IMG/VR virus record: IMGVR_UViG_3300042895_001344
Location: 62,001-126,000 of that record
Reading direction: 5' to 3' (one strand)
DNA: 64,000 bases
Shown here: piece after piece, positions 1 through 64,000 of the stretch
How positions within the stretch are numbered: the stretch's first letter is position 1
Layout: each line of letters begins with the position of its first letter
The notes under the pieces: model-generated
What the model was told of the DNA's origin: nothing
The model's database searches: none
Seen by the model: only the letters and a program-made list of their open reading frames with translations
Translations under genes and position numbers: made by a program

Positions 1-510
1 TAGATCCTGATGTACCTGCTGTTCCTGAAGATCCTGAAGATCCTGAAGTACCACTAGATCCGTTAGAACCTGAAGAACCACTTGTTCCTGCTGTTCCTGA
101 TGAACCACTAGATCCTGATGTTCCTGATGAACCACTAGATCCTGATGTTCCTGTTGATCCTGAAGAACCATCACTACCACTAGATCCTGATGTACCTGCT
201 GTTCCTGAAGATCCTGAAGATCCTGAAGTACCACTAGATCCGTTAGACCCACTAGAACCTGATGAACCATCACTACCACTTGTTCCTGATGTACCTGCAG
301 TTCCTGAAGATCCTGAAGATCCTGAAGTTCCTGATGAACCGTTAGACCCACTAGAACCTGATGAACCTGAAGTTCCCGCAGTTCCTGAAGAACCACTAGA
401 TCCTGATGTACCCGCAGATCCTGATGAACCTGAAGAACCACTAGATCCTGAAGTACCAGCTGTTCCTGATGAACCACTAGATCCTGATGAACCTGAAGTT
501 CCTGAACTAT
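1..510 (-). repeat. 9-nt-period degenerate repeat encoding (GSS/GTS/GSD/GSN)n
   Basis: Recurring gatcctgaa/gaaccacta/gttcctgat units. Confidence 0.9.
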
Positions 511-982
511 TTGATGTATATTCAGAACCGTTTATAAATAAACTTCCTGTAACATTAATTGAACCACTAACGTTAACTTGACTACCAAACGTTGCTGTTG
601 TACCTGTTAAATTAGTAATTGTAACACCACTGATAGTATTACCTTCAATGTTACCAACCAAATTCATGGTTGTATTACCAGCAATACCGGTGTCTAATAT
701 ATATAATTTCTTTTCGGCAGTAGCGTAGAATGGTACACCATCTAAACCTGAACCATATGTACCAGCAGCAATTGATGGTGCGTTTGCTCCTTGATAAATC
801 TTGGATGCTGCCCTAAATGCTCCTGCAACTCCTTCATCCGATAATTCCGGAGAACCAATAAATATAAAAGGTCCTTGTAAATTACCAATCGAACCGGTTG
901 CGATGATTAATTCACCGTTTCTTGCCGTTGTGTTTTTGAGGGTTGATATCGAACCCCTCCTGTGTTTAATGATTTGTGCCAT
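1..982 (-). CDS. Partial (runs off window start) fibre-like virion protein with G-S/T-S repeats
   Basis: Not in the ORF track. ATG at 982-980 gives MAQIIKHRRGSISTLKNTTARNGELIIATGS..., an N-terminus typical of phage fibre proteins. The frame stays open into SGTSGSSG repeats to position 1. TATTTATA motif upstream. Confidence 0.85.
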   Translation of the reverse strand, partial: MAQIIKHRRGSISTLKNTTARNGELIIATGSIGNLQGPFIFIGSPELSDEGVAGAFRAASKIYQGANAPSIAAGTYGSGLDGVPFYATAEKKLYILDTGIAGNTTMNLVGNIEGNTISGVTITNLTGTTATFGSQVNVSGSINVTGSLFINGSEYTSNSSGTSGSSGSSGSSGTAGTSGSSGSSGSSGSAGTSGSSGSSGTAGTSGSSGSSGSNGSSGTSGSSGSSGTAGTSGTSGSDGSSGSSGSNGSSGTSGSSGSSGTAGTSGSSGSDGSSGSTGTSGSSGSSGTSGSSGSSGTAGTSGSSGSNGSSGTSGSSGSSGTAGTSGS

Positions 983-1003
983 CTACTTTGTGTTTGTTTA
1001 GTT

Positions 1004-1011
1004 TATAAATA
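1004..1011 (-). promoter_or_regulatory. TATTTATA candidate late promoter
   Basis: 21 nt upstream of ATG 982; the motif recurs before many structural genes. Confidence 0.55.
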
Positions 1012-1080
1012 CTTAATTTTTACCAATCTTCGAGTTATTTCTATCTATTTGTAATATATTTTTATTATTAATTTGTTTTT

Positions 1081-4000
1081 TTAAAAACCACCTAAATCCA
1101 ATACAATATTATTTTGTTCTTGTGTTATTACGTTTTGTCCTCCCATTGATATTGAAGCAGAGATAATTTGTGATTGAATTTGAGCTTGCATCATTGCCAT
1201 TGCACCTGATATAATAAGTGATTCTCTTAATGGATCAGTTGATGTTAATGTTGTTGTTCCACGTACTGTTAAATCTCCATCAATAATAACTGAACCTGTT
1301 GTACGTAATGAACCTGTAAAATCATGTTTATCATCTAATGTATCACCGAACTTTGTTGACCCTGATTGATAAAGTATTGAAGATGTTACATAATCAATAC
1401 GTAATTCTTTTGCTGTGATTGTACCATCAATTACTACATCTGTATTAACTTTTAATTTTCCATCAGCTAATGATGCACTTACACTACCACTAACAATTCT
1501 ATCTAAGTTAAGTCCTGTAATTCCTGATGATGGGATATTATATAATCCTGCACCATCACCTGTAAATGAACCGCTAATTGTTCCGTTATTTACAGTTAAA
1601 TCACCTGTGTTAATTTCTAAATCACTATTTGTTAAATCAACAAGACCATTGAAAACATGTAAATTAGATCCACTTGTTAAATACAATGATGAACTGTCGG
1701 TCATTATTGTATTACTATCGGTAATTCCTAATTGAGATGTAATATTTAACGATCCCGTTATTTCTACATCATTTGTTGTCGTCCATGTGCCAGGTGTTGT
1801 TTCGGCAAATAAACTATCTCCGCTAGATCCTGATGTTCCACTTGTTCCCGATGTTCCACTTGTTCCTGATGTACCTGCAGTTCCTGATGAACCTGAAGTT
1901 CCGCTTGTTCCAGCCGAACCCGATGAACCACTAGTACCTGATGAACCATTACCACCGACAGTAGCAATTACTGTACCTGTTTGAGCCTCGTTAAAATATA
2001 CTTTTAAGTTATTACTATCAATAACTTCAATCTCTGTTGGGATTACTACTTTATCACTTGCATCAAATACGTTAATTGCAGGATATTTGTATCCTAAATT
2101 GTGATTGAATGACCATGTTGTTGAAGCTGAGGATACATTTAATGTTTTAGTTTGACCTGAAACAATAACTGCGTTTTCTGCATATATCGCGTATGATGAT
2201 GTTCCTGCAAATTGTGATGTATTTGAACCTGTATATGTGTTAAACGCCGATTCATCTAATTTACCGGTACCAATTGCTTGTCCGTTTAATGTTATTGAAC
2301 CTGTTATATTAACTGAACCCGTAAAATTATGTGTATCGTCTAAAGTATCTCCGAATTTGGTGGAACCTGATGTATATAAAACTGAAGAGGTTACATAATC
2401 AATGTGTAATTCTTTCGCGGTCAAAATACCATCAACATATAATGATCCTGTAATTGATGTATTGGTGTTAATATGTAAACCATCTAAATCAATAGATGCT
2501 GTATTACTACCACTACTAATTAAATTTAATTGTAAACCTGTAACTCCTGATGCTGGTATGTTAATTAAATTACTACCATCACCATAAATGTAAGCTCCAC
2601 TTATTATTCCACCGTCAACATATATGTTTGAACCACTCGTCATGTATAATGACGAACTATCTGTCATTATAATATTAGCATCAACAACTCCTAATTGGGA
2701 AGTTATTGATAATGATCCAGTAATTTCTACGTCATTTGTTGTTGCCCAAACGCTACCCGTTAGAGCAAATAAACTATCCCCTGAAGTACCATCCGAACCT
2801 GAAGAACCCGATGTACCTGAAGTACCACTTGTACCTGAAGTTCCGTCTGAACCACTAGTTCCTGAAGTACCACTTGTACCATCAGAACCACTAGATCCTG
2901 AAGTACCACTTGTACCATCGCTACCTGAAGAACCTGATGTACCCGCACTACCACTTGTACCTGACGTACCATCACTACCTGAAGTACCCGCAGTTCCTGA
3001 AGAACCATCTGAACCCGATGTACCCGCAGTTCCTGAAGAACCACTAGTTCCTGATGAACCGTCTGAACCTGAAGTACCACTAGATCCGTTTGATCCTGAT
3101 GAACCACTAGTTCCTGATGAACCATCTGTACCGTCAACACCTGATATACCCGAAGTACCATCACTACCTGAAGAACCGCTAGTACCACTAGATCCGTTCG
3201 AACCTGAAGAACCACTAGTTCCTGATGTACCATCAGAACCACTAGATCCTGAAGTACCTGAAGATCCTGATGTACCATCACTACCACTAGAACCTGAAGA
3301 TCCATCTGAACCACTTGAACCTGAAGATCCTGAAGAACCTGAAGAACCATCCGATCCACTAGATCCTGAAGAACCTGAAGATCCTGATGTACCATCACTA
3401 CCACTAGATCCTGATGAACCTGATGTACCATCACTACCACTTGTTCCGGATGTCATTGCTGAGAAAGAAACTCCGTCTATTGAAAGACTACCACTTACAA
3501 TATTAACTGATCCTGATATAAAAACCGAACCCGTAAACTCGTGTGTGTCGTCCGATGTATTACCAAATTTATTTGAACCTGATGTGTAAAGAACTGATGA
3601 CGTTACATAATTAATATTTAATTGTTTTGCGGTTAATATACCATCAATATACGTGTCTCCATTAACCCTGAATGTTCCATCGGATTGAATAGACGCACTT
3701 ACCGAACCACTTACTATTTGATTTAGTGCTAAATTTGTTACACCACTTGCCGGTATATTATATAATCCCGCACCATCACCAAAGAAAGCTGCAGTAACAA
3801 AACCACCATTTTCAACAATGATATTACTACCACTTGTTAATATAAGTGATGAACTGTCAGTTAAAAATAAACTTGAATCAAATACACCTGAACCGTTGGA
3901 TACTATTAATGAACCCGTAATAGATGTGTTGGTGTTAATATTAAATCCATCTAAACTAACCGAAGCCGTATTACTACCACTTGTAATTTTATTTAATTCT

Positions 4001-6309
4001 AATCCTGTTACACCTGAAGCTGGAATATTATATAATCCCGCACCATCACCAAAGAAGGCGGCAGTAATGTAACCACCATTTTCTATAATGATATTACTAC
4101 CACTATTTAAAACCATTGAACTACTATCAGTCAAATACAAGAAAGAATTAACCGCATTAGTACCTTGACTAACAGTTAATGAACCTGTAATAGATGTATC
4201 AGTATTAATATTAAATCCATCTAAATTAATTGAAGCAGTATTACTACCACTTGTGATTTGATTTAACTGTAAACCTGTTACTCCTGATGCTGGAATATTA
4301 ATTAAGTTTGAACCGTCTCCGTAGATATAGGCTCCACTTATTATTCCTCCATCTACATATATGTTTGAACCACTAGTAAGATAAAGCGATGAACTATCCG
4401 TCATTATGATATTACTATCTGTAATACCTAATTGAGAAGTTATACTTAAACTACCTGTAATTTCAATATCATTTGTTGTTGCCCATACTGAACCAGTAAG
4501 TGCAAATAAACTATCCCCTGAAGAACCATCTGATCCACTTGAACCTGAAGATCCTGATGTACCATCACTACCACTAGAACCTGAAGAACCATCCGATCCA
4601 CTAGAACCTGAAGATCCTGAAGAACCTGAAGAACCATCTGAACCAGAAGAACCTGATGTACCATCACTACCACTAGAACCTGAAGAACCATCTGATCCAC
4701 TTGAACCTGAAGATCCTGATGTACCATCACTACCACTTGAACCTGAAGAACCATCTGTTCCGTCAATTCCTGATATTCCTGAAGAACCTGAAGAACCATC
4801 TGAACCACTTGTACCGCTAGATCCGTTAGAACCTGATGTACCATCTGAACCACTTGTTCCTGAACTACCATTACTACCACTTGTACCATCGGAACCTGAT
4901 GTTCCTGAAGTCATCGCTGAGAATGAAACTCCGTCTATTATTAAACTACCACTTGAAATATTAACTGAACCACTGATAAACAATGAACCCGTAAACTCGT
5001 GCGTATCATCCGATGTATTACCAAATTTATTTGAACCTGATGTATAAAGAATTGAGGAACTTACATAATCAATATTTAATTGTTTTGCGGTAATAATACC
5101 ATCAACATTTAACGAACCTGTAATCTGTACGTCATTTGTTGTTGCCCAAAAAGATCCTGTTTGTGCAAATAAACTATCTCCTGATGTACCATCAGAACCA
5201 CTTGTACCGCTAGATCCGTTAGAACCTGATGTACCATCAGAACCACTTGTACCTGATGTACCATCTGTTCCGTCAACTCCACTTATACCACTAGAACCTG
5301 AAGAACCGTCTGATCCGTTAGAACCTGATGTACCATCTGAACCACTTGTACCATCAGAACCTGATGTACCATCTGAACCACTAGTTCCACTTGTTCCTGC
5401 GGTTCCCGCTGAACCTGAACCTCCACCACTTGTTTGACCACCAATTAATGAACCTGTGGTATCACTAATCTTAATGTAAATTGGTAGTGGATTTGTTGCC
5501 GGTTTTACATTCGTTACATAAGATGTATTTGATGCAGTTGCATCGTAATATAATATATCACCAATTGAAAATCCTGTTAATGTTAATCCCCCTTTGATTT
5601 CACCAAATGGTTTAACTGCCATGTTTCCATCTTCAGGTTCATTTACTGACGTAACAATACCAAAAGATTTTTCAACTTGAGTTGCGTTTGTTGTGTCAAC
5701 TAATTGAAATGTTCCTGTTGAATCTAAATAAACTATTTGATTAACACTATAACCTGTATTATAAACTAAATTAGTATCGTTATTGTTGTAATATGTTGTT
5801 GTTAAATTTCTATATTGAAATTTTGCATACATGTCATTAACAAAATAGTTAATGTCAGGTAAATAAGGTTGTAACAATTGTAATCCACTTAATATTGGAT
5901 CTCCGTCATCGGATAAATAAAATAATAATCCGTTATTACCTTCGCTAGGGGTATTAAAACCACTAAATGAAGTGTCGGATAATATATTATATAAACCAAC
6001 ATCTTTTAAAACAACATCAATTTCCGTTGCACTTGTTGGTGTTGATGTACTTATAATTTTATAAGATGCGCCGTTACTACTTTGACCAAACCACATTCCT
6101 TCATTTACAAAATATGCATCATACATAAATTGATTTGGTGTAATTCTATCGTCAGAAGTGAGTGTTGCGGTTACTTGTAATGTACAATTAAATGTATATC
6201 CATATCCATGGTAAGTACTTCCAGTATTATTATAAAATGTACTAGTAGTAATACTACCAGGTTTTATATTAGCAACTAATGTAATTGGTAATGATTCTAA
6301 TCTTGCCAT
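1081..6309 (-). CDS. 1742-aa modular fibre protein (Gly-X-Y Ser/Thr tracts, duplicated shaft modules, HNLG domain)
   Basis: Four GSS/GTS tracts; four copies of AK(Q/E)LxIxYVxSSxLYxSGSxKFGxTxDDxHxFTGS; five GDGxxLxNIPxSGxTxL modules; C-terminal DLGGF. Confidence 0.8.
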   Translation of the reverse strand: MARLESLPITLVANIKPGSITTSTFYNNTGSTYHGYGYTFNCTLQVTATLTSDDRITPNQFMYDAYFVNEGMWFGQSSNGASYKIISTSTPTSATEIDVVLKDVGLYNILSDTSFSGFNTPSEGNNGLLFYLSDDGDPILSGLQLLQPYLPDINYFVNDMYAKFQYRNLTTTYYNNNDTNLVYNTGYSVNQIVYLDSTGTFQLVDTTNATQVEKSFGIVTSVNEPEDGNMAVKPFGEIKGGLTLTGFSIGDILYYDATASNTSYVTNVKPATNPLPIYIKISDTTGSLIGGQTSGGGSGSAGTAGTSGTSGSDGTSGSDGTSGSDGTSGSNGSDGSSGSSGISGVDGTDGTSGTSGSDGTSGSNGSSGTSGSDGTSGDSLFAQTGSFWATTNDVQITGSLNVDGIITAKQLNIDYVSSSILYTSGSNKFGNTSDDTHEFTGSLFISGSVNISSGSLIIDGVSFSAMTSGTSGSDGTSGSNGSSGTSGSDGTSGSNGSSGTSGSDGSSGSSGISGIDGTDGSSGSSGSDGTSGSSGSSGSDGSSGSSGSDGTSGSSGSDGSSGSSGSSGSSGSDGSSGSSGSDGTSGSSGSSGSDGSSGDSLFALTGSVWATTNDIEITGSLSITSQLGITDSNIIMTDSSSLYLTSGSNIYVDGGIISGAYIYGDGSNLINIPASGVTGLQLNQITSGSNTASINLDGFNINTDTSITGSLTVSQGTNAVNSFLYLTDSSSMVLNSGSNIIIENGGYITAAFFGDGAGLYNIPASGVTGLELNKITSGSNTASVSLDGFNINTNTSITGSLIVSNGSGVFDSSLFLTDSSSLILTSGSNIIVENGGFVTAAFFGDGAGLYNIPASGVTNLALNQIVSGSVSASIQSDGTFRVNGDTYIDGILTAKQLNINYVTSSVLYTSGSNKFGNTSDDTHEFTGSVFISGSVNIVSGSLSIDGVSFSAMTSGTSGSDGTSGSSGSSGSDGTSGSSGSSGSSGSDGSSGSSGSSGSSGSDGSSGSSGSDGTSGSSGTSGSSGSDGTSGTSGSSGSNGSSGTSGSSGSDGTSGISGVDGTDGSSGTSGSSGSNGSSGTSGSDGSSGTSGSSGTAGTSGSDGSSGTAGTSGSDGTSGTSGSAGTSGSSGSDGTSGTSGSSGSDGTSGTSGTSGSDGTSGTSGTSGTSGSSGSDGTSGDSLFALTGSVWATTNDVEITGSLSITSQLGVVDANIIMTDSSSLYMTSGSNIYVDGGIISGAYIYGDGSNLINIPASGVTGLQLNLISSGSNTASIDLDGLHINTNTSITGSLYVDGILTAKELHIDYVTSSVLYTSGSTKFGDTLDDTHNFTGSVNITGSITLNGQAIGTGKLDESAFNTYTGSNTSQFAGTSSYAIYAENAVIVSGQTKTLNVSSASTTWSFNHNLGYKYPAINVFDASDKVVIPTEIEVIDSNNLKVYFNEAQTGTVIATVGGNGSSGTSGSSGSAGTSGTSGSSGTAGTSGTSGTSGTSGTSGSSGDSLFAETTPGTWTTTNDVEITGSLNITSQLGITDSNTIMTDSSSLYLTSGSNLHVFNGLVDLTNSDLEINTGDLTVNNGTISGSFTGDGAGLYNIPSSGITGLNLDRIVSGSVSASLADGKLKVNTDVVIDGTITAKELRIDYVTSSILYQSGSTKFGDTLDDKHDFTGSLRTTGSVIIDGDLTVRGTTTLTSTDPLRESLIISGAMAMMQAQIQSQIISASISMGGQNVITQEQNNIVLDLGGF
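2780..3450 (-). repeat. Longest Gly-X-Y (GSS/GTS/GSD) coding repeat tract, ~220 aa
   Basis: Glycine at every third residue; similar tracts at ~1820-1950, 4518-4910, 5180-5430, 6715-7150, 7560-7860. Confidence 0.9.
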
Positions 6310-6311
6310 TT

Positions 6312-8012
6312 TTATATATAAATATTATTTGTAGGTACTTGCCATGTTATGTATTGTACTACCGCACCCGTACCATATATACCAGTAAATCCTGTTCCTA
6401 ATGCCTTAAATGTCATTAAGGTTTTTGCTGCGTTTTGTACACAGACTGATTGGCCAGTTGATGTTCCTCCCATATTTCTACTTAAGAAATCTCCACCAAT
6501 AAGTTGTGAATGTGTCATAAAATTTATTCCCCATAGTCCTAATGGATGTGTTACACTTATTTCAGTTGCACTAACTCTTGTAAATGTCCAACCACCAGTA
6601 CCTGATGTTATAGTATTACCTAGTGGGTCGGTTGCCGCAGCAAAAGGACTCGCATCTAAACTACCTGCCGAATATGTTAATTTTAAAACATACACACCTC
6701 CACCACCCGCCGCCGATGTACCTGAAGAACCTGATGTACCCGATGTTCCCGTTGCACCACTTGTACCTGATGAACCCGCAGCACCTGAAGTACCACTAGA
6801 ACCATCAACACCTGATGTTCCCGATGATCCAGCAATACCTGAAGATCCACTAGATCCTGAAGTTCCCGAAGAACCTGTCGTTCCTGAACTACCATCTGAA
6901 CCACTTGTTCCTGAGGTACCCGATGAAAAACCTAAAGGTGATGTACCCGATGAACCTGAAGTTCCCGCACTACCTGATGTACCGTGTGAACCAGTTGCAC
7001 CCGTTGTACCCGATGTTCCACTTGAACCTGACGTTCCTGAAGTACCACTAGTTCCTGAAGTTCCGTCTGAACCTGATGTTCCACCACTTCCCGCAATACC
7101 TGATGTTCCACTTGATCCTGAAGAACCTGATGTACCACTTGTACCATTTGTACCTCCACCACCGCCACCAACTATAGTCACTCTAACATTACCCGCACCA
7201 ATATCTGTAACGGTTGCACCACTAAATATGATTTTATCTACTCCATTAATTAATGTTGATCCGTCACCGACTTTAAGTGTTGATGTTCCTCCTCCTTCTC
7301 CTCCACTTATTGAACTATATAAATTAATGGACCAACTATTGTGATCACTACCTCCTACATGTTCTAAAATTCTTATTATTAATTGTGTACCTGAATAACT
7401 TACAACACGTCCTATTAAATAATTTAATATATTACTTGCAGCAATTACAAGTTGACCCGTGGTATAAGATAAATTACTATCAACTGTGAAAGTAAGGTCT
7501 TCCCCATCGTGTTCGTCAATATCTGTAATGTATGTTGTTGATGATGTTTGATAAACATTTCCTGAAGTGCCTGATGTACCTGAAGTACCTCTTGCTCCCG
7601 ATGTACCCGAAGAACCACTTGTACCGTGATTACCCGCAATACCGCTTGTTCCTGAAGAACCACTAGATCCGTTTGATCCTGACGTTCCACTTATACCTGA
7701 AGATCCTGATGTTCCCGAAGTTCCTGAAGAACCTGTTAAACCTGAAGAACCACTTGTACCAGATGTACCACTAGTACCTCTTGCACCTGAAGATCCTGAA
7801 GATCCTGAAGATCCTGAAGTACCTGACAAACCTGAAGAACCTGATGTACCTGAAGATCCTGTGGTTAAATCAGTTAAACTTGTTCCTGAAACATATAAAT
7901 TATCTGCGTAGACCGCATTTAATGGAGTTGTGGATGAACCGAGATCAATTGTGGTACCTGGTGTGACGTTTTCCGTCTCAATCTGTGTCCAATTTATTCT
8001 TTGTAGTGCCAT
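6312..8012 (-). CDS. 566-aa fibre-like protein with two Gly-X-Y Ser/Thr tracts and a C-terminal globular (putative receptor-binding) domain
   Basis: GTSGSS tracts; beta-rich, Thr-rich flanks; adjacent to other fibre genes. Confidence 0.75.
   Translation of the reverse strand: MALQRINWTQIETENVTPGTTIDLGSSTTPLNAVYADNLYVSGTSLTDLTTGSSGTSGSSGLSGTSGSSGSSGSSGARGTSGTSGTSGSSGLTGSSGTSGTSGSSGISGTSGSNGSSGSSGTSGIAGNHGTSGSSGTSGARGTSGTSGTSGNVYQTSSTTYITDIDEHDGEDLTFTVDSNLSYTTGQLVIAASNILNYLIGRVVSYSGTQLIIRILEHVGGSDHNSWSINLYSSISGGEGGGTSTLKVGDGSTLINGVDKIIFSGATVTDIGAGNVRVTIVGGGGGGTNGTSGTSGSSGSSGTSGIAGSGGTSGSDGTSGTSGTSGTSGSSGTSGTTGATGSHGTSGSAGTSGSSGTSPLGFSSGTSGTSGSDGSSGTTGSSGTSGSSGSSGIAGSSGTSGVDGSSGTSGAAGSSGTSGATGTSGTSGSSGTSAAGGGGVYVLKLTYSAGSLDASPFAAATDPLGNTITSGTGGWTFTRVSATEISVTHPLGLWGINFMTHSQLIGGDFLSRNMGGTSTGQSVCVQNAAKTLMTFKALGTGFTGIYGTGAVVQYITWQVPTNNIYI
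6317..6324 (-). promoter_or_regulatory. TATTTATA candidate late promoter embedded in the last codons of the upstream gene
   Basis: 7 nt before ATG 6309. Confidence 0.5.
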
Positions 8013-8061
8013 GTAAAAGTAAAGTCTTTTACATAAATACTTTTATTCCACTAATAGGCAT

Positions 8062-8091
8062 AAAAAAAAGGGTTTCAAACCCTTTTTTTTT
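8062..8091. terminator. Intrinsic (bidirectional-looking) terminator
   Basis: AAAAAAAAGGGTTTCAAACCCTTTTTTTT inverted repeat right after the glutaredoxin stop. Confidence 0.8.
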
Positions 8092-8365
8092 ATAATGTGT
8101 ATTTTTTTATGATTTCAATACCTTCATCTCGATTATTAAAATCTTTTCCAGGTATAAAAACTAACCCTTCATCTGTGTTTTCTTTAGTAATATAGATAGT
8201 TGGAATTACATTTTGTTTTGTTTGTTCAACAACTTGGTTCCACACTTTTTTATTTTGACTTATCTCTATTTCATTAAATGATATTTGTAACTCATTTAAT
8301 TCTTTTTTAAGATCATGACAATGTCCACATCCGTTCATAGTAAACAATACTATATTGTTAGACAT
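8090..8365 (-). CDS. Glutaredoxin/NrdH-like redoxin
   Basis: CGHC active site, VIPTIYI cis-Pro motif. Confidence 0.85.
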   Translation of the reverse strand: MSNNIVLFTMNGCGHCHDLKKELNELQISFNEIEISQNKKVWNQVVEQTKQNVIPTIYITKENTDEGLVFIPGKDFNNRDEGIEIIKKYTL

Positions 8366-8368
8366 ATA

Positions 8369-8674
8369 TTATAATGTATCTAAAATTTTACTATATACAC
8401 TGTCAACGTTAGCCCCAACTGATCTGTTTATTAATGTATCCCCCTCGTAAATCATAATGGTAGGTACAGTATTAATACCTAACTCCATTACAGCGTCTTG
8501 GTTTTCATCAACATTTACTTTAACAAATGTAATATCTGAATATTTGTTAGATAAGTTAGATAATCTTGGTGTTAGTGCTCTACATGGTGAACACCAATCG
8601 GCTGTGTACTGAACTAATAATTTTTTTCCTTCTAATTGTAATTGTGCAACTTGTGCGGATGTTACGTATTCCAT
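8369..8674 (-). CDS. trxA: Thioredoxin
   Basis: ADWCSPC, FVKVNVDE, TVPT motifs. Confidence 0.9.
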   Translation of the reverse strand: MEYVTSAQVAQLQLEGKKLLVQYTADWCSPCRALTPRLSNLSNKYSDITFVKVNVDENQDAVMELGINTVPTIMIYEGDTLINRSVGANVDSVYSKILDTL

Positions 8675-8683
8675 TTTATAATT

Positions 8684-9766
8684 TTAAAATCCTATTTTAT
8701 TTCCTTTTGGGGATGTTTTATAGACTTCTGTGTCTATGTTATAAATATCAGCTAAAACCATACCTTCCTCAACTACTTGATTTTTTTCTAAATGTTTTAA
8801 TAATTTATTGGTTTCCTCCACCGATAACTTCTCAAACTTATGTTCGGCAATTAAACGACCCTTACGAAGTAGTGCTTGATCAATTTTCTCTCTCTTCATG
8901 TTGAAGGTTGCAATAACTTGAATATTTAAACAATCCCCCAAAATACCGTCAGTTAGATTAAGGATATTAGATACACCTGCCGGTGACCCGTTACCTTCAC
9001 GATCACTAATAACTCGTTCAGCATCCTCAATTATTAAAACTGAGTTTTTGTGGTCCATCAAGAATGGTATAATAGTTGGTTCAGATAACATCTCCGCCAT
9101 CGATGGTGGAATGAATAAAATATCTTTATCTTTAACCAAAGTAGTCAAATGTTTAATATAAGATGTCTTACCAGTACCAGGATCTCCGTGAAGTAAAATT
9201 ATCCCCTTATCGTTATTTTTATTCAATCTTTCAACAATAACCTCATGAATCTTATTAAAATCACTTCCATAATTTAATTCTAAATCTGTAGGTGGAACAT
9301 ATAAATCGTATTCTTCAGTATCTAAATGACCCATATCACTTTTAACAAGTTGAATATTCGCTTTCTTTTTTGCAACCTCATACTTTTTGAATACACTAAA
9401 ATCAATTTGTTCTTTAATACCTCCCTTTGTTCCATCGTAAGCAAATTCAATATGGACATGATTTTCTTTTGGTTCTTTATGTCCTCTACTTGACTTATAT
9501 GTTCTTACAAAAATTCCCGCAACATCATTCACAAATAAAGATTGTGTTGATGATTCATAAGTTTTAGATTTGATATTAATTTTTATAACTTCGGTGAACC
9601 CGTTCTTTTTTATTTCTTCAATAATATCAGGTTCATACAACAAACTTATATCCGTAAACTTTGATGGTAATTTGTCATACTTAATAACATAGTATTGTTC
9701 TGTTGGTATTTCATTTCCATAAACGGTATCGTAAATGGAATAATTAATTGGTAAATTCTTATTCAT
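8684..9766 (-). CDS. AAA+ ATPase
   Basis: Walker A GDPGTGKT, Walker B LIIEDAE, LNLTDG, SRH IDQALLRKGR. Confidence 0.9.
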   Translation of the reverse strand: MNKNLPINYSIYDTVYGNEIPTEQYYVIKYDKLPSKFTDISLLYEPDIIEEIKKNGFTEVIKINIKSKTYESSTQSLFVNDVAGIFVRTYKSSRGHKEPKENHVHIEFAYDGTKGGIKEQIDFSVFKKYEVAKKKANIQLVKSDMGHLDTEEYDLYVPPTDLELNYGSDFNKIHEVIVERLNKNNDKGIILLHGDPGTGKTSYIKHLTTLVKDKDILFIPPSMAEMLSEPTIIPFLMDHKNSVLIIEDAERVISDREGNGSPAGVSNILNLTDGILGDCLNIQVIATFNMKREKIDQALLRKGRLIAEHKFEKLSVEETNKLLKHLEKNQVVEEGMVLADIYNIDTEVYKTSPKGNKIGF

Positions 9767-9774
9767 ATAATATT

Positions 9775-10110
9775 TTAATTAAGACAAATTGAACCGAAAT
9801 TGGAGAATTCAATAAACACCCCATTATCGTAATCAAAGTCTTCTTTTTTAAATTGTATTCCGTTTTTAAATTTTGTTTTATTAATGACACTAATCGCCGC
9901 AATTGTTTTTCTTAATAATTCAAATTGTTCTCTGTCCAATGTTGCTGTTCCATTTTTTTCATAGTTCTTCTGTGCAATCTCAGTCATATGTTTGTAAAAC
10001 AATTCTTCATCTGAATTACTTAAAAAAAATTCTTTTGCTTCTAAATTGGTTTCAAAGTAATTTTTAACCGATTGAAGATATATTAAAACTTCAGGCGATA
10101 ATTTATCCAT
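9775..10110 (-). CDS. Hypothetical protein
   Basis: 111-aa ORF coupled to nusG. Confidence 0.7.
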   Translation of the reverse strand: MDKLSPEVLIYLQSVKNYFETNLEAKEFFLSNSDEELFYKHMTEIAQKNYEKNGTATLDREQFELLRKTIAAISVINKTKFKNGIQFKKEDFDYDNGVFIEFSNFGSICLN

Positions 10111-10634
10111 TAAGGTTTCTGTATTTGGTCCAAAGTTAACGAAACTGCAGTATTTCTTCCAAATATTTTTATTTCTACGTCAACACGATCACCTTTTACT
10201 TCTTTAATAATACCACTAAATTCTTTGAATGGTCCTTCACATACTATAATAGATTCTCCAGTATCAAATTTTAATTTTTTACTTTCAATATGTTCTTCTA
10301 ACGTATCATCTTTCAATATACGTCTAACGTCAGTATCTTTTAATAACATTGGCATCCTATCACCCATCATACCCATAATATTAGGTATTAAAGATATTAC
10401 CTTCAAATCATCATTTTCTAATTGTTTAAGAGATTCAAAATAAAGATATCCACTATATAATACTTTTTCTCTAATAACTTTTTTATTTTTAACTACAACG
10501 AATTCTTTCTCAGTAGGACAAACAAATCTTACAATTTTATTTATTCTACCTAAACCAATATCTTTATTGAATTGTTCAGTTAATGATCTTTCTTTACCGG
10601 GTAAAACTTTTACCACGTACCATGCTGTATTCAT
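10110..10634 (-). CDS. nusG: Transcription elongation/antitermination factor NusG
   Basis: NGN domain WYVVKVLPGKE...LYSGYLY; KOW domain GPFKEFSGIIKEV...IKIFGRNTAV. Confidence 0.92.
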   Translation of the reverse strand: MNTAWYVVKVLPGKERSLTEQFNKDIGLGRINKIVRFVCPTEKEFVVVKNKKVIREKVLYSGYLYFESLKQLENDDLKVISLIPNIMGMMGDRMPMLLKDTDVRRILKDDTLEEHIESKKLKFDTGESIIVCEGPFKEFSGIIKEVKGDRVDVEIKIFGRNTAVSLTLDQIQKP

Positions 10635-10639
10635 GTCCT

Positions 10640-11653
10640 TTATTTTATATCCTTTAATTTATTCTTTAGTTCCGTTTCTAATTTTTTTAATCTTTTTTCT
10701 TCTTCTTTTCTTTCTTTTTCTACTTGTCTTGCCTTTTTTAAAATATCTCTTATTTTTCTTTCTTCTATCAATCTGTGTTTTTTCTCTTCTTTACCTTCAA
10801 CTTGTGGAGCCTTATAATTCATAATCAATAATTCCGTTCCTTCATTTTGTGTTCCGTCTTTCTTAGCTGCGGCCGCTTTCTTAAAATTCTCGGTTCTCCA
10901 TTCAAATTGATCTTTTGGAAACCATTCAACTAATTGAGGGAAATTGTAATATGATAAACTAAATTTACCTTCAATACTTTTCATACACTCCGCTAATCTA
11001 ATATGATCGTTAACATCAAAATCGTGATTAGAATAATAGTTCTCAGTTTTCCAATATGGTGGATCCATATAGAAATATGTTGTCGGTGAATCATATTGTT
11101 TTACAACATCACAAAAATCTTTGTTCTCAACAAAACTAATACGATCAATGTGTTCTCTATATTTTGGGTTCTTTAACTTATCCATAAAAATTAAAACCTT
11201 ACAACGATAGGCACCTTTATAATCTGTATATGAAGATGTTTCAGGTTTTGACCCTGAGAATACTTGTGTCAACACATACACATACTTACAAGTTATTTCT
11301 AAACTATTCTCTTCTGTTATAACTAATTCAGGATTAAATACTTCTTTCTGATATTGATTAAACATTTGTTCATATTCAGGTGGTGTGTCTTCAACTCCAA
11401 CCGTTTGACATGGGTACGTCGATAACGCCTGATGTAAAACATCATATTGTTTCGTCCACTTCATTAAGTTTGCATTAAGACGATTAAAGTCATTATAAAC
11501 GACCGTTTTTAGATTTGGGAACTTGTCCAAATCCATATTAAAGAATACCCAAAACATACCACTAAAACCTTCTACGTATGTTTCAATATCTGTGGGTATA
11601 TGTGGAACAATCCATTTACCTATTCGTGCCTTTCCTCCAATGTAACTAATCAT
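10640..11653 (-). CDS. dam: DNA adenine methyltransferase (Dam/D12 class) with K/E-rich C-terminal tail
   Basis: ISYIGGK, YVEGFSG, VYND, YMDPPY, FSLSY, TELLIMNY motifs. Confidence 0.88.
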   Translation of the reverse strand: MISYIGGKARIGKWIVPHIPTDIETYVEGFSGMFWVFFNMDLDKFPNLKTVVYNDFNRLNANLMKWTKQYDVLHQALSTYPCQTVGVEDTPPEYEQMFNQYQKEVFNPELVITEENSLEITCKYVYVLTQVFSGSKPETSSYTDYKGAYRCKVLIFMDKLKNPKYREHIDRISFVENKDFCDVVKQYDSPTTYFYMDPPYWKTENYYSNHDFDVNDHIRLAECMKSIEGKFSLSYYNFPQLVEWFPKDQFEWRTENFKKAAAAKKDGTQNEGTELLIMNYKAPQVEGKEEKKHRLIEERKIRDILKKARQVEKERKEEEKRLKKLETELKNKLKDIK

Positions 11654-11725
11654 TAATCATTTATTTATATCAAAAAATATAACCAAAATATTTGATAAAG
11701 AGAAATTTAAAGTATATATTTTATT

Positions 11726-11866
11726 ATGGCTTGTAAAACATGTAAAGAAAAGGGTGACATCAAAGATGCTGGTAGTTTTGTACCTACAGGAGTTATCGTA
11801 TTTGCGATAATTTGGACCTGTTTTGGTATCTATGGTGTTTATTCTTTAATTCATAAATTTCTATGA
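11726..11866 (+). CDS. 46-aa membrane peptide with N-terminal CxxC
   Basis: MACKTCKEKGDIKDAGSFVPTGVIVFAIIWTCFGIYGVYSLIHKFL; ATGA overlap with the next gene; below the ORF-track cutoff. Confidence 0.7.
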   Translation: MACKTCKEKGDIKDAGSFVPTGVIVFAIIWTCFGIYGVYSLIHKFL

Positions 11867-12501
11867 AAAAGGGAAAATATTTTATAGTTCTTTTTTGTAA
11901 TAAAAAAAGAGTCAAAGTATTATACCGTTGTATGAAAAGAACCACCGTATATGAATATTGGAGGGAATTTAAAACACAGCGTGTACCTCCATTTCTAAAA
12001 GTACAGGGTAGTAAACGCAAACAGGAGTTAGTATATGAGATTGCTTTAATCTTCCCAAATAACCGTTGGGCAACTGCAACATACGTTAAAGATAGTTTGG
12101 GTAGGAATACAAAAGCTAAGATTGAAGACGATAAATTTCGTATCAAAGAAATCTTACCATATTGGCAAGAAGAGTTAATCTATGATCTTCAAACAAAGAA
12201 AAGAATCAGATATCATGAGATGGTGGATAAAATTCTACCGATAACTGAAATTACTCAAATATTCACTTTAAATAAAAATCTATTTGTTCAGATTGAGGAT
12301 GACGTTAAAATGTATGGAAATAAAAACCTTAATGACTCTGACAGATTATTTGAATTACTAAAACAGGATCTACTTAAAAAGAAAAAGACGAACTTTATGT
12401 TCGTCAAAGACATTACAACCTATCAAAGAAAACAATTATATAAATTGTTAGAGTCTAAAGGATTCAATAGACGTGAATTATTTAGACATTACTCATATTA
12501 A
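11863..12501 (+). CDS. Basic hypothetical protein
   Basis: 212-aa ORF; fills a gap between minus-strand genes. Confidence 0.75.
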   Translation: MKKGKYFIVLFCNKKRVKVLYRCMKRTTVYEYWREFKTQRVPPFLKVQGSKRKQELVYEIALIFPNNRWATATYVKDSLGRNTKAKIEDDKFRIKEILPYWQEELIYDLQTKKRIRYHEMVDKILPITEITQIFTLNKNLFVQIEDDVKMYGNKNLNDSDRLFELLKQDLLKKKKTNFMFVKDITTYQRKQLYKLLESKGFNRRELFRHYSY

Positions 12502-12715
12502 AGATAATATCTACTTCACCTATACTAATTGTAAATGTTTCTTCTGGTTTTTCAATTCTTCTTCCGTATTTTTTTTGTATAACATTAAACGCAATTAAAA
12601 ATTCTTCCTCTTTTAAGTTTAATACAATAGTTTTTGATTCTGTATTTGTGTTTAACTTTTCTAATAAGTCACTTATAATAGCCAATTGATTTAATAACTC
12701 ACCTTTTTTTTCCAT
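12482..12715 (-). CDS. Hypothetical protein
   Basis: 77-aa ORF in a tightly packed minus-strand run. Confidence 0.65.
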   Translation of the reverse strand: MEKKGELLNQLAIISDLLEKLNTNTESKTIVLNLKEEEFLIAFNVIQKKYGRRIEKPEETFTISIGEVDIIFNMSNV

Positions 12716-12896
12716 AACCTAATATCTTTAATAATTTATCTATTATAGATACTTTCTTTTTTGGTTTAAACAACTCTTCCTTATTAATTTTTTTTATTTC
12801 ATCAATCATCCTCGTCTTCTGTATCTCCACTTCCTTCTGATCCTTCTTCATTTCCTTGTCCAGCCAATTCAATCCCTGTTGTAATTTCTTGTCCAT
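12699..12896 (-). CDS. Small Lys-rich hypothetical protein
   Basis: 65 aa; overlaps neighbours on both sides. Confidence 0.55.
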   Translation of the reverse strand: MDKKLQQGLNWLDKEMKKDQKEVEIQKTRMIDEIKKINKEELFKPKKKVSIIDKLLKILGYGKKR

Positions 12897-13257
12897 AATT
12901 ATCAGTTAGATTTATCTCTTTTAATTTATCTAAAGTTTCTGTTTTAAATAATTCTTGTAATTCTTTTACTTTTTGGTGGAATAACTTTTGTTTTTCTTCT
13001 TCCTCCTTATTATATTTAAATATTTCATCCGCACACGCAAATACAACGTCGTAACCTTCTTGAGTTGCTTGTGAGATAAACGATACTAAATTAAATTTAT
13101 CGTTTTTATCCTGTACTTTTAAAGTAACAGTTCTATATGGTTTTACTATATCTTCATACTTCCAAGATAAAGGTACTTTAATGTCTAAACTAACATTATT
13201 TTGTATCTCTCTTAAAGAATGAAAGTGTGGTCTTAATGATTTTATTTCTTCAAACAC
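12802..13257 (-). CDS. Hypothetical protein with acidic tail
   Basis: 151 aa, GTG start. Confidence 0.7.
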   Translation of the reverse strand: MFEEIKSLRPHFHSLREIQNNVSLDIKVPLSWKYEDIVKPYRTVTLKVQDKNDKFNLVSFISQATQEGYDVVFACADEIFKYNKEEEEKQKLFHQKVKELQELFKTETLDKLKEINLTDNYGQEITTGIELAGQGNEEGSEGSGDTEDEDD

Positions 13258-13261
13258 GGTA

Positions 13262-13444
13262 TTAAATTAAAATGTAGGTTATTATATATGAAGATGCCAC
13301 TAATAGGATTATTTGTTCCACATTAGATAATTTCATAGGTTCAGGGTTTTCTTGAAATAATTTTACAATAAATTCAAGTAAAAATTTTGTAAGATATAAT
13401 ATACTTAATACAAAAAAGAAAAGTTTAATTTGTTGCATCATCAT
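13262..13444 (-). CDS. Small two-TM membrane protein
   Basis: Two hydrophobic segments. Confidence 0.6.
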   Translation of the reverse strand: MMMQQIKLFFFVLSILYLTKFLLEFIVKLFQENPEPMKLSNVEQIILLVASSYIITYILI

Positions 13445-13616
13445 GTTGTTTCATTTCATCAAGGATCTCTTTTCTGTAGACTCCAATTAATTGTTTTATT
13501 TCTTGGGCGTATTTTCTTGCTCTAATAGAAGCACTTCTGTTACCCTTTCCATAAACCTTCTCCGTGTCAACTTTCATCTTCATGAAAAGTTCGTCAATTT
13601 TTTTTAAGGTTTCCAT
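13425..13616 (-). CDS. Histone H1-like (Hc1-family) small DNA-binding protein
   Basis: GNRSASIRARK resembles the GNKAAGxRARK signature of Hc1/Bacteroidota histone-H1-like proteins. Confidence 0.7.
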   Translation of the reverse strand: METLKKIDELFMKMKVDTEKVYGKGNRSASIRARKYAQEIKQLIGVYRKEILDEMKQHDDATN

Positions 13617-13655
13617 ATTTTATTACGATTTTAATATCAATATATGGAAAAAAAT

Positions 13656-14111
13656 TCACTTTTTCAAGTTTTGTTCTAACAATTTGTATAATTCCGTTAA
13701 CATATCCAGTTCAGATCTGGTTTTTCGGTGAACAAAGTCAAAAAGTACATAAAAATATTCTGGTATTCTTATTGTATTTTCTAAATTCTTAGGGTAATAA
13801 TAAGCCTCTAAATAGAAATTCCACATATATTCATATGCGTTACCCCTTTCTTTAAAATAAATTTTTTCTTTACTAAAACTATCCACCGCTTTATCCCAAC
13901 ACCATGTAAAATGGTTCATTTGATCATCGGTTGTTTTAACCGCATCGGGACCTAAATAAGTTTCTTCGATTAAATTATATAGTGAAATAAGAAAATCATA
14001 GAAAAGTTCAGTTTTTTCTCTACTAATATTGTATGCCCTATACCATACATCAATTTGTTGTTTGTAATTTTCCGAGCCAATAAACTCTAAATAATTCTCT
14101 TTATTTTCCAT
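13656..14111 (-). CDS. Hypothetical protein (aromatic-rich, helical)
   Basis: ATG at 14111 (MENKENY) preferred over the TTG at 14129, which lies inside the promoter. Confidence 0.75.
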   Translation of the reverse strand: MENKENYLEFIGSENYKQQIDVWYRAYNISREKTELFYDFLISLYNLIEETYLGPDAVKTTDDQMNHFTWCWDKAVDSFSKEKIYFKERGNAYEYMWNFYLEAYYYPKNLENTIRIPEYFYVLFDFVHRKTRSELDMLTELYKLLEQNLKK

Positions 14112-14126
14112 AACTTTATTATAATA

Positions 14127-14134
14127 CAAATATA
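14127..14134 (-). promoter_or_regulatory. Bacteroidota-type -7 promoter box TATATTTG (TAnnTTTG)
   Basis: Matches the Bacteroidota primary-sigma -7 consensus, 15 nt upstream of ATG 14111. Confidence 0.55.
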
Positions 14135-14161
14135 AAGATTAATGAAAAGATTTAAAAGGTA

Positions 14162-15409
14162 TTATTGAGTTTTTTCGTTGTATTTAAACATTTTCTTCAT
14201 CTTCTCAACTTCTTCGTTGATTGATTTAGATTTAACCGGAACGGCTTGTTTGGTATATAACTCTCTACTATCCTTATCCTTTTGTCTGTCTTTAACTTGT
14301 TTTTCAATTCCTTTAGCCGTTTCAGGTGTTGGTATTACATTACCATCTTTATCTTTAGGTTCTTCTCCAAGTTTAGATCCATTAGATGGTTTAACATCTG
14401 TCTTTTCTGTTGTTGGGGCATTACCAGTTGTTGAATGTCCCTCAATTGATTTCTTTAATCTATCTTTAAATTGTTGAGATGGTTCAATATCGTAATCTAA
14501 GTTTTCTAAACCTGCGAAGTTTTTCTTAATTTCATCTTCTTGTGCTGGTGTGTTCTTTCTTGCAACCTTTTCACCTTTACCAATTGCCTTAGGAAATTCA
14601 GGGTTATCGTTACCATCAAATTTCATTGTTGCCGCTATTTTCTTTTCAACTGCAGCAATATTAGCCTTGTTTTCTTTACCACTTTCAGTGTGTGATTTTT
14701 TAGCCGCATCTAAACCAGGTATTGATTCACTAACCATTTTAGCAATCATATTAGTTAATTCAGTTTCAGTTAAACGTATTGTCTTCTTTTTTGATTCATA
14801 CATACCACCACCACATTCACACATTTCTTTACCACATTTTTCACAACTTTTCTTTTCTTCACCCATTTCATTAGGTGTTTCTTCACCTTTATCTACATAA
14901 CTATGTTTTTTTCTTCTACCTCTTAACATTTCTTCAAAATCATCTCCACCTTCTTCCTCTTCTTCCATATAAGAACCACCACACTCTTCACAGTCTTCTT
15001 CCTCTTTTACGTCATATTCTTTATCACCAACTTTAAATTCTTTATCACCTTTTAATTTAGCGGCAGCTAATGCTCCACCAAACGCATTTCCTTCTTCCGG
15101 TTGCATTTCTGTATTTTCCATATTGTCTGTTTCTTCTAATTGATCATTCATTTCGTCTAATTTATCTAACATGTCGTGATGTGATTCATAAACACCTTTC
15201 TCAATGATAAGTTCTTTACCTGGATGCATTTCTTTAAATTTATCCATATCATTTTCAGCCTCTTCTTGACTATTATAAGTACCTAAAGGAATTCCCTCAC
15301 ATTTGATGTGATACACTTCTTTATTACCTTCAGACTCTTCAATTATAGTTTTTCTAACTTCGTCAGTAACTATACTTTCTATTAGTTGTTTTATTTCACT
15401 TACTTTCAT
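14162..15409 (-). CDS. Acidic low-complexity protein, putative internal head/scaffold protein
   Basis: Glu-rich; motifs LTETELTNMIAKMVSE and INEEVEKMKKM; TATTTATA upstream. Confidence 0.6.
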   Translation of the reverse strand: MKVSEIKQLIESIVTDEVRKTIIEESEGNKEVYHIKCEGIPLGTYNSQEEAENDMDKFKEMHPGKELIIEKGVYESHHDMLDKLDEMNDQLEETDNMENTEMQPEEGNAFGGALAAAKLKGDKEFKVGDKEYDVKEEEDCEECGGSYMEEEEEGGDDFEEMLRGRRKKHSYVDKGEETPNEMGEEKKSCEKCGKEMCECGGGMYESKKKTIRLTETELTNMIAKMVSESIPGLDAAKKSHTESGKENKANIAAVEKKIAATMKFDGNDNPEFPKAIGKGEKVARKNTPAQEDEIKKNFAGLENLDYDIEPSQQFKDRLKKSIEGHSTTGNAPTTEKTDVKPSNGSKLGEEPKDKDGNVIPTPETAKGIEKQVKDRQKDKDSRELYTKQAVPVKSKSINEEVEKMKKMFKYNEKTQ

Positions 15410-15411
15410 AT

Positions 15412-16257
15412 CTATATAAATATATCTTTAATCTCATTTAATACGATATTTTCCACTTGTTTACGTGGTAAACCGTATGTTTTTGAGATTTCGTTTATTA
15501 TTTGTTGTATTTCTTTGTCTTCATTAACGTATTCAATTGCTCCCGTATTACCTTGATTACAATAAGGAAACTTCTTACATTTCTCTTTTACCTTAACAAA
15601 AACACTATCTGGTCCTCCCCATTTAGGGAAATTCTTATCCTTGACCGCTCTACCTTTATAGATACTGTCAGGTCCGTCAATCTTCAATGGGTCTTTACGA
15701 CCACCAGAGGTTGATTTACCGAACGCAGGGACATCAAATGCACCTGAAGAACTTGAATCTGTTACTTCCCCTAATTCTTGTTCGTTTGGTTCAAAATTAG
15801 GTATTTTAGATATTTTTCTTTTAATCACATCTCCATCTCCACCAAACGCCGATCCTTCAAAAGAACCTGACGAATCTGCACCTGTTTCTTTTACTTCTTC
15901 TTTCTTTTTTGTCATATCCACGACCCACAATTTGGGGTTAATACCTTTACCAATTAAACCAGCAAGTCTTGTATTACCACCTAAAAGGTCATAATCGTTC
16001 TCACCAAATTTAACTACCATTGGTATTTCAACTTCACCCTCTTTAAAATGCTTTTCAAATCTTTTTTTCTTTTCATCCTCAAGTGTATCATAATCTAAAT
16101 CCACATTATTCAATACTTCTTTAATTGAATTAAAATTAGAAATTTCAAAATCTTTAGATGCTTTCTCTAACCACTTGTCCTTACCCATCTTTTCAAATTC
16201 ACGGTAACGAAGAGCCTCACTCCACTCATGTTCAAAGTTTGGTTTAGAATACTTCAT
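15412..16257 (-). CDS. Hypothetical protein with N-terminal ParB/Srx-like domain
   Basis: IPMVVK...YDLLGGNTRLAG resembles the ParB-N GxxR motif; C-terminal KKFPYCNQG. Confidence 0.55.
   Translation of the reverse strand: MKYSKPNFEHEWSEALRYREFEKMGKDKWLEKASKDFEISNFNSIKEVLNNVDLDYDTLEDEKKKRFEKHFKEGEVEIPMVVKFGENDYDLLGGNTRLAGLIGKGINPKLWVVDMTKKKEEVKETGADSSGSFEGSAFGGDGDVIKRKISKIPNFEPNEQELGEVTDSSSSGAFDVPAFGKSTSGGRKDPLKIDGPDSIYKGRAVKDKNFPKWGGPDSVFVKVKEKCKKFPYCNQGNTGAIEYVNEDKEIQQIINEISKTYGLPRKQVENIVLNEIKDIFI
15415..15422 (-). promoter_or_regulatory. TATTTATA candidate late promoter
   Basis: 5 nt before ATG 15409, inside the last codons of the upstream gene. Confidence 0.5.
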
Positions 16258-16496
16258 TATTTAACAGATTTTAAAGCAGTTTCCCAAAATGATTTTCTCT
16301 GCCATAGGGTCTTGAATAATTCAACTACTACTTTGGTTGATAAATCAATTATTTTATCGTCTATCTTTTTTGTTCCTAACTCGTCTTGAATCATCTTCAC
16401 AACAATCTTATGGGCCTGTGTTGTGTCCATAAAAGATTTAATCTCTTTCTTTGTGATATTCTCAATCTCTCTCTTGTCTTGATCTGTTAGTGCCAT
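16257..16496 (-). CDS. Hypothetical protein
   Basis: 79-aa ORF, TAATG coupling. Confidence 0.7.
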   Translation of the reverse strand: MALTDQDKREIENITKKEIKSFMDTTQAHKIVVKMIQDELGTKKIDDKIIDLSTKVVVELFKTLWQRKSFWETALKSVK

Positions 16497-16499
16497 TTA

Positions 16500-17024
16500 T
16501 TAGTTAGTTTTTCTCTCTTGTATTAATGGATTCATTGCAGTTTCAAATGTTTCTTGAAACTTAGCTAATTTTTCTAATTCATTTGCAACGTCTTGTTCCA
16601 ATTTTAACATATCAGCATTGATATATGCTCCTGACTCTTTACCCGCAATAAAAACAAAACTAATGTCTTGATCAGTTAATGAACCATCTAATCTAACTTG
16701 ATCGGGAGCAATTGTAATACCAGGAGTAAAGTCGGCAATTTGTGAAACTTGTTGTTTAAAATTATCAATTAACTGAGATATAGCTGTTTTTTCACTATCT
16801 TGTAATGTTAAGTCCGCCTCATCTGAAGAATTCATTTTAATTTCAACATCATTTACTACCATGACGTCATTCTTAAGATTTTCTTCGGATTTATCCACCT
16901 CAGGTGATTGGAATCCAACTGCCTCGTTTAATGTTCTATTTGATGCCTTTGATTCTGTTATAGTCCTAATGGTCTTTAACATACCTTTCATTACATCGTA
17001 ATCATTTTTAGTTTTCATTTGCAT
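16500..17024 (-). CDS. Hypothetical protein
   Basis: Likely start MQMKTK at 17024 (or 17018); TATTTATA at 17067-17074. Confidence 0.7.
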   Translation of the reverse strand: MQMKTKNDYDVMKGMLKTIRTITESKASNRTLNEAVGFQSPEVDKSEENLKNDVMVVNDVEIKMNSSDEADLTLQDSEKTAISQLIDNFKQQVSQIADFTPGITIAPDQVRLDGSLTDQDISFVFIAGKESGAYINADMLKLEQDVANELEKLAKFQETFETAMNPLIQERKTN

Positions 17025-17610
17025 TGTTAAAAAAAACCCCAAAGTTAAAGGAAGGGTTTATATCTGTATAAATACTTGAAAAATTGGATTTACATACTAT
17101 CCCTGTGAAATTTGAAGCATTTTCCAAGTATCCGTGGGATGGTACCACTTGTTTAGTTATTTTATGTTTATCACACAACTCATTACAAAGTTCAGAAAGG
17201 GATTTTAATTGGGTTTCGGAGTATACGTCCCAAAAATAATAGTTCCTCCAATTACGGATATGTGGTTCACCTCTGTATGGGTCTCCAATCCAATTATAAA
17301 GGACACCAGTGATGGTATCTTTGTTCAACCATCCTAAGTTCTCGACGGCTATTTTGATCTGTTTTTTGTCTATCTGAGGGTCATTAAATGTATTGGAACT
17401 ATGGTCGGTATCAAACAGTTGATAAACTACACCTAATTTAGATATAACATAATGAGGGACATCTTCATATTTCCCATTTAGACGATATTTCATTTTACTT
17501 AAAAAATCATCTAATCTTCTTTGGGTGTCGTATAGGAATATTTGCGTCTTCTTAGACTTTCTACGAGTAATATTTAAATTATCTAAAATTTCTACGTCTT
17601 GAACTAACAT
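17008..17610 (-). CDS. N-acetylmuramoyl-L-alanine amidase (Amidase_2)-like protein, Zn ligands degenerate
   Basis: PHYVISKLGVVYQL, IAVENLG, YSETQLKSLSELCNELC, TDINP; HxT replaced by YDT and GH by CK. Confidence 0.65.
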   Translation of the reverse strand: MLVQDVEILDNLNITRRKSKKTQIFLYDTQRRLDDFLSKMKYRLNGKYEDVPHYVISKLGVVYQLFDTDHSSNTFNDPQIDKKQIKIAVENLGWLNKDTITGVLYNWIGDPYRGEPHIRNWRNYYFWDVYSETQLKSLSELCNELCDKHKITKQVVPSHGYLENASNFTGIVCKSNFSSIYTDINPSFNFGVFFNNANEN

Positions 17611-17866
17611 TTCTCGATATAACTTTTTCTCCTTGTGGTAGTGTGTTTATTTCTTCTTCGGACGTTGGTATGATTGTTTTATTATTTTCCAAATCATATA
17701 TTACTTGATTTGGGTTAGTATCATCAGATTCCCAATATAAAGTCTCCTCTTTAGAATCTGTTAATTCTAACGTTTGGATTTGCTCTTGGGGGAGTGTATT
17801 TTCTATTGTTAACGAAACCAAGTCCACCTTCAATTCCTCCAATGTCGGAGTTAGGGACTCTTCTAA
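17579..17866 (-). CDS. Acidic ORF lacking an ATG start, probably the -1 frameshift extension of 17863-19011
   Basis: Open from the A10 run (LEESLTPTLEELKVD...) to the stop at 17579. Confidence 0.55.
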   Translation of the reverse strand, partial: LEESLTPTLEELKVDLVSLTIENTLPQEQIQTLELTDSKEETLYWESDDTNPNQVIYDLENNKTIIPTSEEEINTLPQGEKVISRNVSSRRRNFR

Positions 17867-17876
17867 TTTTTTTTTT
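17820..17876 (-). promoter_or_regulatory. Candidate -1 frameshift signal (A10 slippery run plus downstream stem-loop)
   Basis: GAT GAA AAA AAA AAT TAG AA GAGTCC...CTCCG-ACAT-TGGAG...GGACTT. Confidence 0.6.
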
Positions 17877-19011
17877 CATCATCTTGTTCGGATGATGTGG
17901 TTTCTTTGTTTTCGTAATGTAATCCTTCGTTCCCGTTCTGACCTATAATATCCATTCGTTCATTGTCCTCATCTATTTTTAACTCCACGACTTCCTCAGG
18001 TGTTGCAAATGGTTCAGGAACAAAACCATCAAATTCTTGTTCGGAAACTTCCAAATCCTCTTGAACTAAAATATCAAATTCAAGTGTTTCGTTATCTTGG
18101 AAAATATTCTCCGTTTCGGGTTCTATAGTGGAAAAATTTCTTTGAACTTCTTCTTCAGTGGGTTCTTCTTGTAAAATATTCTCAATTTCTTCTTCCGTAA
18201 AGAAAGGTTCTTCGTCTTCTAAACCATCCATTAATGTTTCATCCCAATCAGATACTTCATCATCCAAATCTTCTTTAATCATTGGGTTATCAAGTGGTTC
18301 ATCATATAAACCCATCTCTTCGTCGTTCTTCATTATCTCTGCCAATAATTCTCCTCTTCTTTTATATTCTTCCTCCGCTTTCTTTAATTCTTCATTTGGT
18401 GGAGGTGGATTTAATAATACCTCTTCCAATTTTTTTAAATCATCTTCACTTAAATTTAATCTTACAGACTCATCAATAAAGTTTTTTAAATCTTCGGGGT
18501 TAGATTCCGATTCTTTAATTGGTGGTGTTTCATTTTCTTTTAATCTATCTTCTTCCGTAAATTTAACTAACATATGAAGAAAGGATAATGAAATGATTGG
18601 TAACATACCTCCAGCAAAAAACGCTAAGAATCTTTTATTACCTACTAAGTCAGTTGAATCTACTCCCATTAATTCTGTTAATGGTAATACTAAATCAACC
18701 CAATCCCTAAACGACTGTCCATTGATATCGATATATGTATACGCAAAAAATACATTACCTATAAACTGTATTAACGTCACAACCGCAAATGGGAAATAAA
18801 CTTTCTTACCCATGTTTGCCGAAATGGCCGCTAATGCCGATAATGCCGCAATCTCAATTCCAATTGATAAATAAACAGCCCAACTTACTGGATTGGATAT
18901 ACCATACCATTTTGTTACGTGTGAAATAGAAACAATTGCAACAGTAATGATTGGAATCAAAAATGCCGCAATAATTAATGTTTTAAAATTTTGGTTTAAC
19001 CAATGTTTCAT
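17863..19011 (-). CDS. Multi-pass membrane protein with long acidic tail
   Basis: About four hydrophobic helices in the first 150 aa, then E/D-rich. Confidence 0.8.
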   Translation of the reverse strand: MKHWLNQNFKTLIIAAFLIPIITVAIVSISHVTKWYGISNPVSWAVYLSIGIEIAALSALAAISANMGKKVYFPFAVVTLIQFIGNVFFAYTYIDINGQSFRDWVDLVLPLTELMGVDSTDLVGNKRFLAFFAGGMLPIISLSFLHMLVKFTEEDRLKENETPPIKESESNPEDLKNFIDESVRLNLSEDDLKKLEEVLLNPPPPNEELKKAEEEYKRRGELLAEIMKNDEEMGLYDEPLDNPMIKEDLDDEVSDWDETLMDGLEDEEPFFTEEEIENILQEEPTEEEVQRNFSTIEPETENIFQDNETLEFDILVQEDLEVSEQEFDGFVPEPFATPEEVVELKIDEDNERMDIIGQNGNEGLHYENKETTSSEQDDEKKN

Positions 19012-19301
19012 TTAGATTCTTGTTCTTTTTTTAAGTTTTCTTTAACAATAAAATGTAGTTCCATTAACTGTGGCCCTCTATCTTTTTGTGTGATCCAATT
19101 ATCATAAAAACCGTGAATTGCTATTTTTTCATTTTTATGTGTTGTTTTAAGACTATCAATCGTAGATACGTTTTGTTTTTGAATTTTTTCTAATTTAGTC
19201 ACTCTACTTGAATTGCTACAAGACTTAAAAAAGAAGATGACTGTTAAAAAAATCAGTACCTGTAATTTATATGTTTTTATTAATTCGATTAACTTTTTCA
19301 T
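19008..19301 (-). CDS. Membrane-anchored/lipoprotein-like protein
   Basis: N-terminal TM followed by FKSCSN; TATTTATA at 19315-19322. Confidence 0.65.
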   Translation of the reverse strand: MKKLIELIKTYKLQVLIFLTVIFFFKSCSNSSRVTKLEKIQKQNVSTIDSLKTTHKNEKIAIHGFYDNWITQKDRGPQLMELHFIVKENLKKEQESK

Positions 19302-19313
19302 AATATTATATTT

Positions 19314-20123
19314 TTATAAATAGTTTAATAGACCAAAACTCTCGTTTCTAAGCTTTTTAATGGCCTTATCACGTAATTGTCTAATACGTTCTTTTGTACA
19401 ACCGTATTCCTCCCCCAAGTCCTCTAAGTTTGATTCAACACCTGTTAGACCATAATATCTCTCAATAATAACTCTTTCTCTTTCATCTAAGACACTTAAC
19501 ATTGCTGAAACTTTTTTCTTTATTTCTTCAGGTGAGTTCATAATAGCATCAGGTCTTTCCGCTTCTTTGTTTGGAATAATATCAATTAGTTGATCTCCGT
19601 CTTCGTTTATTTCTCTATATAGACCAACACAGTATGGTAGACCACTTGACACCGGTTCTTCACTATTATTAATAAAGAAATTATCTTCTTGACTTAATTC
19701 TTCTTTTTTAGATTTCTGTGATTCTTGAACCAAATTTGACGGAAGACGTATAGTTCTTGCGTTTTCATTTAATGATGCCATTATTGATTGTCTAACCCAC
19801 CACACAGCGTATGATATAAATTTTAATCCACTTGTTGGATCAAATCTTTCCGCCGCCTTCATTAAACCAATATTACCTTCGGATATGATGTCCATAATAT
19901 CCATCCCTTGATTTTGAAACATTTTTGCAACTGATATAACAAATCTTAAATTACCTACAACCAACTCATCGTATAAAAATTTCTTTTCATGTTTAGTAAT
20001 TGTCTTATCATTAAGTCTTTCAAAAATAACCTCTTGTCTTTCATGTGATATAACAGGTATTCTACGAATGTCCTTTATGTACTGTTGTATTTCCTCGGTG
20101 TTGTTTAAGATGGATTTTTTCAT
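19314..20123 (-). CDS. RNA polymerase sigma-70 family factor (Bacteroidota RpoD-like)
   Basis: NLRFVISVAK, EGNIGLMKAAERFD, KFISYAVWWVRQ, region-4 HTH TKERIRQLRDKAIKKLR. Confidence 0.93.
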   Translation of the reverse strand: MKKSILNNTEEIQQYIKDIRRIPVISHERQEVIFERLNDKTITKHEKKFLYDELVVGNLRFVISVAKMFQNQGMDIMDIISEGNIGLMKAAERFDPTSGLKFISYAVWWVRQSIMASLNENARTIRLPSNLVQESQKSKKEELSQEDNFFINNSEEPVSSGLPYCVGLYREINEDGDQLIDIIPNKEAERPDAIMNSPEEIKKKVSAMLSVLDERERVIIERYYGLTGVESNLEDLGEEYGCTKERIRQLRDKAIKKLRNESFGLLNYL

Positions 20124-20168
20124 GTGGTTGGTGTTTAATTGTGTATATATAAAAATAAGTAAAAAATA

Positions 20169-20624
20169 TTACTTTTCAAAATTGTCTAAGAACTTTTTTT
20201 CCTCTTCAGTTAGACTTTCAATCCCATATAGGTCAATTTTATCTAATACGTCGTCTAATTCTAATCTTTCTCGTTGTACCTCAGTATGTTTTTCGTATTC
20301 AACTTTAATCATTAATGGATCAGAGGTTGCTGGTTTAAAAATAAAATCATTAATTGTTTCAGGTAGATAAACACTAACTATAGAAGTTTTTTCAATTAGA
20401 AAATAAAATTTAACACTATCGTTTTTTGATAACAAATGTATTTCATCGGATAATACCCCGTGGTCTTCATTAGAATCAAACATAACAATTATGTTTTGAT
20501 TATTTTCAATAACATATCTAACAGTCCAAACAAATGGTGATTTACCTAATATTTCTAAACAAAAAAATTCTATATCTTGGTGGTCATCAAAAACACCATA
20601 TATGAATAACAAATATGATCTCAT
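20169..20624 (-). CDS. Hypothetical protein with C-terminal LDxxLDKIxxxGxxSLTxEE motif
   Basis: C-terminal motif resembles the tail of Bacteroidota rhomboid proteins (DUF6576-like). Confidence 0.65.
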   Translation of the reverse strand: MRSYLLFIYGVFDDHQDIEFFCLEILGKSPFVWTVRYVIENNQNIIVMFDSNEDHGVLSDEIHLLSKNDSVKFYFLIEKTSIVSVYLPETINDFIFKPATSDPLMIKVEYEKHTEVQRERLELDDVLDKIDLYGIESLTEEEKKFLDNFEK

Positions 20625-20630
20625 ATTAGT

Positions 20631-21278
20631 TTATTTCTTACGATTTACGTTCCAATAAACACCTCCACCAATAAACGGAACTAATTGACCACTAGTTCCA
20701 TCAGGCCCTACTTTATTTGATACTCCAATACCAATCTTATATAAATGTTTAGCATCTTTATCTTTTATAATAAAACCTAAACCAATAAGATTGATAACAT
20801 TTGGTTTATCTAACTTAGCATCAATACCAAAATAATATAAATTTTTTCTTGCGTCCCCTAAGAATGTTGTATCTCTAACTACTTTTTGTTTGATATCGCT
20901 TTTAAATGAACGACCTAACACCCTACCATTTGATATGGTATCAAACACAGTTACGGTTCCAACGTTGTTTGGTAATTTAAGAATGTCTTTCTTAAACATT
21001 TTCATTCCGATTGAATTTAAAATTGCATTGGTATCAATTGGGTTAGTTACTGTAAAAGTATCATGAACCGCATATGGAATTTGTACTTCCACAGGTATTT
21101 CTACTTCAATGGGAACTTCAATACCAACTGTATCATGAACGGGAACTTCATATCCCACCGTATCATGTATAGTAATCGTTCTATGTGGCATAATACCTTT
21201 TGGGTTTACGAATTCCACAATAGCCACACCAATCAATAATACAATTATTATATTTCTAATGTCTAAGATGTGTTTCAT
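20631..21278 (-). CDS. Membrane-anchored exported protein with HDT/EVP repeats and beta-rich C-terminus
   Basis: N-terminal TM; C-terminal FIGGGVYW beta strand. Confidence 0.7.
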   Translation of the reverse strand: MKHILDIRNIIIVLLIGVAIVEFVNPKGIMPHRTITIHDTVGYEVPVHDTVGIEVPIEVEIPVEVQIPYAVHDTFTVTNPIDTNAILNSIGMKMFKKDILKLPNNVGTVTVFDTISNGRVLGRSFKSDIKQKVVRDTTFLGDARKNLYYFGIDAKLDKPNVINLIGLGFIIKDKDAKHLYKIGIGVSNKVGPDGTSGQLVPFIGGGVYWNVNRKK

Positions 21279-21280
21279 AT

Positions 21281-21706
21281 TTATTTAAGAAGATATAAAG
21301 ATGTCATAATTATTCCAGCAAAAGATCCAACCTTATAAAGGAATGTTTTTCTTCTTTGTCCTTTTAATTCTTTTAATAGACTTTCAGATTTTTGTCTTTC
21401 TAATCCAAATTGTTCATCTTTCTTATTGATAATCACCTCTAAATTAGAAATTTTTTGGTCTTTTAATGTATCTTTTTGTTTAAATAAATTAATTTGTTGG
21501 TCTTTTAAACCAATGACATTATTTAATTCAACAATCTCTAATTTTGTACCATCATAACGAATTAAGTCTTGGTAAACTAATCTAGCGACTTTTGTTGATA
21601 TGGTAACTTTAGTAGTGTCTAATACAATAACTTTAGTTGTATCTGTTTGTGAATAACTGCTCAAGCTCAAGATTACCAATAGTAGTAATAGCGTTAACTT
21701 TTTCAT
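21281..21706 (-). CDS. Secreted coiled-coil protein with C-terminal TM (spanin-like candidate)
   Basis: Signal peptide MKKLTLLLLLVILSLSSYS/Q; heptad repeats. Confidence 0.65.
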   Translation of the reverse strand: MKKLTLLLLLVILSLSSYSQTDTTKVIVLDTTKVTISTKVARLVYQDLIRYDGTKLEIVELNNVIGLKDQQINLFKQKDTLKDQKISNLEVIINKKDEQFGLERQKSESLLKELKGQRRKTFLYKVGSFAGIIMTSLYLLK

Positions 21707-21968
21707 CTGTGTTGTTTTTAATAATAGTTATGTTTTTTGTAACGTTATCGATTTCTTTATCGACATTAACAATGTGATTATCAACCTTTTCAATTTGATT
21801 GTCAATTTCTTTATTTGCAGTGTAAACTGAATCGATCTCCTTTTGTAAGGATTCAATTTTAGCATTATACCCTGCAACGTCGGTTTTTATACCTTGATTT
21901 TGGAATATGGTATAAGCGGCTAAACAAGCAATCAAAACTAATAGGATATTTGTTTTATCAATCTTCAT
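21633..21968 (-). CDS. TM-anchored coiled-coil protein (i-spanin-like candidate)
   Basis: N-terminal TM then KEID heptads; TATTTATA at 21983-21990. Confidence 0.65.
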   Translation of the reverse strand: MKIDKTNILLVLIACLAAYTIFQNQGIKTDVAGYNAKIESLQKEIDSVYTANKEIDNQIEKVDNHIVNVDKEIDNVTKNITIIKNNTDEKVNAITTIGNLELEQLFTNRYN

Positions 21969-21995
21969 ATTATATGTTTTATTATAAATATGAAG

Positions 21996-22017
21996 AAAGG
22001 GGGTTTTATCCCCCTTT
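21996..22017 (-). terminator. Hairpin terminator after clpP
   Basis: AAAGGGGG-TTTTAT-CCCCCTTT. Confidence 0.7.
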
Positions 22018-22021
22018 GACT

Positions 22022-22699
22022 TTATTTCTTCTTTTTACCCACAATTTCATCGATGATACCGTAGGAAAGTGCTTGTTCCGCATCTAACCATAGGTCACGA
22101 CTTGCATCGTTTTTAACTTGTTCTGCTGATTTTCCACAGTACCCACCCAATAATTCAAATAGGATGTTGTTCACTTTTCTCCACTCAATCATACTGATTT
22201 CAGCGTCTTGGATATTTCCAACCGCTCCACCTGAAGATTGGTGTAACATTGTTTGAGAGAACCTCAACGAACCTCTTTTACCTTTGGTACCTGCACCTAA
22301 TAGGACTGAACCCATTGAAGCTGCCATACCTGTATTAATAGTTCTAATGTCTGATTTGATATAATCCATTACATCTACCATAGAAAGACCTGACTTAACA
22401 GATCCACCGGGACTGTCGATGTGCATTGTAATATCGTTACTGTCGATACTGTCTAAGAACATTAACTGAGCCTGAACAATGGTGGACATATGATCGTCCA
22501 CACCACCTGCAACCCAAATGATACGTTCCATCATCAAACGTGAGAACACGTCCATAACGGTTACATTTAAGGTTCGTTCCTCTAAGATGTAAGGAGTTAA
22601 ACTGTTTTCTACTTTTTGGTTATAATAGTCCAATTTCAACGAACTAATACCCTTGTCTTTTGCGTAAAGACCAAACTGTTGGTAATCTTTTGGTGTCAT
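22022..22699 (-). CDS. clpP: ATP-dependent Clp protease proteolytic subunit
   Basis: DVFSRLMMERII, IDSPGG, AASMG (Ser), MLHQ (His), RDLWL (Asp). Confidence 0.95.
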   Translation of the reverse strand: MTPKDYQQFGLYAKDKGISSLKLDYYNQKVENSLTPYILEERTLNVTVMDVFSRLMMERIIWVAGGVDDHMSTIVQAQLMFLDSIDSNDITMHIDSPGGSVKSGLSMVDVMDYIKSDIRTINTGMAASMGSVLLGAGTKGKRGSLRFSQTMLHQSSGGAVGNIQDAEISMIEWRKVNNILFELLGGYCGKSAEQVKNDASRDLWLDAEQALSYGIIDEIVGKKKK

Positions 22700-22716
22700 A
22701 AATTTAGTTTATAGGA

Positions 22717-22724
22717 CAAATATA
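22717..22724 (-). promoter_or_regulatory. Bacteroidota-type -7 promoter box TATATTTG
   Basis: 17 nt upstream of the clpP ATG. Confidence 0.55.
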
Positions 22725-22740
22725 ATTAAGATATTCGAAA

Positions 22741-25077
22741 CTAAGAAATTTTTGTTGTAATAAAATCCACGGAAGAGACATTCTCCTCTTTTTTAATCAT
22801 AATGATATTATCCGACCAGTTACGTATTAAAGAATTATGTGATATAACAAGAATATGGTCAAAATAATTTTTAATCTTTTTAAAGAACTCACCCACCATT
22901 TCAAGGTTCTCATCTGCAATCTTACCGAATACTTCATCCATTACAACTATATTGGGCTTAGGTAATGATGATATCTTGGTCAATACACTACGAAGTGCTA
23001 ATGAGGATATGGTTCTTTCATAACCAGAACCCGCATTAAGGGGTTTAACGATTCGGGTCTCAGTATCTATCATAATAAATTCAACCTCATTCTTATCGTT
23101 TATATTCATCTCTAAAATGAAATGACAACTATCAACTAACAAACGATATAACTCCTGATTAATTAATGGAATCATATTTTTAAGAATAATTTTGGATATA
23201 CCGTTTTTACCATATACAGTTAAGTATATTTTAAACACAGCGGATAATTCTTCCTCAGCTGTAATCTTTTTAATTAACTCCTCATTAATACCAATCTTCT
23301 CATTCATGTTTGTAATGTTGTTGGTATGTTTTTCTATATTCGTATTTGTTTGTCTAATGTCTCCGTTAGCGGTTTCTATTTTAGTTTTAAGTGCAATTAC
23401 TTCCGCATCAATTTTTTGATTCTCCTCAAGTTTATTTTTATTACTTTCGTAATTGTCTAATCTTTTTTGTTTACTATCAATTTCCAATTGTTTTTGTTCA
23501 ACCTCTAACTCATATCTTTCTTTACGAAGTTTATTTCTTTCGTAATTTTCAAATTCAGTTTTTAATTTATCAAACCCTTCAGATTGTTCCTTTAATAAAT
23601 CAAATTGATTTTGATTTAATTCCATCTCTTTAATGATGTCTTCAATTTCCTTTTTAATCTTTTCAATTTCATCAGTATGATCTACTTCATCTAATGCTCT
23701 ATTACAAGTAGGACAAACTGTTCCTTCTTCAAATTGTTTAATTAGTTTTTCTCTTTGAGTCTTTTCATGTTTGGATACAACATCAATTCCTTGGAGATTT
23801 GCCATTTCACCTTTTAACTCTTTGTGTTGGTCTTCGTTATAAAATTGTGACGGTTCAACAACACTAACTCCGTCGGCGTTTATTTGACTTACATTTTTTT
23901 GAGTTAATAAAAAAATAACTTCTCTTTGTAATAAAACTAGATTGGTATTAATAAGTTCCCTATCTACGTCGTTGTTTCTTTTTAAAAATACTTCGTCTCT
24001 TTTCTTTTCTAACTTTGTTAATTCTTTTTCAAACTTACCTAATTCTTTTGTCAATCTAACAATCTCACTTTCAGAATTAGTAATACTTTCTTTGTGTGTT
24101 TCATTATCAGATTCTAAACTAACTTTGTTATATGTGTTAGATACTAATTTCTTAGACCAATCATTATACATCTCTTTAGCAATTTCTTCTTTTGCTTTAA
24201 GACTTTCTAATCCCATGAACTTTGTTAATATCTGTCCACGAGCTGTGGGTTTAGATTCAATAAGTTCTTCTAAGTTATAACCTGTTGTTAATATAGTTGA
24301 TAAGAAATCTTCTTGTGTTCCAATTGCAGACGATATAAATGCTTCCGTCTCTCTTCTTTGTTCACCGGATAAATTTACAATGGATCCATCTTCAGCTTTC
24401 TTAAAAAATTCTAAGTCATTCTTAACCGTGTATTCACCTGACTTACTCATCTTACGAGATGTCTTTCTCTCAATTACATAATCATCTCCATCAATTGTAA
24501 TCTCACCACGAACACTCACATCATTCTTATCGGTAAATCTATTAAAGATTTCTCCGTTAGTTTTAGTTTTAGTTGTTGTGTTGAAGAATAAGAACATTAA
24601 AAGATCTACTGATGATGTAGACTTACCACCAAAGTTCTTTGGTGTGGATTCAATTACCGTAATACCGTCCAACCCAGTAAAATCAATAACGTTATTATCT
24701 CCGAATGATAGAAAATTAGAAAACTCCACTTTCCTAATATACCATTTATTATATCTAACTTTGTTTTCATTTAATTTATCTATTTGGGAATTTACTTTAT
24801 TATCTAATCTTTCCATTAACTCCTCCTTAATGATTATTTCATTATCGGAAAGAAAATCTTTCATCAATTTCTTTTGATATTGATGATCTAAAATATTGTC
24901 CGACGCTTCTAAAGACTCTAAACGTGTTTGATTAACATTAGTTAAAGTTTTTGTTATTACCTGAACGGTCTTTGCATTATACTTTTTCTCAAAATAAGAT
25001 TTTACCCTTCTGATTTTCTCAGGGGTGAAATTCTCAGGTACATCTTCCCAAGTTACTTTTATAAAAGGATTACTCAT
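22741..25077 (-). CDS. Rad50/SbcC (T4 gp46-like) recombination ATPase
   Basis: FSNFLSFG, NFGGKST Walker A, coiled coils, CPTC zinc hook, GSGYE signature, VMDE Walker B, ISH. Confidence 0.92.
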   Translation of the reverse strand: MSNPFIKVTWEDVPENFTPEKIRRVKSYFEKKYNAKTVQVITKTLTNVNQTRLESLEASDNILDHQYQKKLMKDFLSDNEIIIKEELMERLDNKVNSQIDKLNENKVRYNKWYIRKVEFSNFLSFGDNNVIDFTGLDGITVIESTPKNFGGKSTSSVDLLMFLFFNTTTKTKTNGEIFNRFTDKNDVSVRGEITIDGDDYVIERKTSRKMSKSGEYTVKNDLEFFKKAEDGSIVNLSGEQRRETEAFISSAIGTQEDFLSTILTTGYNLEELIESKPTARGQILTKFMGLESLKAKEEIAKEMYNDWSKKLVSNTYNKVSLESDNETHKESITNSESEIVRLTKELGKFEKELTKLEKKRDEVFLKRNNDVDRELINTNLVLLQREVIFLLTQKNVSQINADGVSVVEPSQFYNEDQHKELKGEMANLQGIDVVSKHEKTQREKLIKQFEEGTVCPTCNRALDEVDHTDEIEKIKKEIEDIIKEMELNQNQFDLLKEQSEGFDKLKTEFENYERNKLRKERYELEVEQKQLEIDSKQKRLDNYESNKNKLEENQKIDAEVIALKTKIETANGDIRQTNTNIEKHTNNITNMNEKIGINEELIKKITAEEELSAVFKIYLTVYGKNGISKIILKNMIPLINQELYRLLVDSCHFILEMNINDKNEVEFIMIDTETRIVKPLNAGSGYERTISSLALRSVLTKISSLPKPNIVVMDEVFGKIADENLEMVGEFFKKIKNYFDHILVISHNSLIRNWSDNIIMIKKEENVSSVDFITTKIS

Positions 25078-26182
25078 TAGTTTTTATTTCATCAATGAAA
25101 CCATTATTAATTAATACACCTTGTATTAAATCTGATCTTAAATTAAACGCTCCGTTTGTTGATTTAAAAGATACTTTAGACCAATCGGTATTAGTAAGTA
25201 AATTAAAAATATTTTCTTTATTTTTTAATATGACAATACCATATCCAGTTTTTTTAGGTAATGATAAAAAATTATCATGTATCCTCATATTATCCTGACC
25301 AAAACAAGTCAATGGAAGATATATATCACATTTATCTAACATATTTTTATTTCTGGTTGTTGCAATTGTTCCTCCATTAGACAACGAATATAATTTTATA
25401 TAATCATTACATGTTCTACTATCTTTTTCAATTTTAAAACTCTTAGACCATATTTGAAATATGACATTAACCTTAACTTCTTTTCCATCGGGAAAATAAA
25501 AATGAGGATTAATGTTTGAACTATATATTAAATTCAACCCTTCTACTCTTGATTTAGTTGATCCCTTACCGTCGCTATCAAATAGTTGTGGCAATATAAA
25601 ACCAACAAAATCTGCGTAATTTGAATGATTTAAAAATCTTAAAGCCAAATTTGATCTTAATCCGAATGGTGGGTTACCTAAAACCAAATATTTCTTATCC
25701 GTATCGGGTGACCATTTCAAATAATCTTTAATAACAATATTTTCTAAATTACTTTCAATGTCAATACCAACTCTTCTATCTTCAGGAAATAAATTATAAA
25801 AACTACCGTCCCCAACGGATGGTTCTACATATGTGTATTCTAATTCATCTACATCATGTTCTTTTAAAACCGTTTGGAAAAGATCAAAACATAATTTGGC
25901 AGTTTCTTTTGATGTAAAGAATTGATCTTTTTCTTTTGGAGTTAATGTTGATAGATCAACAGGTATACCCAACATTTCCGATAAATCAAATTTATAATAA
26001 TTGGGTACATTATCAAGATCAATCCATCTTTTTATTGTACCGTTATTAACATTGATATATTTTGATATATGTTTTATACCCTCAATCCCTAAACTAATTT
26101 TTTCTTTTTTTGTTTGTTCTTTAGTAAAAGTAATGTTAGAGTATTTTTCAATACATTTAAATAAAATATCTAAATTATCCAT
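25070..26182 (-). CDS. N6-adenine DNA methyltransferase with N-terminal HTH
   Basis: DQFFT, EPSVGDGSF, GIDIE, GNPPFG, FILP motifs; HTH-like IKHISKYINVNNGTIKRW. Confidence 0.85.
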   Translation of the reverse strand: MDNLDILFKCIEKYSNITFTKEQTKKEKISLGIEGIKHISKYINVNNGTIKRWIDLDNVPNYYKFDLSEMLGIPVDLSTLTPKEKDQFFTSKETAKLCFDLFQTVLKEHDVDELEYTYVEPSVGDGSFYNLFPEDRRVGIDIESNLENIVIKDYLKWSPDTDKKYLVLGNPPFGLRSNLALRFLNHSNYADFVGFILPQLFDSDGKGSTKSRVEGLNLIYSSNINPHFYFPDGKEVKVNVIFQIWSKSFKIEKDSRTCNDYIKLYSLSNGGTIATTRNKNMLDKCDIYLPLTCFGQDNMRIHDNFLSLPKKTGYGIVILKNKENIFNLLTNTDWSKVSFKSTNGAFNLRSDLIQGVLINNGFIDEIKTNE

Positions 26183-26870
26183 TAATAATTAAATGTTTTT
26201 CTAAAAATCTTTTTATTTGTTCATCTGTAGAATTATATATTTCTATTGTGTTTCCAAATCGAACTCCTTTATATAATGAACTAAGACTTAATGTTAATTT
26301 ACCAACATCAGTTCTTTTTCTTATACATAATTTAACATTAAAAACTTCGTGTGTTTCAATTGGATATAATTCTGAAGGATTAATAGATGTCATAAATATT
26401 TCATTTGGGGTGATAGACATTAATATATACTTATCACATACGTTTTCTTTAAACGTCTCATATTGAAATGTATTATTGTTTGTTCCAACTGTTGCAGTTT
26501 TAATTTCAGTCCTAACCGTTGTATTAGATTGTAATGGGTATATTTTCATATCGTAAATACCATCACCTTTATTTGTGTTTCTATCTCCATCGTATTCAAC
26601 AGTAAACGTTTTGGGGTAATTTTTAACGATTGATTCAACCATTAATTCCCCTACTTTTCCTACTGCATCTGAATTACCTAAACTTTTTATTTTTTCGTTT
26701 TTAGACCCTACCCATTTATTGCTGGTTTTAATTTTTTCAATTGATTCTAATAAAACATTACTACAACTATTATTTTTCGATGGTGTGTCTTGTTCAATTA
26801 TTTTTATTTGTTTTTCAATTTTTTGATTGTAAATCATTATATCCTCATCAGTTATTGTAATATTTGCCAT
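26175..26870 (-). CDS. Putative PD-(D/E)xK restriction endonuclease
   Basis: GKVGE...YDMKI...EIKTA...FQYE; overlaps the MTase gene. Confidence 0.6.
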   Translation of the reverse strand: MANITITDEDIMIYNQKIEKQIKIIEQDTPSKNNSCSNVLLESIEKIKTSNKWVGSKNEKIKSLGNSDAVGKVGELMVESIVKNYPKTFTVEYDGDRNTNKGDGIYDMKIYPLQSNTTVRTEIKTATVGTNNNTFQYETFKENVCDKYILMSITPNEIFMTSINPSELYPIETHEVFNVKLCIRKRTDVGKLTLSLSSLYKGVRFGNTIEIYNSTDEQIKRFLEKHLIING

Positions 26871-26877
26871 TTTATTT

Positions 26878-27192
26878 TTATTTTATTCTATTTTCTTCAA
26901 AAAACTCAATTATTGAATTTAGGCACCACACCGCTCCCGATGTAAAAACAGCATCAGCAAAAAGATTCCAAAATAAATTTGTTTGGAAATAGTGATTACA
27001 TAAACCACCTAACGCAAGTGACATTACCCAACCTAAGTGAAAACCCAAACATAGGGGACATGTCATAAGTTTATAAAAGAAAGAAGATTTAGTTTTTACC
27101 CATTCTCTCAAGTCTTCAAAGATTGTCGACCAAGAAATTATACACATACATCCGTAAGCGGCAAGGACCCAAAATAACATTATCATAATCAT
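26878..27192 (-). CDS. Small membrane protein with CxxC (DUF1360-like)
   Basis: IFEDLREW...LMTCPLCLGFHLG; hydrophobic. Confidence 0.65.
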   Translation of the reverse strand: MIMIMLFWVLAAYGCMCIISWSTIFEDLREWVKTKSSFFYKLMTCPLCLGFHLGWVMSLALGGLCNHYFQTNLFWNLFADAVFTSGAVWCLNSIIEFFEENRIK

Positions 27193-27217
27193 TAAATTTT
27201 TTATTATTATAAATTAA

Positions 27218-27253
27218 AATAACCCCCATATTAATTAAAATACAGGGGTTATT
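27218..27253 (-). terminator. Hairpin terminator
   Basis: AATAACCCC...GGGGTTATT inverted repeat after the 27259 stop. Confidence 0.55.
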
Positions 27254-27258
27254 CTATA

Positions 27259-27810
27259 TTAAAAGTTTGTATCTAAAATGTACACACCATCAATTAGGTT
27301 GTACACTTCAACATCTTCTCTTTTAAATGATCTCCATTCTTCAGGTTCACCTGTGGTAATCCATTTGGTTTGGAAATTTGCAACATGACATTTAGCGGGA
27401 TTTGCAAATGTTTCAGGTCTAATTAAAATAACCTGAGAAAAATCCACATTAGTTCTAATGTAAATATTTTTATCCCATCCTTGGTTTTTTTCGGGATTCC
27501 AATATTTGGATTTCCTCCACCAAGGGATGTTTACGGTTTTAAAACCTAAACCGCTTTTGTTATTGAGGCCCTTGTTTTCATCTGAGAAGAAATCACCAGT
27601 CCAATTTTTGGAATGTTCGATTTCTATTCCCCAAATAGGGTCTTCTTTGTACAATAAATCAATACCGTACTTATTTGGATTTGCAATCATTTCAAGTTCT
27701 AATGTTTCCATTGAGAATTTAATTATTGCATTTCTTGATGAGGAATCATCGAAACCTCCCGTGTTGTAGACTCTTGGTCTACCTGTAGCCATTGTTGACA
27801 TAAGATTCAT
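27259..27810 (-). CDS. Putative PD-(D/E)xK-fold nuclease
   Basis: NPNKYGIDLL...GIEIEH pattern. Confidence 0.5.
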   Translation of the reverse strand: MNLMSTMATGRPRVYNTGGFDDSSSRNAIIKFSMETLELEMIANPNKYGIDLLYKEDPIWGIEIEHSKNWTGDFFSDENKGLNNKSGLGFKTVNIPWWRKSKYWNPEKNQGWDKNIYIRTNVDFSQVILIRPETFANPAKCHVANFQTKWITTGEPEEWRSFKREDVEVYNLIDGVYILDTNF

Positions 27811-27897
27811 TTTTTTATATCATTTATTTATCATTTCTGATTATAATAAAGTATAAAGAAATTATCTCGTAAAAAAAAGTAAGTTGCCGGAAATATT

Positions 27898-28431
27898 TTA
27901 TTCATCATACAGTGATCCTAAGTCACTATTTTTAAGGTATCTACCTTTACCTAATCCACTTAAAGATTTAGTTATTTTTTCCAAATCAGATTTTAATTTA
28001 TCGTTTTCTTTCATCAACTTTTCTATCTCTTCGTTGTTGGTTATCTCTTTAATAACTTCCACAATTTTTTCAACAGGAACCTCTTTAATAACTTCTTTAG
28101 TTACGGTCTTGGTCTTACCCTTCTTTTCGACTACAACCTCTCTAATGACCTCTATTGGTACTTCTATTCTTACTTCCTTGATTACCTCTTTAATAACTTC
28201 AATAGGTACCTCTACAATTTTTTCAACTTCAACAATCACTTCCTTTATTACCTCTTTTGTGACTTCGACTATTTCTTTAGTTCTATTACCATTTGGTGTC
28301 TCACCATACTTTAACAAAGAAAACCCTCTATTGAAGGTTTCTTGTGCTAACTTATCTACATTATCTATTTTATTTAATTCACAATATTGAATAAACTCAT
28401 TATCCAAGATTAACGTGCTCTTCGGTTTCAT
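27898..28431 (-). CDS. Protein with EVIKEV/EKIVEVP charged repeats
   Basis: About 80 aa of V/I/E/K repeats then a coiled coil. Confidence 0.75.
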   Translation of the reverse strand: MKPKSTLILDNEFIQYCELNKIDNVDKLAQETFNRGFSLLKYGETPNGNRTKEIVEVTKEVIKEVIVEVEKIVEVPIEVIKEVIKEVRIEVPIEVIREVVVEKKGKTKTVTKEVIKEVPVEKIVEVIKEITNNEEIEKLMKENDKLKSDLEKITKSLSGLGKGRYLKNSDLGSLYDE

Positions 28432-29224
28432 TTTCTATGTCTTTGATATCGTTTATTCTAAAGTGTAGGAACGGTTGTGTATTTTCTAAATCGTGAAATT
28501 CATATTCATTAGATTCTACATCATATACTCCATACCCATGATGTTTAACTGTCTCTCCAAAATTTTGTTGTATAAGACTACCAACCATTATTGCATGACC
28601 TCCATTTGGTAATGTGAACTGTTGTCTCTTGTGAATATCACCACATAACAATAAATCTAAATCAACAAAGTTTAATTGATCATACGCATCTTCAAACTCA
28701 TAACCTAAGTCTGTCGATAACCCCATAATCGGTCCATGGAACAGTCCAACCGTTAATAAACCTTCTTGTTTTGTAAATTCAGGTCTTACGTTGTGTTGAT
28801 ATAATGAATAAACAACCCATTGAACGCTACCATCGGTATCAACATAATCACCACTATCTTTTAGGTATGTGATGTGTTGATTGTCTAATAATTGAACGAC
28901 TGGTGTTATACTATCCATACGTTGTGTATTATTCTCCAAGAAGTCGTGATTACCTGGTATTATTACAACCTTACCAAAACGAGTTAACTCTTTTAAAAAC
29001 CAACTCGTTAATAATAATTGTTCATTTGAAATATTAATTTTTTGATGTGCGATATCACCCGCAACAACAATTCTAATTTCGTTATGTGATATATTTTCAT
29101 CTGCCCATTCTAAAAATTTTACACTTAATTCATTTAATAATATTTCGAATTGTTCTCTATACAAATCATGCATTTGAATTGTACGAATATGTAAATCAGC
29201 AATATGAATTATCTTTTTGACCAT
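28400..29224 (-). CDS. Mre11/SbcD (T4 gp47-like) metallophosphoesterase nuclease
   Basis: HIADLH, AGD, PGNHD, FHG, GDIHK, GSLIQQNFGE. Confidence 0.92.
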   Translation of the reverse strand: MVKKIIHIADLHIRTIQMHDLYREQFEILLNELSVKFLEWADENISHNEIRIVVAGDIAHQKINISNEQLLLTSWFLKELTRFGKVVIIPGNHDFLENNTQRMDSITPVVQLLDNQHITYLKDSGDYVDTDGSVQWVVYSLYQHNVRPEFTKQEGLLTVGLFHGPIMGLSTDLGYEFEDAYDQLNFVDLDLLLCGDIHKRQQFTLPNGGHAIMVGSLIQQNFGETVKHHGYGVYDVESNEYEFHDLENTQPFLHFRINDIKDIENETEEHVNLG

Positions 29225-30078
29225 CTTGAAATATATTTTGATAAATCCATTTGTAGGATTGCGTTGTTAATTTGATGTGGAACTTTATATTCAACAAATG
29301 TTGCGTCGTCTTTTAATAATACAACTACATTACCTAATAATTTAGTATCGTTATATTTTGTTCCTTCCAACATCTTACGCAACAATCGACCATATAATGG
29401 TAATTGTAAATAATAATGACCTAAAGCATTATCATGATAATTGTTAAATGGTGGATATAATCTACCCGTGTAATGATGAACTTCAAAGTTCTTTGGTTGG
29501 TTTGTTTTCCAATCTGTAATAACAAATCCAAATCCATCCTTCTCTTTGTTTTGCATTAACCATACTTTATCTGGTTGTCCTGTGTATTGTTCAATTGGGT
29601 CTCCTAATACAATTTCTGTATCCAACAAGACTCCACCACGTTCTAACATTAAATCAAGAAATTGTTTTCCTGCAATAATCATGTTATCACTCTTACGTTG
29701 TTGTTCTTCATTAATTTCAAATATTGGTTGTCTAACTTCTTTGTAGTTATCGAAACGACCAATTAATTCAGATTCTAATTCAAAGTGAACACGGCTACCC
29801 ATATTAGTTGATAAATCACCAGCTTGTTTCCATTCGGCAAGTAATTGTGCTTGACCTTCAGGATCTCCTTTAGACATCTTAAGTGCCATACCGTCAGCAT
29901 CAAATGGTTTATGAAATTTCTTTACAATTTTTGATACTGACGGGAAGTTCTTTTTAATTTCACCATCAACATCTTTCATATAGTAGATGTGTTCTTCTTC
30001 TATAAATGTTAATTCTAATTCTTGTCTTCTTTTTTCTAATAAGTCATTTATCTCTAATGAGATGTCTTTTAAATTCAT
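29209..30078 (-). CDS. PD-(D/E)xK exonuclease (RecB/Cas4-like)
   Basis: PSVS, GSRVH, GQPDKV, DWKT, YYLQLPLY. Confidence 0.85.
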   Translation of the reverse strand: MNLKDISLEINDLLEKRRQELELTFIEEEHIYYMKDVDGEIKKNFPSVSKIVKKFHKPFDADGMALKMSKGDPEGQAQLLAEWKQAGDLSTNMGSRVHFELESELIGRFDNYKEVRQPIFEINEEQQRKSDNMIIAGKQFLDLMLERGGVLLDTEIVLGDPIEQYTGQPDKVWLMQNKEKDGFGFVITDWKTNQPKNFEVHHYTGRLYPPFNNYHDNALGHYYLQLPLYGRLLRKMLEGTKYNDTKLLGNVVVLLKDDATFVEYKVPHQINNAILQMDLSKYISRWSKR

Positions 30079-30079
30079 T

Positions 30080-31021
30080 CTAATCTATTTGTTTCATTTT
30101 ATATTCACTTAAGTTTCCCTGTAAATCGGCAATATCTTTATCCCCTTCTAATCTTATACTCCACACTTTCCCCATTAGTTTTCCACAATTCAATCTATGG
30201 TATAATCTTTCTTGATCATTCCACGCATCAGGATCTAGTACTATAACTATTTTTTTTGCATTATTGTAGAGTTTCATAAATAAATGTTCACTCATAAACT
30301 TTCCCAACATTGGAATTGCATTGGGAATAAAGATGCTATCAAACGCACCTTCCACAATGTATATTGGTTCATCCCAATTAATTAAATGCTCATTGAAAAT
30401 AATAATCTCCTTTTGTGCTTCGGGGTTCATGTATTTTCTCTTTGTCTTTTGTAAATAAGAACGAGCAATGAAATACGTTAATCTTTTATTCTCATCATAG
30501 GATGGAATTATAATTCTACTCTCATATGGTCCACTATAACAAAATCCAATATTATAAATTTGTAACATCAAATCAGTGATGTTTCTTTTTTTAATGTAAT
30601 TGTATGCCTGCTTGTATTGTGGGGTCATCTTTAAACCCATACTAGCATCTTTAAATGGAATAAACTCTTTAGGTAATTTTACAGGTTTGTATGTTCTTGC
30701 AGCAATCTCCTCATCATCTTCAGGTTTTAATAAAAGATATTTCTTTAATTGTTTTGGATTACCAAACTTCTTAATTAACTTATAGATTGATCCGTGGGTA
30801 TTATGTGTCTCAGCACATACCCAACATTTATAAACACCATATTTGTAATTGATTTCAAGGTTTCCCTTACCGTCTCCTTTATCTAATCCTTTAATTTCAT
30901 GTGAACACACAGGACAATCAAAGGACACTTGGTACCTATAATCATTATGATTTTTATAGTCACCAAATATATCTTCTAAAATATCAAATACGGCAGAATA
31001 GTCTACTTCTTGGGTGTTCAT
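30080..31021 (-). CDS. DNA primase (zinc finger plus TOPRIM)
   Basis: CPVC/CWVC, RIIIPSYD, IVEGAFD, LDPD, DIAD; start MNTQEV at 31021. Confidence 0.88.
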   Translation of the reverse strand: MNTQEVDYSAVFDILEDIFGDYKNHNDYRYQVSFDCPVCSHEIKGLDKGDGKGNLEINYKYGVYKCWVCAETHNTHGSIYKLIKKFGNPKQLKKYLLLKPEDDEEIAARTYKPVKLPKEFIPFKDASMGLKMTPQYKQAYNYIKKRNITDLMLQIYNIGFCYSGPYESRIIIPSYDENKRLTYFIARSYLQKTKRKYMNPEAQKEIIIFNEHLINWDEPIYIVEGAFDSIFIPNAIPMLGKFMSEHLFMKLYNNAKKIVIVLDPDAWNDQERLYHRLNCGKLMGKVWSIRLEGDKDIADLQGNLSEYKMKQID

Positions 31022-31048
31022 GATTATAATATAATAAAAAAGTATGAT

Positions 31049-31084
31049 AAAAAAAAATGGGAGCCGGACACCACGCCGACTCCC
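31049..31084 (-). terminator. Strong intrinsic terminator
   Basis: 9-bp GC stem with one G-U pair on the minus strand, followed by A and T9. Confidence 0.8.
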
Positions 31085-31120
31085 TCCAACCAAACTTGTA
31101 TTTCTACAAGTCCCGTCCTA
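31049..31120 (-). ncRNA. Candidate ~75-nt structured small RNA (GAAA-tetraloop hairpin plus terminator hairpin)
   Basis: GC-rich island: ACUUGUA-GAAA-UACAAGU and GGGAGUCGG-N8-CCGGCUCCC-A-U9; preceded by TATTTATA at 31122-31129. Confidence 0.5.
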
Positions 31121-31173
31121 ATATAAATATATCTTTTACAGCTCGTAAAGTAAAACTTTAGTTGCCGAATATT

Positions 31174-31782
31174 TTAAGATGTTTGTTTGTTCATGTTAAC
31201 ATAACCAATAACGCAACATGCCGCATCGGCCATGTCATAATTTTCTTTTTTAAGATTACCCGTTTTACCGTATAACCAATTGATATCAGGACATACATTA
31301 TTAACGTGTTCCCAAATGACGTGTTTCTTATCAATATCTCTTGGGTATCCACCAAATAAAACGTTACGTCCTTTATCATTTGGACCAACCAAATCAGGGA
31401 AAGCAAATTTTCTTGAGTTATACGTGGAAATAAATGTTGGTAATACTCCTAGCACATCATAACAGTTCTTAAGTATCAATGTATTATAACGTAATAATGT
31501 TCCTATAGTATAAATGTTATTTGACTGCAACAATGGTTCTTCAATAATAACACGAAGAATTCCCATGTCTTTATAACTTTCCAAATGTTTTTTAAATGCG
31601 TCGGCCTTTTTAATTAATTCCTCAATCTTATCTTCTGGTTGTGGTTTAATTTTTGGTGAAAAATGTGTTAGTTCTAATAATTTAGAACCCGTCATATCAA
31701 ATAAAGCAAAGCCGATCGTCTTCGTGGAAATATCAAGACCGAGAATCTTTGGTTTGTTTTTGAAATTAATATCTATACTCAT
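31174..31782 (-). CDS. RuvC-like Holliday junction resolvase
   Basis: ILGLDIST, IEEP, DMADA acidic residues of the RNase H fold. Confidence 0.8.
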   Translation of the reverse strand: MSIDINFKNKPKILGLDISTKTIGFALFDMTGSKLLELTHFSPKIKPQPEDKIEELIKKADAFKKHLESYKDMGILRVIIEEPLLQSNNIYTIGTLLRYNTLILKNCYDVLGVLPTFISTYNSRKFAFPDLVGPNDKGRNVLFGGYPRDIDKKHVIWEHVNNVCPDINWLYGKTGNLKKENYDMADAACCVIGYVNMNKQTS

Positions 31783-31821
31783 AGAGTAAAAATTAAATCA
31801 AATTAACTGAATAGTAAAGCT

Positions 31822-33936
31822 TTAGAAATCTAATTTAATTGCGAAAACTTGAGTTCCTGTTCTTTTAATTGGTGTAGATGTTTTAGCAATCACTAACGGT
31901 TCTTTTAATGAATCTAATAATGCGACTTCGGTAATATATGTGGGAGTTGTTCCGGTTGTTGGATATGTTGGGTTTTGTGATGTTAAGAATTGAGTAGATG
32001 GTAAGTTTATTAACATATTCATTTCTTCAATATCGGTTGCTCTTACTAATCTAATACTGCCAGGGAACGGTTGTTCGTCACCAAATTGTGGTTGTGTTGT
32101 TGATCCCGTTGTATTCCACAAATAATCAGTTGTTACATCTGACATATGGTCTTCTAAATCAAAAGACGTTCCACCAGTGTAATCACTTTTTGTAATTGTA
32201 AACGTATAGTTAACCAAATTTGTTGGATCAATATATCCACTAGTATATCCTGATATCTTTGATGTTATATCAATTTTTATCCATTTGGAAGTAGTTGGTG
32301 TTGTTCCTGTTTGTACTAAGGCGTAAAATTTATTAGCAATAAATCCGTCTTTAATACCGCTTGGGGTAGTGTACATATTTGGAAATGCTCCTGTATTAAA
32401 TTTAAATGTTAATTGTGAAGGGGTTCCGTTCCCTGTTATTTTATTAAAATAATTGCATGGTAATGCATTTAATGTAGATCCACTAGTACTTGTATCTCCA
32501 AACATATATGTAAACCAAACAGTATCTCCTGTGGTTGGTAGTAAGGAATTAATTGCCGTTCCGTCACTTGGTACCGATCCCAATTTAGGTGATGGTAATG
32601 TATATCGTCTATTAGATCTATAATCTAACATCGCCACCAACTCTTGATCGTCGAATACAACTATTTTGTTATTAATAAAAACTTTACCTACTTTATTAGT
32701 TTGTTCGTCTAACAAATATCTAAATTTTAATTCAAATCTAGACCCTGTTGTTCCTGAAAATGGTTTAATGTAATAATCAACAGTGTCCATTGTAAATAAC
32801 GCACCTAATGTTATTCCTGTATTTCTATGATAATTAATAAATGGTATGTAAATTTCAAAATAGTCACTATCAGTTTTATTATAGTCTCTATCATCTGTAT
32901 CTAAATCACCAAATAATGTAATACTTTCACCTGTAGTTCCCGTTAATGAACTTATATAATCATCATATTTAAAAAATCTTTCAGGATCATTTGTAACATC
33001 TCCAAGTTCAGAATAATGTATAATTGCAATACACCTTTGTTCTGACGGTAAAACTTCAACTAATTCATCGAATGAATTTTTAAATGTAGTTCCTGTTATA
33101 GTTGTTCCTACAAAATTTGTAAATGTTTGTCCTGATTTTGTATATCCTAATAATTGTTTTGTTGAAACATATTGATTACTATTATAACCACTTAAACTTT
33201 CATCTAAATCATTTGTTGGGTAATCTGCCCCGATTGGTTTGTCCGACCATACTGTATTTAATCTCCATGAATTAAGTTGTTGTGTATAATCAATTGGGTT
33301 AAATATGTCAGTTGTTGGTGATTCGTCGAAATATTCATTTAATACTACTTGTACATTACCTGTTAGTCCTGTTAAATTAGGGAGTTTACGATCTAGTGTT
33401 AATGTATTATCTGTTTTTGATACTACCTTATAGATCATACTATTTGTTTGTCCCGTAATTGTTGTACTTGAAAAACCATCTAAAACTACTGTTATAAAAT
33501 CATTTGGTTTAAAATTCGTACCATCCACCACAACCAGACTTGTTGTTCCACTTAGTTTACTATATGTTAATGGTTGTGGTGTTGTTTTTACTGTTGGTGC
33601 GGTTGAATACATAGATACAAATCCAGCACTACCCATTTCATTTCTTAAAGTTGTAGTTGAACTATTACTAATTGGTGTTCCGTATGTTGTTGAAGTTAGG
33701 GTATCACTACCTAAAGAATACGGATATTTAACACCTGATTCATTATCAAATGGAGCAAAAACTTTTTGTTGTCCTGTTGTTCCTGTTAAACCACTAAAAA
33801 TTGTATCGTAATCAAATTCAGAATCTCCTATTTGAAAGAATTCAATATTGAAAGTACCTTTGGCAATAGCCTTTCTACCCTCGTTTGTTATTCGGGCCGT
33901 TAAATATTCCGCGTGATTACTGTTTAAAAAACTCAT
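31822..33936 (-). CDS. Virion tail/baseplate structural protein
   Basis: ITNEGRKAIA...FQIGD N-terminus and ITEVALLD...IAK...PIKR C-terminus typical of tail-collar/baseplate proteins; TATTTATA at 33941-33948. Confidence 0.7.
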   Translation of the reverse strand: MSFLNSNHAEYLTARITNEGRKAIAKGTFNIEFFQIGDSEFDYDTIFSGLTGTTGQQKVFAPFDNESGVKYPYSLGSDTLTSTTYGTPISNSSTTTLRNEMGSAGFVSMYSTAPTVKTTPQPLTYSKLSGTTSLVVVDGTNFKPNDFITVVLDGFSSTTITGQTNSMIYKVVSKTDNTLTLDRKLPNLTGLTGNVQVVLNEYFDESPTTDIFNPIDYTQQLNSWRLNTVWSDKPIGADYPTNDLDESLSGYNSNQYVSTKQLLGYTKSGQTFTNFVGTTITGTTFKNSFDELVEVLPSEQRCIAIIHYSELGDVTNDPERFFKYDDYISSLTGTTGESITLFGDLDTDDRDYNKTDSDYFEIYIPFINYHRNTGITLGALFTMDTVDYYIKPFSGTTGSRFELKFRYLLDEQTNKVGKVFINNKIVVFDDQELVAMLDYRSNRRYTLPSPKLGSVPSDGTAINSLLPTTGDTVWFTYMFGDTSTSGSTLNALPCNYFNKITGNGTPSQLTFKFNTGAFPNMYTTPSGIKDGFIANKFYALVQTGTTPTTSKWIKIDITSKISGYTSGYIDPTNLVNYTFTITKSDYTGGTSFDLEDHMSDVTTDYLWNTTGSTTQPQFGDEQPFPGSIRLVRATDIEEMNMLINLPSTQFLTSQNPTYPTTGTTPTYITEVALLDSLKEPLVIAKTSTPIKRTGTQVFAIKLDF

Positions 33937-33961
33937 ATGTTATAAATATCTTTATTTTATT

Positions 33962-35281
33962 TTAATCACAAGGACAAGTTACGTTTGTAAATGATGAGAA
34001 GTATATTGCTGATGGATAGTTTGTTGCCATATAAGCACTATCTTTATTCGTGTCTATTCTTGAACAACATTCACTATTTATCGTCACAAAACTTAAATTA
34101 CCCGCACTATAATCTACATAATATATTGCTGTTAAATCACATCTCTCATACACATCATATGTTTGCGGTGTAGGAGTTGGTGGTAAAGGGGTTGAAGTTG
34201 GTGGTGCTCCTGAACAAGCTGTACAAGCTGTTTGTGCTGTTCCTGTTTGTGCCGAACCATCTCTCATAAATTCTCTTTCATCCGTACCATCAGAAACCCA
34301 AAACGTGTCATTAACTATCATATCACCATATACGTTACCATACATTGTGGAAGATAAACCTTTTACTTTTGTTAAATTACATAAAGACGTACCTACAACC
34401 GTAATATTAACATTACTATATTCACCACCAGTACATGCTGTTGGTCCGTTAACTAAACTAACATAACCACTAAACGTAGTTTCAAATGGAGTTGGTTGTG
34501 GTGTTGCAGTTGCCGGTAAAGGAGTTGGTGTTGTAGGACAACTACAAGATGTTGCACTATAATTTATAAATGAAATAGTTGCACCAACTTGGGATAATGA
34601 ACCATATTGCAAACAATCGTTTATTACTTGTGGTCCAATACCAAATGTTAAATAAATTGTCTCACCGCAACAATCAATATATCTAATATCACCAGCACTA
34701 TCAACTTCAAATCCTACAGATATTACACACTCAGGTGTTGGGGTTGGGGTTACAGTTGCCGGTAATGGGGTTACAGTTGCCGGTAATGGGGTTACAGTTG
34801 CTGGTAATGGGGTTACAGTTGCTGGTAATGGGGTTACAGTTGCTGGTAATGGGGTTACTGTTGCCGGTAATGGTGTTACTGTTGGTGTATTTGTGGGAGT
34901 TGCCGTTGGTACAACTGTTGGTGTGGGAGTTGGTGTGGGAGTTGGTGTAGTCGGCATTCTTATTGTTAAATTATTATAATCAACACATTCAACACATATA
35001 ACAGGGTCACCATCTTTTCCATTAAATTCTGATGGTACCACTCTAATTGTTTTTATTCCCTCCGGAACAACTACATATGTACCATTTAAACTTGATCTTG
35101 GAATATTGGAATATCCAACTAAAGGAAAATATTTTGACGAGTCAGATCCTGAAAGGGATCCTGTACATAAAGATCCTGAATTATTAGTACAATCATCTAA
35201 ACTACCTGTACAAGCATATAAATCAACATTTAATATTGATACACCTAAAGTAAATCCTGTTAATCGTATTGTATATGACAT
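33962..35281 (-). CDS. Cys-rich modular surface protein with Pro/Thr linkers
   Basis: Cys-rich modules separated by TPTP/PLPATVT repeats; TATTTATA at 35287-35294. Confidence 0.75.
   Translation of the reverse strand: MSYTIRLTGFTLGVSILNVDLYACTGSLDDCTNNSGSLCTGSLSGSDSSKYFPLVGYSNIPRSSLNGTYVVVPEGIKTIRVVPSEFNGKDGDPVICVECVDYNNLTIRMPTTPTPTPTPTPTVVPTATPTNTPTVTPLPATVTPLPATVTPLPATVTPLPATVTPLPATVTPLPATVTPTPTPECVISVGFEVDSAGDIRYIDCCGETIYLTFGIGPQVINDCLQYGSLSQVGATISFINYSATSCSCPTTPTPLPATATPQPTPFETTFSGYVSLVNGPTACTGGEYSNVNITVVGTSLCNLTKVKGLSSTMYGNVYGDMIVNDTFWVSDGTDEREFMRDGSAQTGTAQTACTACSGAPPTSTPLPPTPTPQTYDVYERCDLTAIYYVDYSAGNLSFVTINSECCSRIDTNKDSAYMATNYPSAIYFSSFTNVTCPCD
34746..34875 (-). repeat. 21-nt tandem repeat encoding (PLPATVT) x6
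   Basis: ggggttacagttgc(c/t)ggtaat units. Confidence 0.9.
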
Positions 35282-35314
35282 ATTTCTATAAATAGTATTA
35301 TATACAATTTAAAC

Positions 35315-35342
35315 AAAAAACCCCTTAAAATAAAGGGGTTTT
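35315..35342 (-). terminator. Intrinsic terminator
   Basis: AAAAAACCCCTT-AAAATA-AAGGGGTTTT. Confidence 0.75.
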
Positions 35343-35364
35343 AATATTGTTTTGTTTTTAAATT

Positions 35365-35922
35365 TTATGTTGAGCAAACATTAATGTTCGTTACAAATCC
35401 ACTTGCTGAAATTTGTCCTGTATATGTTGCAAATCCACCGGTTCTATAATAAGCGTGATATTCATCCTCTCCACCATAACCACTTGTTAAACCAGCATCA
35501 GTAAAGAATTGTTCTACATTGGCTGCATTATTTGTTGCTGCAAATACTTCAGTTAAGGGACTTTGAGGTTCTCCACCACTACCAGTAATAGCAGCACAAG
35601 CCTGTCCAATATTCGATTGTGTAACTGATGTTCCTAATTGATATGAATATGATGTTACTACAGGTGTTGGACTCGGAGTAGGTGTTGGGGTTGCGGTTTC
35701 CGGCGGCCACGGGATTGTATTAGTACAAGTACCTGTACTTGCAATTGTTCCCCCTGTTATAGCATCATTAATACCGGTAATTGTATGACCTGTTGTTAAT
35801 TGGGCTTTTGTAATACCAGAGGCTAATTCTGATACAACGTTAGCATTTGTTGTTCCTGAAATATTAAACGGACCCGCCGAAGTTCCTGACGATCCCGATG
35901 TTAATGTAAATGTTACTGTCAT
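35365..35922 (-). CDS. Small two-domain virion protein with PT linker
   Basis: Thr/Gly-rich N-domain, TPTP linker, Cys-bounded C-module; TATTTATA at 35939-35946. Confidence 0.7.
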   Translation of the reverse strand: MTVTFTLTSGSSGTSAGPFNISGTTNANVVSELASGITKAQLTTGHTITGINDAITGGTIASTGTCTNTIPWPPETATPTPTPSPTPVVTSYSYQLGTSVTQSNIGQACAAITGSGGEPQSPLTEVFAATNNAANVEQFFTDAGLTSGYGGEDEYHAYYRTGGFATYTGQISASGFVTNINVCST

Positions 35923-35969
35923 ATTATTTGTTTCTTTTTATAAATATCTGTTTATTTTGTTTTATTTTA

Positions 35970-38900
35970 TTAAGGTGCTTCTGCACAGAATGATTTATTG
36001 GATACTATTCCGGTATACGAAATGTTTCCTGAATATGGTGTGGCTCCTACACTATTTAAAGAAAACGCATGTGTTTCGTTCTCACCAGTATAAGTAGTTA
36101 CTAAATTAGGATCTAAAAAGAATTGTTCTACATTAAATGGTTGATCTGCTGTTGCATATACTGTAGTGTAGAAATCCATACCGAAATTATCACAAGCCAT
36201 ACTCGATGATGTATAAGATGGTCCTAATTGATAAGCATATGATGTTGCAGGTGGTGGTGTATTAGTTGGTGTTGGTGTTGCCTCCTCCGGTACAGGTGTT
36301 GCTGTTGCTGGTAATGGTGTTGCGGGTATTGGTGTTGCTGTTGCTGGTAATGGTGTCGCCGTTGCCGGTACAGGTGTTGCCGTTGCAGGTAATGGCGTTG
36401 GTGTTGGACAACTTACACAACCCTCTTGTGGATAAGCTCTATTTGTTGATCCCGATTTTTGATAATATCTTGATTGTCCGAATCCTTCACTTAACCAAAA
36501 ATACCCGTTTGGATCGATTTCTGCTTGAATAATACCACCTTCTATATAACTATTTGCGTCACACATTGTTCCATAAAATCCATTAAATTGGTATGCAAAA
36601 TATGGTGTAAAACTTCCACCATTACATGCATCATAACCACTATCTAAACTAATATAAGCGGTAAACGATGTTGCAGGTATTGGTGTTGCTGTTGCTGGTA
36701 ATGGTGTCACAGTTGCTGGTAATGGTGTCACAGTTGCTGGTAATGGTGTCACAGTTGCTGGTAATGGTGTTGGTGTATTAGTTGCAGGTTGAGCACATAA
36801 TGAACTACAACTTGTAACACCTAATGCAAACATAGTTGTTAATAAAGCAATCTGTGGAGTTGTTGAATTAACGACCTGAAATATATAACCTGTTTCAGGG
36901 TCTAATCTAAACCTTGCGTTTAACACTAATTCTATATCATTAGCAATAACAATAGTTTCAACATATTCACAACTACCATTTTGTAAACATTGATATCTAT
37001 CCGCCTCATAATAGAAATTAGGGTCAGGTGTTGGTGTTACTGTTGGTACATTAGTTGGTATATTGGTTGGTATATTGGTTGGTATATTGGTTGGTACGTT
37101 AGTTGGTATATTGGTTGGTTCTGGTGTATTAGTTGGAACCGCCGTTGGTATTGCCGTTGGTACGTTAGTTGGTACATTAGTTGGTATATTGGTTGGTATA
37201 TTGGTTGGTACTGCTGTTGGTACGTTAGTTGGTAATGGTGTTGGTGTGCTGTAGATAACATCAACATCAACATTAAAGTTACAATCTGGCGTTGGAGTTG
37301 GAGTTGGTGTTGTAGTGTTAGTAGGTGTTGGGGTTGGTGTATTTGTTGCTGGTAATGGTGTAGGGGTTGGTGTATTTGTTGCGGATTCCGGTAATGGTGT
37401 TGGAGTATTTGTATTTGTTGGTGTAGGAGTTGGTGTACTATAGATAACATCAACATCAACATTAAAATTACAATCTGGTGTTGGAGTTGCGGTATTTGTT
37501 GGTGTTGGAGTTGCGGTATTTGTTGGTGTTGGAGTTGGGGTACTATAGATAACATCAACATCAACATTAAAATTACAATCTGGTGTTGGTGTAGGTGTTG
37601 CAGTGTTAGTAGGTGTAGGAGTTGGTGTACTATATACGACTAAGACATCAACATTAAAGTTACAATCTGGTGTTGGGGTTGGTGTTGCAGTGGATGTTGG
37701 GGTTGGTGTTGGGGTACTATAAAATATTTCTACGTCAACAGCAAACTCACAATTTGGTGTGGCTGTTGGGGTTGGTGTTGGAGTTGGAGTGCTAGTAACA
37801 ACTAAAACATCGACTAAGAAATTACAATTTGGTGTTGGGGTTGGAGTAGGTGTTGGGGTGCTAGTAACAACTAAAACATCGACTAAGAAATTACAATTTG
37901 GTGTTGGGGTTGGAGTAGGTGTATTTGTTGCAGGTGATGCAGTTACTGTTGGTGTTGGGGTGGAAGGTAATGGTGTTGCAGTTGCAGGTAATGGTGTTGG
38001 TGTTGGTGAAGGAGTTGTGGTAGGTGTTGCGGTTGGTGTTGGTGTGTTTGTTGGAGTTGGTGTTGGTCCTGGCTCATATATCGCTAATCCTCCACTAAAT
38101 CTACAATCTTTTACATCATTTTGACCAATTGACACATATCCATAATCTAAATAATTTTTTACTGTACAATCATTTGGGCCATATTTGTAAGACGTAAATT
38201 TAATTTTTTCACGTCCTTCATTATCTATGAAAATTTCATATGATAGTATTTTTTGTTTTGTTGTTCCCGTAATTGATGAATTACCAATTTCAGTTCCATA
38301 TTGTGTATTTTTACCTTCTCCATCTATAGTTGATCCAGAATAGGTGTTAATATATGTAATTGTATTTTGTATCGCCCTTTTCCACAATATTTTTAATTGT
38401 GTGTCGTATGATAAATCATTATAATCTACAAGATCATTAGTGGTACCTCCACTATATAAATTAATACTAACACCATCCGTTGTTATAGTATTGTCATTAT
38501 TAATTATTGTTGTTCCAGTTAATGAGGTGGCACCACTTATTAAAACATATGTACATCCCGTTACATTTGTATTCCAAGTATCTGTCTTCCAAGTACCTGT
38601 AGTTTCATAAAGACGAGTATATATTGTACCTGATGTTGGATTACTTGTATTATTGTTTGAACTTTTTAATACTCTAAAATTAATACTTTCTGAATCGTAA
38701 ATAGTATGGGTTGAACCAGATGATATAATTTCATCAAACGAATCTTTATTTAATGCAGATATATTACCTGGATCTGTCATACCAGAATAAACTTTACCGT
38801 CAATTTCAAATACCGGATAAAGTTTAACATAACCGTCAAATTTCGTTTCTCCAGATTCATCATTTTCAATACTAAATCCAAGCTCATTGTCCGCCTGTTT

Positions 38901-41333
38901 TATTAAATAACCAAAATAACTTGTATATCCTGTTGGTATTTCTAAATCAAAATTAATATGGTCTTCCGTTTCTGTAGGTTGGCATCCATATCTATATTGA
39001 TATTTTGATCTACCAAAAATATTATTTGAAATTAAATTACCTCCAGTCCATAAAGTTGTTGCAGGAATAATTTGATCAATAACACTTGTCCAATAAGGAC
39101 TCATTTTTTCAATAAACAAATTAACATCGGGAAAACTATATGGTGTGAAATCTGTATGTGATATGTAATCTTGATAGATGTCCTCTAATGTAATATAATT
39201 CTTCTTATATTTTATTAAATTAGAATTTTTAATTTGTTGATGTATCATTAAATCAACATACTCAGCAAATGTTACTCCTGTTTGTGGTGTTAAACTATTT
39301 GTACCGAATGTTGTACCTGTTGTACCAAAGTCTCTTGATTTACGATATATGTCATAATCAACCGCTTGTGCTGACGATAAATAAACTTCAATATTTTTTC
39401 TATTTAATAATAAACCAGAATTATCATTAAGATTTTCTGTTTGATTGTTATCGATAATATTTTTTAATTTATATCCTGAGTCTAATCCTGGCAATTTTCT
39501 ATAAACGTCAAAATAATCTTCACCATATGTGTATGCACTATTTTTAGTAACAATATTTTTAGTTCTTCCTGTTACCGTTGAATTATCGATATCAATCACT
39601 AATGGTGATTTATGATCTGTAGTATTATCATACCAACCAGATCCTTTTTGGAAAAAATATTCTGTTGATCCCGTAATTCCTTTAGGTAATAACGTATCTC
39701 CATTAACGGGATAATTTTCAGAATTAAATGTTGTTGTACCTGTAGTTATACCAGTATAATATCTATATGGAAGATATGTTACACCATTAATAGTTCCACC
39801 TGTTGGTAAGAATATTCCTGTTTTGTAAATTTTAGTTCCCGATATAACATCATAAATGTCACCTTTTAAATCAAATGATTTAGGTAAAGATATTACCTTG
39901 TAAACGTATTGATTAATTTTAATCATTGGTTCGGGTGCACCTAAAAATCTTAAAAAGAATTCTAAAGATTGTCTTGTACCTTTTGATTTATAAATGTAAG
40001 CCAAGTTAACTAACAACCTTCTATAAAATTCATATTCGGCATCTATTAAAGACGTTCCCGATACTAATCCAGAATATTGTTGTGATGTCTTAGTGTATAA
40101 TAATTCATCTAAACCTTTCTCATCAATTAAGTTAATTGTATCTAATCCTAAAGTATTCGCTAAATTCTTTAACAATACATCGGGTACGTTATTAATACCG
40201 TCATAACTTACATTTCTCATGTAAGCAATATTATCAATATATTTTTTTACACTATCAAAACTTTGTCCATATAATTGAAATAATGATTCGGCCTTTTTAT
40301 CGGGACTATCAAATTCAAACAATTGAGGTGATGTTAAAAACCTAACAAATAAGTTAGATTTATAATCATCAATTTCATCTGCTATGTTACTTAAATTTGT
40401 TAAATAACTATCATATTCTAAACCTGTAATTTTAATGTTCCAATCTTCCTTATCGGATAACGGCCAACTATAATTTACTGAAATTAATTCGGTTTTTGTT
40501 TCATCAAAACTATCTCTTGGAACTTTGAAACTTGAGGTGTACTTTGGAAAACTATCTCTATTTAATAAACTTTCCTCTAAATCATCTAAACCTTTAAAGA
40601 ACTCTTCAATAACACCATCATTTGGTTTAATTAATATATTTTCAGAAAACCCCGTTAAGTTACCAAATGGTTTACCACTTACCTTTAATGAAATTATATT
40701 ATCACTATTAGGTTCAATATATGAAATTACATCATAGGTTTTTCCACTTATTGAAATTAAATAATTTTTAAAAGAAGTGTAAAAATCTCTGTTTTTATTA
40801 ATTGAAGGTAATATGGTATTACTTTTCGGTGTGACCATAACAATCGAAAATGGATTGTATAGTTTACTATATTCAACTTGAAACTGAGTGGTATTACTTA
40901 TATTATCGTATGTAATATTATTAGCGGTAAAATTCGTTACTTTAATTAAACTATTAGAATCAATCAAAATAGCCGCCGGAAAATTATTAATTATATTAGT
41001 TGTCGCAACACCTAGTCTACTTTTTAATGATCCAAATAAAGATTTAGCGGCATCATTTTTAGAACCTTTAAATTTTATTTCTTTATTTTTACTTGCGGTA
41101 CCACTCGTAGTTGTACTTGAAGTTTGTCCTTTTAAATCATCTAATGTTAAAAAATTAGAAAACGGATTTGTTTTAAAATTCTTTGTATCTCTTTGTATTA
41201 CCTCACTATCTAACGCAAAGTTCGTATTAGTCAACTGACCGGTACCCGTGGTAATTTGATTACCAACTAGGTTGTCACTGAATGTATCGGCACCACTTGC
41301 AGCTTGACTTGGAATTTTACGTAATTTTGCCAT
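35970..41333 (-). CDS. 1787-aa baseplate/tail protein with mucin-like C-terminal region
   Basis: [25 protein letters not shown] resembles baseplate wedge/tail protein I motifs; C-terminal ~700 aa of PT repeats and Cys modules. Confidence 0.75.
36240..38070 (-). repeat. Pro/Thr-rich coding repeats including seven CxFxVDVxVxxS units, PTNI/V units and PLPATVT units
   Basis: Identical ~63-nt copies at 37791 and 37860; 12-nt units at 37040-37232. Confidence 0.9.
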
Positions 41334-42244
41334 TAGATATTAGTGATTGTATCAAAGTTTAAAGTTTCATCAATATCATTACGGTTTTCTCTAACCTCAT
41401 ATAGAGTTTCGTTAAAGTCGTCTTTAATTTCAAATAAGTTATATTGTTTATAGATGTTATTATCTTTATCGTAAATTGTGTAAATACCTGGAGTAACCGC
41501 CTTAGTTTGATTACCGTAAAGGGCATTTGCAAGTGTTGACGCATCATGTTCAACCATATCAATTTCGATAGTTGTTGGGTTCATATATGTATTTGATAAA
41601 ATAACCATTTGACCTGGACTACCGATAAATGGAACCGTGTTTGGTTTATTCGATGGTGCTGACGATGGTGTAATTGTTAAAAACATAAAGTTTGTTGCAC
41701 CTTCACTATATTGATATCTTACCGACTTTTGTGTTGAACTATTTAGATTCGCAGTAACAGGTGTACAATAAAAAGAAGATGTAACAATTTTATAGAAATT
41801 TGGTGTTTTTTGTTTGTTATTAGAATTTATATATTCAATCCTATATCCCACTAAACCTTGTGGTGTAAATTTATTTCTATCTTCAGACTTAACATTTGAT
41901 AAATCCAAGATTAGTCCTCTTACTGATGGTAATGATGCTAAAACACCACAATCCATAATTGTTGTTCTAATTTGTTTTGGTCTGATATGAAGTGTGTATA
42001 TTCCTAAATCGGGAAAATCTACCGCATTTAATTTAAGGTTATATAAACCTCCTAAAATTTCCACACCGCTTTCTCCACCGGTATTTCCGTTGTGTAAAAT
42101 TGGTGTTAAAACCTGATTTGGTGTTAACTTTTTTAAGGTTGTTATTGACGTCGAGATTCTATTTGGTGCATAATGATATAGAATTTCTACATCATCAGGT
42201 GATATATCCGCCGGTCTAACTATTCCATATGATCCTACTGCCAT
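41333..42244 (-). CDS. Putative virion structural protein
   Basis: 303 aa within the structural block; TATTTATA at 42255-42262. Confidence 0.65.
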
Positions 42245-42268
42245 ATTCTTTTATTATAAATATAAATC

Positions 42269-43696
42269 TTATTGTTTTTTAACTTTAAAAAATCCATTTC
42301 CATAAACATCTAACTCACTCATGTTGTCAATTTCACCCAATCTTAGGTTAACCTCCATGACACCTTGACGTCCTCTTTCCACAAAAATGTCAGAATATAC
42401 TGTTGGGTCATCTATAAAACCTAAAAAATGTTCGTTTCTTGTTAACATATGATTTATTACGTATTCTGTGTCATATTGAGTTGTGTTTCCGATTGTTGTA
42501 AGGTATGGAACGGTGTTTATTGTATTTCCCGTTATTTCATATGTGTAACCACTAGTTGGTCCAAATCTATAGTTTGGAACACTACCCGTGATCATTGTAT
42601 ATCCATCTGCTAAGTCCATATAATATAAACTTCCGCTGTCATTAGGTAAAGTGTAACCAGAGTATAGTGAACCTGAAAATAAACCTGTTGTGTAAGATGA
42701 TGTACTCACGGTACTTTCACCATATTTTCGTAATTCACCTATTCTACTAATACCTATTGCCATAAATTTAAATGGCTTGGTGGGTGTTGCAGTATATCCT
42801 GTGTTAGAATAATCATAATCATTTAAATAATTTTGATAGTTACTTCCTGTGTAATAAATGTTACCAGGTAGGGTAAAACCGGTGGAGGTTCCTAATACAT
42901 TATCTATTGTAACACCTGTTGATATTGTTATATTTTTTATTATTTTTTCTTTATTCCAAGGAGAATCTAATGATAATGTTAATGTATAACTACCCGTTGT
43001 ATTTCCCGTTACCGTTGGATATGTGTGTCCCGAATTTGGGAAATTAGAATATAATACTCCACTATTAACAGTTAACCCTGATGTATATCCATCTCCCCAA
43101 TCAATTGTAAATTCTTGATCAACAATTTTTCTTAATTTATTTGGGTTTACCGTATTATAAACCGTAACAACTGAACCTGATTGTTTATAAGTAAAATTTA
43201 TTAATTGTTCGACCTGTTCAATATTACCATCAAAGGATGACATTACACCCATTTCATCCGCACTTGCTTCAAGTGCAATTGGTACTACATATTCATAACC
43301 CGTAAATCCCGTATATAAATTCCAATTATCTCCATCCCATTTATAATATTTCCCCTTTGTATTATTAATTGCAGTTTGTTCAACTTCTTTCCAATATACA
43401 CTACCAGATGGTATGTTATTTAAATTACTACCTGTTAATGATTGATACGTTTTACCACTATAAAATAAAACAACGCTTCCTGTGTATGTAATATCGGGAT
43501 ACCATTTTATGTCACGTACCAAATGTAAACTACCTGTCTCATTTGAAGATGGTACCATACCATCTATTGGGACTGATGCGCTATACCAAGATTTCCAATC
43601 ATTTATTTCTGTATCAAACCAAAAAGTACCAGTTTCTGAATGTAAATTAACATCAGGTATTTGTCTTTTTAATATGGTATATTCGTTCTTTTTCAT
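42269..43696 (-). CDS. Virion protein with CBM5/12-like and PKD-like domains
   Basis: WYPDITY...FYSGKTYQSL...PSGSVYW; TIDWGDG...HTY...GSYTLTL. Confidence 0.65.
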   Translation of the reverse strand: MKKNEYTILKRQIPDVNLHSETGTFWFDTEINDWKSWYSASVPIDGMVPSSNETGSLHLVRDIKWYPDITYTGSVVLFYSGKTYQSLTGSNLNNIPSGSVYWKEVEQTAINNTKGKYYKWDGDNWNLYTGFTGYEYVVPIALEASADEMGVMSSFDGNIEQVEQLINFTYKQSGSVVTVYNTVNPNKLRKIVDQEFTIDWGDGYTSGLTVNSGVLYSNFPNSGHTYPTVTGNTTGSYTLTLSLDSPWNKEKIIKNITISTGVTIDNVLGTSTGFTLPGNIYYTGSNYQNYLNDYDYSNTGYTATPTKPFKFMAIGISRIGELRKYGESTVSTSSYTTGLFSGSLYSGYTLPNDSGSLYYMDLADGYTMITGSVPNYRFGPTSGYTYEITGNTINTVPYLTTIGNTTQYDTEYVINHMLTRNEHFLGFIDDPTVYSDIFVERGRQGVMEVNLRLGEIDNMSELDVYGNGFFKVKKQ

Positions 43697-43700
43697 TTTA

Positions 43701-45506
43701 TTATATTACATCAAATGTTATACTTGCATATTTTCCATTATCATATGAACTTGTTATTGTGAAATTATAAACTCCTTCACCCAATGTTACATATTGTGTA
43801 CTGTCAGGTGCTGTTAAAGCTGGCGATGTGGCATTTAAAAATATATCACCAGCAACAAAACCACTATTCGAACCACCACTTGTTGTTCCACCAAAAACAT
43901 TTAAAGTAACTTTTACACTATAACTAGCATATACTGTTAACGTTCCTACCGCATAACCATTATTAGAATATCCTGCATTTGTTGATCCTGTCACACTATA
44001 TGGTAAAGGAGTTGGTGTATTTGTTGGTGGTAAAGGAGTTGGTGTTGCGGTTATTGGTCCTGCTGTTGGGGTTTCTGTTGGTGGTAAAGGAGTTGGTGTA
44101 TTTGTTGGTGGTAAAGGAGTTGGGGTTGGGGTTGGTGCACATGATATTTCACCATAAAACACGGATGAAATTGATGCAATTACTCCTGATAATGAATTAT
44201 TTTGAATACAATCATTAATTACTTGTGGTCCAATACCAAATGTCTCGATAACTTCGGTACCCTCACAATTAAAATATCTAACAGTTCCACCAAAATCAAC
44301 ATCAAAACTTACTGACGTTACACAAGGACTTTCTGTAGGTGTTGGGGTTATTGTAGGAATTACTGTGGCCACAGGTGTAGGTGTTGAAGTTGGGAAAGGT
44401 GTTGACGTTGGTCTAGGTGTCGCCGTAACTCCACCGATAGGTGTTGGAGTTGGGGTTGATACTGGTAATAATACTCCACCTCCTTTTTCGTAGAATGTTA
44501 TACTATCAGTCGTTGTATAACCTGTGCCTATTCTACCTAACTTTGTTGTTCCCGTATATCTATATATTTGATACGTTCTTTCATAATGATCAAAATCAAT
44601 TTGATAATACATATCTTTTTCTTCTGTTATATTATAACTTGTTGTTTGACCTGAATTTATAAAATCTAATATCTCACCTCTATCCGCATTGAAAAATTTT
44701 GCCGTCATGAAAAATGTATTCATTCCATGATAAAAATTTCTATTATAGGTTATTTGATTTGGTATTGTAAATGTTTGACCTGTCCAACCAATTAACGTTG
44801 TTCCTGTTGTTGGTATATTAACTTGTGTTATTTCATTATTTTCATTTGTAAATAATATAGTTTGTATTGTAGTTCCAGTTCCAAAAACATATTGATCTAA
44901 TGTTGTTGTTCCGCTTAAATTTGTGTCGGTTAAAACACTCTCATTATCAAACCAAAACAAATACATGTTTTCTTTGTTTCGATAATTTGAACCCGTAAAA
45001 ACAGGTACATATATGTTATACCCATAGTTACTACCTGTATGAAAATATTTTTCACCTAAGGGTAATGCTAAATTTTTAGAATTTATTAATCTTCTATTTT
45101 GTCTTGTCGGTGGCTCACATGTTAAAACATAATTTGTTATACTACCAGGTGTTTTATAAAACTCTAACCTAAAAAAACTTTCAATTGACTGTTTTGTCAT
45201 CAACTGATTTTCTTGTGTTGATATACCTACAGGATTATAATCTAAAACATAATTTGGTGTATCTCCACTTGAAAAATAAAATTGAAACCATATATCTGTT
45301 TGTGACATTGTAATACCACTGGTTGTTTTATCATATGGTTTATGAATGTATCTAACTGTTTCATAATTTTTAGATGGATTAATAATATCTTTTAAAATCT
45401 CATCTTCAAAATCGGCAAGATTATCCTGCCAACCTAAATCTGTTCTAAAATTTTGTTCACTATTAACTACAATATTTAAATTGTTACTATTTTTTAAAAT
45501 TTCCAT
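43701..45506 (-). CDS. Virion structural protein with PT linkers and a Cys module
   Basis: Shares the FGIGPQVINDC module with 33962-35281. Confidence 0.7.
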   Translation of the reverse strand: MEILKNSNNLNIVVNSEQNFRTDLGWQDNLADFEDEILKDIINPSKNYETVRYIHKPYDKTTSGITMSQTDIWFQFYFSSGDTPNYVLDYNPVGISTQENQLMTKQSIESFFRLEFYKTPGSITNYVLTCEPPTRQNRRLINSKNLALPLGEKYFHTGSNYGYNIYVPVFTGSNYRNKENMYLFWFDNESVLTDTNLSGTTTLDQYVFGTGTTIQTILFTNENNEITQVNIPTTGTTLIGWTGQTFTIPNQITYNRNFYHGMNTFFMTAKFFNADRGEILDFINSGQTTSYNITEEKDMYYQIDFDHYERTYQIYRYTGTTKLGRIGTGYTTTDSITFYEKGGGVLLPVSTPTPTPIGGVTATPRPTSTPFPTSTPTPVATVIPTITPTPTESPCVTSVSFDVDFGGTVRYFNCEGTEVIETFGIGPQVINDCIQNNSLSGVIASISSVFYGEISCAPTPTPTPLPPTNTPTPLPPTETPTAGPITATPTPLPPTNTPTPLPYSVTGSTNAGYSNNGYAVGTLTVYASYSVKVTLNVFGGTTSGGSNSGFVAGDIFLNATSPALTAPDSTQYVTLGEGVYNFTITSSYDNGKYASITFDVI

Positions 45507-47380
45507 TAACAGTTAGTTTTATTTTTATAATTATTAAAACTATTAAATTCATCAGATTTATTTGTGTATGATTTTTCATTTCTTAAATAGAAATTAATAT
45601 CACTTACAACATAGTGTGTATTATTCATATATGGAAATCTTGTTCCATTACCATCTTGATCCACAAATCCATGATCATATAAATCTCTCCATTTCCATAA
45701 TTTATCATCATTATCATAAATTGCATTTTCAGGTAAATTGATTAAATCATTTGTTTTTGAATTTTCAATATATGGTGATAACTCTCTTAGTTTAACTCTG
45801 TAGTGAGGTTGGTAATAATACCCAACAGTATTTCCTGTTGTTGCTCCCAAATAAAAACTATCTTGATCTTGTCTGTGATAAAATAATCTATTACTTTCAC
45901 CTACTGTTGTTCCAGAAAAAATTGTTTTGTGTGAAAATTTATGAAACGCCTCACTAATAATTCTTTCTTTTAATTCTTTTCTATTGTATTCAACGAAAGC
46001 ACCTGTAAGACCTGTGGTTCCTACCGGTATAGTTGTTCCACCAGTAAATGTTACACCCGTATAATTGTAGGTACTACCTAATATTGTATTTGTTTTACCA
46101 CTGAACGTTTGTGTTAATCCTGTCATTGCCTTTTCAACCGATGTTGTTCCACTAAATTGATTATCCAACCAATTATCATGAAAATTAAATTTAAATCCTA
46201 CTTTTGGTGGATAATCAAATAATCCGTTACCGTTTTTTAAAATTATACTTATATAAACTTCTGTTGGTGTGTAACCCAAATTATTAGTTATTCCCGTTAA
46301 TGAGAATGTTTCTTTAAAATCAAATAATACAGATTCTTGTCGATTTCTTTCTACTAATATATCATTTTCTTGTAGTGGATTTTCAAATAATATTTTTCTT
46401 TCATCTTCAAAAATTGATGATTCAAAACCAACTTTATCCATAATATATTGTTGGTCTCCTGTTAATGTTTTATGTTTATGAACATAATATTGTGACGTTG
46501 TTCCTGAAATATTTTTAATGTCTAAACATCTTTTACCTAAAACAAATGTTACTCCACTCAAAGTGTGTTCCGTTGTAAATTCACTTTTAAATAAATTAAC
46601 AACATAATTTTCGGAATTGTAAATTTCATTACCAACACTATCAATATAAAAAATTTTACTATTAACTGATAATCCACTTAACATCGTTGATCCGGATAAT
46701 ATGATATACTCCCCTTGTGACATTCCGTGTTCAATAGGTGATGTTAATGTATAATAATTTCCATTATCTTCAACTCTAAATGGTATTCCATCTTTCGCCT
46801 CAAAAGAATATGTCATATTTCCATTGGTGTCTCCAGATAGTGTATACTTTATTGGGAATGTTGAATCTTGTCCGTTCACATAACTTAAATATAAATTCCA
46901 ATTTTTATAAGGAGCGTCGATTGATGTTGTGATGGTATGACCGGTGTATCTTCCAAATGGTGTTCCGTCAAATAAATCAATTTTTGGTATTACATTTGTT
47001 GTTCCTAATGTGGATCCAGATGAAGGGGTTGTCCTTTCTCGTAAAACATCATTTCTTAAAAACGCAAATTCGTTATATGGTACAAATCCTAAATCATTTC
47101 CTGTTCCGTCACCACATAAATAAAAGTTTCTTAATAATGGAATATAATCAGTAAAACCATTATACATGTTTCTAAAAACCATTTTTAATTTACCATATAT
47201 TTTATAGTTAAAACTTTGGTTTCTTTCGTCATCAAATAATTCGGTTAGATTTAACATTATATTTCTATCACCTTCTCTCATCAATGTCTCATCATTATCT
47301 AATTTAACATTAAGATTAAGATCCTGTTCATCGGCCTTAAAATATCTTTTACTCGGTAATAAAATTTCTTTCTTTTTCAT
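45506..47380 (-). CDS. Putative tail/baseplate structural protein
   Basis: 624 aa, coupled to 43701-45506; rich in [ST]GxT. Confidence 0.65.
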   Translation of the reverse strand: MKKKEILLPSKRYFKADEQDLNLNVKLDNDETLMREGDRNIMLNLTELFDDERNQSFNYKIYGKLKMVFRNMYNGFTDYIPLLRNFYLCGDGTGNDLGFVPYNEFAFLRNDVLRERTTPSSGSTLGTTNVIPKIDLFDGTPFGRYTGHTITTSIDAPYKNWNLYLSYVNGQDSTFPIKYTLSGDTNGNMTYSFEAKDGIPFRVEDNGNYYTLTSPIEHGMSQGEYIILSGSTMLSGLSVNSKIFYIDSVGNEIYNSENYVVNLFKSEFTTEHTLSGVTFVLGKRCLDIKNISGTTSQYYVHKHKTLTGDQQYIMDKVGFESSIFEDERKILFENPLQENDILVERNRQESVLFDFKETFSLTGITNNLGYTPTEVYISIILKNGNGLFDYPPKVGFKFNFHDNWLDNQFSGTTSVEKAMTGLTQTFSGKTNTILGSTYNYTGVTFTGGTTIPVGTTGLTGAFVEYNRKELKERIISEAFHKFSHKTIFSGTTVGESNRLFYHRQDQDSFYLGATTGNTVGYYYQPHYRVKLRELSPYIENSKTNDLINLPENAIYDNDDKLWKWRDLYDHGFVDQDGNGTRFPYMNNTHYVVSDINFYLRNEKSYTNKSDEFNSFNNYKNKTNC

Positions 47381-47393
47381 TTTTTAGTTTTTA

Positions 47394-50300
47394 TTAAGGA
47401 ACTTGGTTTTCACATTCAAGTAAATTAAATGCCCCTTTAGGACCAAATAAATCTACAAACTTATCCATTCCCGTTTTACCCGCCATCAGTCCAAAATAAA
47501 AATGAAATGGTGTCGAAAGGATTTGTCTATTTCCACTGTAATAATCAATTGTTGGTCTTATGATATAATCAATTGAACTACTCCAAAATTGTGAGTGCCA
47601 ACCATTTGTTATTGTAATACCTTGATATGTTGAGTTACCAGATACTGGACCAACTCTAGTATATAATGTTCCACCTGTTGGTGCCTTAGTATATTGTCCC
47701 GACCCTCCAGATAATAATTGATTTGTAAACCCTGTTACGTGTAAATAAGTAAAACCAGGATATTCTAAACCATAGTCCTCGCTACTATCAAAAGGATTTT
47801 CATCAAGATCAACAATATCAAAATCAATTTGATCTGTACCATCTCCATTTATTGTTAAACCACTAAAAGTATAAGTCATTGGTAATAACAAATATTTGTC
47901 TGACGAATCATTTGGTGCTCCATTAATATTATAAGCGTATGTCATTCCTTGTAAAGGTTGTAATTCAACAGAACTATAATCCCAAGATTGACTATCTTTA
48001 TATTCATTGTATGGACCAAATCCCGTACCTCCCTTATCCCACAAATAAAACGGTACTTTTTGTGAAGATCCATAAGTATCTGAATCCCAACCCAATCTTC
48101 CCGGCTCATTTAAACATGCTCTAATTCTTTCACCATCTTCTTTGAGATCGAAAGTAACCGGTAATGGTCCATATTGTGAGTTTCCGTTTTTAAAAACTTC
48201 AGGATAAATCTCAGGATCTAACTTATTGAATTGATATGCAAGATATTTTGAATTTTCTAAATCAAATCCTTCTATACCGGCTTCATTATTAATAGATAAT
48301 AATTGTAGAATATCTCCATCTAAAATTTGTCTTAGACCTATTTTATTTTGAAATCCTTTGTTGGTAAAAAACATATCTAAATTTCCGAGAGCTCCTCCGA
48401 CATCCATTCTATAATTAATTGCTAATCCAAGTAAATCTCCAATGTCTTGATATGAGGTAGGTCCAATACTTCTTGATACAGAACAATTTGGATCTAATCT
48501 TTTATCAATACATATTTCTTTAATAAATTCATCTCTTGGTCCTAAATCTACAAATGTCGTAGGGTGATTTAATTCATTAGGTATAAAATTACCATTTTTA
48601 AATTTAGCTGATCTATAATAAAATTTATTAATTCCGTTACCTACGAATCTTACTAATGTCCTACAATATCTTATTAATTTTTCATTATTACTACTTATAG
48701 CTCTAGTAACTCCTTTAGCTTTAAATTGTAAAAAATATAGTGATCCAGATAACCAGTTATCAATAAAACCATAATTAACGACTCCACCACAAAACATTTT
48801 ACCCACTCGTTTTCTTCTATAATATTCCCTCAATATACCTGATAATCTTGCTGGAGTTTGAGTACCTGGAATGATATAAAAAACTCCGTTTGCAAACTCA
48901 CTTCTTGCACTTGGGGTTGCATATCCTCCATTATAATTCCAATCTTCACAACTGAAATCTCTAATACCTGATACGAATGGATTACCTGATTGATATGGAT
49001 AATATGATTCAGGTACATTTTTTTCTCCACCATAAATTGCTGTAGAGATTAATATATTACCTGCACTTAATTCTGTTTTTAATTGTGCATTAGTTTGAAC
49101 ATATTTTCTTCCTATATTTTCTGGTAAAAGTGTAGCATTATAACCGCAACCCTTAAATTCACTCGTATTACTATTATTCGTAACAAAATACCCTGTCACC
49201 AAATTATCATCATATAATGTATCGTAATAACCACAACTACTATTTCCACTATAAGATATACCAGAACCATTTCCACCGCCAATAGTGGAACTTTCATCTG
49301 AACATTCGACGCATTCAGGATAATTAATTAAACTTAATTTTGTTTGATTATTAATAACAAATTCTGTAAGTCTTGACCTTAAACCTCTATTCCTTTTTGC
49401 CGAAATAGTAATTAATGCTTCAACTATGGTATTTAAAATAAAAATTGTAAAATTTAAAAATTGTAATGTTAAAAATTTAATAACAAAATCCAACACTAAT
49501 AAAAAATCGGCAATTAATAATGGAAATGTATAATTCTTTATACCAAAATTTGATGGTGGTGTTAGTTTATCTCCACAATCTTCTTCTTCACTTGGAATTG
49601 TGTCATTTATATTAGCGAAACCGACTTGTCCAATTAAATTTGTACCGTTATATCTCTGTTGAAATGACGATACTGTATAGACTTTATTATATGTGAATCT
49701 GTAAAAATAATCTTGTGGATAATATTCGCCTCCATCATTATTTAAAATTAATGGTAAAGCCTCAGATGGATAATCACTTAGACTTGTTGAGAACGCGTAT
49801 GATTTATCATTTGGAACATCATAAGAAAATCCACCTAACGTTTCGGTTAATTGATACTCTCTTATGTTTGGTAACAAATAATCAGCATTAAATCTAACTC
49901 TCGTTAAATCATTATCATTCATGTTAATTCTAAATCTATAACATCCTGATGTTGGAATACCTCTATTAATATCATTAGTTATTTCATTCTCACCAAATTC
50001 ATTTGTAATTACATAGTCCATGTTCATGATAACCGGTAATACAAATCCACCGTCATCGGGTATGTCCTCATTTATATTAACAACTTCTAAACGTGGGTAA
50101 TTGTTATCATCTTTTTGAGGTGTAAATCTAATAGCCTCAATCTTACCTGACTTAGCAACTAAATCACATTTTCTTCCCATTTTTCTTCTTGGGGTACAAG
50201 CTTTATTAATTGCATTTTTACTACTGTCAGTAAAAATACCACCAATTACATATGCTTTAGGTTGAATATTAACTCCGTTTTCTGTTAAGTCAAAATCTGT

Positions 50301-51011
50301 TCTTGTAATACCAATCTCACATAAAGATTCATTTCCCCAAAAAGGATAAACTTGGATGATTTTATTTATACTAACAATTTGTGGTAAAGAGTCTAAATCT
50401 TCAGATTCTTTAAATGAGAATTTGTTTTTAAATCCATCGACATTTATTCCTTGTCTAATAAAATCATATGGTCTTAAAGAGAAACAACCGACATCAGATA
50501 AGTCAGCATCCATATGTATTGTTTGTGCACCAATAGGTACACCCCAAATCATAAAATCACCCGCACTATTTGTTTTAACTGTGTATTTGTAATATTTCTC
50601 ATATACCTCTAAAACTTCTTCTCTCTCTAAAATATTAGTTTGATCGGGAAACGTCCCCGTTTTTGCATGTCCACTATGTTGTTGTCTTGATGGTAATAAG
50701 TTATAACGATAATTATTTTCGTCTCTGTCAGTAACTTCCTTATATGGGTAAAGAGTAGAAATTACAGGATCCTTTTCATCTTCTATTGTTAATGGTACAA
50801 ATATTGATACTCTTACATTACCAAGTCCAAAACCATTGTTTGCAGTAACTCTACCACAGACAACTCCGTAATCAGAGCACATCGAAGTGTAAATCTCTTT
50901 TTGACTGAATTTTAAAGATAAAATCTCTAAAACGTCAAAATCTTGTTTTAACTCAACTGTAATTTTTTGGTCAACCCCAATATTGGTCGAAATTCTATGC
51001 TTTTGTATCAT
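47394..51011 (-). CDS. 1205-aa putative baseplate-associated protein with an N-terminal carboxypeptidase-regulatory/CnaB-like domain
   Basis: VCGRV...NVRVSIF...TNSAGDFMIWGVPIG; Cys-rich; internal hydrophobic segment. Confidence 0.65.
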   Translation of the reverse strand: MIQKHRISTNIGVDQKITVELKQDFDVLEILSLKFSQKEIYTSMCSDYGVVCGRVTANNGFGLGNVRVSIFVPLTIEDEKDPVISTLYPYKEVTDRDENNYRYNLLPSRQQHSGHAKTGTFPDQTNILEREEVLEVYEKYYKYTVKTNSAGDFMIWGVPIGAQTIHMDADLSDVGCFSLRPYDFIRQGINVDGFKNKFSFKESEDLDSLPQIVSINKIIQVYPFWGNESLCEIGITRTDFDLTENGVNIQPKAYVIGGIFTDSSKNAINKACTPRRKMGRKCDLVAKSGKIEAIRFTPQKDDNNYPRLEVVNINEDIPDDGGFVLPVIMNMDYVITNEFGENEITNDINRGIPTSGCYRFRINMNDNDLTRVRFNADYLLPNIREYQLTETLGGFSYDVPNDKSYAFSTSLSDYPSEALPLILNNDGGEYYPQDYFYRFTYNKVYTVSSFQQRYNGTNLIGQVGFANINDTIPSEEEDCGDKLTPPSNFGIKNYTFPLLIADFLLVLDFVIKFLTLQFLNFTIFILNTIVEALITISAKRNRGLRSRLTEFVINNQTKLSLINYPECVECSDESSTIGGGNGSGISYSGNSSCGYYDTLYDDNLVTGYFVTNNSNTSEFKGCGYNATLLPENIGRKYVQTNAQLKTELSAGNILISTAIYGGEKNVPESYYPYQSGNPFVSGIRDFSCEDWNYNGGYATPSARSEFANGVFYIIPGTQTPARLSGILREYYRRKRVGKMFCGGVVNYGFIDNWLSGSLYFLQFKAKGVTRAISSNNEKLIRYCRTLVRFVGNGINKFYYRSAKFKNGNFIPNELNHPTTFVDLGPRDEFIKEICIDKRLDPNCSVSRSIGPTSYQDIGDLLGLAINYRMDVGGALGNLDMFFTNKGFQNKIGLRQILDGDILQLLSINNEAGIEGFDLENSKYLAYQFNKLDPEIYPEVFKNGNSQYGPLPVTFDLKEDGERIRACLNEPGRLGWDSDTYGSSQKVPFYLWDKGGTGFGPYNEYKDSQSWDYSSVELQPLQGMTYAYNINGAPNDSSDKYLLLPMTYTFSGLTINGDGTDQIDFDIVDLDENPFDSSEDYGLEYPGFTYLHVTGFTNQLLSGGSGQYTKAPTGGTLYTRVGPVSGNSTYQGITITNGWHSQFWSSSIDYIIRPTIDYYSGNRQILSTPFHFYFGLMAGKTGMDKFVDLFGPKGAFNLLECENQVP

Positions 51012-51066
51012 TCTTATAATAAATAGAAACTATGTGATTTTCTATATATTATAACGAAAAAACATT

Positions 51067-52896
51067 TTAAAATGTAGCCGTTCCTAATGTTTTAACCCTA
51101 ACTTTAATATCTTTATTTGGGAATCTAATTTGGAAGATTTGATTTGACTTCATAAAGATCATATTATCGGACTGATTTATCAATCTAGTGTTTTGATCTG
51201 TTGTTTGTGATGGTTCTGCGGATGAATATTCACCACCTATTTTACTGTAAACTCTGGTCTCAATTACATTTATCACACCTGATACACTACCTACGATTTT
51301 GTTTAAAGCACCGATAAACAAAGGATCACCCATTTTACGTTTTTCTATTGCAAAATGTTCAATTGTATCCTGAATTACCGTTTGTATAATATCTGTTTGA
51401 TTTGCGTTTTTATCTATGTTTAAATCAATTTCTAACCCCATATCGATGACTTCACCACTTACAATATCCAAATAGTCATTAATCATTTTATATTCCGTAA
51501 GATAGGTTAAAATGTTTGATTTTAATGTATATGAAACAGTATCGGTTAAATTACCTTGGTCATCGTATGATAATAATTTAATTCTAATCTTATTATCTTC
51601 CTCCATAACATTAACCTTCGCAGGTGCTCCATATGTTGATGGCATCGTTTCAATTAATGATTTATAATCATTTAATGTTACCGCTCTATTTTGTGCTGCA
51701 AAGTTATATGAAACCATATTACGAATTTCTTCGATTGTTGGTTGATCTGCACCACCTACTGCAGGTGTTATATTATTAACTCTAAGTGATTGTACCACAC
51801 CAGTATTCTTTGCTGGTACAGGTCCTGAAACTATAAATTCAACATCATCTACGTTTGTAATTACATTCACCCCTAAGTTACTATCTTTACCACCACCCAC
51901 ACGATATTGTACAAATAATGTTGTATTAATTTTTGGTGTAGTTCCTAATGATAGATTATTTAAATAACTCGCCAAATTAACTTTCAATTGTCCTGTCATA
52001 TAGTTATCCAAATTGTCTAATGGATTAACTGTACCCGAACCAAATGTTAATGAAAAATAACCTTCAGGTGTATATTCTGTTATGAATTTATTATTTACAG
52101 GTAAAAATGTTCCTGCAGTAAAATTATTTGTATCTGATACAGATGTTGGGTCTGGTACAAATACTTTGTCTTGAATTAATGATTTAACCTCATACCACTT
52201 ATTTGTGATATTAGAAAATTCATTTGATGTTGGATTACTTGTAAAAGTTGTACCGTCCTTATGAATAACAGATGTTACTCCTAATACGTTTTGTTCAGGT
52301 AAGTATAATTTTAAGAAAGGTTTTTGATCCGCTTGGTTTATAACTCTTCTATAAATTTTTGTTATACCATTTACAACTGGTTCTCTTTTTGTAATTGTAT
52401 AAGATATTAATCTATTATTTACATCAAAATTTGGTATTTTTAATCTATTAGGTTCTCCTTTTTTATTAAATGGAACCGAAAAATCAATATCATCAATTGT
52501 TTCAAAAACTTGACCTCCACCTGAAACTTGTGCTCCACTTTTTAATATACCCAAATATCTAACATCTTCTTTATCTCCTCTTACATCTACAGTAATTGAG
52601 AAATCACATAACGCTACTGATGGTCTAACACCTGGTAATCTAATACCATATGTTTTTGCGATATGATATAATGATTGTCTTTGTTGTGCAAAATCCAACA
52701 TAGTTTCCTGCCAAACTCTATCAATATGAAAATGTAAATTATCCGCAACCGCGGCATTAATATCTAATAATACCGAATAAATCGATGCGTCGTTAAAATT
52801 TTTAACTAAATCAGGATAGTAATTTTTAGTTAATGTTACTAATTCATTTCTTAATCCCTGAAAATCTCTTGTTGCGTATGATATCTGTTTACTCAT
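51067..52896 (-). CDS. Baseplate wedge subunit (T4 gp6/Baseplate-J-like)
   Basis: YATRDFQGLR, ETMLDFAQQRQS, FGSG, YRVGGG, GGAD, QNRAVTLNDY. Confidence 0.88.
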   Translation of the reverse strand: MSKQISYATRDFQGLRNELVTLTKNYYPDLVKNFNDASIYSVLLDINAAVADNLHFHIDRVWQETMLDFAQQRQSLYHIAKTYGIRLPGVRPSVALCDFSITVDVRGDKEDVRYLGILKSGAQVSGGGQVFETIDDIDFSVPFNKKGEPNRLKIPNFDVNNRLISYTITKREPVVNGITKIYRRVINQADQKPFLKLYLPEQNVLGVTSVIHKDGTTFTSNPTSNEFSNITNKWYEVKSLIQDKVFVPDPTSVSDTNNFTAGTFLPVNNKFITEYTPEGYFSLTFGSGTVNPLDNLDNYMTGQLKVNLASYLNNLSLGTTPKINTTLFVQYRVGGGKDSNLGVNVITNVDDVEFIVSGPVPAKNTGVVQSLRVNNITPAVGGADQPTIEEIRNMVSYNFAAQNRAVTLNDYKSLIETMPSTYGAPAKVNVMEEDNKIRIKLLSYDDQGNLTDTVSYTLKSNILTYLTEYKMINDYLDIVSGEVIDMGLEIDLNIDKNANQTDIIQTVIQDTIEHFAIEKRKMGDPLFIGALNKIVGSVSGVINVIETRVYSKIGGEYSSAEPSQTTDQNTRLINQSDNMIFMKSNQIFQIRFPNKDIKVRVKTLGTATF

Positions 52897-52897
52897 C

Positions 52898-53350
52898 TTA
52901 TATGTTTAAAATTATAAAGTCGGAAGTTGAAAATGACCCGTTATTAACTGTATATTCTATTTTAACTACCGCCGTATATGGTTTTGTCGATTCATCAGAA
53001 ACCCTAAATAATCTTTCATCTTCATCTTGTGCGATACTTCTTTGTCGATTTGGATCGTCTTCCGCTGATGTTATAGATATATTTGTAATATCTAAGTTTG
53101 GTATGAATTTTTTAACTCCTTCTCTGATTTCTTCTTCAATTAAATTATATGTAATTGCGTCATTTTGATCGAAAATGTATTGATATATTCTTGTTCCAAA
53201 ATCAGGTAAGTAATATCTACTACCTTTTCTTGTTAAAATAAGGTGTATAAGATTGGCTCTAATCTCCTTTTCAGGGATTTCAGTCATATTAAGATAATCT
53301 CCTTTGGGGCTATCTCTAAATGGATAATCAATACCGTACGTTACTGCCAT
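52898..53350 (-). CDS. Baseplate wedge subunit (gp25/GPW-like)
   Basis: IRANLIHLILTRKGSRYYLPDFGTRI; start MAVTY at 53350. Confidence 0.88.
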   Translation of the reverse strand: MAVTYGIDYPFRDSPKGDYLNMTEIPEKEIRANLIHLILTRKGSRYYLPDFGTRIYQYIFDQNDAITYNLIEEEIREGVKKFIPNLDITNISITSAEDDPNRQRSIAQDEDERLFRVSDESTKPYTAVVKIEYTVNNGSFSTSDFIILNI

Positions 53351-53380
53351 ATTCAATAAATATAGATAAACCTAAAATGG

Positions 53381-53548
53381 TTATGTATCCTCTTTTATTT
53401 TTGAGTTCCCTTTTATAATATGTGGGGGGTCATAAGGACAATTTGCACATCCATTGGAACAACAATACCCTCGTTTCTGTAAAAACAAAGAAGTCAGGAC
53501 CATAAGCCCCGACTTCTCATCTATGTAATAATCTACTCCTTCTACCAT
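53381..53548 (-). CDS. 55-aa Cys-rich protein (DUF5522-like)
   Basis: MVEGVDYYIDEKSGLMVLTSLFLQKRGYCCSNGCANCPY...; TAATG-coupled to nrdJ; below the ORF-track cutoff. Confidence 0.8.
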   Translation of the reverse strand: MVEGVDYYIDEKSGLMVLTSLFLQKRGYCCSNGCANCPYDPPHIIKGNSKIKEDT

Positions 53549-55809
53549 TAGATACTTGTTACGTCACATTGTGCTCCACTACAAGCCTGAGCAGCATAGT
53601 CAGAAATACTCTTGTATTCTGGTTTATTCAAAATTTCACCGAAGTTTACTTCTTTGAATTGACGAGTAATAGTTTCCCACTTATAGAATAAATGAACGTC
53701 TTTTAAACAATAAACCATTTTCTTCATATCTCCTTTAAAGTAATTCTTAGCAAACTTTTTGGCTCTTGATAACCAATATTCTTTTAATAAAACTTGTTCT
53801 CTTGTTCCTGTTAATAAAATACTTCTATCGAGTAATGTGTCACAAGCCAACCATAAGTTTTGATTAAAGTAATGTAAACCATCAATAATTAAACCTGACG
53901 CTAATAATGATCCTTTACCATATGTTTCAATAACTTCATTTAAATTCAATACTGATGTAAATGGTGCTTGATTGAAATCTTTGTCTCCGTAATCTGACAT
54001 GAAACTAACAGCGGTAAATAAATCTCTTTGTTCCCAAATATAATCAACAATTGCATCTTTATCATCAATAATAACTGTACAAGATGTATTATGATTTACC
54101 GGCATGTAAGCACATAACTCAGGATTAGTTCCCGCATTTACCCAATGTTTTTGAACCAACTTAATTAACTCAAGGTGTTTAATACCTTTCATATCCTTTT
54201 TGAATAAACCAACTTTTGGATTTTCAACTGGAACAAATACAACGTAATCTGATTTAGTTGAAGACCATACACTTTCTTCTAATAAGAATCCCATGTTTTC
54301 TTCCAACCATTTTGCAGTATTACTTTCTTTATTCAACTGCATGATACGGAAATACTTCTCAGAGTGTTCAGGATGAATACCTGACGCAGTTCCTAACACA
54401 ACTGATGCATTACCTGAAGGTTTTACACACGTAGTTCTTGCCGCTTGGTTAATTCCAATTACCGCCGCTAATTCTTTATTAGCATCTTTTACAGCTTGTG
54501 CTCCTTCTTCTAATAATTCAGCATTAAATAATTTAGGATTATTCATCCAACCTGTAATACTAACACCTAACAAAGCTTCTCTTTCAAAGATCGCTTTACT
54601 TGTTTCACCTAAATAAGGGAAATTAGTATATCCCGCTTGTAATGTTCCTAAGAAAGAAGCATCTTTACAAGCCTTTAAAAACTTTTCTTTTGTTGTTGCC
54701 TTCTCAGCATTGATCTCGGTTAAATTACAACCTTGAATACCGAACTTAGATTTGTTGTCTTTAACATATTGTTCAACTTCATCATATTTGATTTTACCAA
54801 AATCAATTGTATCTAATACAGGGATTTTCATAATCTCAAAACATGGATTAAACATATCAAACCAACTGTTCGCAAAAACAAAACCAATATCATTTGCTCC
54901 GTCATTTAATTGTACCAAGTAATTGAATTGTTCTTTAACAACTTCACTTCTCAATAAAATAACTGAGTTATTACTACGACCTCTTTGTGGGTTTTCAATT
55001 CTCCAATTACCTGTCTTAGCGTGGATCATCTCATCATCATTAGGATCAACAATCATATTCAAAGCTGAACGTCTAACTCCTCCCGATAATACAGCATCCG
55101 CTGAATGACAAATAATATCAAACGCTAAAATAGGACGAATTTTTTCTCCTTCATTAGTTAACCACTTTTCAATTAAAGATTCTATTTTTTCTAAAGATTG
55201 TTTTAAACCTTCAGGACCAGGTGCTTTAAAACCACCGCTGATGAATGAACCTTTCTCACGAATTAAAGAATAATCTAATTTAACTTCATAACCTGCATAT
55301 TCAGGGAATGGTTGTTCGTCAACAAAGTAAGATGATAACAATACACCCAATGCGTTTGCCCAACCTTCAATTGAATCTTCAATATAAAAAGTTTTAGTTC
55401 CTAAAGTTCTTTTTTGTATTCTACTTAAATTATTTACAAAAGGAGTTAATAATCCTCCACCAAATCCACAACCAGATAATGCCAAGTAAAAAATCTCTTG
55501 AAATACTCTATTACGAGCAATGTGTCCTGATGTACAGTTAAACATTCTCGTGTTATGTTTCATAATTTGTTCGTGTCTGTATTGTAAGTTTCTTTGTGAA
55601 GCTAATACAGCTTGATCTTTCATACTCTCAACGGCAGATTGTAAATATGGTTCAATTGCCTCAGCATAATCTACATATTTTTTTCTGTGTCCGTCAATTA
55701 TGTTCTCACATGCGTCTTCCCACGTTTCATATCTTTTTTCATCTTCCTTCCATTTGAAATAATCTGAGTGTAACTTTAAGTCACTCAGAAATTTTTTACC
55801 TTTCTGCAT
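53548..55809 (-). CDS. nrdJ: Class II (adenosylcobalamin-dependent) ribonucleotide reductase
   Basis: FNC, GGVRRSA, NPCFEI (thiyl Cys), CNLTEIN, TCVKPSGNAS, C-terminal CSGAQC; no beta subunit adjacent. Confidence 0.85.
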   Translation of the reverse strand: MQKGKKFLSDLKLHSDYFKWKEDEKRYETWEDACENIIDGHRKKYVDYAEAIEPYLQSAVESMKDQAVLASQRNLQYRHEQIMKHNTRMFNCTSGHIARNRVFQEIFYLALSGCGFGGGLLTPFVNNLSRIQKRTLGTKTFYIEDSIEGWANALGVLLSSYFVDEQPFPEYAGYEVKLDYSLIREKGSFISGGFKAPGPEGLKQSLEKIESLIEKWLTNEGEKIRPILAFDIICHSADAVLSGGVRRSALNMIVDPNDDEMIHAKTGNWRIENPQRGRSNNSVILLRSEVVKEQFNYLVQLNDGANDIGFVFANSWFDMFNPCFEIMKIPVLDTIDFGKIKYDEVEQYVKDNKSKFGIQGCNLTEINAEKATTKEKFLKACKDASFLGTLQAGYTNFPYLGETSKAIFEREALLGVSITGWMNNPKLFNAELLEEGAQAVKDANKELAAVIGINQAARTTCVKPSGNASVVLGTASGIHPEHSEKYFRIMQLNKESNTAKWLEENMGFLLEESVWSSTKSDYVVFVPVENPKVGLFKKDMKGIKHLELIKLVQKHWVNAGTNPELCAYMPVNHNTSCTVIIDDKDAIVDYIWEQRDLFTAVSFMSDYGDKDFNQAPFTSVLNLNEVIETYGKGSLLASGLIIDGLHYFNQNLWLACDTLLDRSILLTGTREQVLLKEYWLSRAKKFAKNYFKGDMKKMVYCLKDVHLFYKWETITRQFKEVNFGEILNKPEYKSISDYAAQACSGAQCDVTSI

Positions 55810-55842
55810 TTGTTCTTTTTTCTTTTATGTTTGTTTTATTAA

Positions 55843-57219
55843 TTACTTTCCGGCCACTTGTTGTCTCCTTTTAAATGCTTCCGCCGCTCTATTAGCATTT
55901 ATCTGAACTTTTTGTTCTTCGTGTCCCAATAATGTATTTTGAGACTCTGTATCAATAAGAAGAAACTCGTTATTGAATTTACAGTTTTGGAATACAACAC
56001 CATCTCGACCAATACGAGATTTTAATAATGTAAGAGTTGCCAAGTTATGATCTTTTTGTTCTAATGTTTTACCAATAGATAATATAACGTGTGCAATTTG
56101 TGCTTTCTTAATTGACCCACCCATTTGATCTCCAGTTACTACTTCACTTGAAATTGACTCACGGTTACCTTGTGTTGCCGTCCATATTGCCATTTCAAAT
56201 TCTCCTGTCATTGATTCTAAACTTCTCATAATAGAACCTTCACCTTTCCATTCTTCACCATTTGTAGATTTATCAGTTGATATACAATCAACATAATCTA
56301 TAACTAATAAGTCTACTTTTTTAGTTCCGTCAGAATTCATCTTTCTGATTTTATTTTTAATCTCAGAAACTGTAACATTATCACTTGCTAATTTCAATAA
56401 CTTCAAACTACCTTTAGATTTAGCTTGAGCCTCTTCTACTTTAGCCTTTACTTCTTCTTTAAATTCAGGTTGACTATCAGGTGCAATCTCAGTCCAAATC
56501 GTATAGTGTTTTCTTTTAATATTACCTGGATTGTCCTCAAAGAAAATCTGAACAACGTTATAACCTAAGTTATATGCGGTATTAGCGAACTTAGTAAGTA
56601 AGGTAGTCTTACCAGTACCTGTAGGAGCTAATACAACCCCCAATTCTCCGATCCCTAACCCACCCTTAAGTAAGTTGTCAATCCCCACAATACCTGTCGG
56701 TAATGGGTGTCTAAAGTCCTTTTCTAACGCACCGTCAATATCATGAAATACATCCGTTGCTTCATCATTTGAAATACCAACTTGTAATGCCTTTTGAATA
56801 ATTTCCTCAATTTTATTATAAGCCTCAAACTCTCCACTCTCAATAATACTCTGTACACTTTTTAACTCTCTTTTTAAGTTTTGTTGTTTACAGAAGTTAA
56901 GTGCCGTGTCTTTAACATATTCAATTTGGGAATCATTATTTTTAATTGCTTCTAATGTGTCTACGTGAATTTTAGAGGAATCTTTGTTACCGCCTTCAGC
57001 CATGATTTTCTGTGCCAATGTATTATAATCAGGGATTTTGTTGTAATTCTTATACAACTCCTTTGTATTTTCCATAATAAATCTAAAAGAGTTATTATCA
57101 AAAAACTTACTATCTAATACATCAATAATTGTTTCTCCGTACTTCTTATCTTCAATGATCGCTTTAATAAGGGATTGTTGAAACGAAAACCCCAAATACC
57201 CAAAATTCCTTTCTTCCAT
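55843..57219 (-). CDS. Replicative DNA helicase (DnaB/gp41-like)
   Basis: APTGTGKT, VIDYVD, TATQGNR, LLKSRIG. Confidence 0.92.
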   Translation of the reverse strand: MEERNFGYLGFSFQQSLIKAIIEDKKYGETIIDVLDSKFFDNNSFRFIMENTKELYKNYNKIPDYNTLAQKIMAEGGNKDSSKIHVDTLEAIKNNDSQIEYVKDTALNFCKQQNLKRELKSVQSIIESGEFEAYNKIEEIIQKALQVGISNDEATDVFHDIDGALEKDFRHPLPTGIVGIDNLLKGGLGIGELGVVLAPTGTGKTTLLTKFANTAYNLGYNVVQIFFEDNPGNIKRKHYTIWTEIAPDSQPEFKEEVKAKVEEAQAKSKGSLKLLKLASDNVTVSEIKNKIRKMNSDGTKKVDLLVIDYVDCISTDKSTNGEEWKGEGSIMRSLESMTGEFEMAIWTATQGNRESISSEVVTGDQMGGSIKKAQIAHVILSIGKTLEQKDHNLATLTLLKSRIGRDGVVFQNCKFNNEFLLIDTESQNTLLGHEEQKVQINANRAAEAFKRRQQVAGK

Positions 57220-57244
57220 AGTGTTTATTATATATTGTTTTTTC

Positions 57245-57703
57245 TTATAATTCGTATCCTAAATAACTTGTCTCCAATTCTTCTGAAGACAAAATGTCTG
57301 TCAAATCTGACAAAATTCTCTTCAATCTTGGACGAATATCCACCGTGTATCTTGCCTTTGGATGATAAAGATATGCGGGATATAGTCTTTGAATAAATAC
57401 ATCCTCACCCAACTTAATTTCCATTAAAAAATGTTCTTTTTCTGGAATTGCCGACTCATCCACAACCTCCGAATGAAGGATATAGTTTTGATTCTCACAT
57501 AGGTAGTTGGAACTTTTTATTTTCAAATCTTCCATAAAATCCTCACAAATATTTTTTATATAATAGTGAAGATCCATTGAACGTCTGGATTGATCAACAT
57601 GATCTCTAACGTTAAAAAATCTTTGACATACGATATGTCCTTCTAATGACAACAAGAACTCAAATTTGGTTATGTTGTCTTGGTTTTGGTAATCTCTACT
57701 CAT
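57245..57703 (-). CDS. Hypothetical protein
   Basis: 152 aa in the replication operon. Confidence 0.7.
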   Translation of the reverse strand: MSRDYQNQDNITKFEFLLSLEGHIVCQRFFNVRDHVDQSRRSMDLHYYIKNICEDFMEDLKIKSSNYLCENQNYILHSEVVDESAIPEKEHFLMEIKLGEDVFIQRLYPAYLYHPKARYTVDIRPRLKRILSDLTDILSSEELETSYLGYEL

Positions 57704-58730
57704 AGGGTCTTACTTTAATTGTTTTTGTTTTATTATTATTTATGTTTTTTTCTTTTCTTGTTAATCTAAGAAAAGGATTTATAAAATTTATCCAAGCGTC
57801 TTCCGCTTTTGGTAAGATGTTGAAGATTCCGTCTTCTTGCATCATCTTCATTGCATTTTTATATGATCTACCTTCTTGGTCTAACGGTTCATTTATTAAT
57901 AGATCTATGGTTTCTTTTGCGTCGTCCGTTAAAAACGGTTCGTCCAAACTTACTATCCTATTGTTTACGTCGAAGAATTCCTCACCGAGTACACCGTGTT
58001 TTGTTACACCTGTCAATAAATTAGCAATTAACTTATTATGTTTGTCTTGTTCAAATAATTGGTTACATCTATCTCTAACCTGATCGACCGTAATTGGTTG
58101 ATTTCTTAGTTCAGGAACCAAAGACAATAATCTTTTAAGTCCCATTCCTCTTATTCCTGCAATGTTGTCTGATGAGTCCCCACAAATCATTTTAACTAAA
58201 CGAACATTTTCGATGAGAATTTCTTCGTGTTCGTAAACGATTATATCATTAGGTGAATATAATTTCCTATGTGATGGATTGTAAACTTGTGTGTTTTCTG
58301 AAACGAGTTGAGTTAAGTCCCCGTCTGATGAATAAATAATTTTCCTTTCGTTGGGTGAGTTTTGAGTATAGTAAGCGATGTTGTCATCAGTCTCACAATA
58401 CTCAAATTCCCCTTGTCTTACATAAACCTCTTCAAGATATTGTTTGATTCTATCTCTCTGATATAAGTAAGATTGTAAATCTTCTTCTGTTCTTACTCTT
58501 TGTCTTCTGTTTTCTTTGTAGTGTGAGTAAATCTTTCTTCTACATTGTGAACCTTCTAATCCGTCCCAAAAGACAACAATCTTATCTAATTGGTATTGTT
58601 CAAAAGATCTTCTTAAAGTGTTTAGAAAGTGGTAGATACCACCGATATGTGTTCCTTTATAAAACACGTTCTTTGCACCGTAATAACCAATAGTTAATAG
58701 ATTGTCTCCATCAACAAGTAAAACCGACAT
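57696..58730 (-). CDS. 5'-3' exonuclease (PolA N-terminal/T4 RNase H-like)
   Basis: LLVDG, VFWDG, YKENR, ETDD, SSDGDLTQL, GDSSDNIAGIRGMG. Confidence 0.92.
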   Translation of the reverse strand: MSVLLVDGDNLLTIGYYGAKNVFYKGTHIGGIYHFLNTLRRSFEQYQLDKIVVFWDGLEGSQCRRKIYSHYKENRRQRVRTEEDLQSYLYQRDRIKQYLEEVYVRQGEFEYCETDDNIAYYTQNSPNERKIIYSSDGDLTQLVSENTQVYNPSHRKLYSPNDIIVYEHEEILIENVRLVKMICGDSSDNIAGIRGMGLKRLLSLVPELRNQPITVDQVRDRCNQLFEQDKHNKLIANLLTGVTKHGVLGEEFFDVNNRIVSLDEPFLTDDAKETIDLLINEPLDQEGRSYKNAMKMMQEDGIFNILPKAEDAWINFINPFLRLTRKEKNINNNKTKTIKVRPYE

Positions 58731-58739
58731 TTGTTAAAT

Positions 58740-59720
58740 TTAAAGATCACTTTCTTCTGTTACAACTTCTACGTCTGCGATGTCTGTAACATTAACACCT
58801 AACATCTTACTGATGTAATCACCACTTTCTTTTTTATACTCCTCGATAGATTTCTTCTCTTCAGTGTCTTCTCTACCTGGCATAAATCCGTGTGATGTAA
58901 CCAAGATACGTCCATCCTCATATCCTAAACCATTGATGTGGTTTTTCATAATTGAGATTTTTGTTCTTGTTGCTATTTTAACTTTTCTCTTATCTTTTGT
59001 GATTGAGATTTTCGTTGTTCCTGCTCCTTTTTGATTACCAAATAAGAATACGATACTTGAGTTTAACCAAATTGCTTCTCCACCTTTTGCTTTAATCTTC
59101 GGTTGTCCGAAAGGATTATCAGGTAATTCTACCCAAGGTTGGTTAACAATGATTAATGTGTTCGTATAAGGTTTATCTGTCCTTCTTGAACCTGATATAC
59201 GTTGGTTGATACCCATTCCAATTTTGTCAGCCAAAACCGACGCGTTGTGTTGTTTACCACCTTTACCATCGTAAGTCATTTTACAAGGAACCGAACCTAC
59301 CGAATCCCAAAGGATTAATAAATCGTGAGGTAAATCTCCTTTCTCTTGTGCATCTAATAGTTCATTGATATATTCTGTGATTTGTTCGATATATTCAAAA
59401 TCACTATTGAAAAGATAATCTCCGTCTTTATTAAATCCCATTAATTCCGCATGATCCCAACTCCATTTTTGTTCGGTAATAACAAACACAGGAACGACTC
59501 CTTTCTTCTGTGCATCAACCGCAGCTTTTACGAGTGCCGTAGTTTTACCCGTATCACTATGTCCTAATAACATATTGATATGTCCCATTGCAGGACCTGG
59601 AATACCACAAGCGTCTAAGAAAGCGTCACCCAAATCAAAGAAACGATCTGGTTTATATTCTGCCTCTTTCGAGAACTTCTTTTTAATTGCTGAGAAATCA
59701 GTCTTTTTTATACCTGCCAT
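58740..59720 (-). CDS. uvsX: RecA/UvsX-like recombinase
   Basis: GHSDTGKT, WDSVG, IIVNQ, KGGEA, KNH. Confidence 0.88.
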   Translation of the reverse strand: MAGIKKTDFSAIKKKFSKEAEYKPDRFFDLGDAFLDACGIPGPAMGHINMLLGHSDTGKTTALVKAAVDAQKKGVVPVFVITEQKWSWDHAELMGFNKDGDYLFNSDFEYIEQITEYINELLDAQEKGDLPHDLLILWDSVGSVPCKMTYDGKGGKQHNASVLADKIGMGINQRISGSRRTDKPYTNTLIIVNQPWVELPDNPFGQPKIKAKGGEAIWLNSSIVFLFGNQKGAGTTKISITKDKRKVKIATRTKISIMKNHINGLGYEDGRILVTSHGFMPGREDTEEKKSIEEYKKESGDYISKMLGVNVTDIADVEVVTEESDL

Positions 59721-59731
59721 AATATTGTTTT

Positions 59732-59766
59732 AAAAATGGGGCTTCTGACGTTATCTCCACCCCTCC
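59732..59766 (-). terminator. GC-rich imperfect hairpin plus T run between ssb and uvsX
   Basis: GGGGT-GGAGATAACGTCAGAA-GCCCC-ATTTTT. Confidence 0.45.
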
Positions 59767-59774
59767 GTTAATAA

Positions 59775-60617
59775 TTAGAACGGTAAGTCACCGTCTACTT
59801 CTGCGTCATCTTGTGGATCAACAACAGGAGTTGAAGACTTCGGTGCTCCGATAGTTTCTTCTGTTGTTAAATTAGAAACCCATTTGCTACTTGCAGTGTC
59901 CCAACGTGGAACCTCACCTCTTGCAACCATTTCCAAATAATCTTCACTCTTTCTAGAATAAACATCTGACCAAGTTAATTCATCGTCCAACCATGTTTTC
60001 GCAACATCAGCATCAGTATGTAATGCACTTGGATCGTCGTTTAATACTGAATTGATAACAGTATATTCTTTACCTGTTCCTGCTTTAGTTAATGTTAATG
60101 ACAAGATTAAGTCACGACCATTATCAGGATTGGTAACATCTCCTTTGTTACGGAAGATTGGGAAGATTTTATCAATTACACCGTCACCTTTGTGATTGTG
60201 TTTAAATCTCCAAAATTTAACTCCATCCGCTTCATGATCACGATCGATCACTTTAACGATATAAAACTTACGAGAACGATAGTTACGTGCTAATTCTTTA
60301 TCAGAATCTACACCACTCATCATTAATCCTTCACAAACCTCGTTTAATGGAGAACGTTTTCCTTCTTGTGCTGGGTCATATAATTTTACCCATTTACCGT
60401 CCACTTGAACTTCGTGGAATTTAACCTCTACAAATGGTGAAGAACCATCTTTTGTAGGTAAAATACGGATACGTCTTTCTTCACCTTTAGAACCTTTAGG
60501 TAATACGGTTGTGAAATAACGTTTTAATCTGTCTTCTGAAGACATCTTGTTTGAATTGCCACTTGTGGCGTTTTTGTTTTGTTCGTACTGTTTTAGTACT
60601 GCGTCAAATGTAGACAT
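59775..60617 (-). CDS. Single-stranded DNA-binding protein (T4 gp32-like)
   Basis: IRILP, YIVKVIDRD, GVKFWRF, DVTNPDNGRDL, acidic tail ending DLPF. Confidence 0.88.
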   Translation of the reverse strand: MSTFDAVLKQYEQNKNATSGNSNKMSSEDRLKRYFTTVLPKGSKGEERRIRILPTKDGSSPFVEVKFHEVQVDGKWVKLYDPAQEGKRSPLNEVCEGLMMSGVDSDKELARNYRSRKFYIVKVIDRDHEADGVKFWRFKHNHKGDGVIDKIFPIFRNKGDVTNPDNGRDLILSLTLTKAGTGKEYTVINSVLNDDPSALHTDADVAKTWLDDELTWSDVYSRKSEDYLEMVARGEVPRWDTASSKWVSNLTTEETIGAPKSSTPVVDPQDDAEVDGDLPF

Positions 60618-60664
60618 GTGATTTTGATTTAAATTTTAATAATCATTTATGTTATAATATACAT

Positions 60665-60693
60665 AAAAAAACCCAGACTATAAAATCTGGGTT
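60665..60693 (-). terminator. Intrinsic terminator
   Basis: AACCCAGA-N8-TCTGGGTT followed by a T run on the minus strand. Confidence 0.75.
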
Positions 60694-60718
60694 GAATTAT
60701 TTTTAAAGTATTTTTTTG

Positions 60719-60946
60719 TTACCAACTAATCACATAATCGTTATTGGTACCCATGAAATTGTTCTTAGTCTGAATTTTATAACCATAATTTCTTAATGTG
60801 GTTACTATTGCGTCATTCACATATCTTGGGTCTAAAGTAATTTGATATTGTCCTTGAGCTGTTGCTCCTGATATTAAACCATCGATATATGTTAATGAAC
60901 CTGTTGCTGTATTTGAAGCTGTTCTTGCTGCTGATCCTGATTGCAT
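60719..60946 (-). CDS. Hypothetical protein
   Basis: 75-aa ORF. Confidence 0.65.
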   Translation of the reverse strand: MQSGSAARTASNTATGSLTYIDGLISGATAQGQYQITLDPRYVNDAIVTTLRNYGYKIQTKNNFMGTNNDYVISW

Positions 60947-60967
60947 CTTAAATATTTTTTTTTATTT

Positions 60968-61339
60968 TTATTCTAATGTTAATAGATATGTTATTTTATT
61001 TAATAGTCCTAAAATCTCATCACGGATATTCAATAAATCCGTATCTGTTGAATCAAACTCACTACTCCATTGGATTAACGCCTCTTTAGATGTTTGTAAC
61101 ATGTTCTTTAAATCCAATTCAGATAAATTTACAACGTTTAATGTTTTATCTTCATTTTCTAATTTAAATCTACCGTACTTACCCATCGCGGCCTCAGCAA
61201 ACGTGTCTGTCAAATCAACTAATCCTTCATATAACTTGTCAAAGGCTTTATGTCTTGCGTAACCTTTGGTTTGCCAATGGTTAATTTTAACTTGAGCCTG
61301 AAGTTCCATTAAGAACTTTATTTTAGAAGCTATATTCAT
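60968..61339 (-). CDS. Ferritin/Dps-like four-helix protein (DUF5856-like)
   Basis: HWQTKGYARHKAFDKLYE...DTFAE di-iron-type motif. Confidence 0.75.
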   Translation of the reverse strand: MNIASKIKFLMELQAQVKINHWQTKGYARHKAFDKLYEGLVDLTDTFAEAAMGKYGRFKLENEDKTLNVVNLSELDLKNMLQTSKEALIQWSSEFDSTDTDLLNIRDEILGLLNKITYLLTLE

Positions 61340-62000
61340 CTTTTTGTTCTTCGTTTGGGTTAAATGAACTTCTTAACGCATCGGGCGCATAGTTCTCAAC
61401 ATCATCCTTAGTTAATACATATTCGTTTTTACCACTAGCTCTCATTTCACCTTGTTTGTGTGCGAAGAACTCTTGTGGTTTTTCATTGAATGGGTATGAA
61501 TCTAAAGACCTCATTTCAAGTTTTTCAACTTCACTTTTAGGTTTGTTAGCTTCGACTGTTGCACCTAATTGGTCAATCTTAGCCATAACTTGATCCATTT
61601 GAGCCAATTTACTTTCTAAGTCATTCAGTTTGGTGAATACGTCATCCATTTTATTTATAACTGCAGAATTGTCTTGTTTATTATTTTCAAGATCGTTTTT
61701 GATATTCTTAGTCATATTAACTAAATCTGTAATATCCATTTCTTCAGTATCACCACCCATACCTGCTTCATCCATTGGAGGGGTTCCCATATCATCTGCC
61801 GGTGGAGGTGGAACATCACCACCCATGTCACCTGCTGGAGGTGGAGGAGGTACATCACCTGTTGGTGGAGGAGGTACGTCACCTAATGGATCTTCTGCTG
61901 GTGCTGGTGGGGGAGCGTCTTGCTCCATGATCATTTTCTTACCATACTTATTGATGGAATTGAAACGTTTTACTTCTTCTAATAATTTTTTCTCTAACAT
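61323..62000 (-). CDS. Pro-rich coiled-coil protein, putative head-internal protein
   Basis: LLEEVKRFNSI motif, DVPPPP repeats, coiled coil. Confidence 0.7.
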   Translation of the reverse strand: MLEKKLLEEVKRFNSINKYGKKMIMEQDAPPPAPAEDPLGDVPPPPTGDVPPPPPAGDMGGDVPPPPADDMGTPPMDEAGMGGDTEEMDITDLVNMTKNIKNDLENNKQDNSAVINKMDDVFTKLNDLESKLAQMDQVMAKIDQLGATVEANKPKSEVEKLEMRSLDSYPFNEKPQEFFAHKQGEMRASGKNEYVLTKDDVENYAPDALRSSFNPNEEQKDEYSF

Positions 62001-62003
62001 GGC

Positions 62004-62207
62004 TTAATCTTGTAATAATTGTCTACCGTCATTGGTAATATATCTTTTGTTTATTCTTTCAACGATACCGTCTTTTTCTCTGATTGTATAACATTCTCCT
62101 GTTACTAAATCACATTCTTCTCTTTCCATACCATCATTAGATACGTTTTTAACCTTTTTAGGGTTTAAAAACTGATCCATGGTATTATTTAATCTATTAT
62201 TTTCCAT
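62004..62207 (-). CDS. Small hypothetical protein
   Basis: Start MENNRL at 62207, after TATTTATA at 62225-62232; ECDLVTGEC. Confidence 0.7.
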   Translation of the reverse strand: MENNRLNNTMDQFLNPKKVKNVSNDGMEREECDLVTGECYTIREKDGIVERINKRYITNDGRQLLQD

Positions 62208-62250
62208 AATATTTGTTTTATTACTATAAATATCCCAAGTTTTATTAATA

Positions 62251-64000
62251 TTACACTTTCTCCAATTTAAAATAAACAATATCACCATCTTGTAAATCTA
62301 AATCTTTCATCAATTTAGGTGATAGAGCAATTCCATATTCTTTTTCATCCCTAATATTGTCAATTGGACCTATAGCTATTGGTTTAGTTTTATCTGAACT
62401 ATCTTGATGATTTACTGTTATATTTTTATTTTTATTTGGATTTAGGAAAAGTGTTTTATAATCTGTTAATGTTTCATTAACATCCATTTTATCTAAAATA
62501 AATCTGGTTGAATAGAAATAATTTTTATCACTAAATTGTCTAATATTACCCCAAGTAAACGCTGGATCTTGTTTAAAATTAGATTTAGTTATTAAAGACA
62601 TACTGTCCGTATCGTTCATCGAATAATTTGATTCTCCCATTCTAACCACCTGTGCTCTTAACCATTTATCACCTTTATATTCAACTTGAACAATATATCT
62701 AAATTCATTAAATCCATTATATGGTATTCCATTTACGGTTACTCCCACATCGTCTAAAGTAACCTTTTCTCCCGGTACTTTCTTTTTATCAGGACCCATA
62801 TCATATGTGTATTGACTACCGTCGGCAGTTACAATTGATGCACTTGTTTCCGTAACTTTATCTGAACCATTAACCCTATTGATCGCCTTTTGTTGTAGTT
62901 TATCAAATAATGTTCTATAACTTGACATAAATGAATCTGTCAAATCAGGTAATGCTGTATATGGCATTCTCGATCCTTTAAATTTGGTTACAATATTATT
63001 ATTCCTAATTTCATGACCAACTTCAGTTATCCAATATGTTCCTTTAAACATAGGGATATTTTTCAAATAGAAAAACATCGTAGGTTGTATCATAACATTA
63101 CCCATACAAGTTATTTCACATGTGTATGCCGCTTGTCTATAATACTCATATAAACCAATATCAACATTATGTGATGATGAACCCGATTCACTTCTAGCTA
63201 AGTTTTCTAATACGTAAAATGACTCTGTTGTATTTTTAATTGATGCCTGATCTAAACTAATACCTTTAAAAATACTTTGATTTTGATCTCCAAAACTTAC
63301 TTCAAATGCAACTACTTTATTTGTTTTAGATAAATCTCCCGTTTGAAATACTTTAGGTAAAGTAATCATAACTGGGTTATTATTAGTATTACCAATATTA
63401 AAACTATCGTCAGTAAATCTATATTTTTTATTATCTGACATGTCAGGTCTTGTCGAATTTTTACCTACATATTGTACTATAATTTTAGGTGATGATTCTT
63501 GATAATCAACTTCTAAGAATGTTCCAAATATATTTTGTGCTATTTTTTTGGATGGTGTTAATTTAGGTGTGTTTGAAAAATTTGTTCCATAGAAATTAAT
63601 ATAAGCTGGTAATGCTCTTAGATCAAAACCTGTATCTTGTAATAATATTGATATTGAACTGAATAAATTTTGTTTAATGTTTTCGGGTTCTCCTAAATTG
63701 AGTAATCGTGATATGTCTATAAAATATTCATTGCCTATGTCTTTATTAGCCTTATCTAAAAATAAAAACTCTTCTAAAAGTGACCTTTGACCTATAGAAT
63801 TTCCTGCAATCCATTTATCGTTCATAGATTTAAAGAAATTATATAACTCAACCTTTAATGGTTTATTATTATAACCATCAAAAAAATCTATTTTACTTTT
63901 AGATTCTTCAATATTAAAAGATGAAAATTGAGGTATCAAAGTACTAAAGAATAATGACATTCTATTATTTAGACCTGTATTATTTTCACTATTAAAAATA
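62251..64000 (-). CDS. Partial large virion protein with a baseplate-hub-like C-terminal region
   Basis: Frame open to the window end; EITCMGNVMIQP...GTYWITEVGHEI resembles gp27/gpD hub motifs. Confidence 0.65.
   Translation of the reverse strand, partial: IFNSENNTGLNNRMSLFFSTLIPQFSSFNIEESKSKIDFFDGYNNKPLKVELYNFFKSMNDKWIAGNSIGQRSLLEEFLFLDKANKDIGNEYFIDISRLLNLGEPENIKQNLFSSISILLQDTGFDLRALPAYINFYGTNFSNTPKLTPSKKIAQNIFGTFLEVDYQESSPKIIVQYVGKNSTRPDMSDNKKYRFTDDSFNIGNTNNNPVMITLPKVFQTGDLSKTNKVVAFEVSFGDQNQSIFKGISLDQASIKNTTESFYVLENLARSESGSSSHNVDIGLYEYYRQAAYTCEITCMGNVMIQPTMFFYLKNIPMFKGTYWITEVGHEIRNNNIVTKFKGSRMPYTALPDLTDSFMSSYRTLFDKLQQKAINRVNGSDKVTETSASIVTADGSQYTYDMGPDKKKVPGEKVTLDDVGVTVNGIPYNGFNEFRYIVQVEYKGDKWLRAQVVRMGESNYSMNDTDSMSLITKSNFKQDPAFTWGNIRQFSDKNYFYSTRFILDKMDVNETLTDYKTLFLNPNKNKNITVNHQDSSDKTKPIAIGPIDNIRDEKEYGIALSPKLMKDLDLQDGDIVYFKLEKV

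What the first reader, a model, noticed from the sequence alone, without database searches (positions are those of the whole stretch)
31822..47380. Dispersed [S/T]-G-x-T motif (~80 copies) confined to certain virion proteins: candidate phage glycosylation/modification sequon
Seen (manual counts of [ST]GxT): 17 in 31822-33936 (704 aa), ~19 in 35970-41333, 11 in 42269-43696, 10 in 43701-45506, 15 in 45506-47380, and 4 in the first 70 aa of 35365-35922. In contrast there are 0 in NrdJ (753 aa), 0 in Rad50 (778 aa), 0 in the gp6 wedge (609 aa), and only the Walker A match in the helicase. The x position varies freely (T,L,Q,I,D,S,Y,G,H,K,V,N,F,R,M,C,A) and the flanks are unrelated, so this is not a duplicated domain. 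A rough composition estimate gives only 1-2 per 700 aa. A sister motif, [ST]-G-S, dominates the left-hand fibres and occurs ~10 times in 42269-43696. Known: Ser/Thr O-glycosylation of virions by phage glycosyltransferases occurs in some mycobacteriophages, and Ser-Gly is a glycan acceptor in proteoglycans. Inference: a lineage-specific acceptor code that decorates exposed tail parts (glycan shield or adhesion). The enzyme would be encoded outside this window.
Basis: partly seen in the sequence, partly recalled or inferred. Interest (0 to 1): 0.85.

Follow-up and report, generated by a model that had tools for sequence, protein, structure and literature searches.

The report
Dispersed Ser/Thr-Gly-x-Thr motif in phage tail proteins
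Six outer tail and baseplate proteins of an uncultured large freshwater phage carry about seven times more copies of the four-residue motif [Ser/Thr]-Gly-x-Thr than chance predicts, and relatives keep it up; it may be a tag for attaching sugars, but no chemistry has been shown.

Summary

- **The motif is one coupled unit.** [ST]G followed by a non-Thr, and GxT preceded by a non-Ser/Thr, both sit at expectation. Position 4 is Thr, not Ser. Codons vary, so selection acts on the protein.
- **It is not a repeat, a shared domain or a regular beta-helix.**
- **Relatives keep it.** Homologous proteins in 80 related viral contigs keep high counts, with some sites conserved and many turning over. A clade at about 28% identity shows enrichment in the same gene families and in non-homologous distal proteins. 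The gp6 wedge and a conserved 303-aa protein have none.
- **Controls are flat.** These are two cultured relatives and 1,011 other ORFs of this phage group.
- **The fold does not need it.** Distant homologues of one family mostly lack it.
- **Sites are in loops.** A confident AlphaFold model puts them in loops and at strand ends.
- **Candidate enzymes exist.** The same contig encodes two beta-1,4-galactosyltransferase-like enzymes fused to lectin-like domains, about 20 kb outside the window.

A modification sequon is the best reading (about 0.4) but is untested. A structural turn idiom is the main rival. The "sister motif" in the left fibres is ordinary collagen Gly-X-Y repeats.

The parts
45506..47380 (-). 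624-aa protein of unknown fold, strongest carrier: 15 motifs against 0.8 expected
   Evidence: Counts are. Sixty sequences of the family (the window protein and 59 homologues) average 12.7 motifs against 0.8 expected, spread over 48 distinct motif columns. The AlphaFold model has pLDDT 86 and puts 12 of 15 motif glycines in coil. There is no Pfam, PHROG, PDB or Foldseek match.
43701..45506 (-). 601-aa protein, 10 motifs against 1.8 expected, nine of them in residues 63-328
   Evidence: The C-terminal part holds Pro/Thr linkers and a module shared with 33962-35281 and 35970-41333.
42269..43696 (-). 475-aa protein, 11 [ST]GxT plus 10 [ST]GS-hydrophobic sites; about 45% of its glycines lie in these two patterns
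   Evidence: The family keeps 8.9 motifs against 1.0 expected in the close clade, and 347 against 45.6 in the distant clade.
38261..40748 (-). Motif-rich globular part (residues 196-1025, 18 of 19 motifs) of the 1787-aa protein 35970-41333
   Evidence: Homologues keep 15.3 motifs against 3.5 expected.
36248..38081 (-). Thr-Pro and ATPLPAT linkers with about 7 copies of a short Cys-Asn-Phe-x-Val-Asp-Val module in the same 1787-aa protein; the single [ST]GxT here lies in a globular stretch between linkers
   Evidence: This region explains the GC and GC-skew anomaly seen.
35365..35922 (-). 185-aa protein, 4 motifs in its first 60 residues
   Evidence: One homologue carries 19 motifs. The C-terminal half resembles the C terminus of the 1787-aa protein.
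31822..33936 (-). 704-aa distal, poorly conserved protein (probable receptor-binding end of the module), 17 motifs against 1.9 expected
   Evidence: Only one homologue was found in the 80 related loci.
47394..51011 (-). 1205-aa protein in the position of T4 gp7; 3 motifs, all in the last 160 residues
   Evidence: The family has 215 motifs against 98.6 expected in the distant clade.
41333..42244 (-). Conserved 303-aa protein inside the module with no motif (internal negative control)
   Evidence: It is 55-61% identical between clades whose neighbouring genes are about 30% identical. There is no PDB or Pfam match.
33962..35281 (-). 439-aa Thr-rich (16%) protein with only 1 motif (internal negative control for composition)
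51067..52896 (-). gp6-like baseplate wedge, 0 motifs; marks the start of the baseplate module
   Evidence: PHROG 219 and 6. The family has 0 motifs against 25.5 expected in the distant clade.
52898..53356 (-). gp25-like baseplate wedge, 0 motifs
   Evidence: Pfam GPW_gp25, E 7e-11; count.
1081..8012 (-). Two collagen-like fibre proteins; source of the [ST]GS 'sister motif'; not enriched for [ST]GxT
   Evidence: Pfam Collagen; counts.

Best explanation
The motif hydrophobic-[Ser/Thr]-Gly-x-Thr is a recognition unit, a sequon, written into loops of the outer baseplate and tail-fibre proteins of this phage group. A factor acting in trans reads it. That factor is most likely a phage-encoded cytoplasmic glycosyltransferase system that O-glycosylates one of the two hydroxyl residues before or during tail assembly. 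The result would be a glycan coat on the exposed tail parts, serving for protection or adhesion.

Shown here: the enrichment, the three-position coupling, selection at the protein level, conservation together with turnover across relatives, restriction to the same gene families across clades, loop location, and the presence of glycan-building enzymes in the same genome.

Inferred, not shown: that any residue is modified, which residue it is, which enzyme acts, and what the glycan does.
For: 1. The unit is cooperative. Counts are 76 against 10.5 expected, while [ST]G followed by a non-Thr (67 against 61), GxT preceded by a non-Ser/Thr (29 against 35) and [ST]GxS (7 against 5.8) sit at expectation.
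2. Position 1 swaps freely between Ser and Thr, using both Ser codon families. Position 4 stays Thr, for example 58 of 59 at site 182.
3. The fold does not need it. Distant homologues of the 624-aa family carry 0-5 copies. At the same alignment columns they have ordinary Asn/Asp/Gly/Ser turn residues or gaps.
4. Density is kept up by turnover: 48 distinct motif columns in 60 sequences, about 10 conserved and about 22 rare.
5. The same gene families are enriched in a clade only about 28% identical, and so are its non-homologous distal proteins (428 against 146.5). gp6 (0 against 25.5) and the 303-aa family (6 against 9.8) are not.
6. There is no generic preference for the motif: 525 against 509 in 1,011 other ORFs of this phage group, and no enrichment in two cultured relatives.
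7. Twelve of 15 motif glycines are in coil, in varied loop contexts.
8. Pro is excluded at x, as in known sequons.
9. The same 217-kb contig encodes a glycan toolkit. It has two GT7 enzymes (E 2e-41 to beta4GalT1 and beta4GalT7, with intact HDxDM, FNRG and WGxEDDD signatures) with a lectin-like LamG domain. It also has a weak GT2 hit, a methyltransferase, radical-SAM-like proteins and a transketolase-like protein.
10. These enzymes are also found on the 335-kb and 211-kb relatives that carry motif-rich proteins.
Against: - There is no chemical evidence of modification.
- GT7 enzymes are known to extend sugars, not to prime proteins. The only candidate priming enzyme is a sub-threshold GT2 hit (E 9e-4).
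- The enzyme cluster lies about 52 kb from the motif genes, beside collagen-like, Pro/Thr-rich and LamG fibre genes. Those are equally plausible substrates and none of them carries the motif.
- The strong hydrophobic preference just before and after the motif, and the polar small residues at x, are what a strand-turn-strand element would show.
- The [ST]GS-hydrophobic variant in the 475-aa protein also looks structural.
- Non-target proteins show no avoidance of the motif.
- Co-occurrence of enzyme and motif is documented on only 3 contigs. Two other contigs above 300 kb could not be scored because hit lists are capped.
Confidence: 0.4

Rival explanations
1. A purely structural idiom. Hydrophobic-[ST]-G-x-T-hydrophobic would be a self-contained tight turn or loop cap: Gly in a left-handed conformation, the Ser/Thr side chain capping the backbone, and Thr starting the next strand. 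This phage group would use it again and again when building new loops in fast-evolving beta-rich tail proteins. Nothing is attached to it.
For: - Flanks are hydrophobic or aromatic at -1 and +1. Charged residues and Gly are depleted at -1. x is polar and small, and Pro is excluded.
- Several sites sit exactly at strand ends or starts, for example 229, 420, 427 and 441.
- Equivalent columns in distant homologues hold classic turn residues.
- The [ST]GS-hydrophobic variant in the 475-aa protein has the same strand-turn-strand look.
- From general knowledge, not tested here: Gly at the first turn position with a polar second residue, and Thr after the turn, fit published preferences for type II-prime hairpins.
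Against: - Physics is universal, yet the motif is at chance in 1,011 other ORFs of the same phages, including beta-sandwich LamG proteins. It is also at chance in the tail modules of two cultured relatives and low in most distant homologues of the same fold.
- Only 1-2 of 15 sites are tight two-residue hairpins. The others lie in loops of 5-30 residues with no common context.
- Partial motifs are not enriched at all.
- Val or Ile never replaces Thr at position 4, although they are better strand formers.
Confidence: 0.3
2. A ligand-contact motif. Many weak, hydroxyl-rich loops on the outer tail would bind a host surface polymer, or an anion such as phosphate, so the enrichment reflects multivalent adhesion rather than modification.
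For: - The motif is confined to the distal, fast-evolving tail proteins, including non-homologous ones in another clade.
- Aromatic residues are frequent next to the motif.
- Some homologues of the 624-aa family carry an added carbohydrate-binding module, PF02839.
Against: No known binding motif of this form was found. The motif is also present in proteins adjoining the baseplate core, such as the 624-aa protein next to the gp7-like gene. Nothing here tests binding.
Confidence: 0.12
3. A sequon for a different modification of Ser or Thr (phosphorylation, nucleotidylation, acylation and the like), made by a phage or host enzyme that was not identified.
For: The genetic signature is the same as for the main explanation. 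It does not depend on the GT7 enzymes being the right ones.
Against: No kinase or transferase of this kind was seen among the window ORFs or in about 35 kb to its left. More than half of the genome was not examined.
Confidence: 0.08
4. An artefact of composition, low-complexity repeats, shared domains or a DNA-level signal.
For: The proteins are Thr-rich (10-20%) and some contain Thr-Pro repeats.
Against: - Shuffles that preserve composition give z values of 6-16 per protein.
- A 16%-Thr neighbour has only 1 motif.
- Repeats and shared segments lie outside the motif-rich parts.
- Codons vary widely at each position.
Confidence: 0.01

Closest known systems
O-glycosylation of mycobacteriophage virions by phage-encoded glycosyltransferases (known from the literature; the term is cited in papers listed)
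   Same: Phage-encoded enzymes modify Ser/Thr of exposed virion proteins in the cytoplasm. The proposed role is shielding.
   Different: From my own knowledge, the acceptors there are Ser/Thr-rich C-terminal extensions of capsid and tail-tube proteins of siphoviruses, not a dispersed four-residue unit. Here the carriers are baseplate and fibre proteins of a T4-like large phage, the enzymes are GT7-like, and no modification has been shown.
Cytoplasmic N-glycosylation of adhesins at many dispersed Asn-x-Ser/Thr sequons (the HMW1C/NGT type), and the Asn-x-Ser/Thr sequon in general
   Same: A short sequon with a free middle position that excludes Pro, a hydroxyl residue at a fixed offset with Thr preferred, and many sites scattered over a large surface protein.
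   Different: The acceptor there is Asn and the enzyme is GT41. Here both fixed polar positions are Ser/Thr, a Gly is required, and no GT41 was seen.
General O-glycosylation motif of Bacteroidota, Asp-[Ser/Thr]-[Ala/Ile/Leu/Val/Met/Thr]
   Same: A three-position O-glycosylation motif found in many proteins of one lineage. The nearest cultured relative by gp6 infects Flavobacterium.
   Different: It is a different motif. It acts in the periplasm on exported proteins, which phage tail proteins are not.
Evolving glycan shields of animal-virus envelope proteins
   Same: Sequon density is kept up while individual sites are gained and lost in variable surface regions.
   Different: Those use host N-glycosylation of membrane proteins. 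The similarity is in the evolutionary pattern only.
Beta-1,4-galactosyltransferases of family GT7 (beta4GalT1, beta4GalT7)
   Same: The two phage enzymes match at E 2e-41 and keep the family's signature motifs. Beta4GalT7 works on the glycan attached to Ser-Gly sites of proteoglycans.
   Different: The phage enzymes have a LamG lectin-like domain inserted in the catalytic domain. They have no match in PHROGs. Known GT7 enzymes act on sugar acceptors, not on protein.
Glycine-containing tight beta-turns (types I-prime and II-prime) and Ser/Thr side-chain turns
   Same: Gly after a polar residue at a strand end, polar small residues next, and Pro excluded.
   Different: These are universal, whereas the motif here is specific to one lineage and to certain proteins, and it occurs mostly outside tight hairpins.

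Membership tests
Protein modification sequon (O-glycosylation acceptor) | A short fixed pattern around a hydroxyl residue, enriched beyond composition | tested here: met
   76 against 10.5, z about 20; partial patterns at expectation.
Protein modification sequon (O-glycosylation acceptor) | Sites on solvent-exposed loops | tested here: inconclusive
   12 of 15 motif glycines are in coil in a model with pLDDT 86, and many sites fall in insertions relative to distant homologues. No coordinates were available, so accessibility was not computed.
Protein modification sequon (O-glycosylation acceptor) | A matching enzyme encoded by the phage or host and co-occurring with the motif | tested here: inconclusive
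   Two GT7-LamG enzymes and accessory genes lie on the same contig and on two relatives. They are not adjacent to the motif genes, and absence elsewhere could not be scored because hit lists are capped.
Protein modification sequon (O-glycosylation acceptor) | A covalent mass addition on motif residues | not testable with these tools
   This needs mass spectrometry. No cultured member of the clade was found (no match among 50,697 phage records).
Regular beta-helix or solenoid, or a tandem-repeat domain | Periodic spacing and related flanks | tested here: not met
   Spacings run from 3 to 605 residues with no period. No internal or mutual similarity exists in the motif-rich parts. DNA tandem repeats occur only in the Pro/Thr linkers. 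The model is multi-domain beta, not a solenoid.
Collagen-like Gly-X-Y fibre | A match to the collagen triple-helix repeat | tested here: not met
   Met only by the left fibres 1081-6309 and 6312-8012. None of the motif proteins matches.
Two-residue beta-hairpin turn | Strands directly on both sides of the Gly-x pair | tested here: not met
   Clearly true only at site 427, and loosely at 441 and 515, out of 15 sites.
GT7 beta-1,4-galactosyltransferase (for the enzymes found outside the window) | A match to the GT7 catalytic domain, with an Asp-x-Asp metal site and the Trp-Gly-x-Glu-Asp-Asp loop | tested here: met
   Pfam 7N and 7C at E 1e-16 to 1e-20. PDB beta4GalT1 and beta4GalT7 at E 2e-41. 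H70, D71, D73, W134, G135, E137 and D138 are invariant in 27 sequences.
T4-type baseplate module (context of the motif genes) | gp25 and gp6 homologues followed by large peripheral proteins in conserved order | tested here: met
   gp25 Pfam hit, gp6 PHROG hit, and the same gene order in a clade at about 28% identity. The roles of the proteins after gp6 are inferred from position only.

The most novel reading that the evidence does not exclude
A large group of uncultured freshwater T4-like phages writes a dispersed four-residue O-glycosylation code, [Ser/Thr]-Gly-x-Thr, into the loops of its outer tail proteins. It reads that code with its own eukaryote-like galactosyltransferases fused to lectin domains, and so builds and continually reshuffles a glycan coat on the tail. 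This would be the first defined O-glycosylation sequon for phage particles and a phage counterpart of the glycan shields of animal viruses.
Probability: 0.3. Interest if true: 0.85.

Novelty: new variant of a known kind. Interest (0 to 1): 0.62.

Why it matters
If the motif is a sequon, glycosylated phage tails could be predicted from sequence alone. That would extend virion glycosylation from a few actinobacteriophages to abundant environmental T4-like phages. It would also supply a compact acceptor tag and enzyme set for protein engineering.

If the motif is instead a structural idiom, it is an unusually clean case of a lineage-specific loop-building rule. Even now it is a simple sequence marker for the exposed tail proteins of this phage group, none of which matches any known family.

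Tried and rejected
- **DNA-level signal:** rejected. Ten codons are used at position 1, including both Ser families, and several at positions 2 and 4.
- **Composition artefact:** rejected by shuffles and by a Thr-rich neighbour with only 1 motif.
- **Shared domain or repeat:** rejected.
- **Regular beta-helix:** rejected.
- **Avoidance of deamidation-prone Asn-Gly turns as the driver:** weak. Asn-Gly is 0.68 of expectation against 1.32 in distant homologues, but 17 copies remain and Asp-Gly is not depleted.
- **The 303-aa conserved gene inside the module as a hidden enzyme:** no Pfam or PDB profile match, so no support.
- **First AlphaFold run with 41 close homologues:** failed (pLDDT 43). A 90-sequence alignment that added distant homologues from the representative search gave pLDDT 86.
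- **Fold searches:** no significant PDB match, and BFVD returned only an uncharacterised homologue plus two marginal uncharacterised hits. Sequence searches of four of the proteins against the PDB found nothing useful.
- **Genome-wide co-occurrence of the enzyme and the motif:** not settled, because hit lists are capped at 80-120 rows, and the intermediate-clade query found one contig only.
- **Walking right from the window:** failed, because the end gene is not on record.
- **Literature searches:** found no description of this motif.

Full report
**Setting.** All genes of the window lie on the minus strand, and GC content is about 30%. The window is positions 62001-126000 of a 217,142-bp viral contig, IMGVR_UViG_3300042895_001344 (L002). 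Related contigs reach 335 kb.

The phage is T4-like in parts. It has a gp25 wedge, a gp6 wedge, gp32, a UvsX/RecA-like protein, a DnaB-like helicase and Rad50-like and NrdJ-like genes. The nearest cultured relatives by gp6 are only 25-28% identical: Flavobacterium phage immuto and Microcystis phage Mel-JY01. The strongest motif carrier has no match in 50,697 deposited phage genomes.

None of the nine genes that follow gp6 (31822-51011) matches Pfam or PHROGs. Their assignment as outer baseplate and tail-fibre proteins rests on position and on conserved gene order.

| ORF | Observed | Expected |
|---|---|---|
| 31822-33936 | 17 | 1.9 |
| 35365-35922 | 4 | 1.3 |
| 35970-41333 | 19 | 3.5 |
| 42269-43696 | 11 | 1.1 |
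| 43701-45506 | 10 | 1.8 |
| 45506-47380 | 15 | 0.8 |

- Per-protein z values run from 6 to 16 against 1,000 composition-preserving shuffles. The short 185-aa protein is the exception (z 2.5).
- Pooled, the count is 76 against 10.5 (z 19.8). Twenty-four percent of all glycines in these six proteins lie in the motif.
- Replication and repair proteins have about the number expected: roughly 5 against 3.6, including the helicase Walker A site.
- An unbiased scan of all tripeptides and gapped tetrapeptides puts T-G-x-T and S-G-x-T directly after the patterns caused by Thr-Pro linkers.

**Anatomy of the motif.** The three fixed positions are tightly coupled.

| Pattern | Observed | Expected |
|---|---|---|
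| [ST]G followed by a non-Thr | 67 | 61 |
| GxT preceded by a non-Ser/Thr | 29 | 35 |
| [ST]GxS | 7 | 5.8 |
| Ala, Asn or Asp in place of Ser/Thr at position 1 | no excess | - |
| Ala or Asn in place of Gly | no excess | - |

- The unit is therefore Ser-or-Thr, Gly, any residue, Thr.
- Codons vary at each fixed position and both Ser codon families are used, so selection acts on the protein and not on the DNA.
- The residue before the motif is usually Phe, Ile, Leu or Tyr and almost never charged or Gly. Pro, Glu, Lys, Met and Trp are depleted at x. The residue after the motif is often hydrophobic or Ser.
- Spacing between sites runs from 3 to 605 residues with no period.
- The proteins share only Pro/Thr linkers and C-terminal modules, none in the motif-rich parts. 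DNA tandem repeats are confined to those linkers.

**Relatives.** Eighty related loci were fetched with the 624-aa protein.

- *Counts stay high.* The 624-aa family averages 12.7 motifs against 0.8 expected (range 6-17). The 475-aa family averages 8.9 against 1.0, and the 1787-aa family 15.3 against 3.5. The gp6 and 303-aa families have essentially none.
- *Some sites are fixed.* Sites 182, 292 and 362 are kept in 50-56 of 59 sequences. Position 1 alternates between Ser and Thr while position 4 remains Thr.
- *Other sites come and go.* There are 48 distinct motif columns in 60 sequences: about 10 common, about 16 intermediate and about 22 rare.
- *Across all fetched loci,* 213 ORFs are individually significant, and nearly all belong to these same families.

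A second clade was fetched with a homologue about 33% identical in the alignment; its 624-family members average about 28% identity to the window protein by BLAST. It has the same gene order and the same split between families.

| Family (distant clade) | Observed | Expected |
|---|---|---|
| 475-aa | 347 | 45.6 |
| 624-aa | 155 | 26.5 |
| 1787-aa | 321 | 96.7 |
| gp7-like | 215 | 98.6 |
| ORFs with no homologue among the window query proteins (includes the distal proteins) | 428 | 146.5 |
| gp6 | 0 | 25.5 |
| 303-aa | 6 | 9.8 |

An intermediate contig shows intermediate values. The enrichment follows position in the tail module rather than ancestry of the individual protein.

**Controls.** The tail modules of Flavobacterium phage immuto (about 22 against 13, nothing significant) and Microcystis phage Mel-JY01 (7 against 5.4) are not enriched. 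In the same phage group, 1,011 ORFs around the glycosyltransferase genes give 525 against 509, with no significant ORF. These include collagen-like fibres, Pro/Thr-rich proteins and five LamG-domain proteins. General protein structure therefore does not favour the motif.

**Is it required by the fold?** A profile search of 1.8 billion representative proteins found 575 family members. Eighty-five near-full-length ones, mostly 21-43% identical, carry 0-5 motifs each, apart from a few longer proteins (163 against 33.8 in total). At the columns of the window's 15 sites, 0-2 of 67 distant members keep the motif. They show Asn/Asp/Gly/Ser turn residues or gaps instead. The fold does not need the motif, and the sites are loop positions, many of them in insertions.

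**Structure.** With 41 close homologues AlphaFold failed (pLDDT 43). With 90 sequences that included the distant ones it gave pLDDT 86 and pTM 0.85.

- The protein is a multi-domain beta structure. It has no significant match in the PDB, and in BFVD its only strong match is an uncharacterised homologue from an uncultured phage.
- Twelve of 15 motif glycines are in coil, about the same fraction as other glycines (28 of 35).
- Some sites end a strand with the Ser/Thr (229, 427), and some start a strand with the final Thr (420, 441) or precede one by a residue or two (275, 292). Others lie in loops 5-30 residues from any strand (146, 362, 410, 489).
- Only site 427 is a clean two-residue hairpin.

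**Enzymes.** No window ORF matches a glycosyltransferase. Walking left on a near-identical 213,871-bp contig showed two more collagen-like fibres, three Pro/Thr-rich proteins (up to 29% Thr and 23% Pro) and five LamG proteins. Then comes a cluster of:

- a methyltransferase (E 3.5e-12);
- a weak GT2 hit (E 9e-4, below Pfam's threshold);
- two paralogous GT7 enzymes of 471 and 477 aa;
- three radical-SAM-like proteins;
- a transketolase-like protein.

The GT7 profile matches beta4GalT1 and beta4GalT7 at E 2e-41. The family's FNRG, HDxDM, YFGG and WGxEDDD signatures are conserved, and a LamG lectin-like domain is inserted in the catalytic domain.

The first GT7 gene lies at about 40.0-41.5 kb of the window's own contig. 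That is about 20.5 kb left of the window and about 52 kb from the nearest motif gene. It is also on the 335-kb and 211-kb relatives that carry motif-rich proteins. The family has 488 loci in IMG/VR and no PHROG match. Whether every motif-rich genome has it could not be settled.

**Interpretation.** Composition, repeats, shared domains and DNA signals are excluded. Two readings remain serious.

*A sequon read by a trans-acting factor* explains these points:
- why a cooperative three-position unit is enriched only in certain proteins of certain phages;
- why density is kept while sites move;
- why non-homologous distal proteins share it;
- why the fold does without it elsewhere.

A glycan toolkit with lectin-fused transferases in the fibre gene cluster makes glycosylation the most likely chemistry.

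*A structural turn idiom* explains the hydrophobic flanks, the polar x, the exclusion of Pro and the strand-boundary sites. It is also supported by the [ST]GS-hydrophobic variant in the 475-aa protein. But it does not explain the lineage and protein specificity, or the chance-level frequency in more than a thousand other proteins of the same phages.

I rate the sequon reading at about 0.4 (about 0.3 for glycosylation by the phage's own enzymes), the structural idiom at about 0.3, a binding motif at about 0.12 and another modification at about 0.08. The link between the GT7 enzymes and the motif is inference only. GT7 enzymes normally extend glycans, and the collagen-like or Pro/Thr-rich fibres beside them are equally plausible substrates.

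**Novelty.** Virion glycosylation by phage enzymes is known in mycobacteriophages. A dispersed tetrapeptide acceptor code on the tail proteins of T4-like phages has not been described in anything I could find. If confirmed, it would be a new variant of a known kind. The motif proteins themselves, the GT7-LamG fusion and the whole clade are uncharacterised.

Noticed in passing
L085:11676-20634 and L087:10001-21383 (same contig as the window, about 20-30 kb left of window position 1): A cluster of a methyltransferase, a weak GT2 hit, two beta4GalT-like GT7 enzymes with an inserted LamG lectin-like domain, three radical-SAM-like proteins and a transketolase-like protein. It lies inside a fibre gene cluster. 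The GT7-LamG family has 488 loci in IMG/VR and no PHROG match.
   Followed up: partly
window 36248-38081 (residues about 1085-1695 of the 1787-aa protein); also 34739-34948 and 44001-44420: Long Thr-Pro, Pro-Thr-Asn and ATPLPAT linkers with about 7 copies of a short Cys-Asn-Phe-x-Val-Asp-Val module. They cause the local rise in GC and the reversed GC skew. Linkers of this type are classic O-glycosylation sites in other organisms.
   Followed up: partly
window 1-8012; L082:15328-24276; L084:13189-16716: At least four collagen-like fibre proteins (566-1742 aa, Gly-X-Y rich in Ser and Thr) and three Pro/Thr-rich proteins (up to 29% Thr, 23% Pro), followed by five small LamG-domain proteins. This is an unusually elaborate fibre set.
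   Followed up: partly
window 42269-43696: A second local pattern, hydrophobic-[ST]-G-S-hydrophobic-x-hydrophobic, occurs 10 times against 0.9 expected. Together with [ST]GxT it accounts for about 45% of the protein's glycines.
   Followed up: partly
window 51067-52896 and its homologues in L001-L080 and L244-L310: The gp6 wedge family has no [ST]GxT at all in 61 distant-clade copies (25.5 expected) and about none in 43 close-clade copies. This could be avoidance, but the sequences are related, so the statistics are soft.
   Followed up: partly
window 41333-42244: A 303-aa protein with no known family is 55-61% identical between clades whose neighbouring genes are only about 30% identical. It is the most conserved gene of the module after gp6.
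   Followed up: partly
proteins P0004 and P0073 (homologues of window 45506-47380): Some family members are about 100 residues longer and carry a carbohydrate-binding module (PF02839), which fits an exposed, glycan-contacting position.
   Followed up: no
window 8090-31782: The window also encodes glutaredoxin, thioredoxin, an AAA ATPase, a NusG-like protein, a Dam-type methyltransferase, an amidase, a sigma-70-like factor, ClpP, a Rad50-like ATPase with a metallophosphatase partner, and a primase-like protein.
   Followed up: no
motif position 1 codons in the six proteins: The Thr codon ACG is used in 12 of 43 Thr at position 1, against 9% of Thr codons overall in these proteins. This may be a codon-pair effect before GGA.
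   Followed up: no
window 35970-41333, residues 1359-1438: A weak hit (E 2e-6) to PDB chain 9ufe_CA, named OCM3, falls in the Pro/Thr linker region and is probably a low-complexity match.
   Followed up: no

What the first reader, a model, noticed from the sequence alone, without database searches (positions are those of the whole stretch)
33962..45506. Shuffled library of Cys-bounded modules on mucin-like Pro/Thr stalks across four virion genes
Seen: module A (C..SV.F.VD..G..RY..C.G....TFGIGPQVINDC) at ~34560-34735 and ~44140-44330, sharing 26 identical nt. Module B (SY.YQLG.S....AC...V.A.....NVEQFF.D..L...Y.GE.E.HA...Y.G.IS..G.V.N...C) at ~35375-35655 and ~35980-36245. Module C (F..Y.SL..G..AC.GG...FW.S.G...C..C) at ~34215-34485 and ~36405-36670. 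All are flanked by TPTP/PLPAT repeats that are similar at the DNA level. Inference: the repeat linkers act as recombination joints for mixing probable disulfide-bonded adhesin domains on flexible, possibly O-glycosylated arms, diversifying the tail surface without a DGR.
Basis: partly seen in the sequence, partly recalled or inferred. Interest (0 to 1): 0.65.

Follow-up and report, generated by a model that had tools for sequence, protein, structure and literature searches.

The report
Swappable tail-protein modules on Pro/Thr linkers
A giant lake-water phage carries several genes next to its baseplate gene in which small, independently folding, cysteine-containing modules sit on proline/threonine linkers encoded by DNA repeats, and relatives show these modules being copied, swapped and lost at the linkers: a new variant of the way phages vary their surface proteins.

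Summary
Modules A, B and C are each present twice in the window. By BLASTP, A is 56% identical (E 4e-16), B 39% (E 4e-11) and C 26% (E 1e-3). C is confirmed by a family alignment with four invariant Cys. The 26-nt identical run exists, and the linkers are imperfect tandem DNA repeats shared between genes.

The window is part of a freshwater jumbo myovirus that encodes ribosomal protein bS21 (relatives 298-336 kb; hosts predicted in the literature to be Bacteroidota). The genes lie just downstream of a T4 gp6-like baseplate wedge gene.

In about 60 related contigs, four conserved N-terminal parts carry 69 module families, and 9 families occur on more than one carrier. Phages 90-99% identical elsewhere differ in module content, and homology ends inside linkers. 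A fifth gene just outside the window joins a g439-type C to a g1787-type B (95% identical) through a linker resembling a third place.

No reverse transcriptase was found, so a DGR is unlikely. AlphaFold2 models A, C, E and B as compact domains (pLDDT mostly 85-96) and the linkers as disordered. No module matches Pfam, PHROGs or a solved structure.

Shuffling at linkers is supported. Adhesin function, disulfides, glycosylation and presence in virions remain inferences. I class it as a new variant of a known kind.

The parts
51067..52896 (-). Baseplate wedge subunit (T4 gp6 / protein J-like), first gene of the co-directional block that holds the modular genes
   Evidence: PHROG phrog_219 at E 2.4e-21 and phrog_6 at E 1.2e-17. 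Weak PDB sequence match to a baseplate J-like protein, 9gtp, E 0.007.
44466..45506 (-). g601 conserved N-terminal part (N601, aa 1-347), the presumed virion-attached part
   Evidence: 191 relatives in IMG/VR. For most of them the match (39-100% identity in its best segment) covers about aa 1-345 and does not extend into the C-terminal part. No Pfam, PHROG or PDB match.
44325..44465 (-). g601 linker region (aa 348-394), Pro/Thr-rich
   Evidence: Segmentation by script.
44136..44324 (-). Module A, copy 2 (g601 aa 395-457), 4 Cys
   Evidence: 55.6% identical to g439 module A, E 4e-16. Shares a 26-nt exact run with it. In the family tree it groups with the A modules of other N601 proteins.
44001..44135 (-). 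g601 linker (aa 458-502), a 27-nt tandem repeat; homology breakpoint against two relatives
   Evidence: TRF finds period 27, 4.7 copies. Homology to L013 (91% DNA identity) ends at 44023 and to L012 (96%) at 44065, both inside this linker.
43704..44000 (-). Module F (g601 aa 503-601), no Cys; replaced by C-c20 or c102 in close relatives
   Evidence: Architectures of relatives.
38073..41333 (-). g1787 conserved N-terminal part (N1787, aa 1-1087)
   Evidence: Present in 36 related loci. No Pfam, PHROG or PDB match. Contains a variable stretch at about aa 785-1026 that is not bounded by Pro/Thr linkers.
37026..38072 (-). g1787 array of Pro/Thr linkers and seven 14-aa single-Cys mini-modules (aa 1088-1436)
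   Evidence: Tandem repeats of 69, 87 and 105 nt. Relatives appear to carry about 5 to 13 such 12-14-aa units; this is read from the architecture strings and was not counted separately.
36789..37025 (-). Module D (g1787 aa 1437-1515), 4 Cys
   Evidence: Cluster 13, found in 10 loci, on N1787 only.
36675..36788 (-). g1787 linker (aa 1516-1553), 21-nt tandem repeat
   Evidence: TRF finds 4.8 copies with 93% matches. Shares a 33-nt exact run with the linker on the other side of module C.
36408..36674 (-). Module C, copy 2 (g1787 aa 1554-1642), 4 invariant Cys
   Evidence: No contig in lake run X17 covers most of it at 90% identity or more (depth 0 at 36316-36617).
36249..36407 (-). g1787 linker (aa 1643-1695); homology breakpoint
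   Evidence: Homology to L013 resumes at 36343, inside this linker.
35973..36248 (-). Module B, copy 2 (g1787 aa 1696-1787), 2 invariant Cys
   Evidence: It is 95% identical in protein, and 94.6% in DNA, to the B module of the fifth gene outside the window.
35707..35922 (-). g185 N-terminal part (N185, aa 1-72), an FN3/Ig-like beta sandwich, highly conserved
   Evidence: AF2 model with mean pLDDT 85. Best PDB matches are FN3 domains at Z about 6, below the level the tool treats as telling. Many of the 378 database relatives match only this part, at about 60-80% identity, and so differ in their C-terminal part.
35662..35706 (-). g185 linker (aa 73-87); homology breakpoint
   Evidence: Homology to L009 (90%) runs 35976-35715 and stops at the boundary between N185 and the linker.
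35368..35661 (-). Module B, copy 1 (g185 aa 88-185), alpha/beta, 2 invariant Cys near its two ends
   Evidence: Alignment of 49 sequences. AF2 10-residue block means of pLDDT for this part are about 82-96. Replaced by c21, c40 or c20 in relatives.
34955..35281 (-). g439 N-terminal part (N439, aa 1-109), Cys-rich beta domain
   Evidence: Present in 18 related loci. AF2 block means of pLDDT range from about 46 to 84, and residues 31-38, 40-43, 88-91 and 100 onward are below 50. Weak FN3-like matches at Z about 4.4.
34733..34954 (-). g439 long linker (aa 110-183), with a 21-nt unit repeated 6.7 times
   Evidence: TRF finds 96% matches. pLDDT below 50 over most of it. Summed contig depth in lake metagenomes is 6-20 times that of the neighbouring bins in three of four runs.
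34538..34732 (-). Module A, copy 1 (g439 aa 184-248), small all-beta domain, 6 Cys
   Evidence: AF2 block means of pLDDT about 88-96.
34487..34537 (-). g439 linker (aa 249-265)
34205..34486 (-). Module C, copy 1 (g439 aa 266-359), 4 invariant Cys
   Evidence: AF2 block means of pLDDT about 90-96 from residue 271. Weak matches to PilZ-type domains and FMN-binding proteins, Z about 4.5-6.5. It is 85% identical to the C module of the fifth gene.
34166..34204 (-). g439 linker (aa 360-372)
33965..34165 (-). Module E (g439 aa 373-439), 5 Cys
   Evidence: AF2 block means of pLDDT about 81-94. Cluster 15, found on N439 only.

Best explanation
These are genes of the baseplate/tail-fibre region of a freshwater jumbo myovirus that encodes ribosomal protein bS21.

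Each protein has a conserved N-terminal part, which presumably fixes it to the virion. This is followed by one to about ten small modules of 60-100 aa (one type of only 14 aa). The modules fold independently, most contain Cys, and they are strung on disordered Pro/Thr-rich linkers.

The linkers are encoded by imperfect tandem DNA repeats whose unit lengths are multiples of three. Linkers in different genes share 17-33-nt exact runs and up to 86% identity over about 100 nt. Recombination between linkers therefore duplicates, swaps or deletes whole modules while keeping the reading frame. It can occur within one genome or between co-infecting relatives, probably through the phage's own UvsX/RecA, SbcCD and RuvC-like enzymes.

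The result is a clade-wide library of at least 69 module families dealt out differently to at least five carrier genes.

Shown: the homology of the pairs; the repeat nature of the linkers; variation in architecture among close relatives; breakpoints in linkers; a mosaic gene; within-genome paralogues at least as alike as between-genome orthologues; confident compact AF2 models of the modules.

Inferred: that the modules are outward-facing binding heads for host-surface structures; that the Cys form disulfides once the virion is in oxic water; that the linker acts as an extended spacer; and that exchange is driven by homology.
For: Homology of the pairs.

Linker DNA repeats and their similarity between genes.

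Architectures among relatives:
- N601 carries A-F in the window, but A-C-c20 in L013 (91% DNA identity), A-c102 in L012 (96%), c7-A-F in L033, and c16, c7, c29, c45 or c56 elsewhere.
- N185 carries B in the window, but c21 in L009, whose g601 is 99% identical.
- The N1787 tail is D-C-B in the window, against c21-D-c26, c21-B, c30-C-B and A-c57-C-B.
- N439 carries A-C-E in the window, against c30-C-c53.

Of 69 module clusters, 9 occur on two or more carriers.

Breakpoints: 8 of 12 internal homology ends against the three closest relatives lie within 15 nt of a linker. Linkers make up 17% of the gene length.

Module trees have two well-supported clades that mix carriers.

The fifth gene (G002 54004-56880 = L094:16004-18880, 958 aa) ends in C-linker-B. 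Its C is 85% identical to the g439 C but only 32% to the g1787 C. Its B is 95% identical to the g1787 B. Its linker is 79% identical in DNA to the g1787 linker at window 37027-37163. The same gene is present letter for letter in an independent assembly.

For module B, within-genome paralogues are 95% and 90% identical, while between-genome orthologues are 77% (g1787) and 90% (g958).

The same architectures recur in 4 to 6 assemblies with different IMG dataset numbers.

AF2 models A, C, E and B as compact domains (10-residue block means of pLDDT mostly 85-96) and the linkers below 50.

Context: a gp6-like baseplate wedge gene heads the block. Recombination genes lie in the window. There is no reverse transcriptase.

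In lake run X17, depth is zero over most of modules B and C of g1787 while the flanks are covered.
Against: No module matches a known binding domain. There is no hit in Pfam or PHROGs, no PDB match at Z 8 or above, and only uncharacterised viral proteins in BFVD and the ESM Atlas.

Module B was never searched against solved structures on its own, because N185 filled the hit lists.

There are no proteomic or expression data, so presence in the virion rests on gene order alone.

Most module copies group by carrier in the trees. Many placements are therefore old and stable, and exchange is episodic rather than frequent.

Virions assemble in the reducing cytoplasm, so disulfides could form only after release. 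No Erv1-type oxidase was found, although the control for that search was silent.

Exact identity between different linkers is short, 17-33 nt.

All genomes used are short-read metagenome assemblies. The run contigs laid on the window break at the linkers and do not bridge them.
Confidence: 0.68

Rival explanations
1. The linkers are permissive boundaries, not recombination substrates. Modules move by rare illegitimate recombination or by whole-gene exchange, and selection keeps only junctions that fall in the unstructured linkers. Linker DNA is alike only because the same few codons encode Pro, Thr, Leu, Ala and Val.
For: Exact runs shared by different linkers are short: 33 nt at most, and usually 17-24 nt. 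Most copies of A, B and C group by carrier gene, which implies long stable periods. A junction at a module boundary is expected under any mechanism.
Against: Linker arrays in different genes are up to 86% identical over 107 nt, in the same repeat register. The B modules of two genes in one genome are more alike than the g1787 B orthologues (95% and 90% against 77%), which points to repeated homology-dependent exchange. The similarity of the mosaic gene to g1787 runs about 75 nt into the linker. The phage encodes UvsX/RecA, SbcCD and a RuvC-like resolvase.
Confidence: 0.2
2. The modules are not receptor-binding heads. They are decoration or structural parts: for example weak, non-specific stickiness to organic particles or slime, virion stabilisation, or spacing elements of a fibre. 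Their turnover is then neutral or unrelated to host range.
For: No fold or family evidence for specific binding. N185 and N439 resemble FN3/Ig-like sandwiches, a fold common in phage decoration domains. The 14-aa mini-modules look structural.
Against: The pattern of conserved N-terminal part and exchangeable C-terminal part, in genes next to a baseplate wedge gene, is the standard layout of phage receptor-binding proteins (PMC6872550). Module content differs between phages that are otherwise 90-99% identical, as expected for parts under host-driven selection.
Confidence: 0.25
3. The apparent shuffling is an assembly artefact. Short-read assemblers jump between strains or loci at the repetitive linkers and produce chimeric gene tails.
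For: All sequences are metagenome contigs. Contigs of public runs break at every linker, and the linker bins show many alternative joints with short sides and inflated depth.
Against: The window's architecture, linker lengths included, is identical in contigs from three other IMG datasets, and the L013-type architecture recurs in four datasets. The exact g439 protein is on record from 10 contigs. The mosaic fifth gene is identical in two assemblies. Gene order and reading frames are intact in all loci. Exact repeats between different linkers (33 nt or less) are shorter than the k-mers normally used for final contigs (the k-mer remark is my own knowledge).
Confidence: 0.07
4. The conserved Cys bind metal, for example structural zinc, rather than forming disulfides.
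For: Virions assemble in the reducing cytoplasm. Module C ends in a Cys-x-x-Cys motif and has four invariant Cys. Modules A and E end in Cys-x-Cys.
Against: Cys counts per module family are mostly even: 41 even, 19 odd and 9 with none among 69 clusters. In module A, all 4-Cys sequences lack, and all 6-Cys sequences have, the same two extra Cys, as if a pair were gained or lost together. In module B, the two invariant Cys lie near its two ends, as for a clasp closing a domain. None of this is decisive.
Confidence: 0.25

Closest known systems
Mosaic distal tail-fibre adhesins of T-even phages (gp37/gp38), in which conserved motifs flank variable segments (Tetart et al. 1998, J Mol Biol; cited from my own knowledge, not read here)
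   Same: Short conserved sequence motifs flank variable segments of tail proteins, and recombination between those motifs swaps the segments. The phage is a T4-type myovirus with its own recombination enzymes.
   Different: Here the joints are long, disordered Pro/Thr linkers encoded by tandem repeats, not short motifs inside a folded fibre. What is swapped are whole, independently folding 60-100-aa domains strung like beads. At least five genes draw on the same pool. No sequence similarity to gp37 or gp38 was found.
[quoted passage not shown]
   Same: Low-complexity repeats separate distinct domains of the host-recognition protein, and the variable region between them determines host range.
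   Different: Those repeats are collagen-like Gly-X-Y, the phages are siphoviruses of a Gram-positive host, and one gene is involved. Here the repeats are Pro/Thr-rich, the phage is a jumbo myovirus, several genes take part, and the modules are unrelated.
Carbohydrate-binding modules that decorate Dit, tail-tube, neck-passage and other proteins of lactococcal 936 phages (PMC6669499; related work PMC7533335)
   Same: Several virion proteins of one phage carry extra small binding modules appended to conserved structural parts, and the set of modules differs between related phages.
   Different: Those modules have recognisable CBM folds (BppA-like) found by HHpred, and binding was shown. The modules here match no CBM or other known fold, and no binding has been tested.
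Receptor-binding proteins with a conserved N-terminal anchor and an exchangeable C-terminal part, as modelled for Klebsiella phages (PMC6872550)
   Same: Conserved N-terminal part and variable C-terminal part; several such proteins per virion.
   Different: Those proteins carry a single large trimeric depolymerase domain. Here there are strings of small modules on flexible linkers, with no enzymatic domain detected.
Pro/Thr linkers joining catalytic domains and carbohydrate-binding modules in bacterial cellulases and xylanases (my own knowledge)
   Same: Pro/Thr-rich extended linkers between independently folding modules. Modules are shuffled between genes. The linkers are O-glycosylated in some bacteria.
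   Different: Those are secreted enzymes of cells. Here the proteins belong to a phage, are made in the cytoplasm, have no catalytic domain, and have no recognisable CBM.
Diversity-generating retroelements (DGRs) of phages
   Same: The outcome is the same: variation of a tail-protein surface.
   Different: The mechanism differs. No reverse transcriptase was found in the genome or in a complete relative. Variation here comes from exchange of whole modules, not from targeted mutagenesis.

Membership tests
bS21-encoding freshwater jumbo myoviruses (Chen et al. 2022, PMC9723584) | Genome of about 293-331 kb with GC about 31-34%, from freshwater | tested here: met
   Relatives of 298-336 kb. G002 has GC 31.6%. 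The sequence is held by lake-water metagenomes from more than 17 studies. The paper's figures were read.
bS21-encoding freshwater jumbo myoviruses (Chen et al. 2022, PMC9723584) | Encodes ribosomal protein bS21 | tested here: met
   PF01165 scores above its cut-off in G002, which contains the window at 100% identity, and in the complete relative G001. The gene lies outside the window.
bS21-encoding freshwater jumbo myoviruses (Chen et al. 2022, PMC9723584) | Falls in the paper's TerL clade | not tested
   No terminase phylogeny was made.
Phage receptor-binding / tail-fibre proteins with an exchangeable distal part | Encoded in the tail/baseplate gene block | tested here: met
   A gp6-like baseplate wedge gene at 51067-52896 heads the co-directional block. 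The genes between it and the modular genes have no family match.
Phage receptor-binding / tail-fibre proteins with an exchangeable distal part | Conserved N-terminal part and variable C-terminal part among relatives | tested here: met
Phage receptor-binding / tail-fibre proteins with an exchangeable distal part | Present in the virion and binds a host receptor | not testable with these tools
   Needs virion proteomics and binding assays.
Cassette exchange at flanking repeats (T-even conserved motifs; S. thermophilus collagen-like repeats) | Repeated DNA motifs flank the variable segments | tested here: met
Cassette exchange at flanking repeats (T-even conserved motifs; S. thermophilus collagen-like repeats) | Junctions between differing relatives fall in the repeats | tested here: met
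   8 of 12 homology ends against the three closest relatives lie within 15 nt of a linker. The junctions of the mosaic fifth gene lie inside linkers. Selection for tolerated junctions would give the same picture.
Cassette exchange at flanking repeats (T-even conserved motifs; S. thermophilus collagen-like repeats) | A swap changes host specificity | not testable with these tools
   No isolate and no known host.
Diversity-generating retroelement | Reverse transcriptase with a template/variable repeat pair | tested here: not met
   No PF00078 match in G000, G001 (100% complete) or G002. The control genomes did respond.
Carbohydrate-binding modules (CAZy CBM families) on Pro/Thr linkers | Module belongs to a known CBM family by sequence or fold | tested here: not met
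   No Pfam hit for the window's proteins or for 8 other carriers. No PDB match at Z 8 or above for N185, A, C, E or N439. Module B was not tested on its own.
Carbohydrate-binding modules (CAZy CBM families) on Pro/Thr linkers | Pro/Thr-rich linker between modules | tested here: met
   The linkers are modelled as disordered.
Ig-like / FN3 domains on phage structural proteins | Beta-sandwich of Ig/FN3 topology | tested here: inconclusive
   N185 matches FN3 domains at Z 5.5-6.4 over 71-81 residues, and N439 at Z about 4.4. By the tool's own note, Z below 8 may reflect only a common arrangement. There is no Pfam hit.
Mucin-like O-glycosylated stalk | Pro/Thr-rich, disordered composition | tested here: met
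Mucin-like O-glycosylated stalk | Carries O-glycans | not testable with these tools
   GT2 glycosyltransferase genes are present: 1 in G002, and 6 matches in G001, 5 of them above the family cut-off. Their substrate is unknown.
Disulfide-bonded extracellular modules | Conserved Cys, even in number | tested here: met
   Module B has 2 invariant Cys, C has 4, and A has 4 or 6. Of 69 module clusters, 41 have an even non-zero median Cys count.
Disulfide-bonded extracellular modules | Cys pairs actually bonded | not testable with these tools
Mass spectrometry or an experimental structure is needed.

The most novel reading that the evidence does not exclude
Freshwater bS21-type jumbo phages run a combinatorial surface-protein system. 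Tandem-repeat-encoded Pro/Thr linkers would act as in-frame recombination joints shared by five or more baseplate-region genes. Dozens of small, previously undescribed Cys-stabilised binding domains could then be dealt out, duplicated and homogenised within and between genomes. This would be a recombination-based functional counterpart of DGRs and of bacterial antigenic-variation cassettes, and it would set host range in a major group of lake phages.
Probability: 0.35. Interest if true: 0.72.

Novelty: new variant of a known kind. Interest (0 to 1): 0.55.

Why it matters
Host recognition by the abundant large phages of lake Bacteroidota is unknown, and none of these proteins has an annotation.

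If the modules are binding heads, this locus gives three things:
- a catalogue of roughly 70 new small domain families to test;
- a natural example of in-frame domain exchange guided by repeat-encoded linkers, which could serve as a template for building phage-derived binding proteins with new specificities;
- a marker region for following phage-host co-evolution in lake time series.

It also carries a practical warning. Short-read assemblies break or may mis-join at these linkers, so strain-level conclusions about such genes need long reads.

Tried and rejected
- Pfam and PHROGs on nine proteins of the block gave no hit. Pfam on eight other carriers of module C gave only one marginal tail-collar hit.
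- GenBank phages: no DNA match, and no tblastn match for g439 or g601.
- Foldseek against the PDB gave nothing at E 0.001 or better for either model.
- VIA-align gave only middling matches, all below the level the tool's notes treat as meaningful: FN3 for N185 at Z about 6; PilZ-type domains and FMN-binding proteins for C at Z about 4.5-6.5; small beta sandwiches for A at Z about 4.
- BFVD and the ESM Atlas returned only uncharacterised viral proteins.
I make no claim that its fold is new.
- hhalign among N185, N439, A-F, c20, c21 and c26 found no pair at probability 50% or more. I therefore dropped the idea that N185 and N439 are one anchor family, and that D and E are related.
- PDB sequence searches for N1787, g1205 and N601 were empty.
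- The Erv1/ALR sulfhydryl oxidase search was empty, but its control was silent too, so it says nothing.
- Laying run contigs on the window (501 letters) gave no bridging pieces across linkers. The many joints it listed have sides of 20-33 nt and may come from other sequences, so I did not count them as recombinants.
No genetic code other than table 11 was used.

Full report
WHAT THE WINDOW IS

All genes lie on the - strand, and GC is about 30%. The window belongs to an IMG/VR virus record of 69,970 bp that CheckV rates 21% complete. It is 100% identical to positions 62001-126000 of a 217-kb record, G002.

Relatives include records of 298-336 kb. G002 and a complete 335.6-kb relative (G001) encode ribosomal protein bS21. 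Size, GC (31.6% for G002) and habitat (lake-water metagenomes) match the bS21-encoding freshwater jumbo myoviruses of Chen et al. 2022. That paper predicts Bacteroidetes hosts, with one CRISPR spacer from a Flavobacterium (PMC9723584).

The window also holds a T4-like replication and recombination set:
- UvsX/RecA, a DnaB-type helicase, SSB and primase;
- SbcC, SbcD and a RuvC-like resolvase;
- ribonucleotide reductase and a sigma factor.

It holds a prohead protease and two collagen-repeat proteins as well.

The four ORFs are g439 (33962-35281), g185 (35365-35922), g1787 (35970-41333) and g601 (43701-45506). BLASTP among the window's own proteins gives:

| Module | Identity | E-value |
|---|---|---|
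| A | 55.6% | 4e-16 |
| B | 38.9% | 4e-11 |
| C | 25.8% | 1e-3 |

The weak C pair is secured by a 14-sequence alignment with four invariant Cys and invariant Ser, Arg and Gly. A profile built from that alignment finds 126 clusters among 1.84 billion representatives.

The 26-nt identical run is exact: 34623-34648 = 44218-44243.

The linkers are imperfect tandem repeats with units of 6 to 36 nt, all multiples of three. One 21-nt unit is repeated 6.7 times at 96% matches. Arrays in different genes are up to 86% identical over 107 nt. Exact runs shared by different linkers are 17-33 nt. The longest is shared by the two linkers on either side of module C in g1787.

Further modules are D, E, F and seven copies of a 14-aa single-Cys unit in g1787.

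WHAT THE PROTEINS LOOK LIKE

AlphaFold2 with family alignments gave a g185 model with mean pLDDT 85. It has an N-terminal beta sandwich and an alpha/beta module B. In the g439 model, modules A, C and E have 10-residue block means of pLDDT mostly between 85 and 96, and every linker is below 50.

N185 resembles FN3 domains (Z about 6, 71-81 residues). C weakly resembles PilZ-type domains and FMN-binding proteins (Z about 4.5-6.5). A weakly resembles small beta sandwiches (Z about 4). All of these are below the level the tool's notes treat as telling.

Foldseek against the PDB found nothing at E 0.001 or better. BFVD and the ESM Atlas gave only uncharacterised viral proteins. Pfam and PHROGs are silent. 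Module B was not tested alone.

The modules are not detectably related to one another.

Cys are conserved and mostly even in number:
- two in B, near its two ends;
- four in C;
- four in A, or six in a subtype where the same two extra Cys are always present together;
- an even non-zero median count in 41 of 69 module clusters.

This suggests disulfides but does not exclude metal sites.

WHERE THE GENES SIT

The gene at 51067-52896 matches baseplate wedge families of the T4 gp6 type (phrog_219 at 2e-21, phrog_6 at 1e-17). It also weakly matches a solved baseplate J-like protein.

It heads a co-directional block: g1205, g624, g601, g475, g303, g1787, g185, g439. The block is syntenic in all relatives examined. 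Location in the virion is therefore inferred from gene order only.

THE COMPARATIVE TEST

The N-terminal 345 residues of g601 have 191 relatives in IMG/VR. Identity in the best segment is 39-100%. For most relatives the match does not extend into the C-terminal part.

I cut all ORFs of about 85 loci at their Pro/Thr linkers and clustered the pieces. Four conserved N-terminal parts emerged: N601 in 60 loci, N1787 in 36, N439 in 18 and N185 in 16. Together they carry 69 module clusters, and 9 clusters occur on two or more carriers (A, B, C, c11, c16, c20, c21, c30, c53).

Architectures differ even between near relatives (DNA identities):

| Carrier | In the window | In relatives |
|---|---|---|
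| N601 | A-F | A-C-c20 (L013, 91% DNA identity); A-c102 (L012, 96%); c7-A-F (L033) |
| N185 | B | c21 (L009, whose g601 is 99% identical) |
| N1787 tail | D-C-B | c21-D-c26; c21-B; c30-C-B; A-c57-C-B |
| N439 | A-C-E | c30-C-c53 |

Linker lengths differ between close relatives, and the architecture strings show differing numbers of mini-module units.

BREAKPOINTS

- Against L013, homology in g601 ends at 44023, inside the linker 44001-44135. In g1787 it resumes at 36343, inside the linker 36249-36407.
- Against L009, homology in g185 stops at the boundary between N185 and the linker.
- Over the three closest relatives, 8 of 12 internal homology ends lie within 15 nt of a linker, although linkers make up 17% of the gene length.
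- The other four ends mark a variable stretch in the N-terminal part of g1787 that is not bounded by linkers.

EXCHANGE WITHIN THE GENOME

Scanning the whole of G002 showed a fifth multi-module gene at G002 54004-56880 (L094:16004-18880). It encodes 958 aa with seven linkers and 17 Cys. A neighbouring 610-aa protein shares its 81-aa N-terminal part.

The 958-aa protein ends in C-linker-B:
- Its C is 85% identical to the g439 C but only 32% to the g1787 C.
- Its B is 95% identical to the g1787 B (94.6% in DNA).
- The linker between them is 79% identical in DNA to a third place, the g1787 linker at 37027-37163.

The junctions lie inside linker sequence. The gene is identical in an independent assembly.

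In the L013-type genome its orthologue has different internal modules, including c21, but keeps the C-B tail.

For module B, the within-genome copies in g958 and g1787 are 95% and 90% identical. The between-genome orthologues are 77% (g1787) and 90% (g958). That pattern fits repeated homogenisation or re-copying within each lineage.

Module trees show two well-supported clades that mix carriers, although most copies group by carrier. Exchange is therefore episodic.

ARTEFACT CHECK

All data are short-read assemblies, and contigs of public runs break at each linker. Four points speak against chimeras:
- The window's architecture is identical in three other IMG datasets, and the L013-type architecture recurs in four.
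- The exact g439 protein is on record from 10 contigs.
- Frames and gene order are intact everywhere.
- Exact inter-linker repeats are 33 nt or shorter.

In run X17, depth is zero over most of modules B and C of g1787 while neighbouring parts are covered. This agrees with real strain differences. Long reads remain the decisive check.

MECHANISM AND ITS LIMITS

The best-supported account is recombination between repeat-encoded linkers. These linkers keep the reading frame and tolerate any length. The phage's own recombination enzymes probably carry out the exchange. The result is that whole folded modules are duplicated, swapped and deleted among several genes of the baseplate region.

No reverse transcriptase is present, so this variation is not made by a DGR.

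Four points are inference:
- That the modules bind host-surface structures. This rests on the classic layout of conserved N-terminal part and variable distal part (PMC6872550) and on analogy with module-decorated lactococcal phages (PMC6669499).
- That the Cys form disulfides.
- That the proteins are in the virion.
- That the linkers are glycosylated, which is open. GT2 genes exist in the clade, but their substrates are unknown.

COMPARISON AND NOVELTY

Exchange of adhesin segments at flanking conserved motifs is known from T-even phages (my own knowledge). In S. thermophilus phages, collagen-like repeats separate domains of the antireceptor (PMC5601072).

New here are:
- the kind of joint: long, disordered Pro/Thr linkers encoded by tandem repeats;
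- the beads-on-a-string layout of small Cys-containing domains;
- the sharing of one module pool by five or more genes;
- the module families themselves, which no library describes;
- the phage group.

Four of my six full-text searches looked for a prior description of such a linker-and-module layout in phages; none turned one up.

I rate it a new variant of a known kind, of moderate interest.

Noticed in passing
G002 54004-56880 (= L094:16004-18880), about 5-8 kb beyond the window's low-coordinate end: A fifth multi-module gene: 958 aa, seven Pro/Thr linkers, 17 Cys. Its tail joins a g439-type module C to a g1787-type module B (95% identical). The neighbouring 610-aa protein (G002 56956-58788) shares its 81-aa N-terminal part and is mostly linker.
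   Followed up: yes
window 37245-37898 (g1787 aa 1146-1363): Seven copies of a 14-aa unit with one Cys and alternating hydrophobic residues, each separated by 9-49 aa of Pro/Thr linker. Relatives appear to carry about 5 to 13 such units (read from the architecture strings). The unit looks like a repeated single beta strand, and one Cys per unit might cross-link chains. Its role is unknown.
   Followed up: partly
window 1081-6309 and 6312-8012: Two large proteins (1742 and 566 aa) with long collagen triple-helix repeats (Pfam PF01391, E 1e-62 and 5e-30). They are probably further fibrous virion parts, and they lie between the modular block and the fifth modular gene.
   Followed up: no
window about 38256-38979 (g1787 aa about 785-1026) and 42269-43696 (g475): Stretches where otherwise 90-96% identical relatives drop to below 80% DNA identity or lose similarity altogether, without Pro/Thr linkers at the borders. 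This is a second, different kind of variable region in the same block.
   Followed up: partly
G002 182937-183083 (outside the window); G001 122185-122331: A ribosomal protein bS21 gene. It places this phage in the bS21-encoding lake phage group described in PMC9723584.
   Followed up: yes
window 34806-34956, 37222-37372, 37977-38127: In the lake-run contigs laid on the window, most linker bins have 5-100 times the summed depth of the neighbouring module bins. The same Pro/Thr-coding words must therefore occur in many other sequences in these lakes.
   Followed up: partly
window 19314-20123; 10640-11653; 25070-26182; 22022-22699: A phage sigma factor, two DNA methyltransferase-like genes and a prohead protease lie among the replication genes (PHROG hits).
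   Followed up: no
G001 (complete relative) and G002 168696-169130: GT2 glycosyltransferase genes: six matches in the complete relative (five above the family cut-off) and one in G002. Their targets are unknown. They could bear on virion or DNA modification.
   Followed up: no
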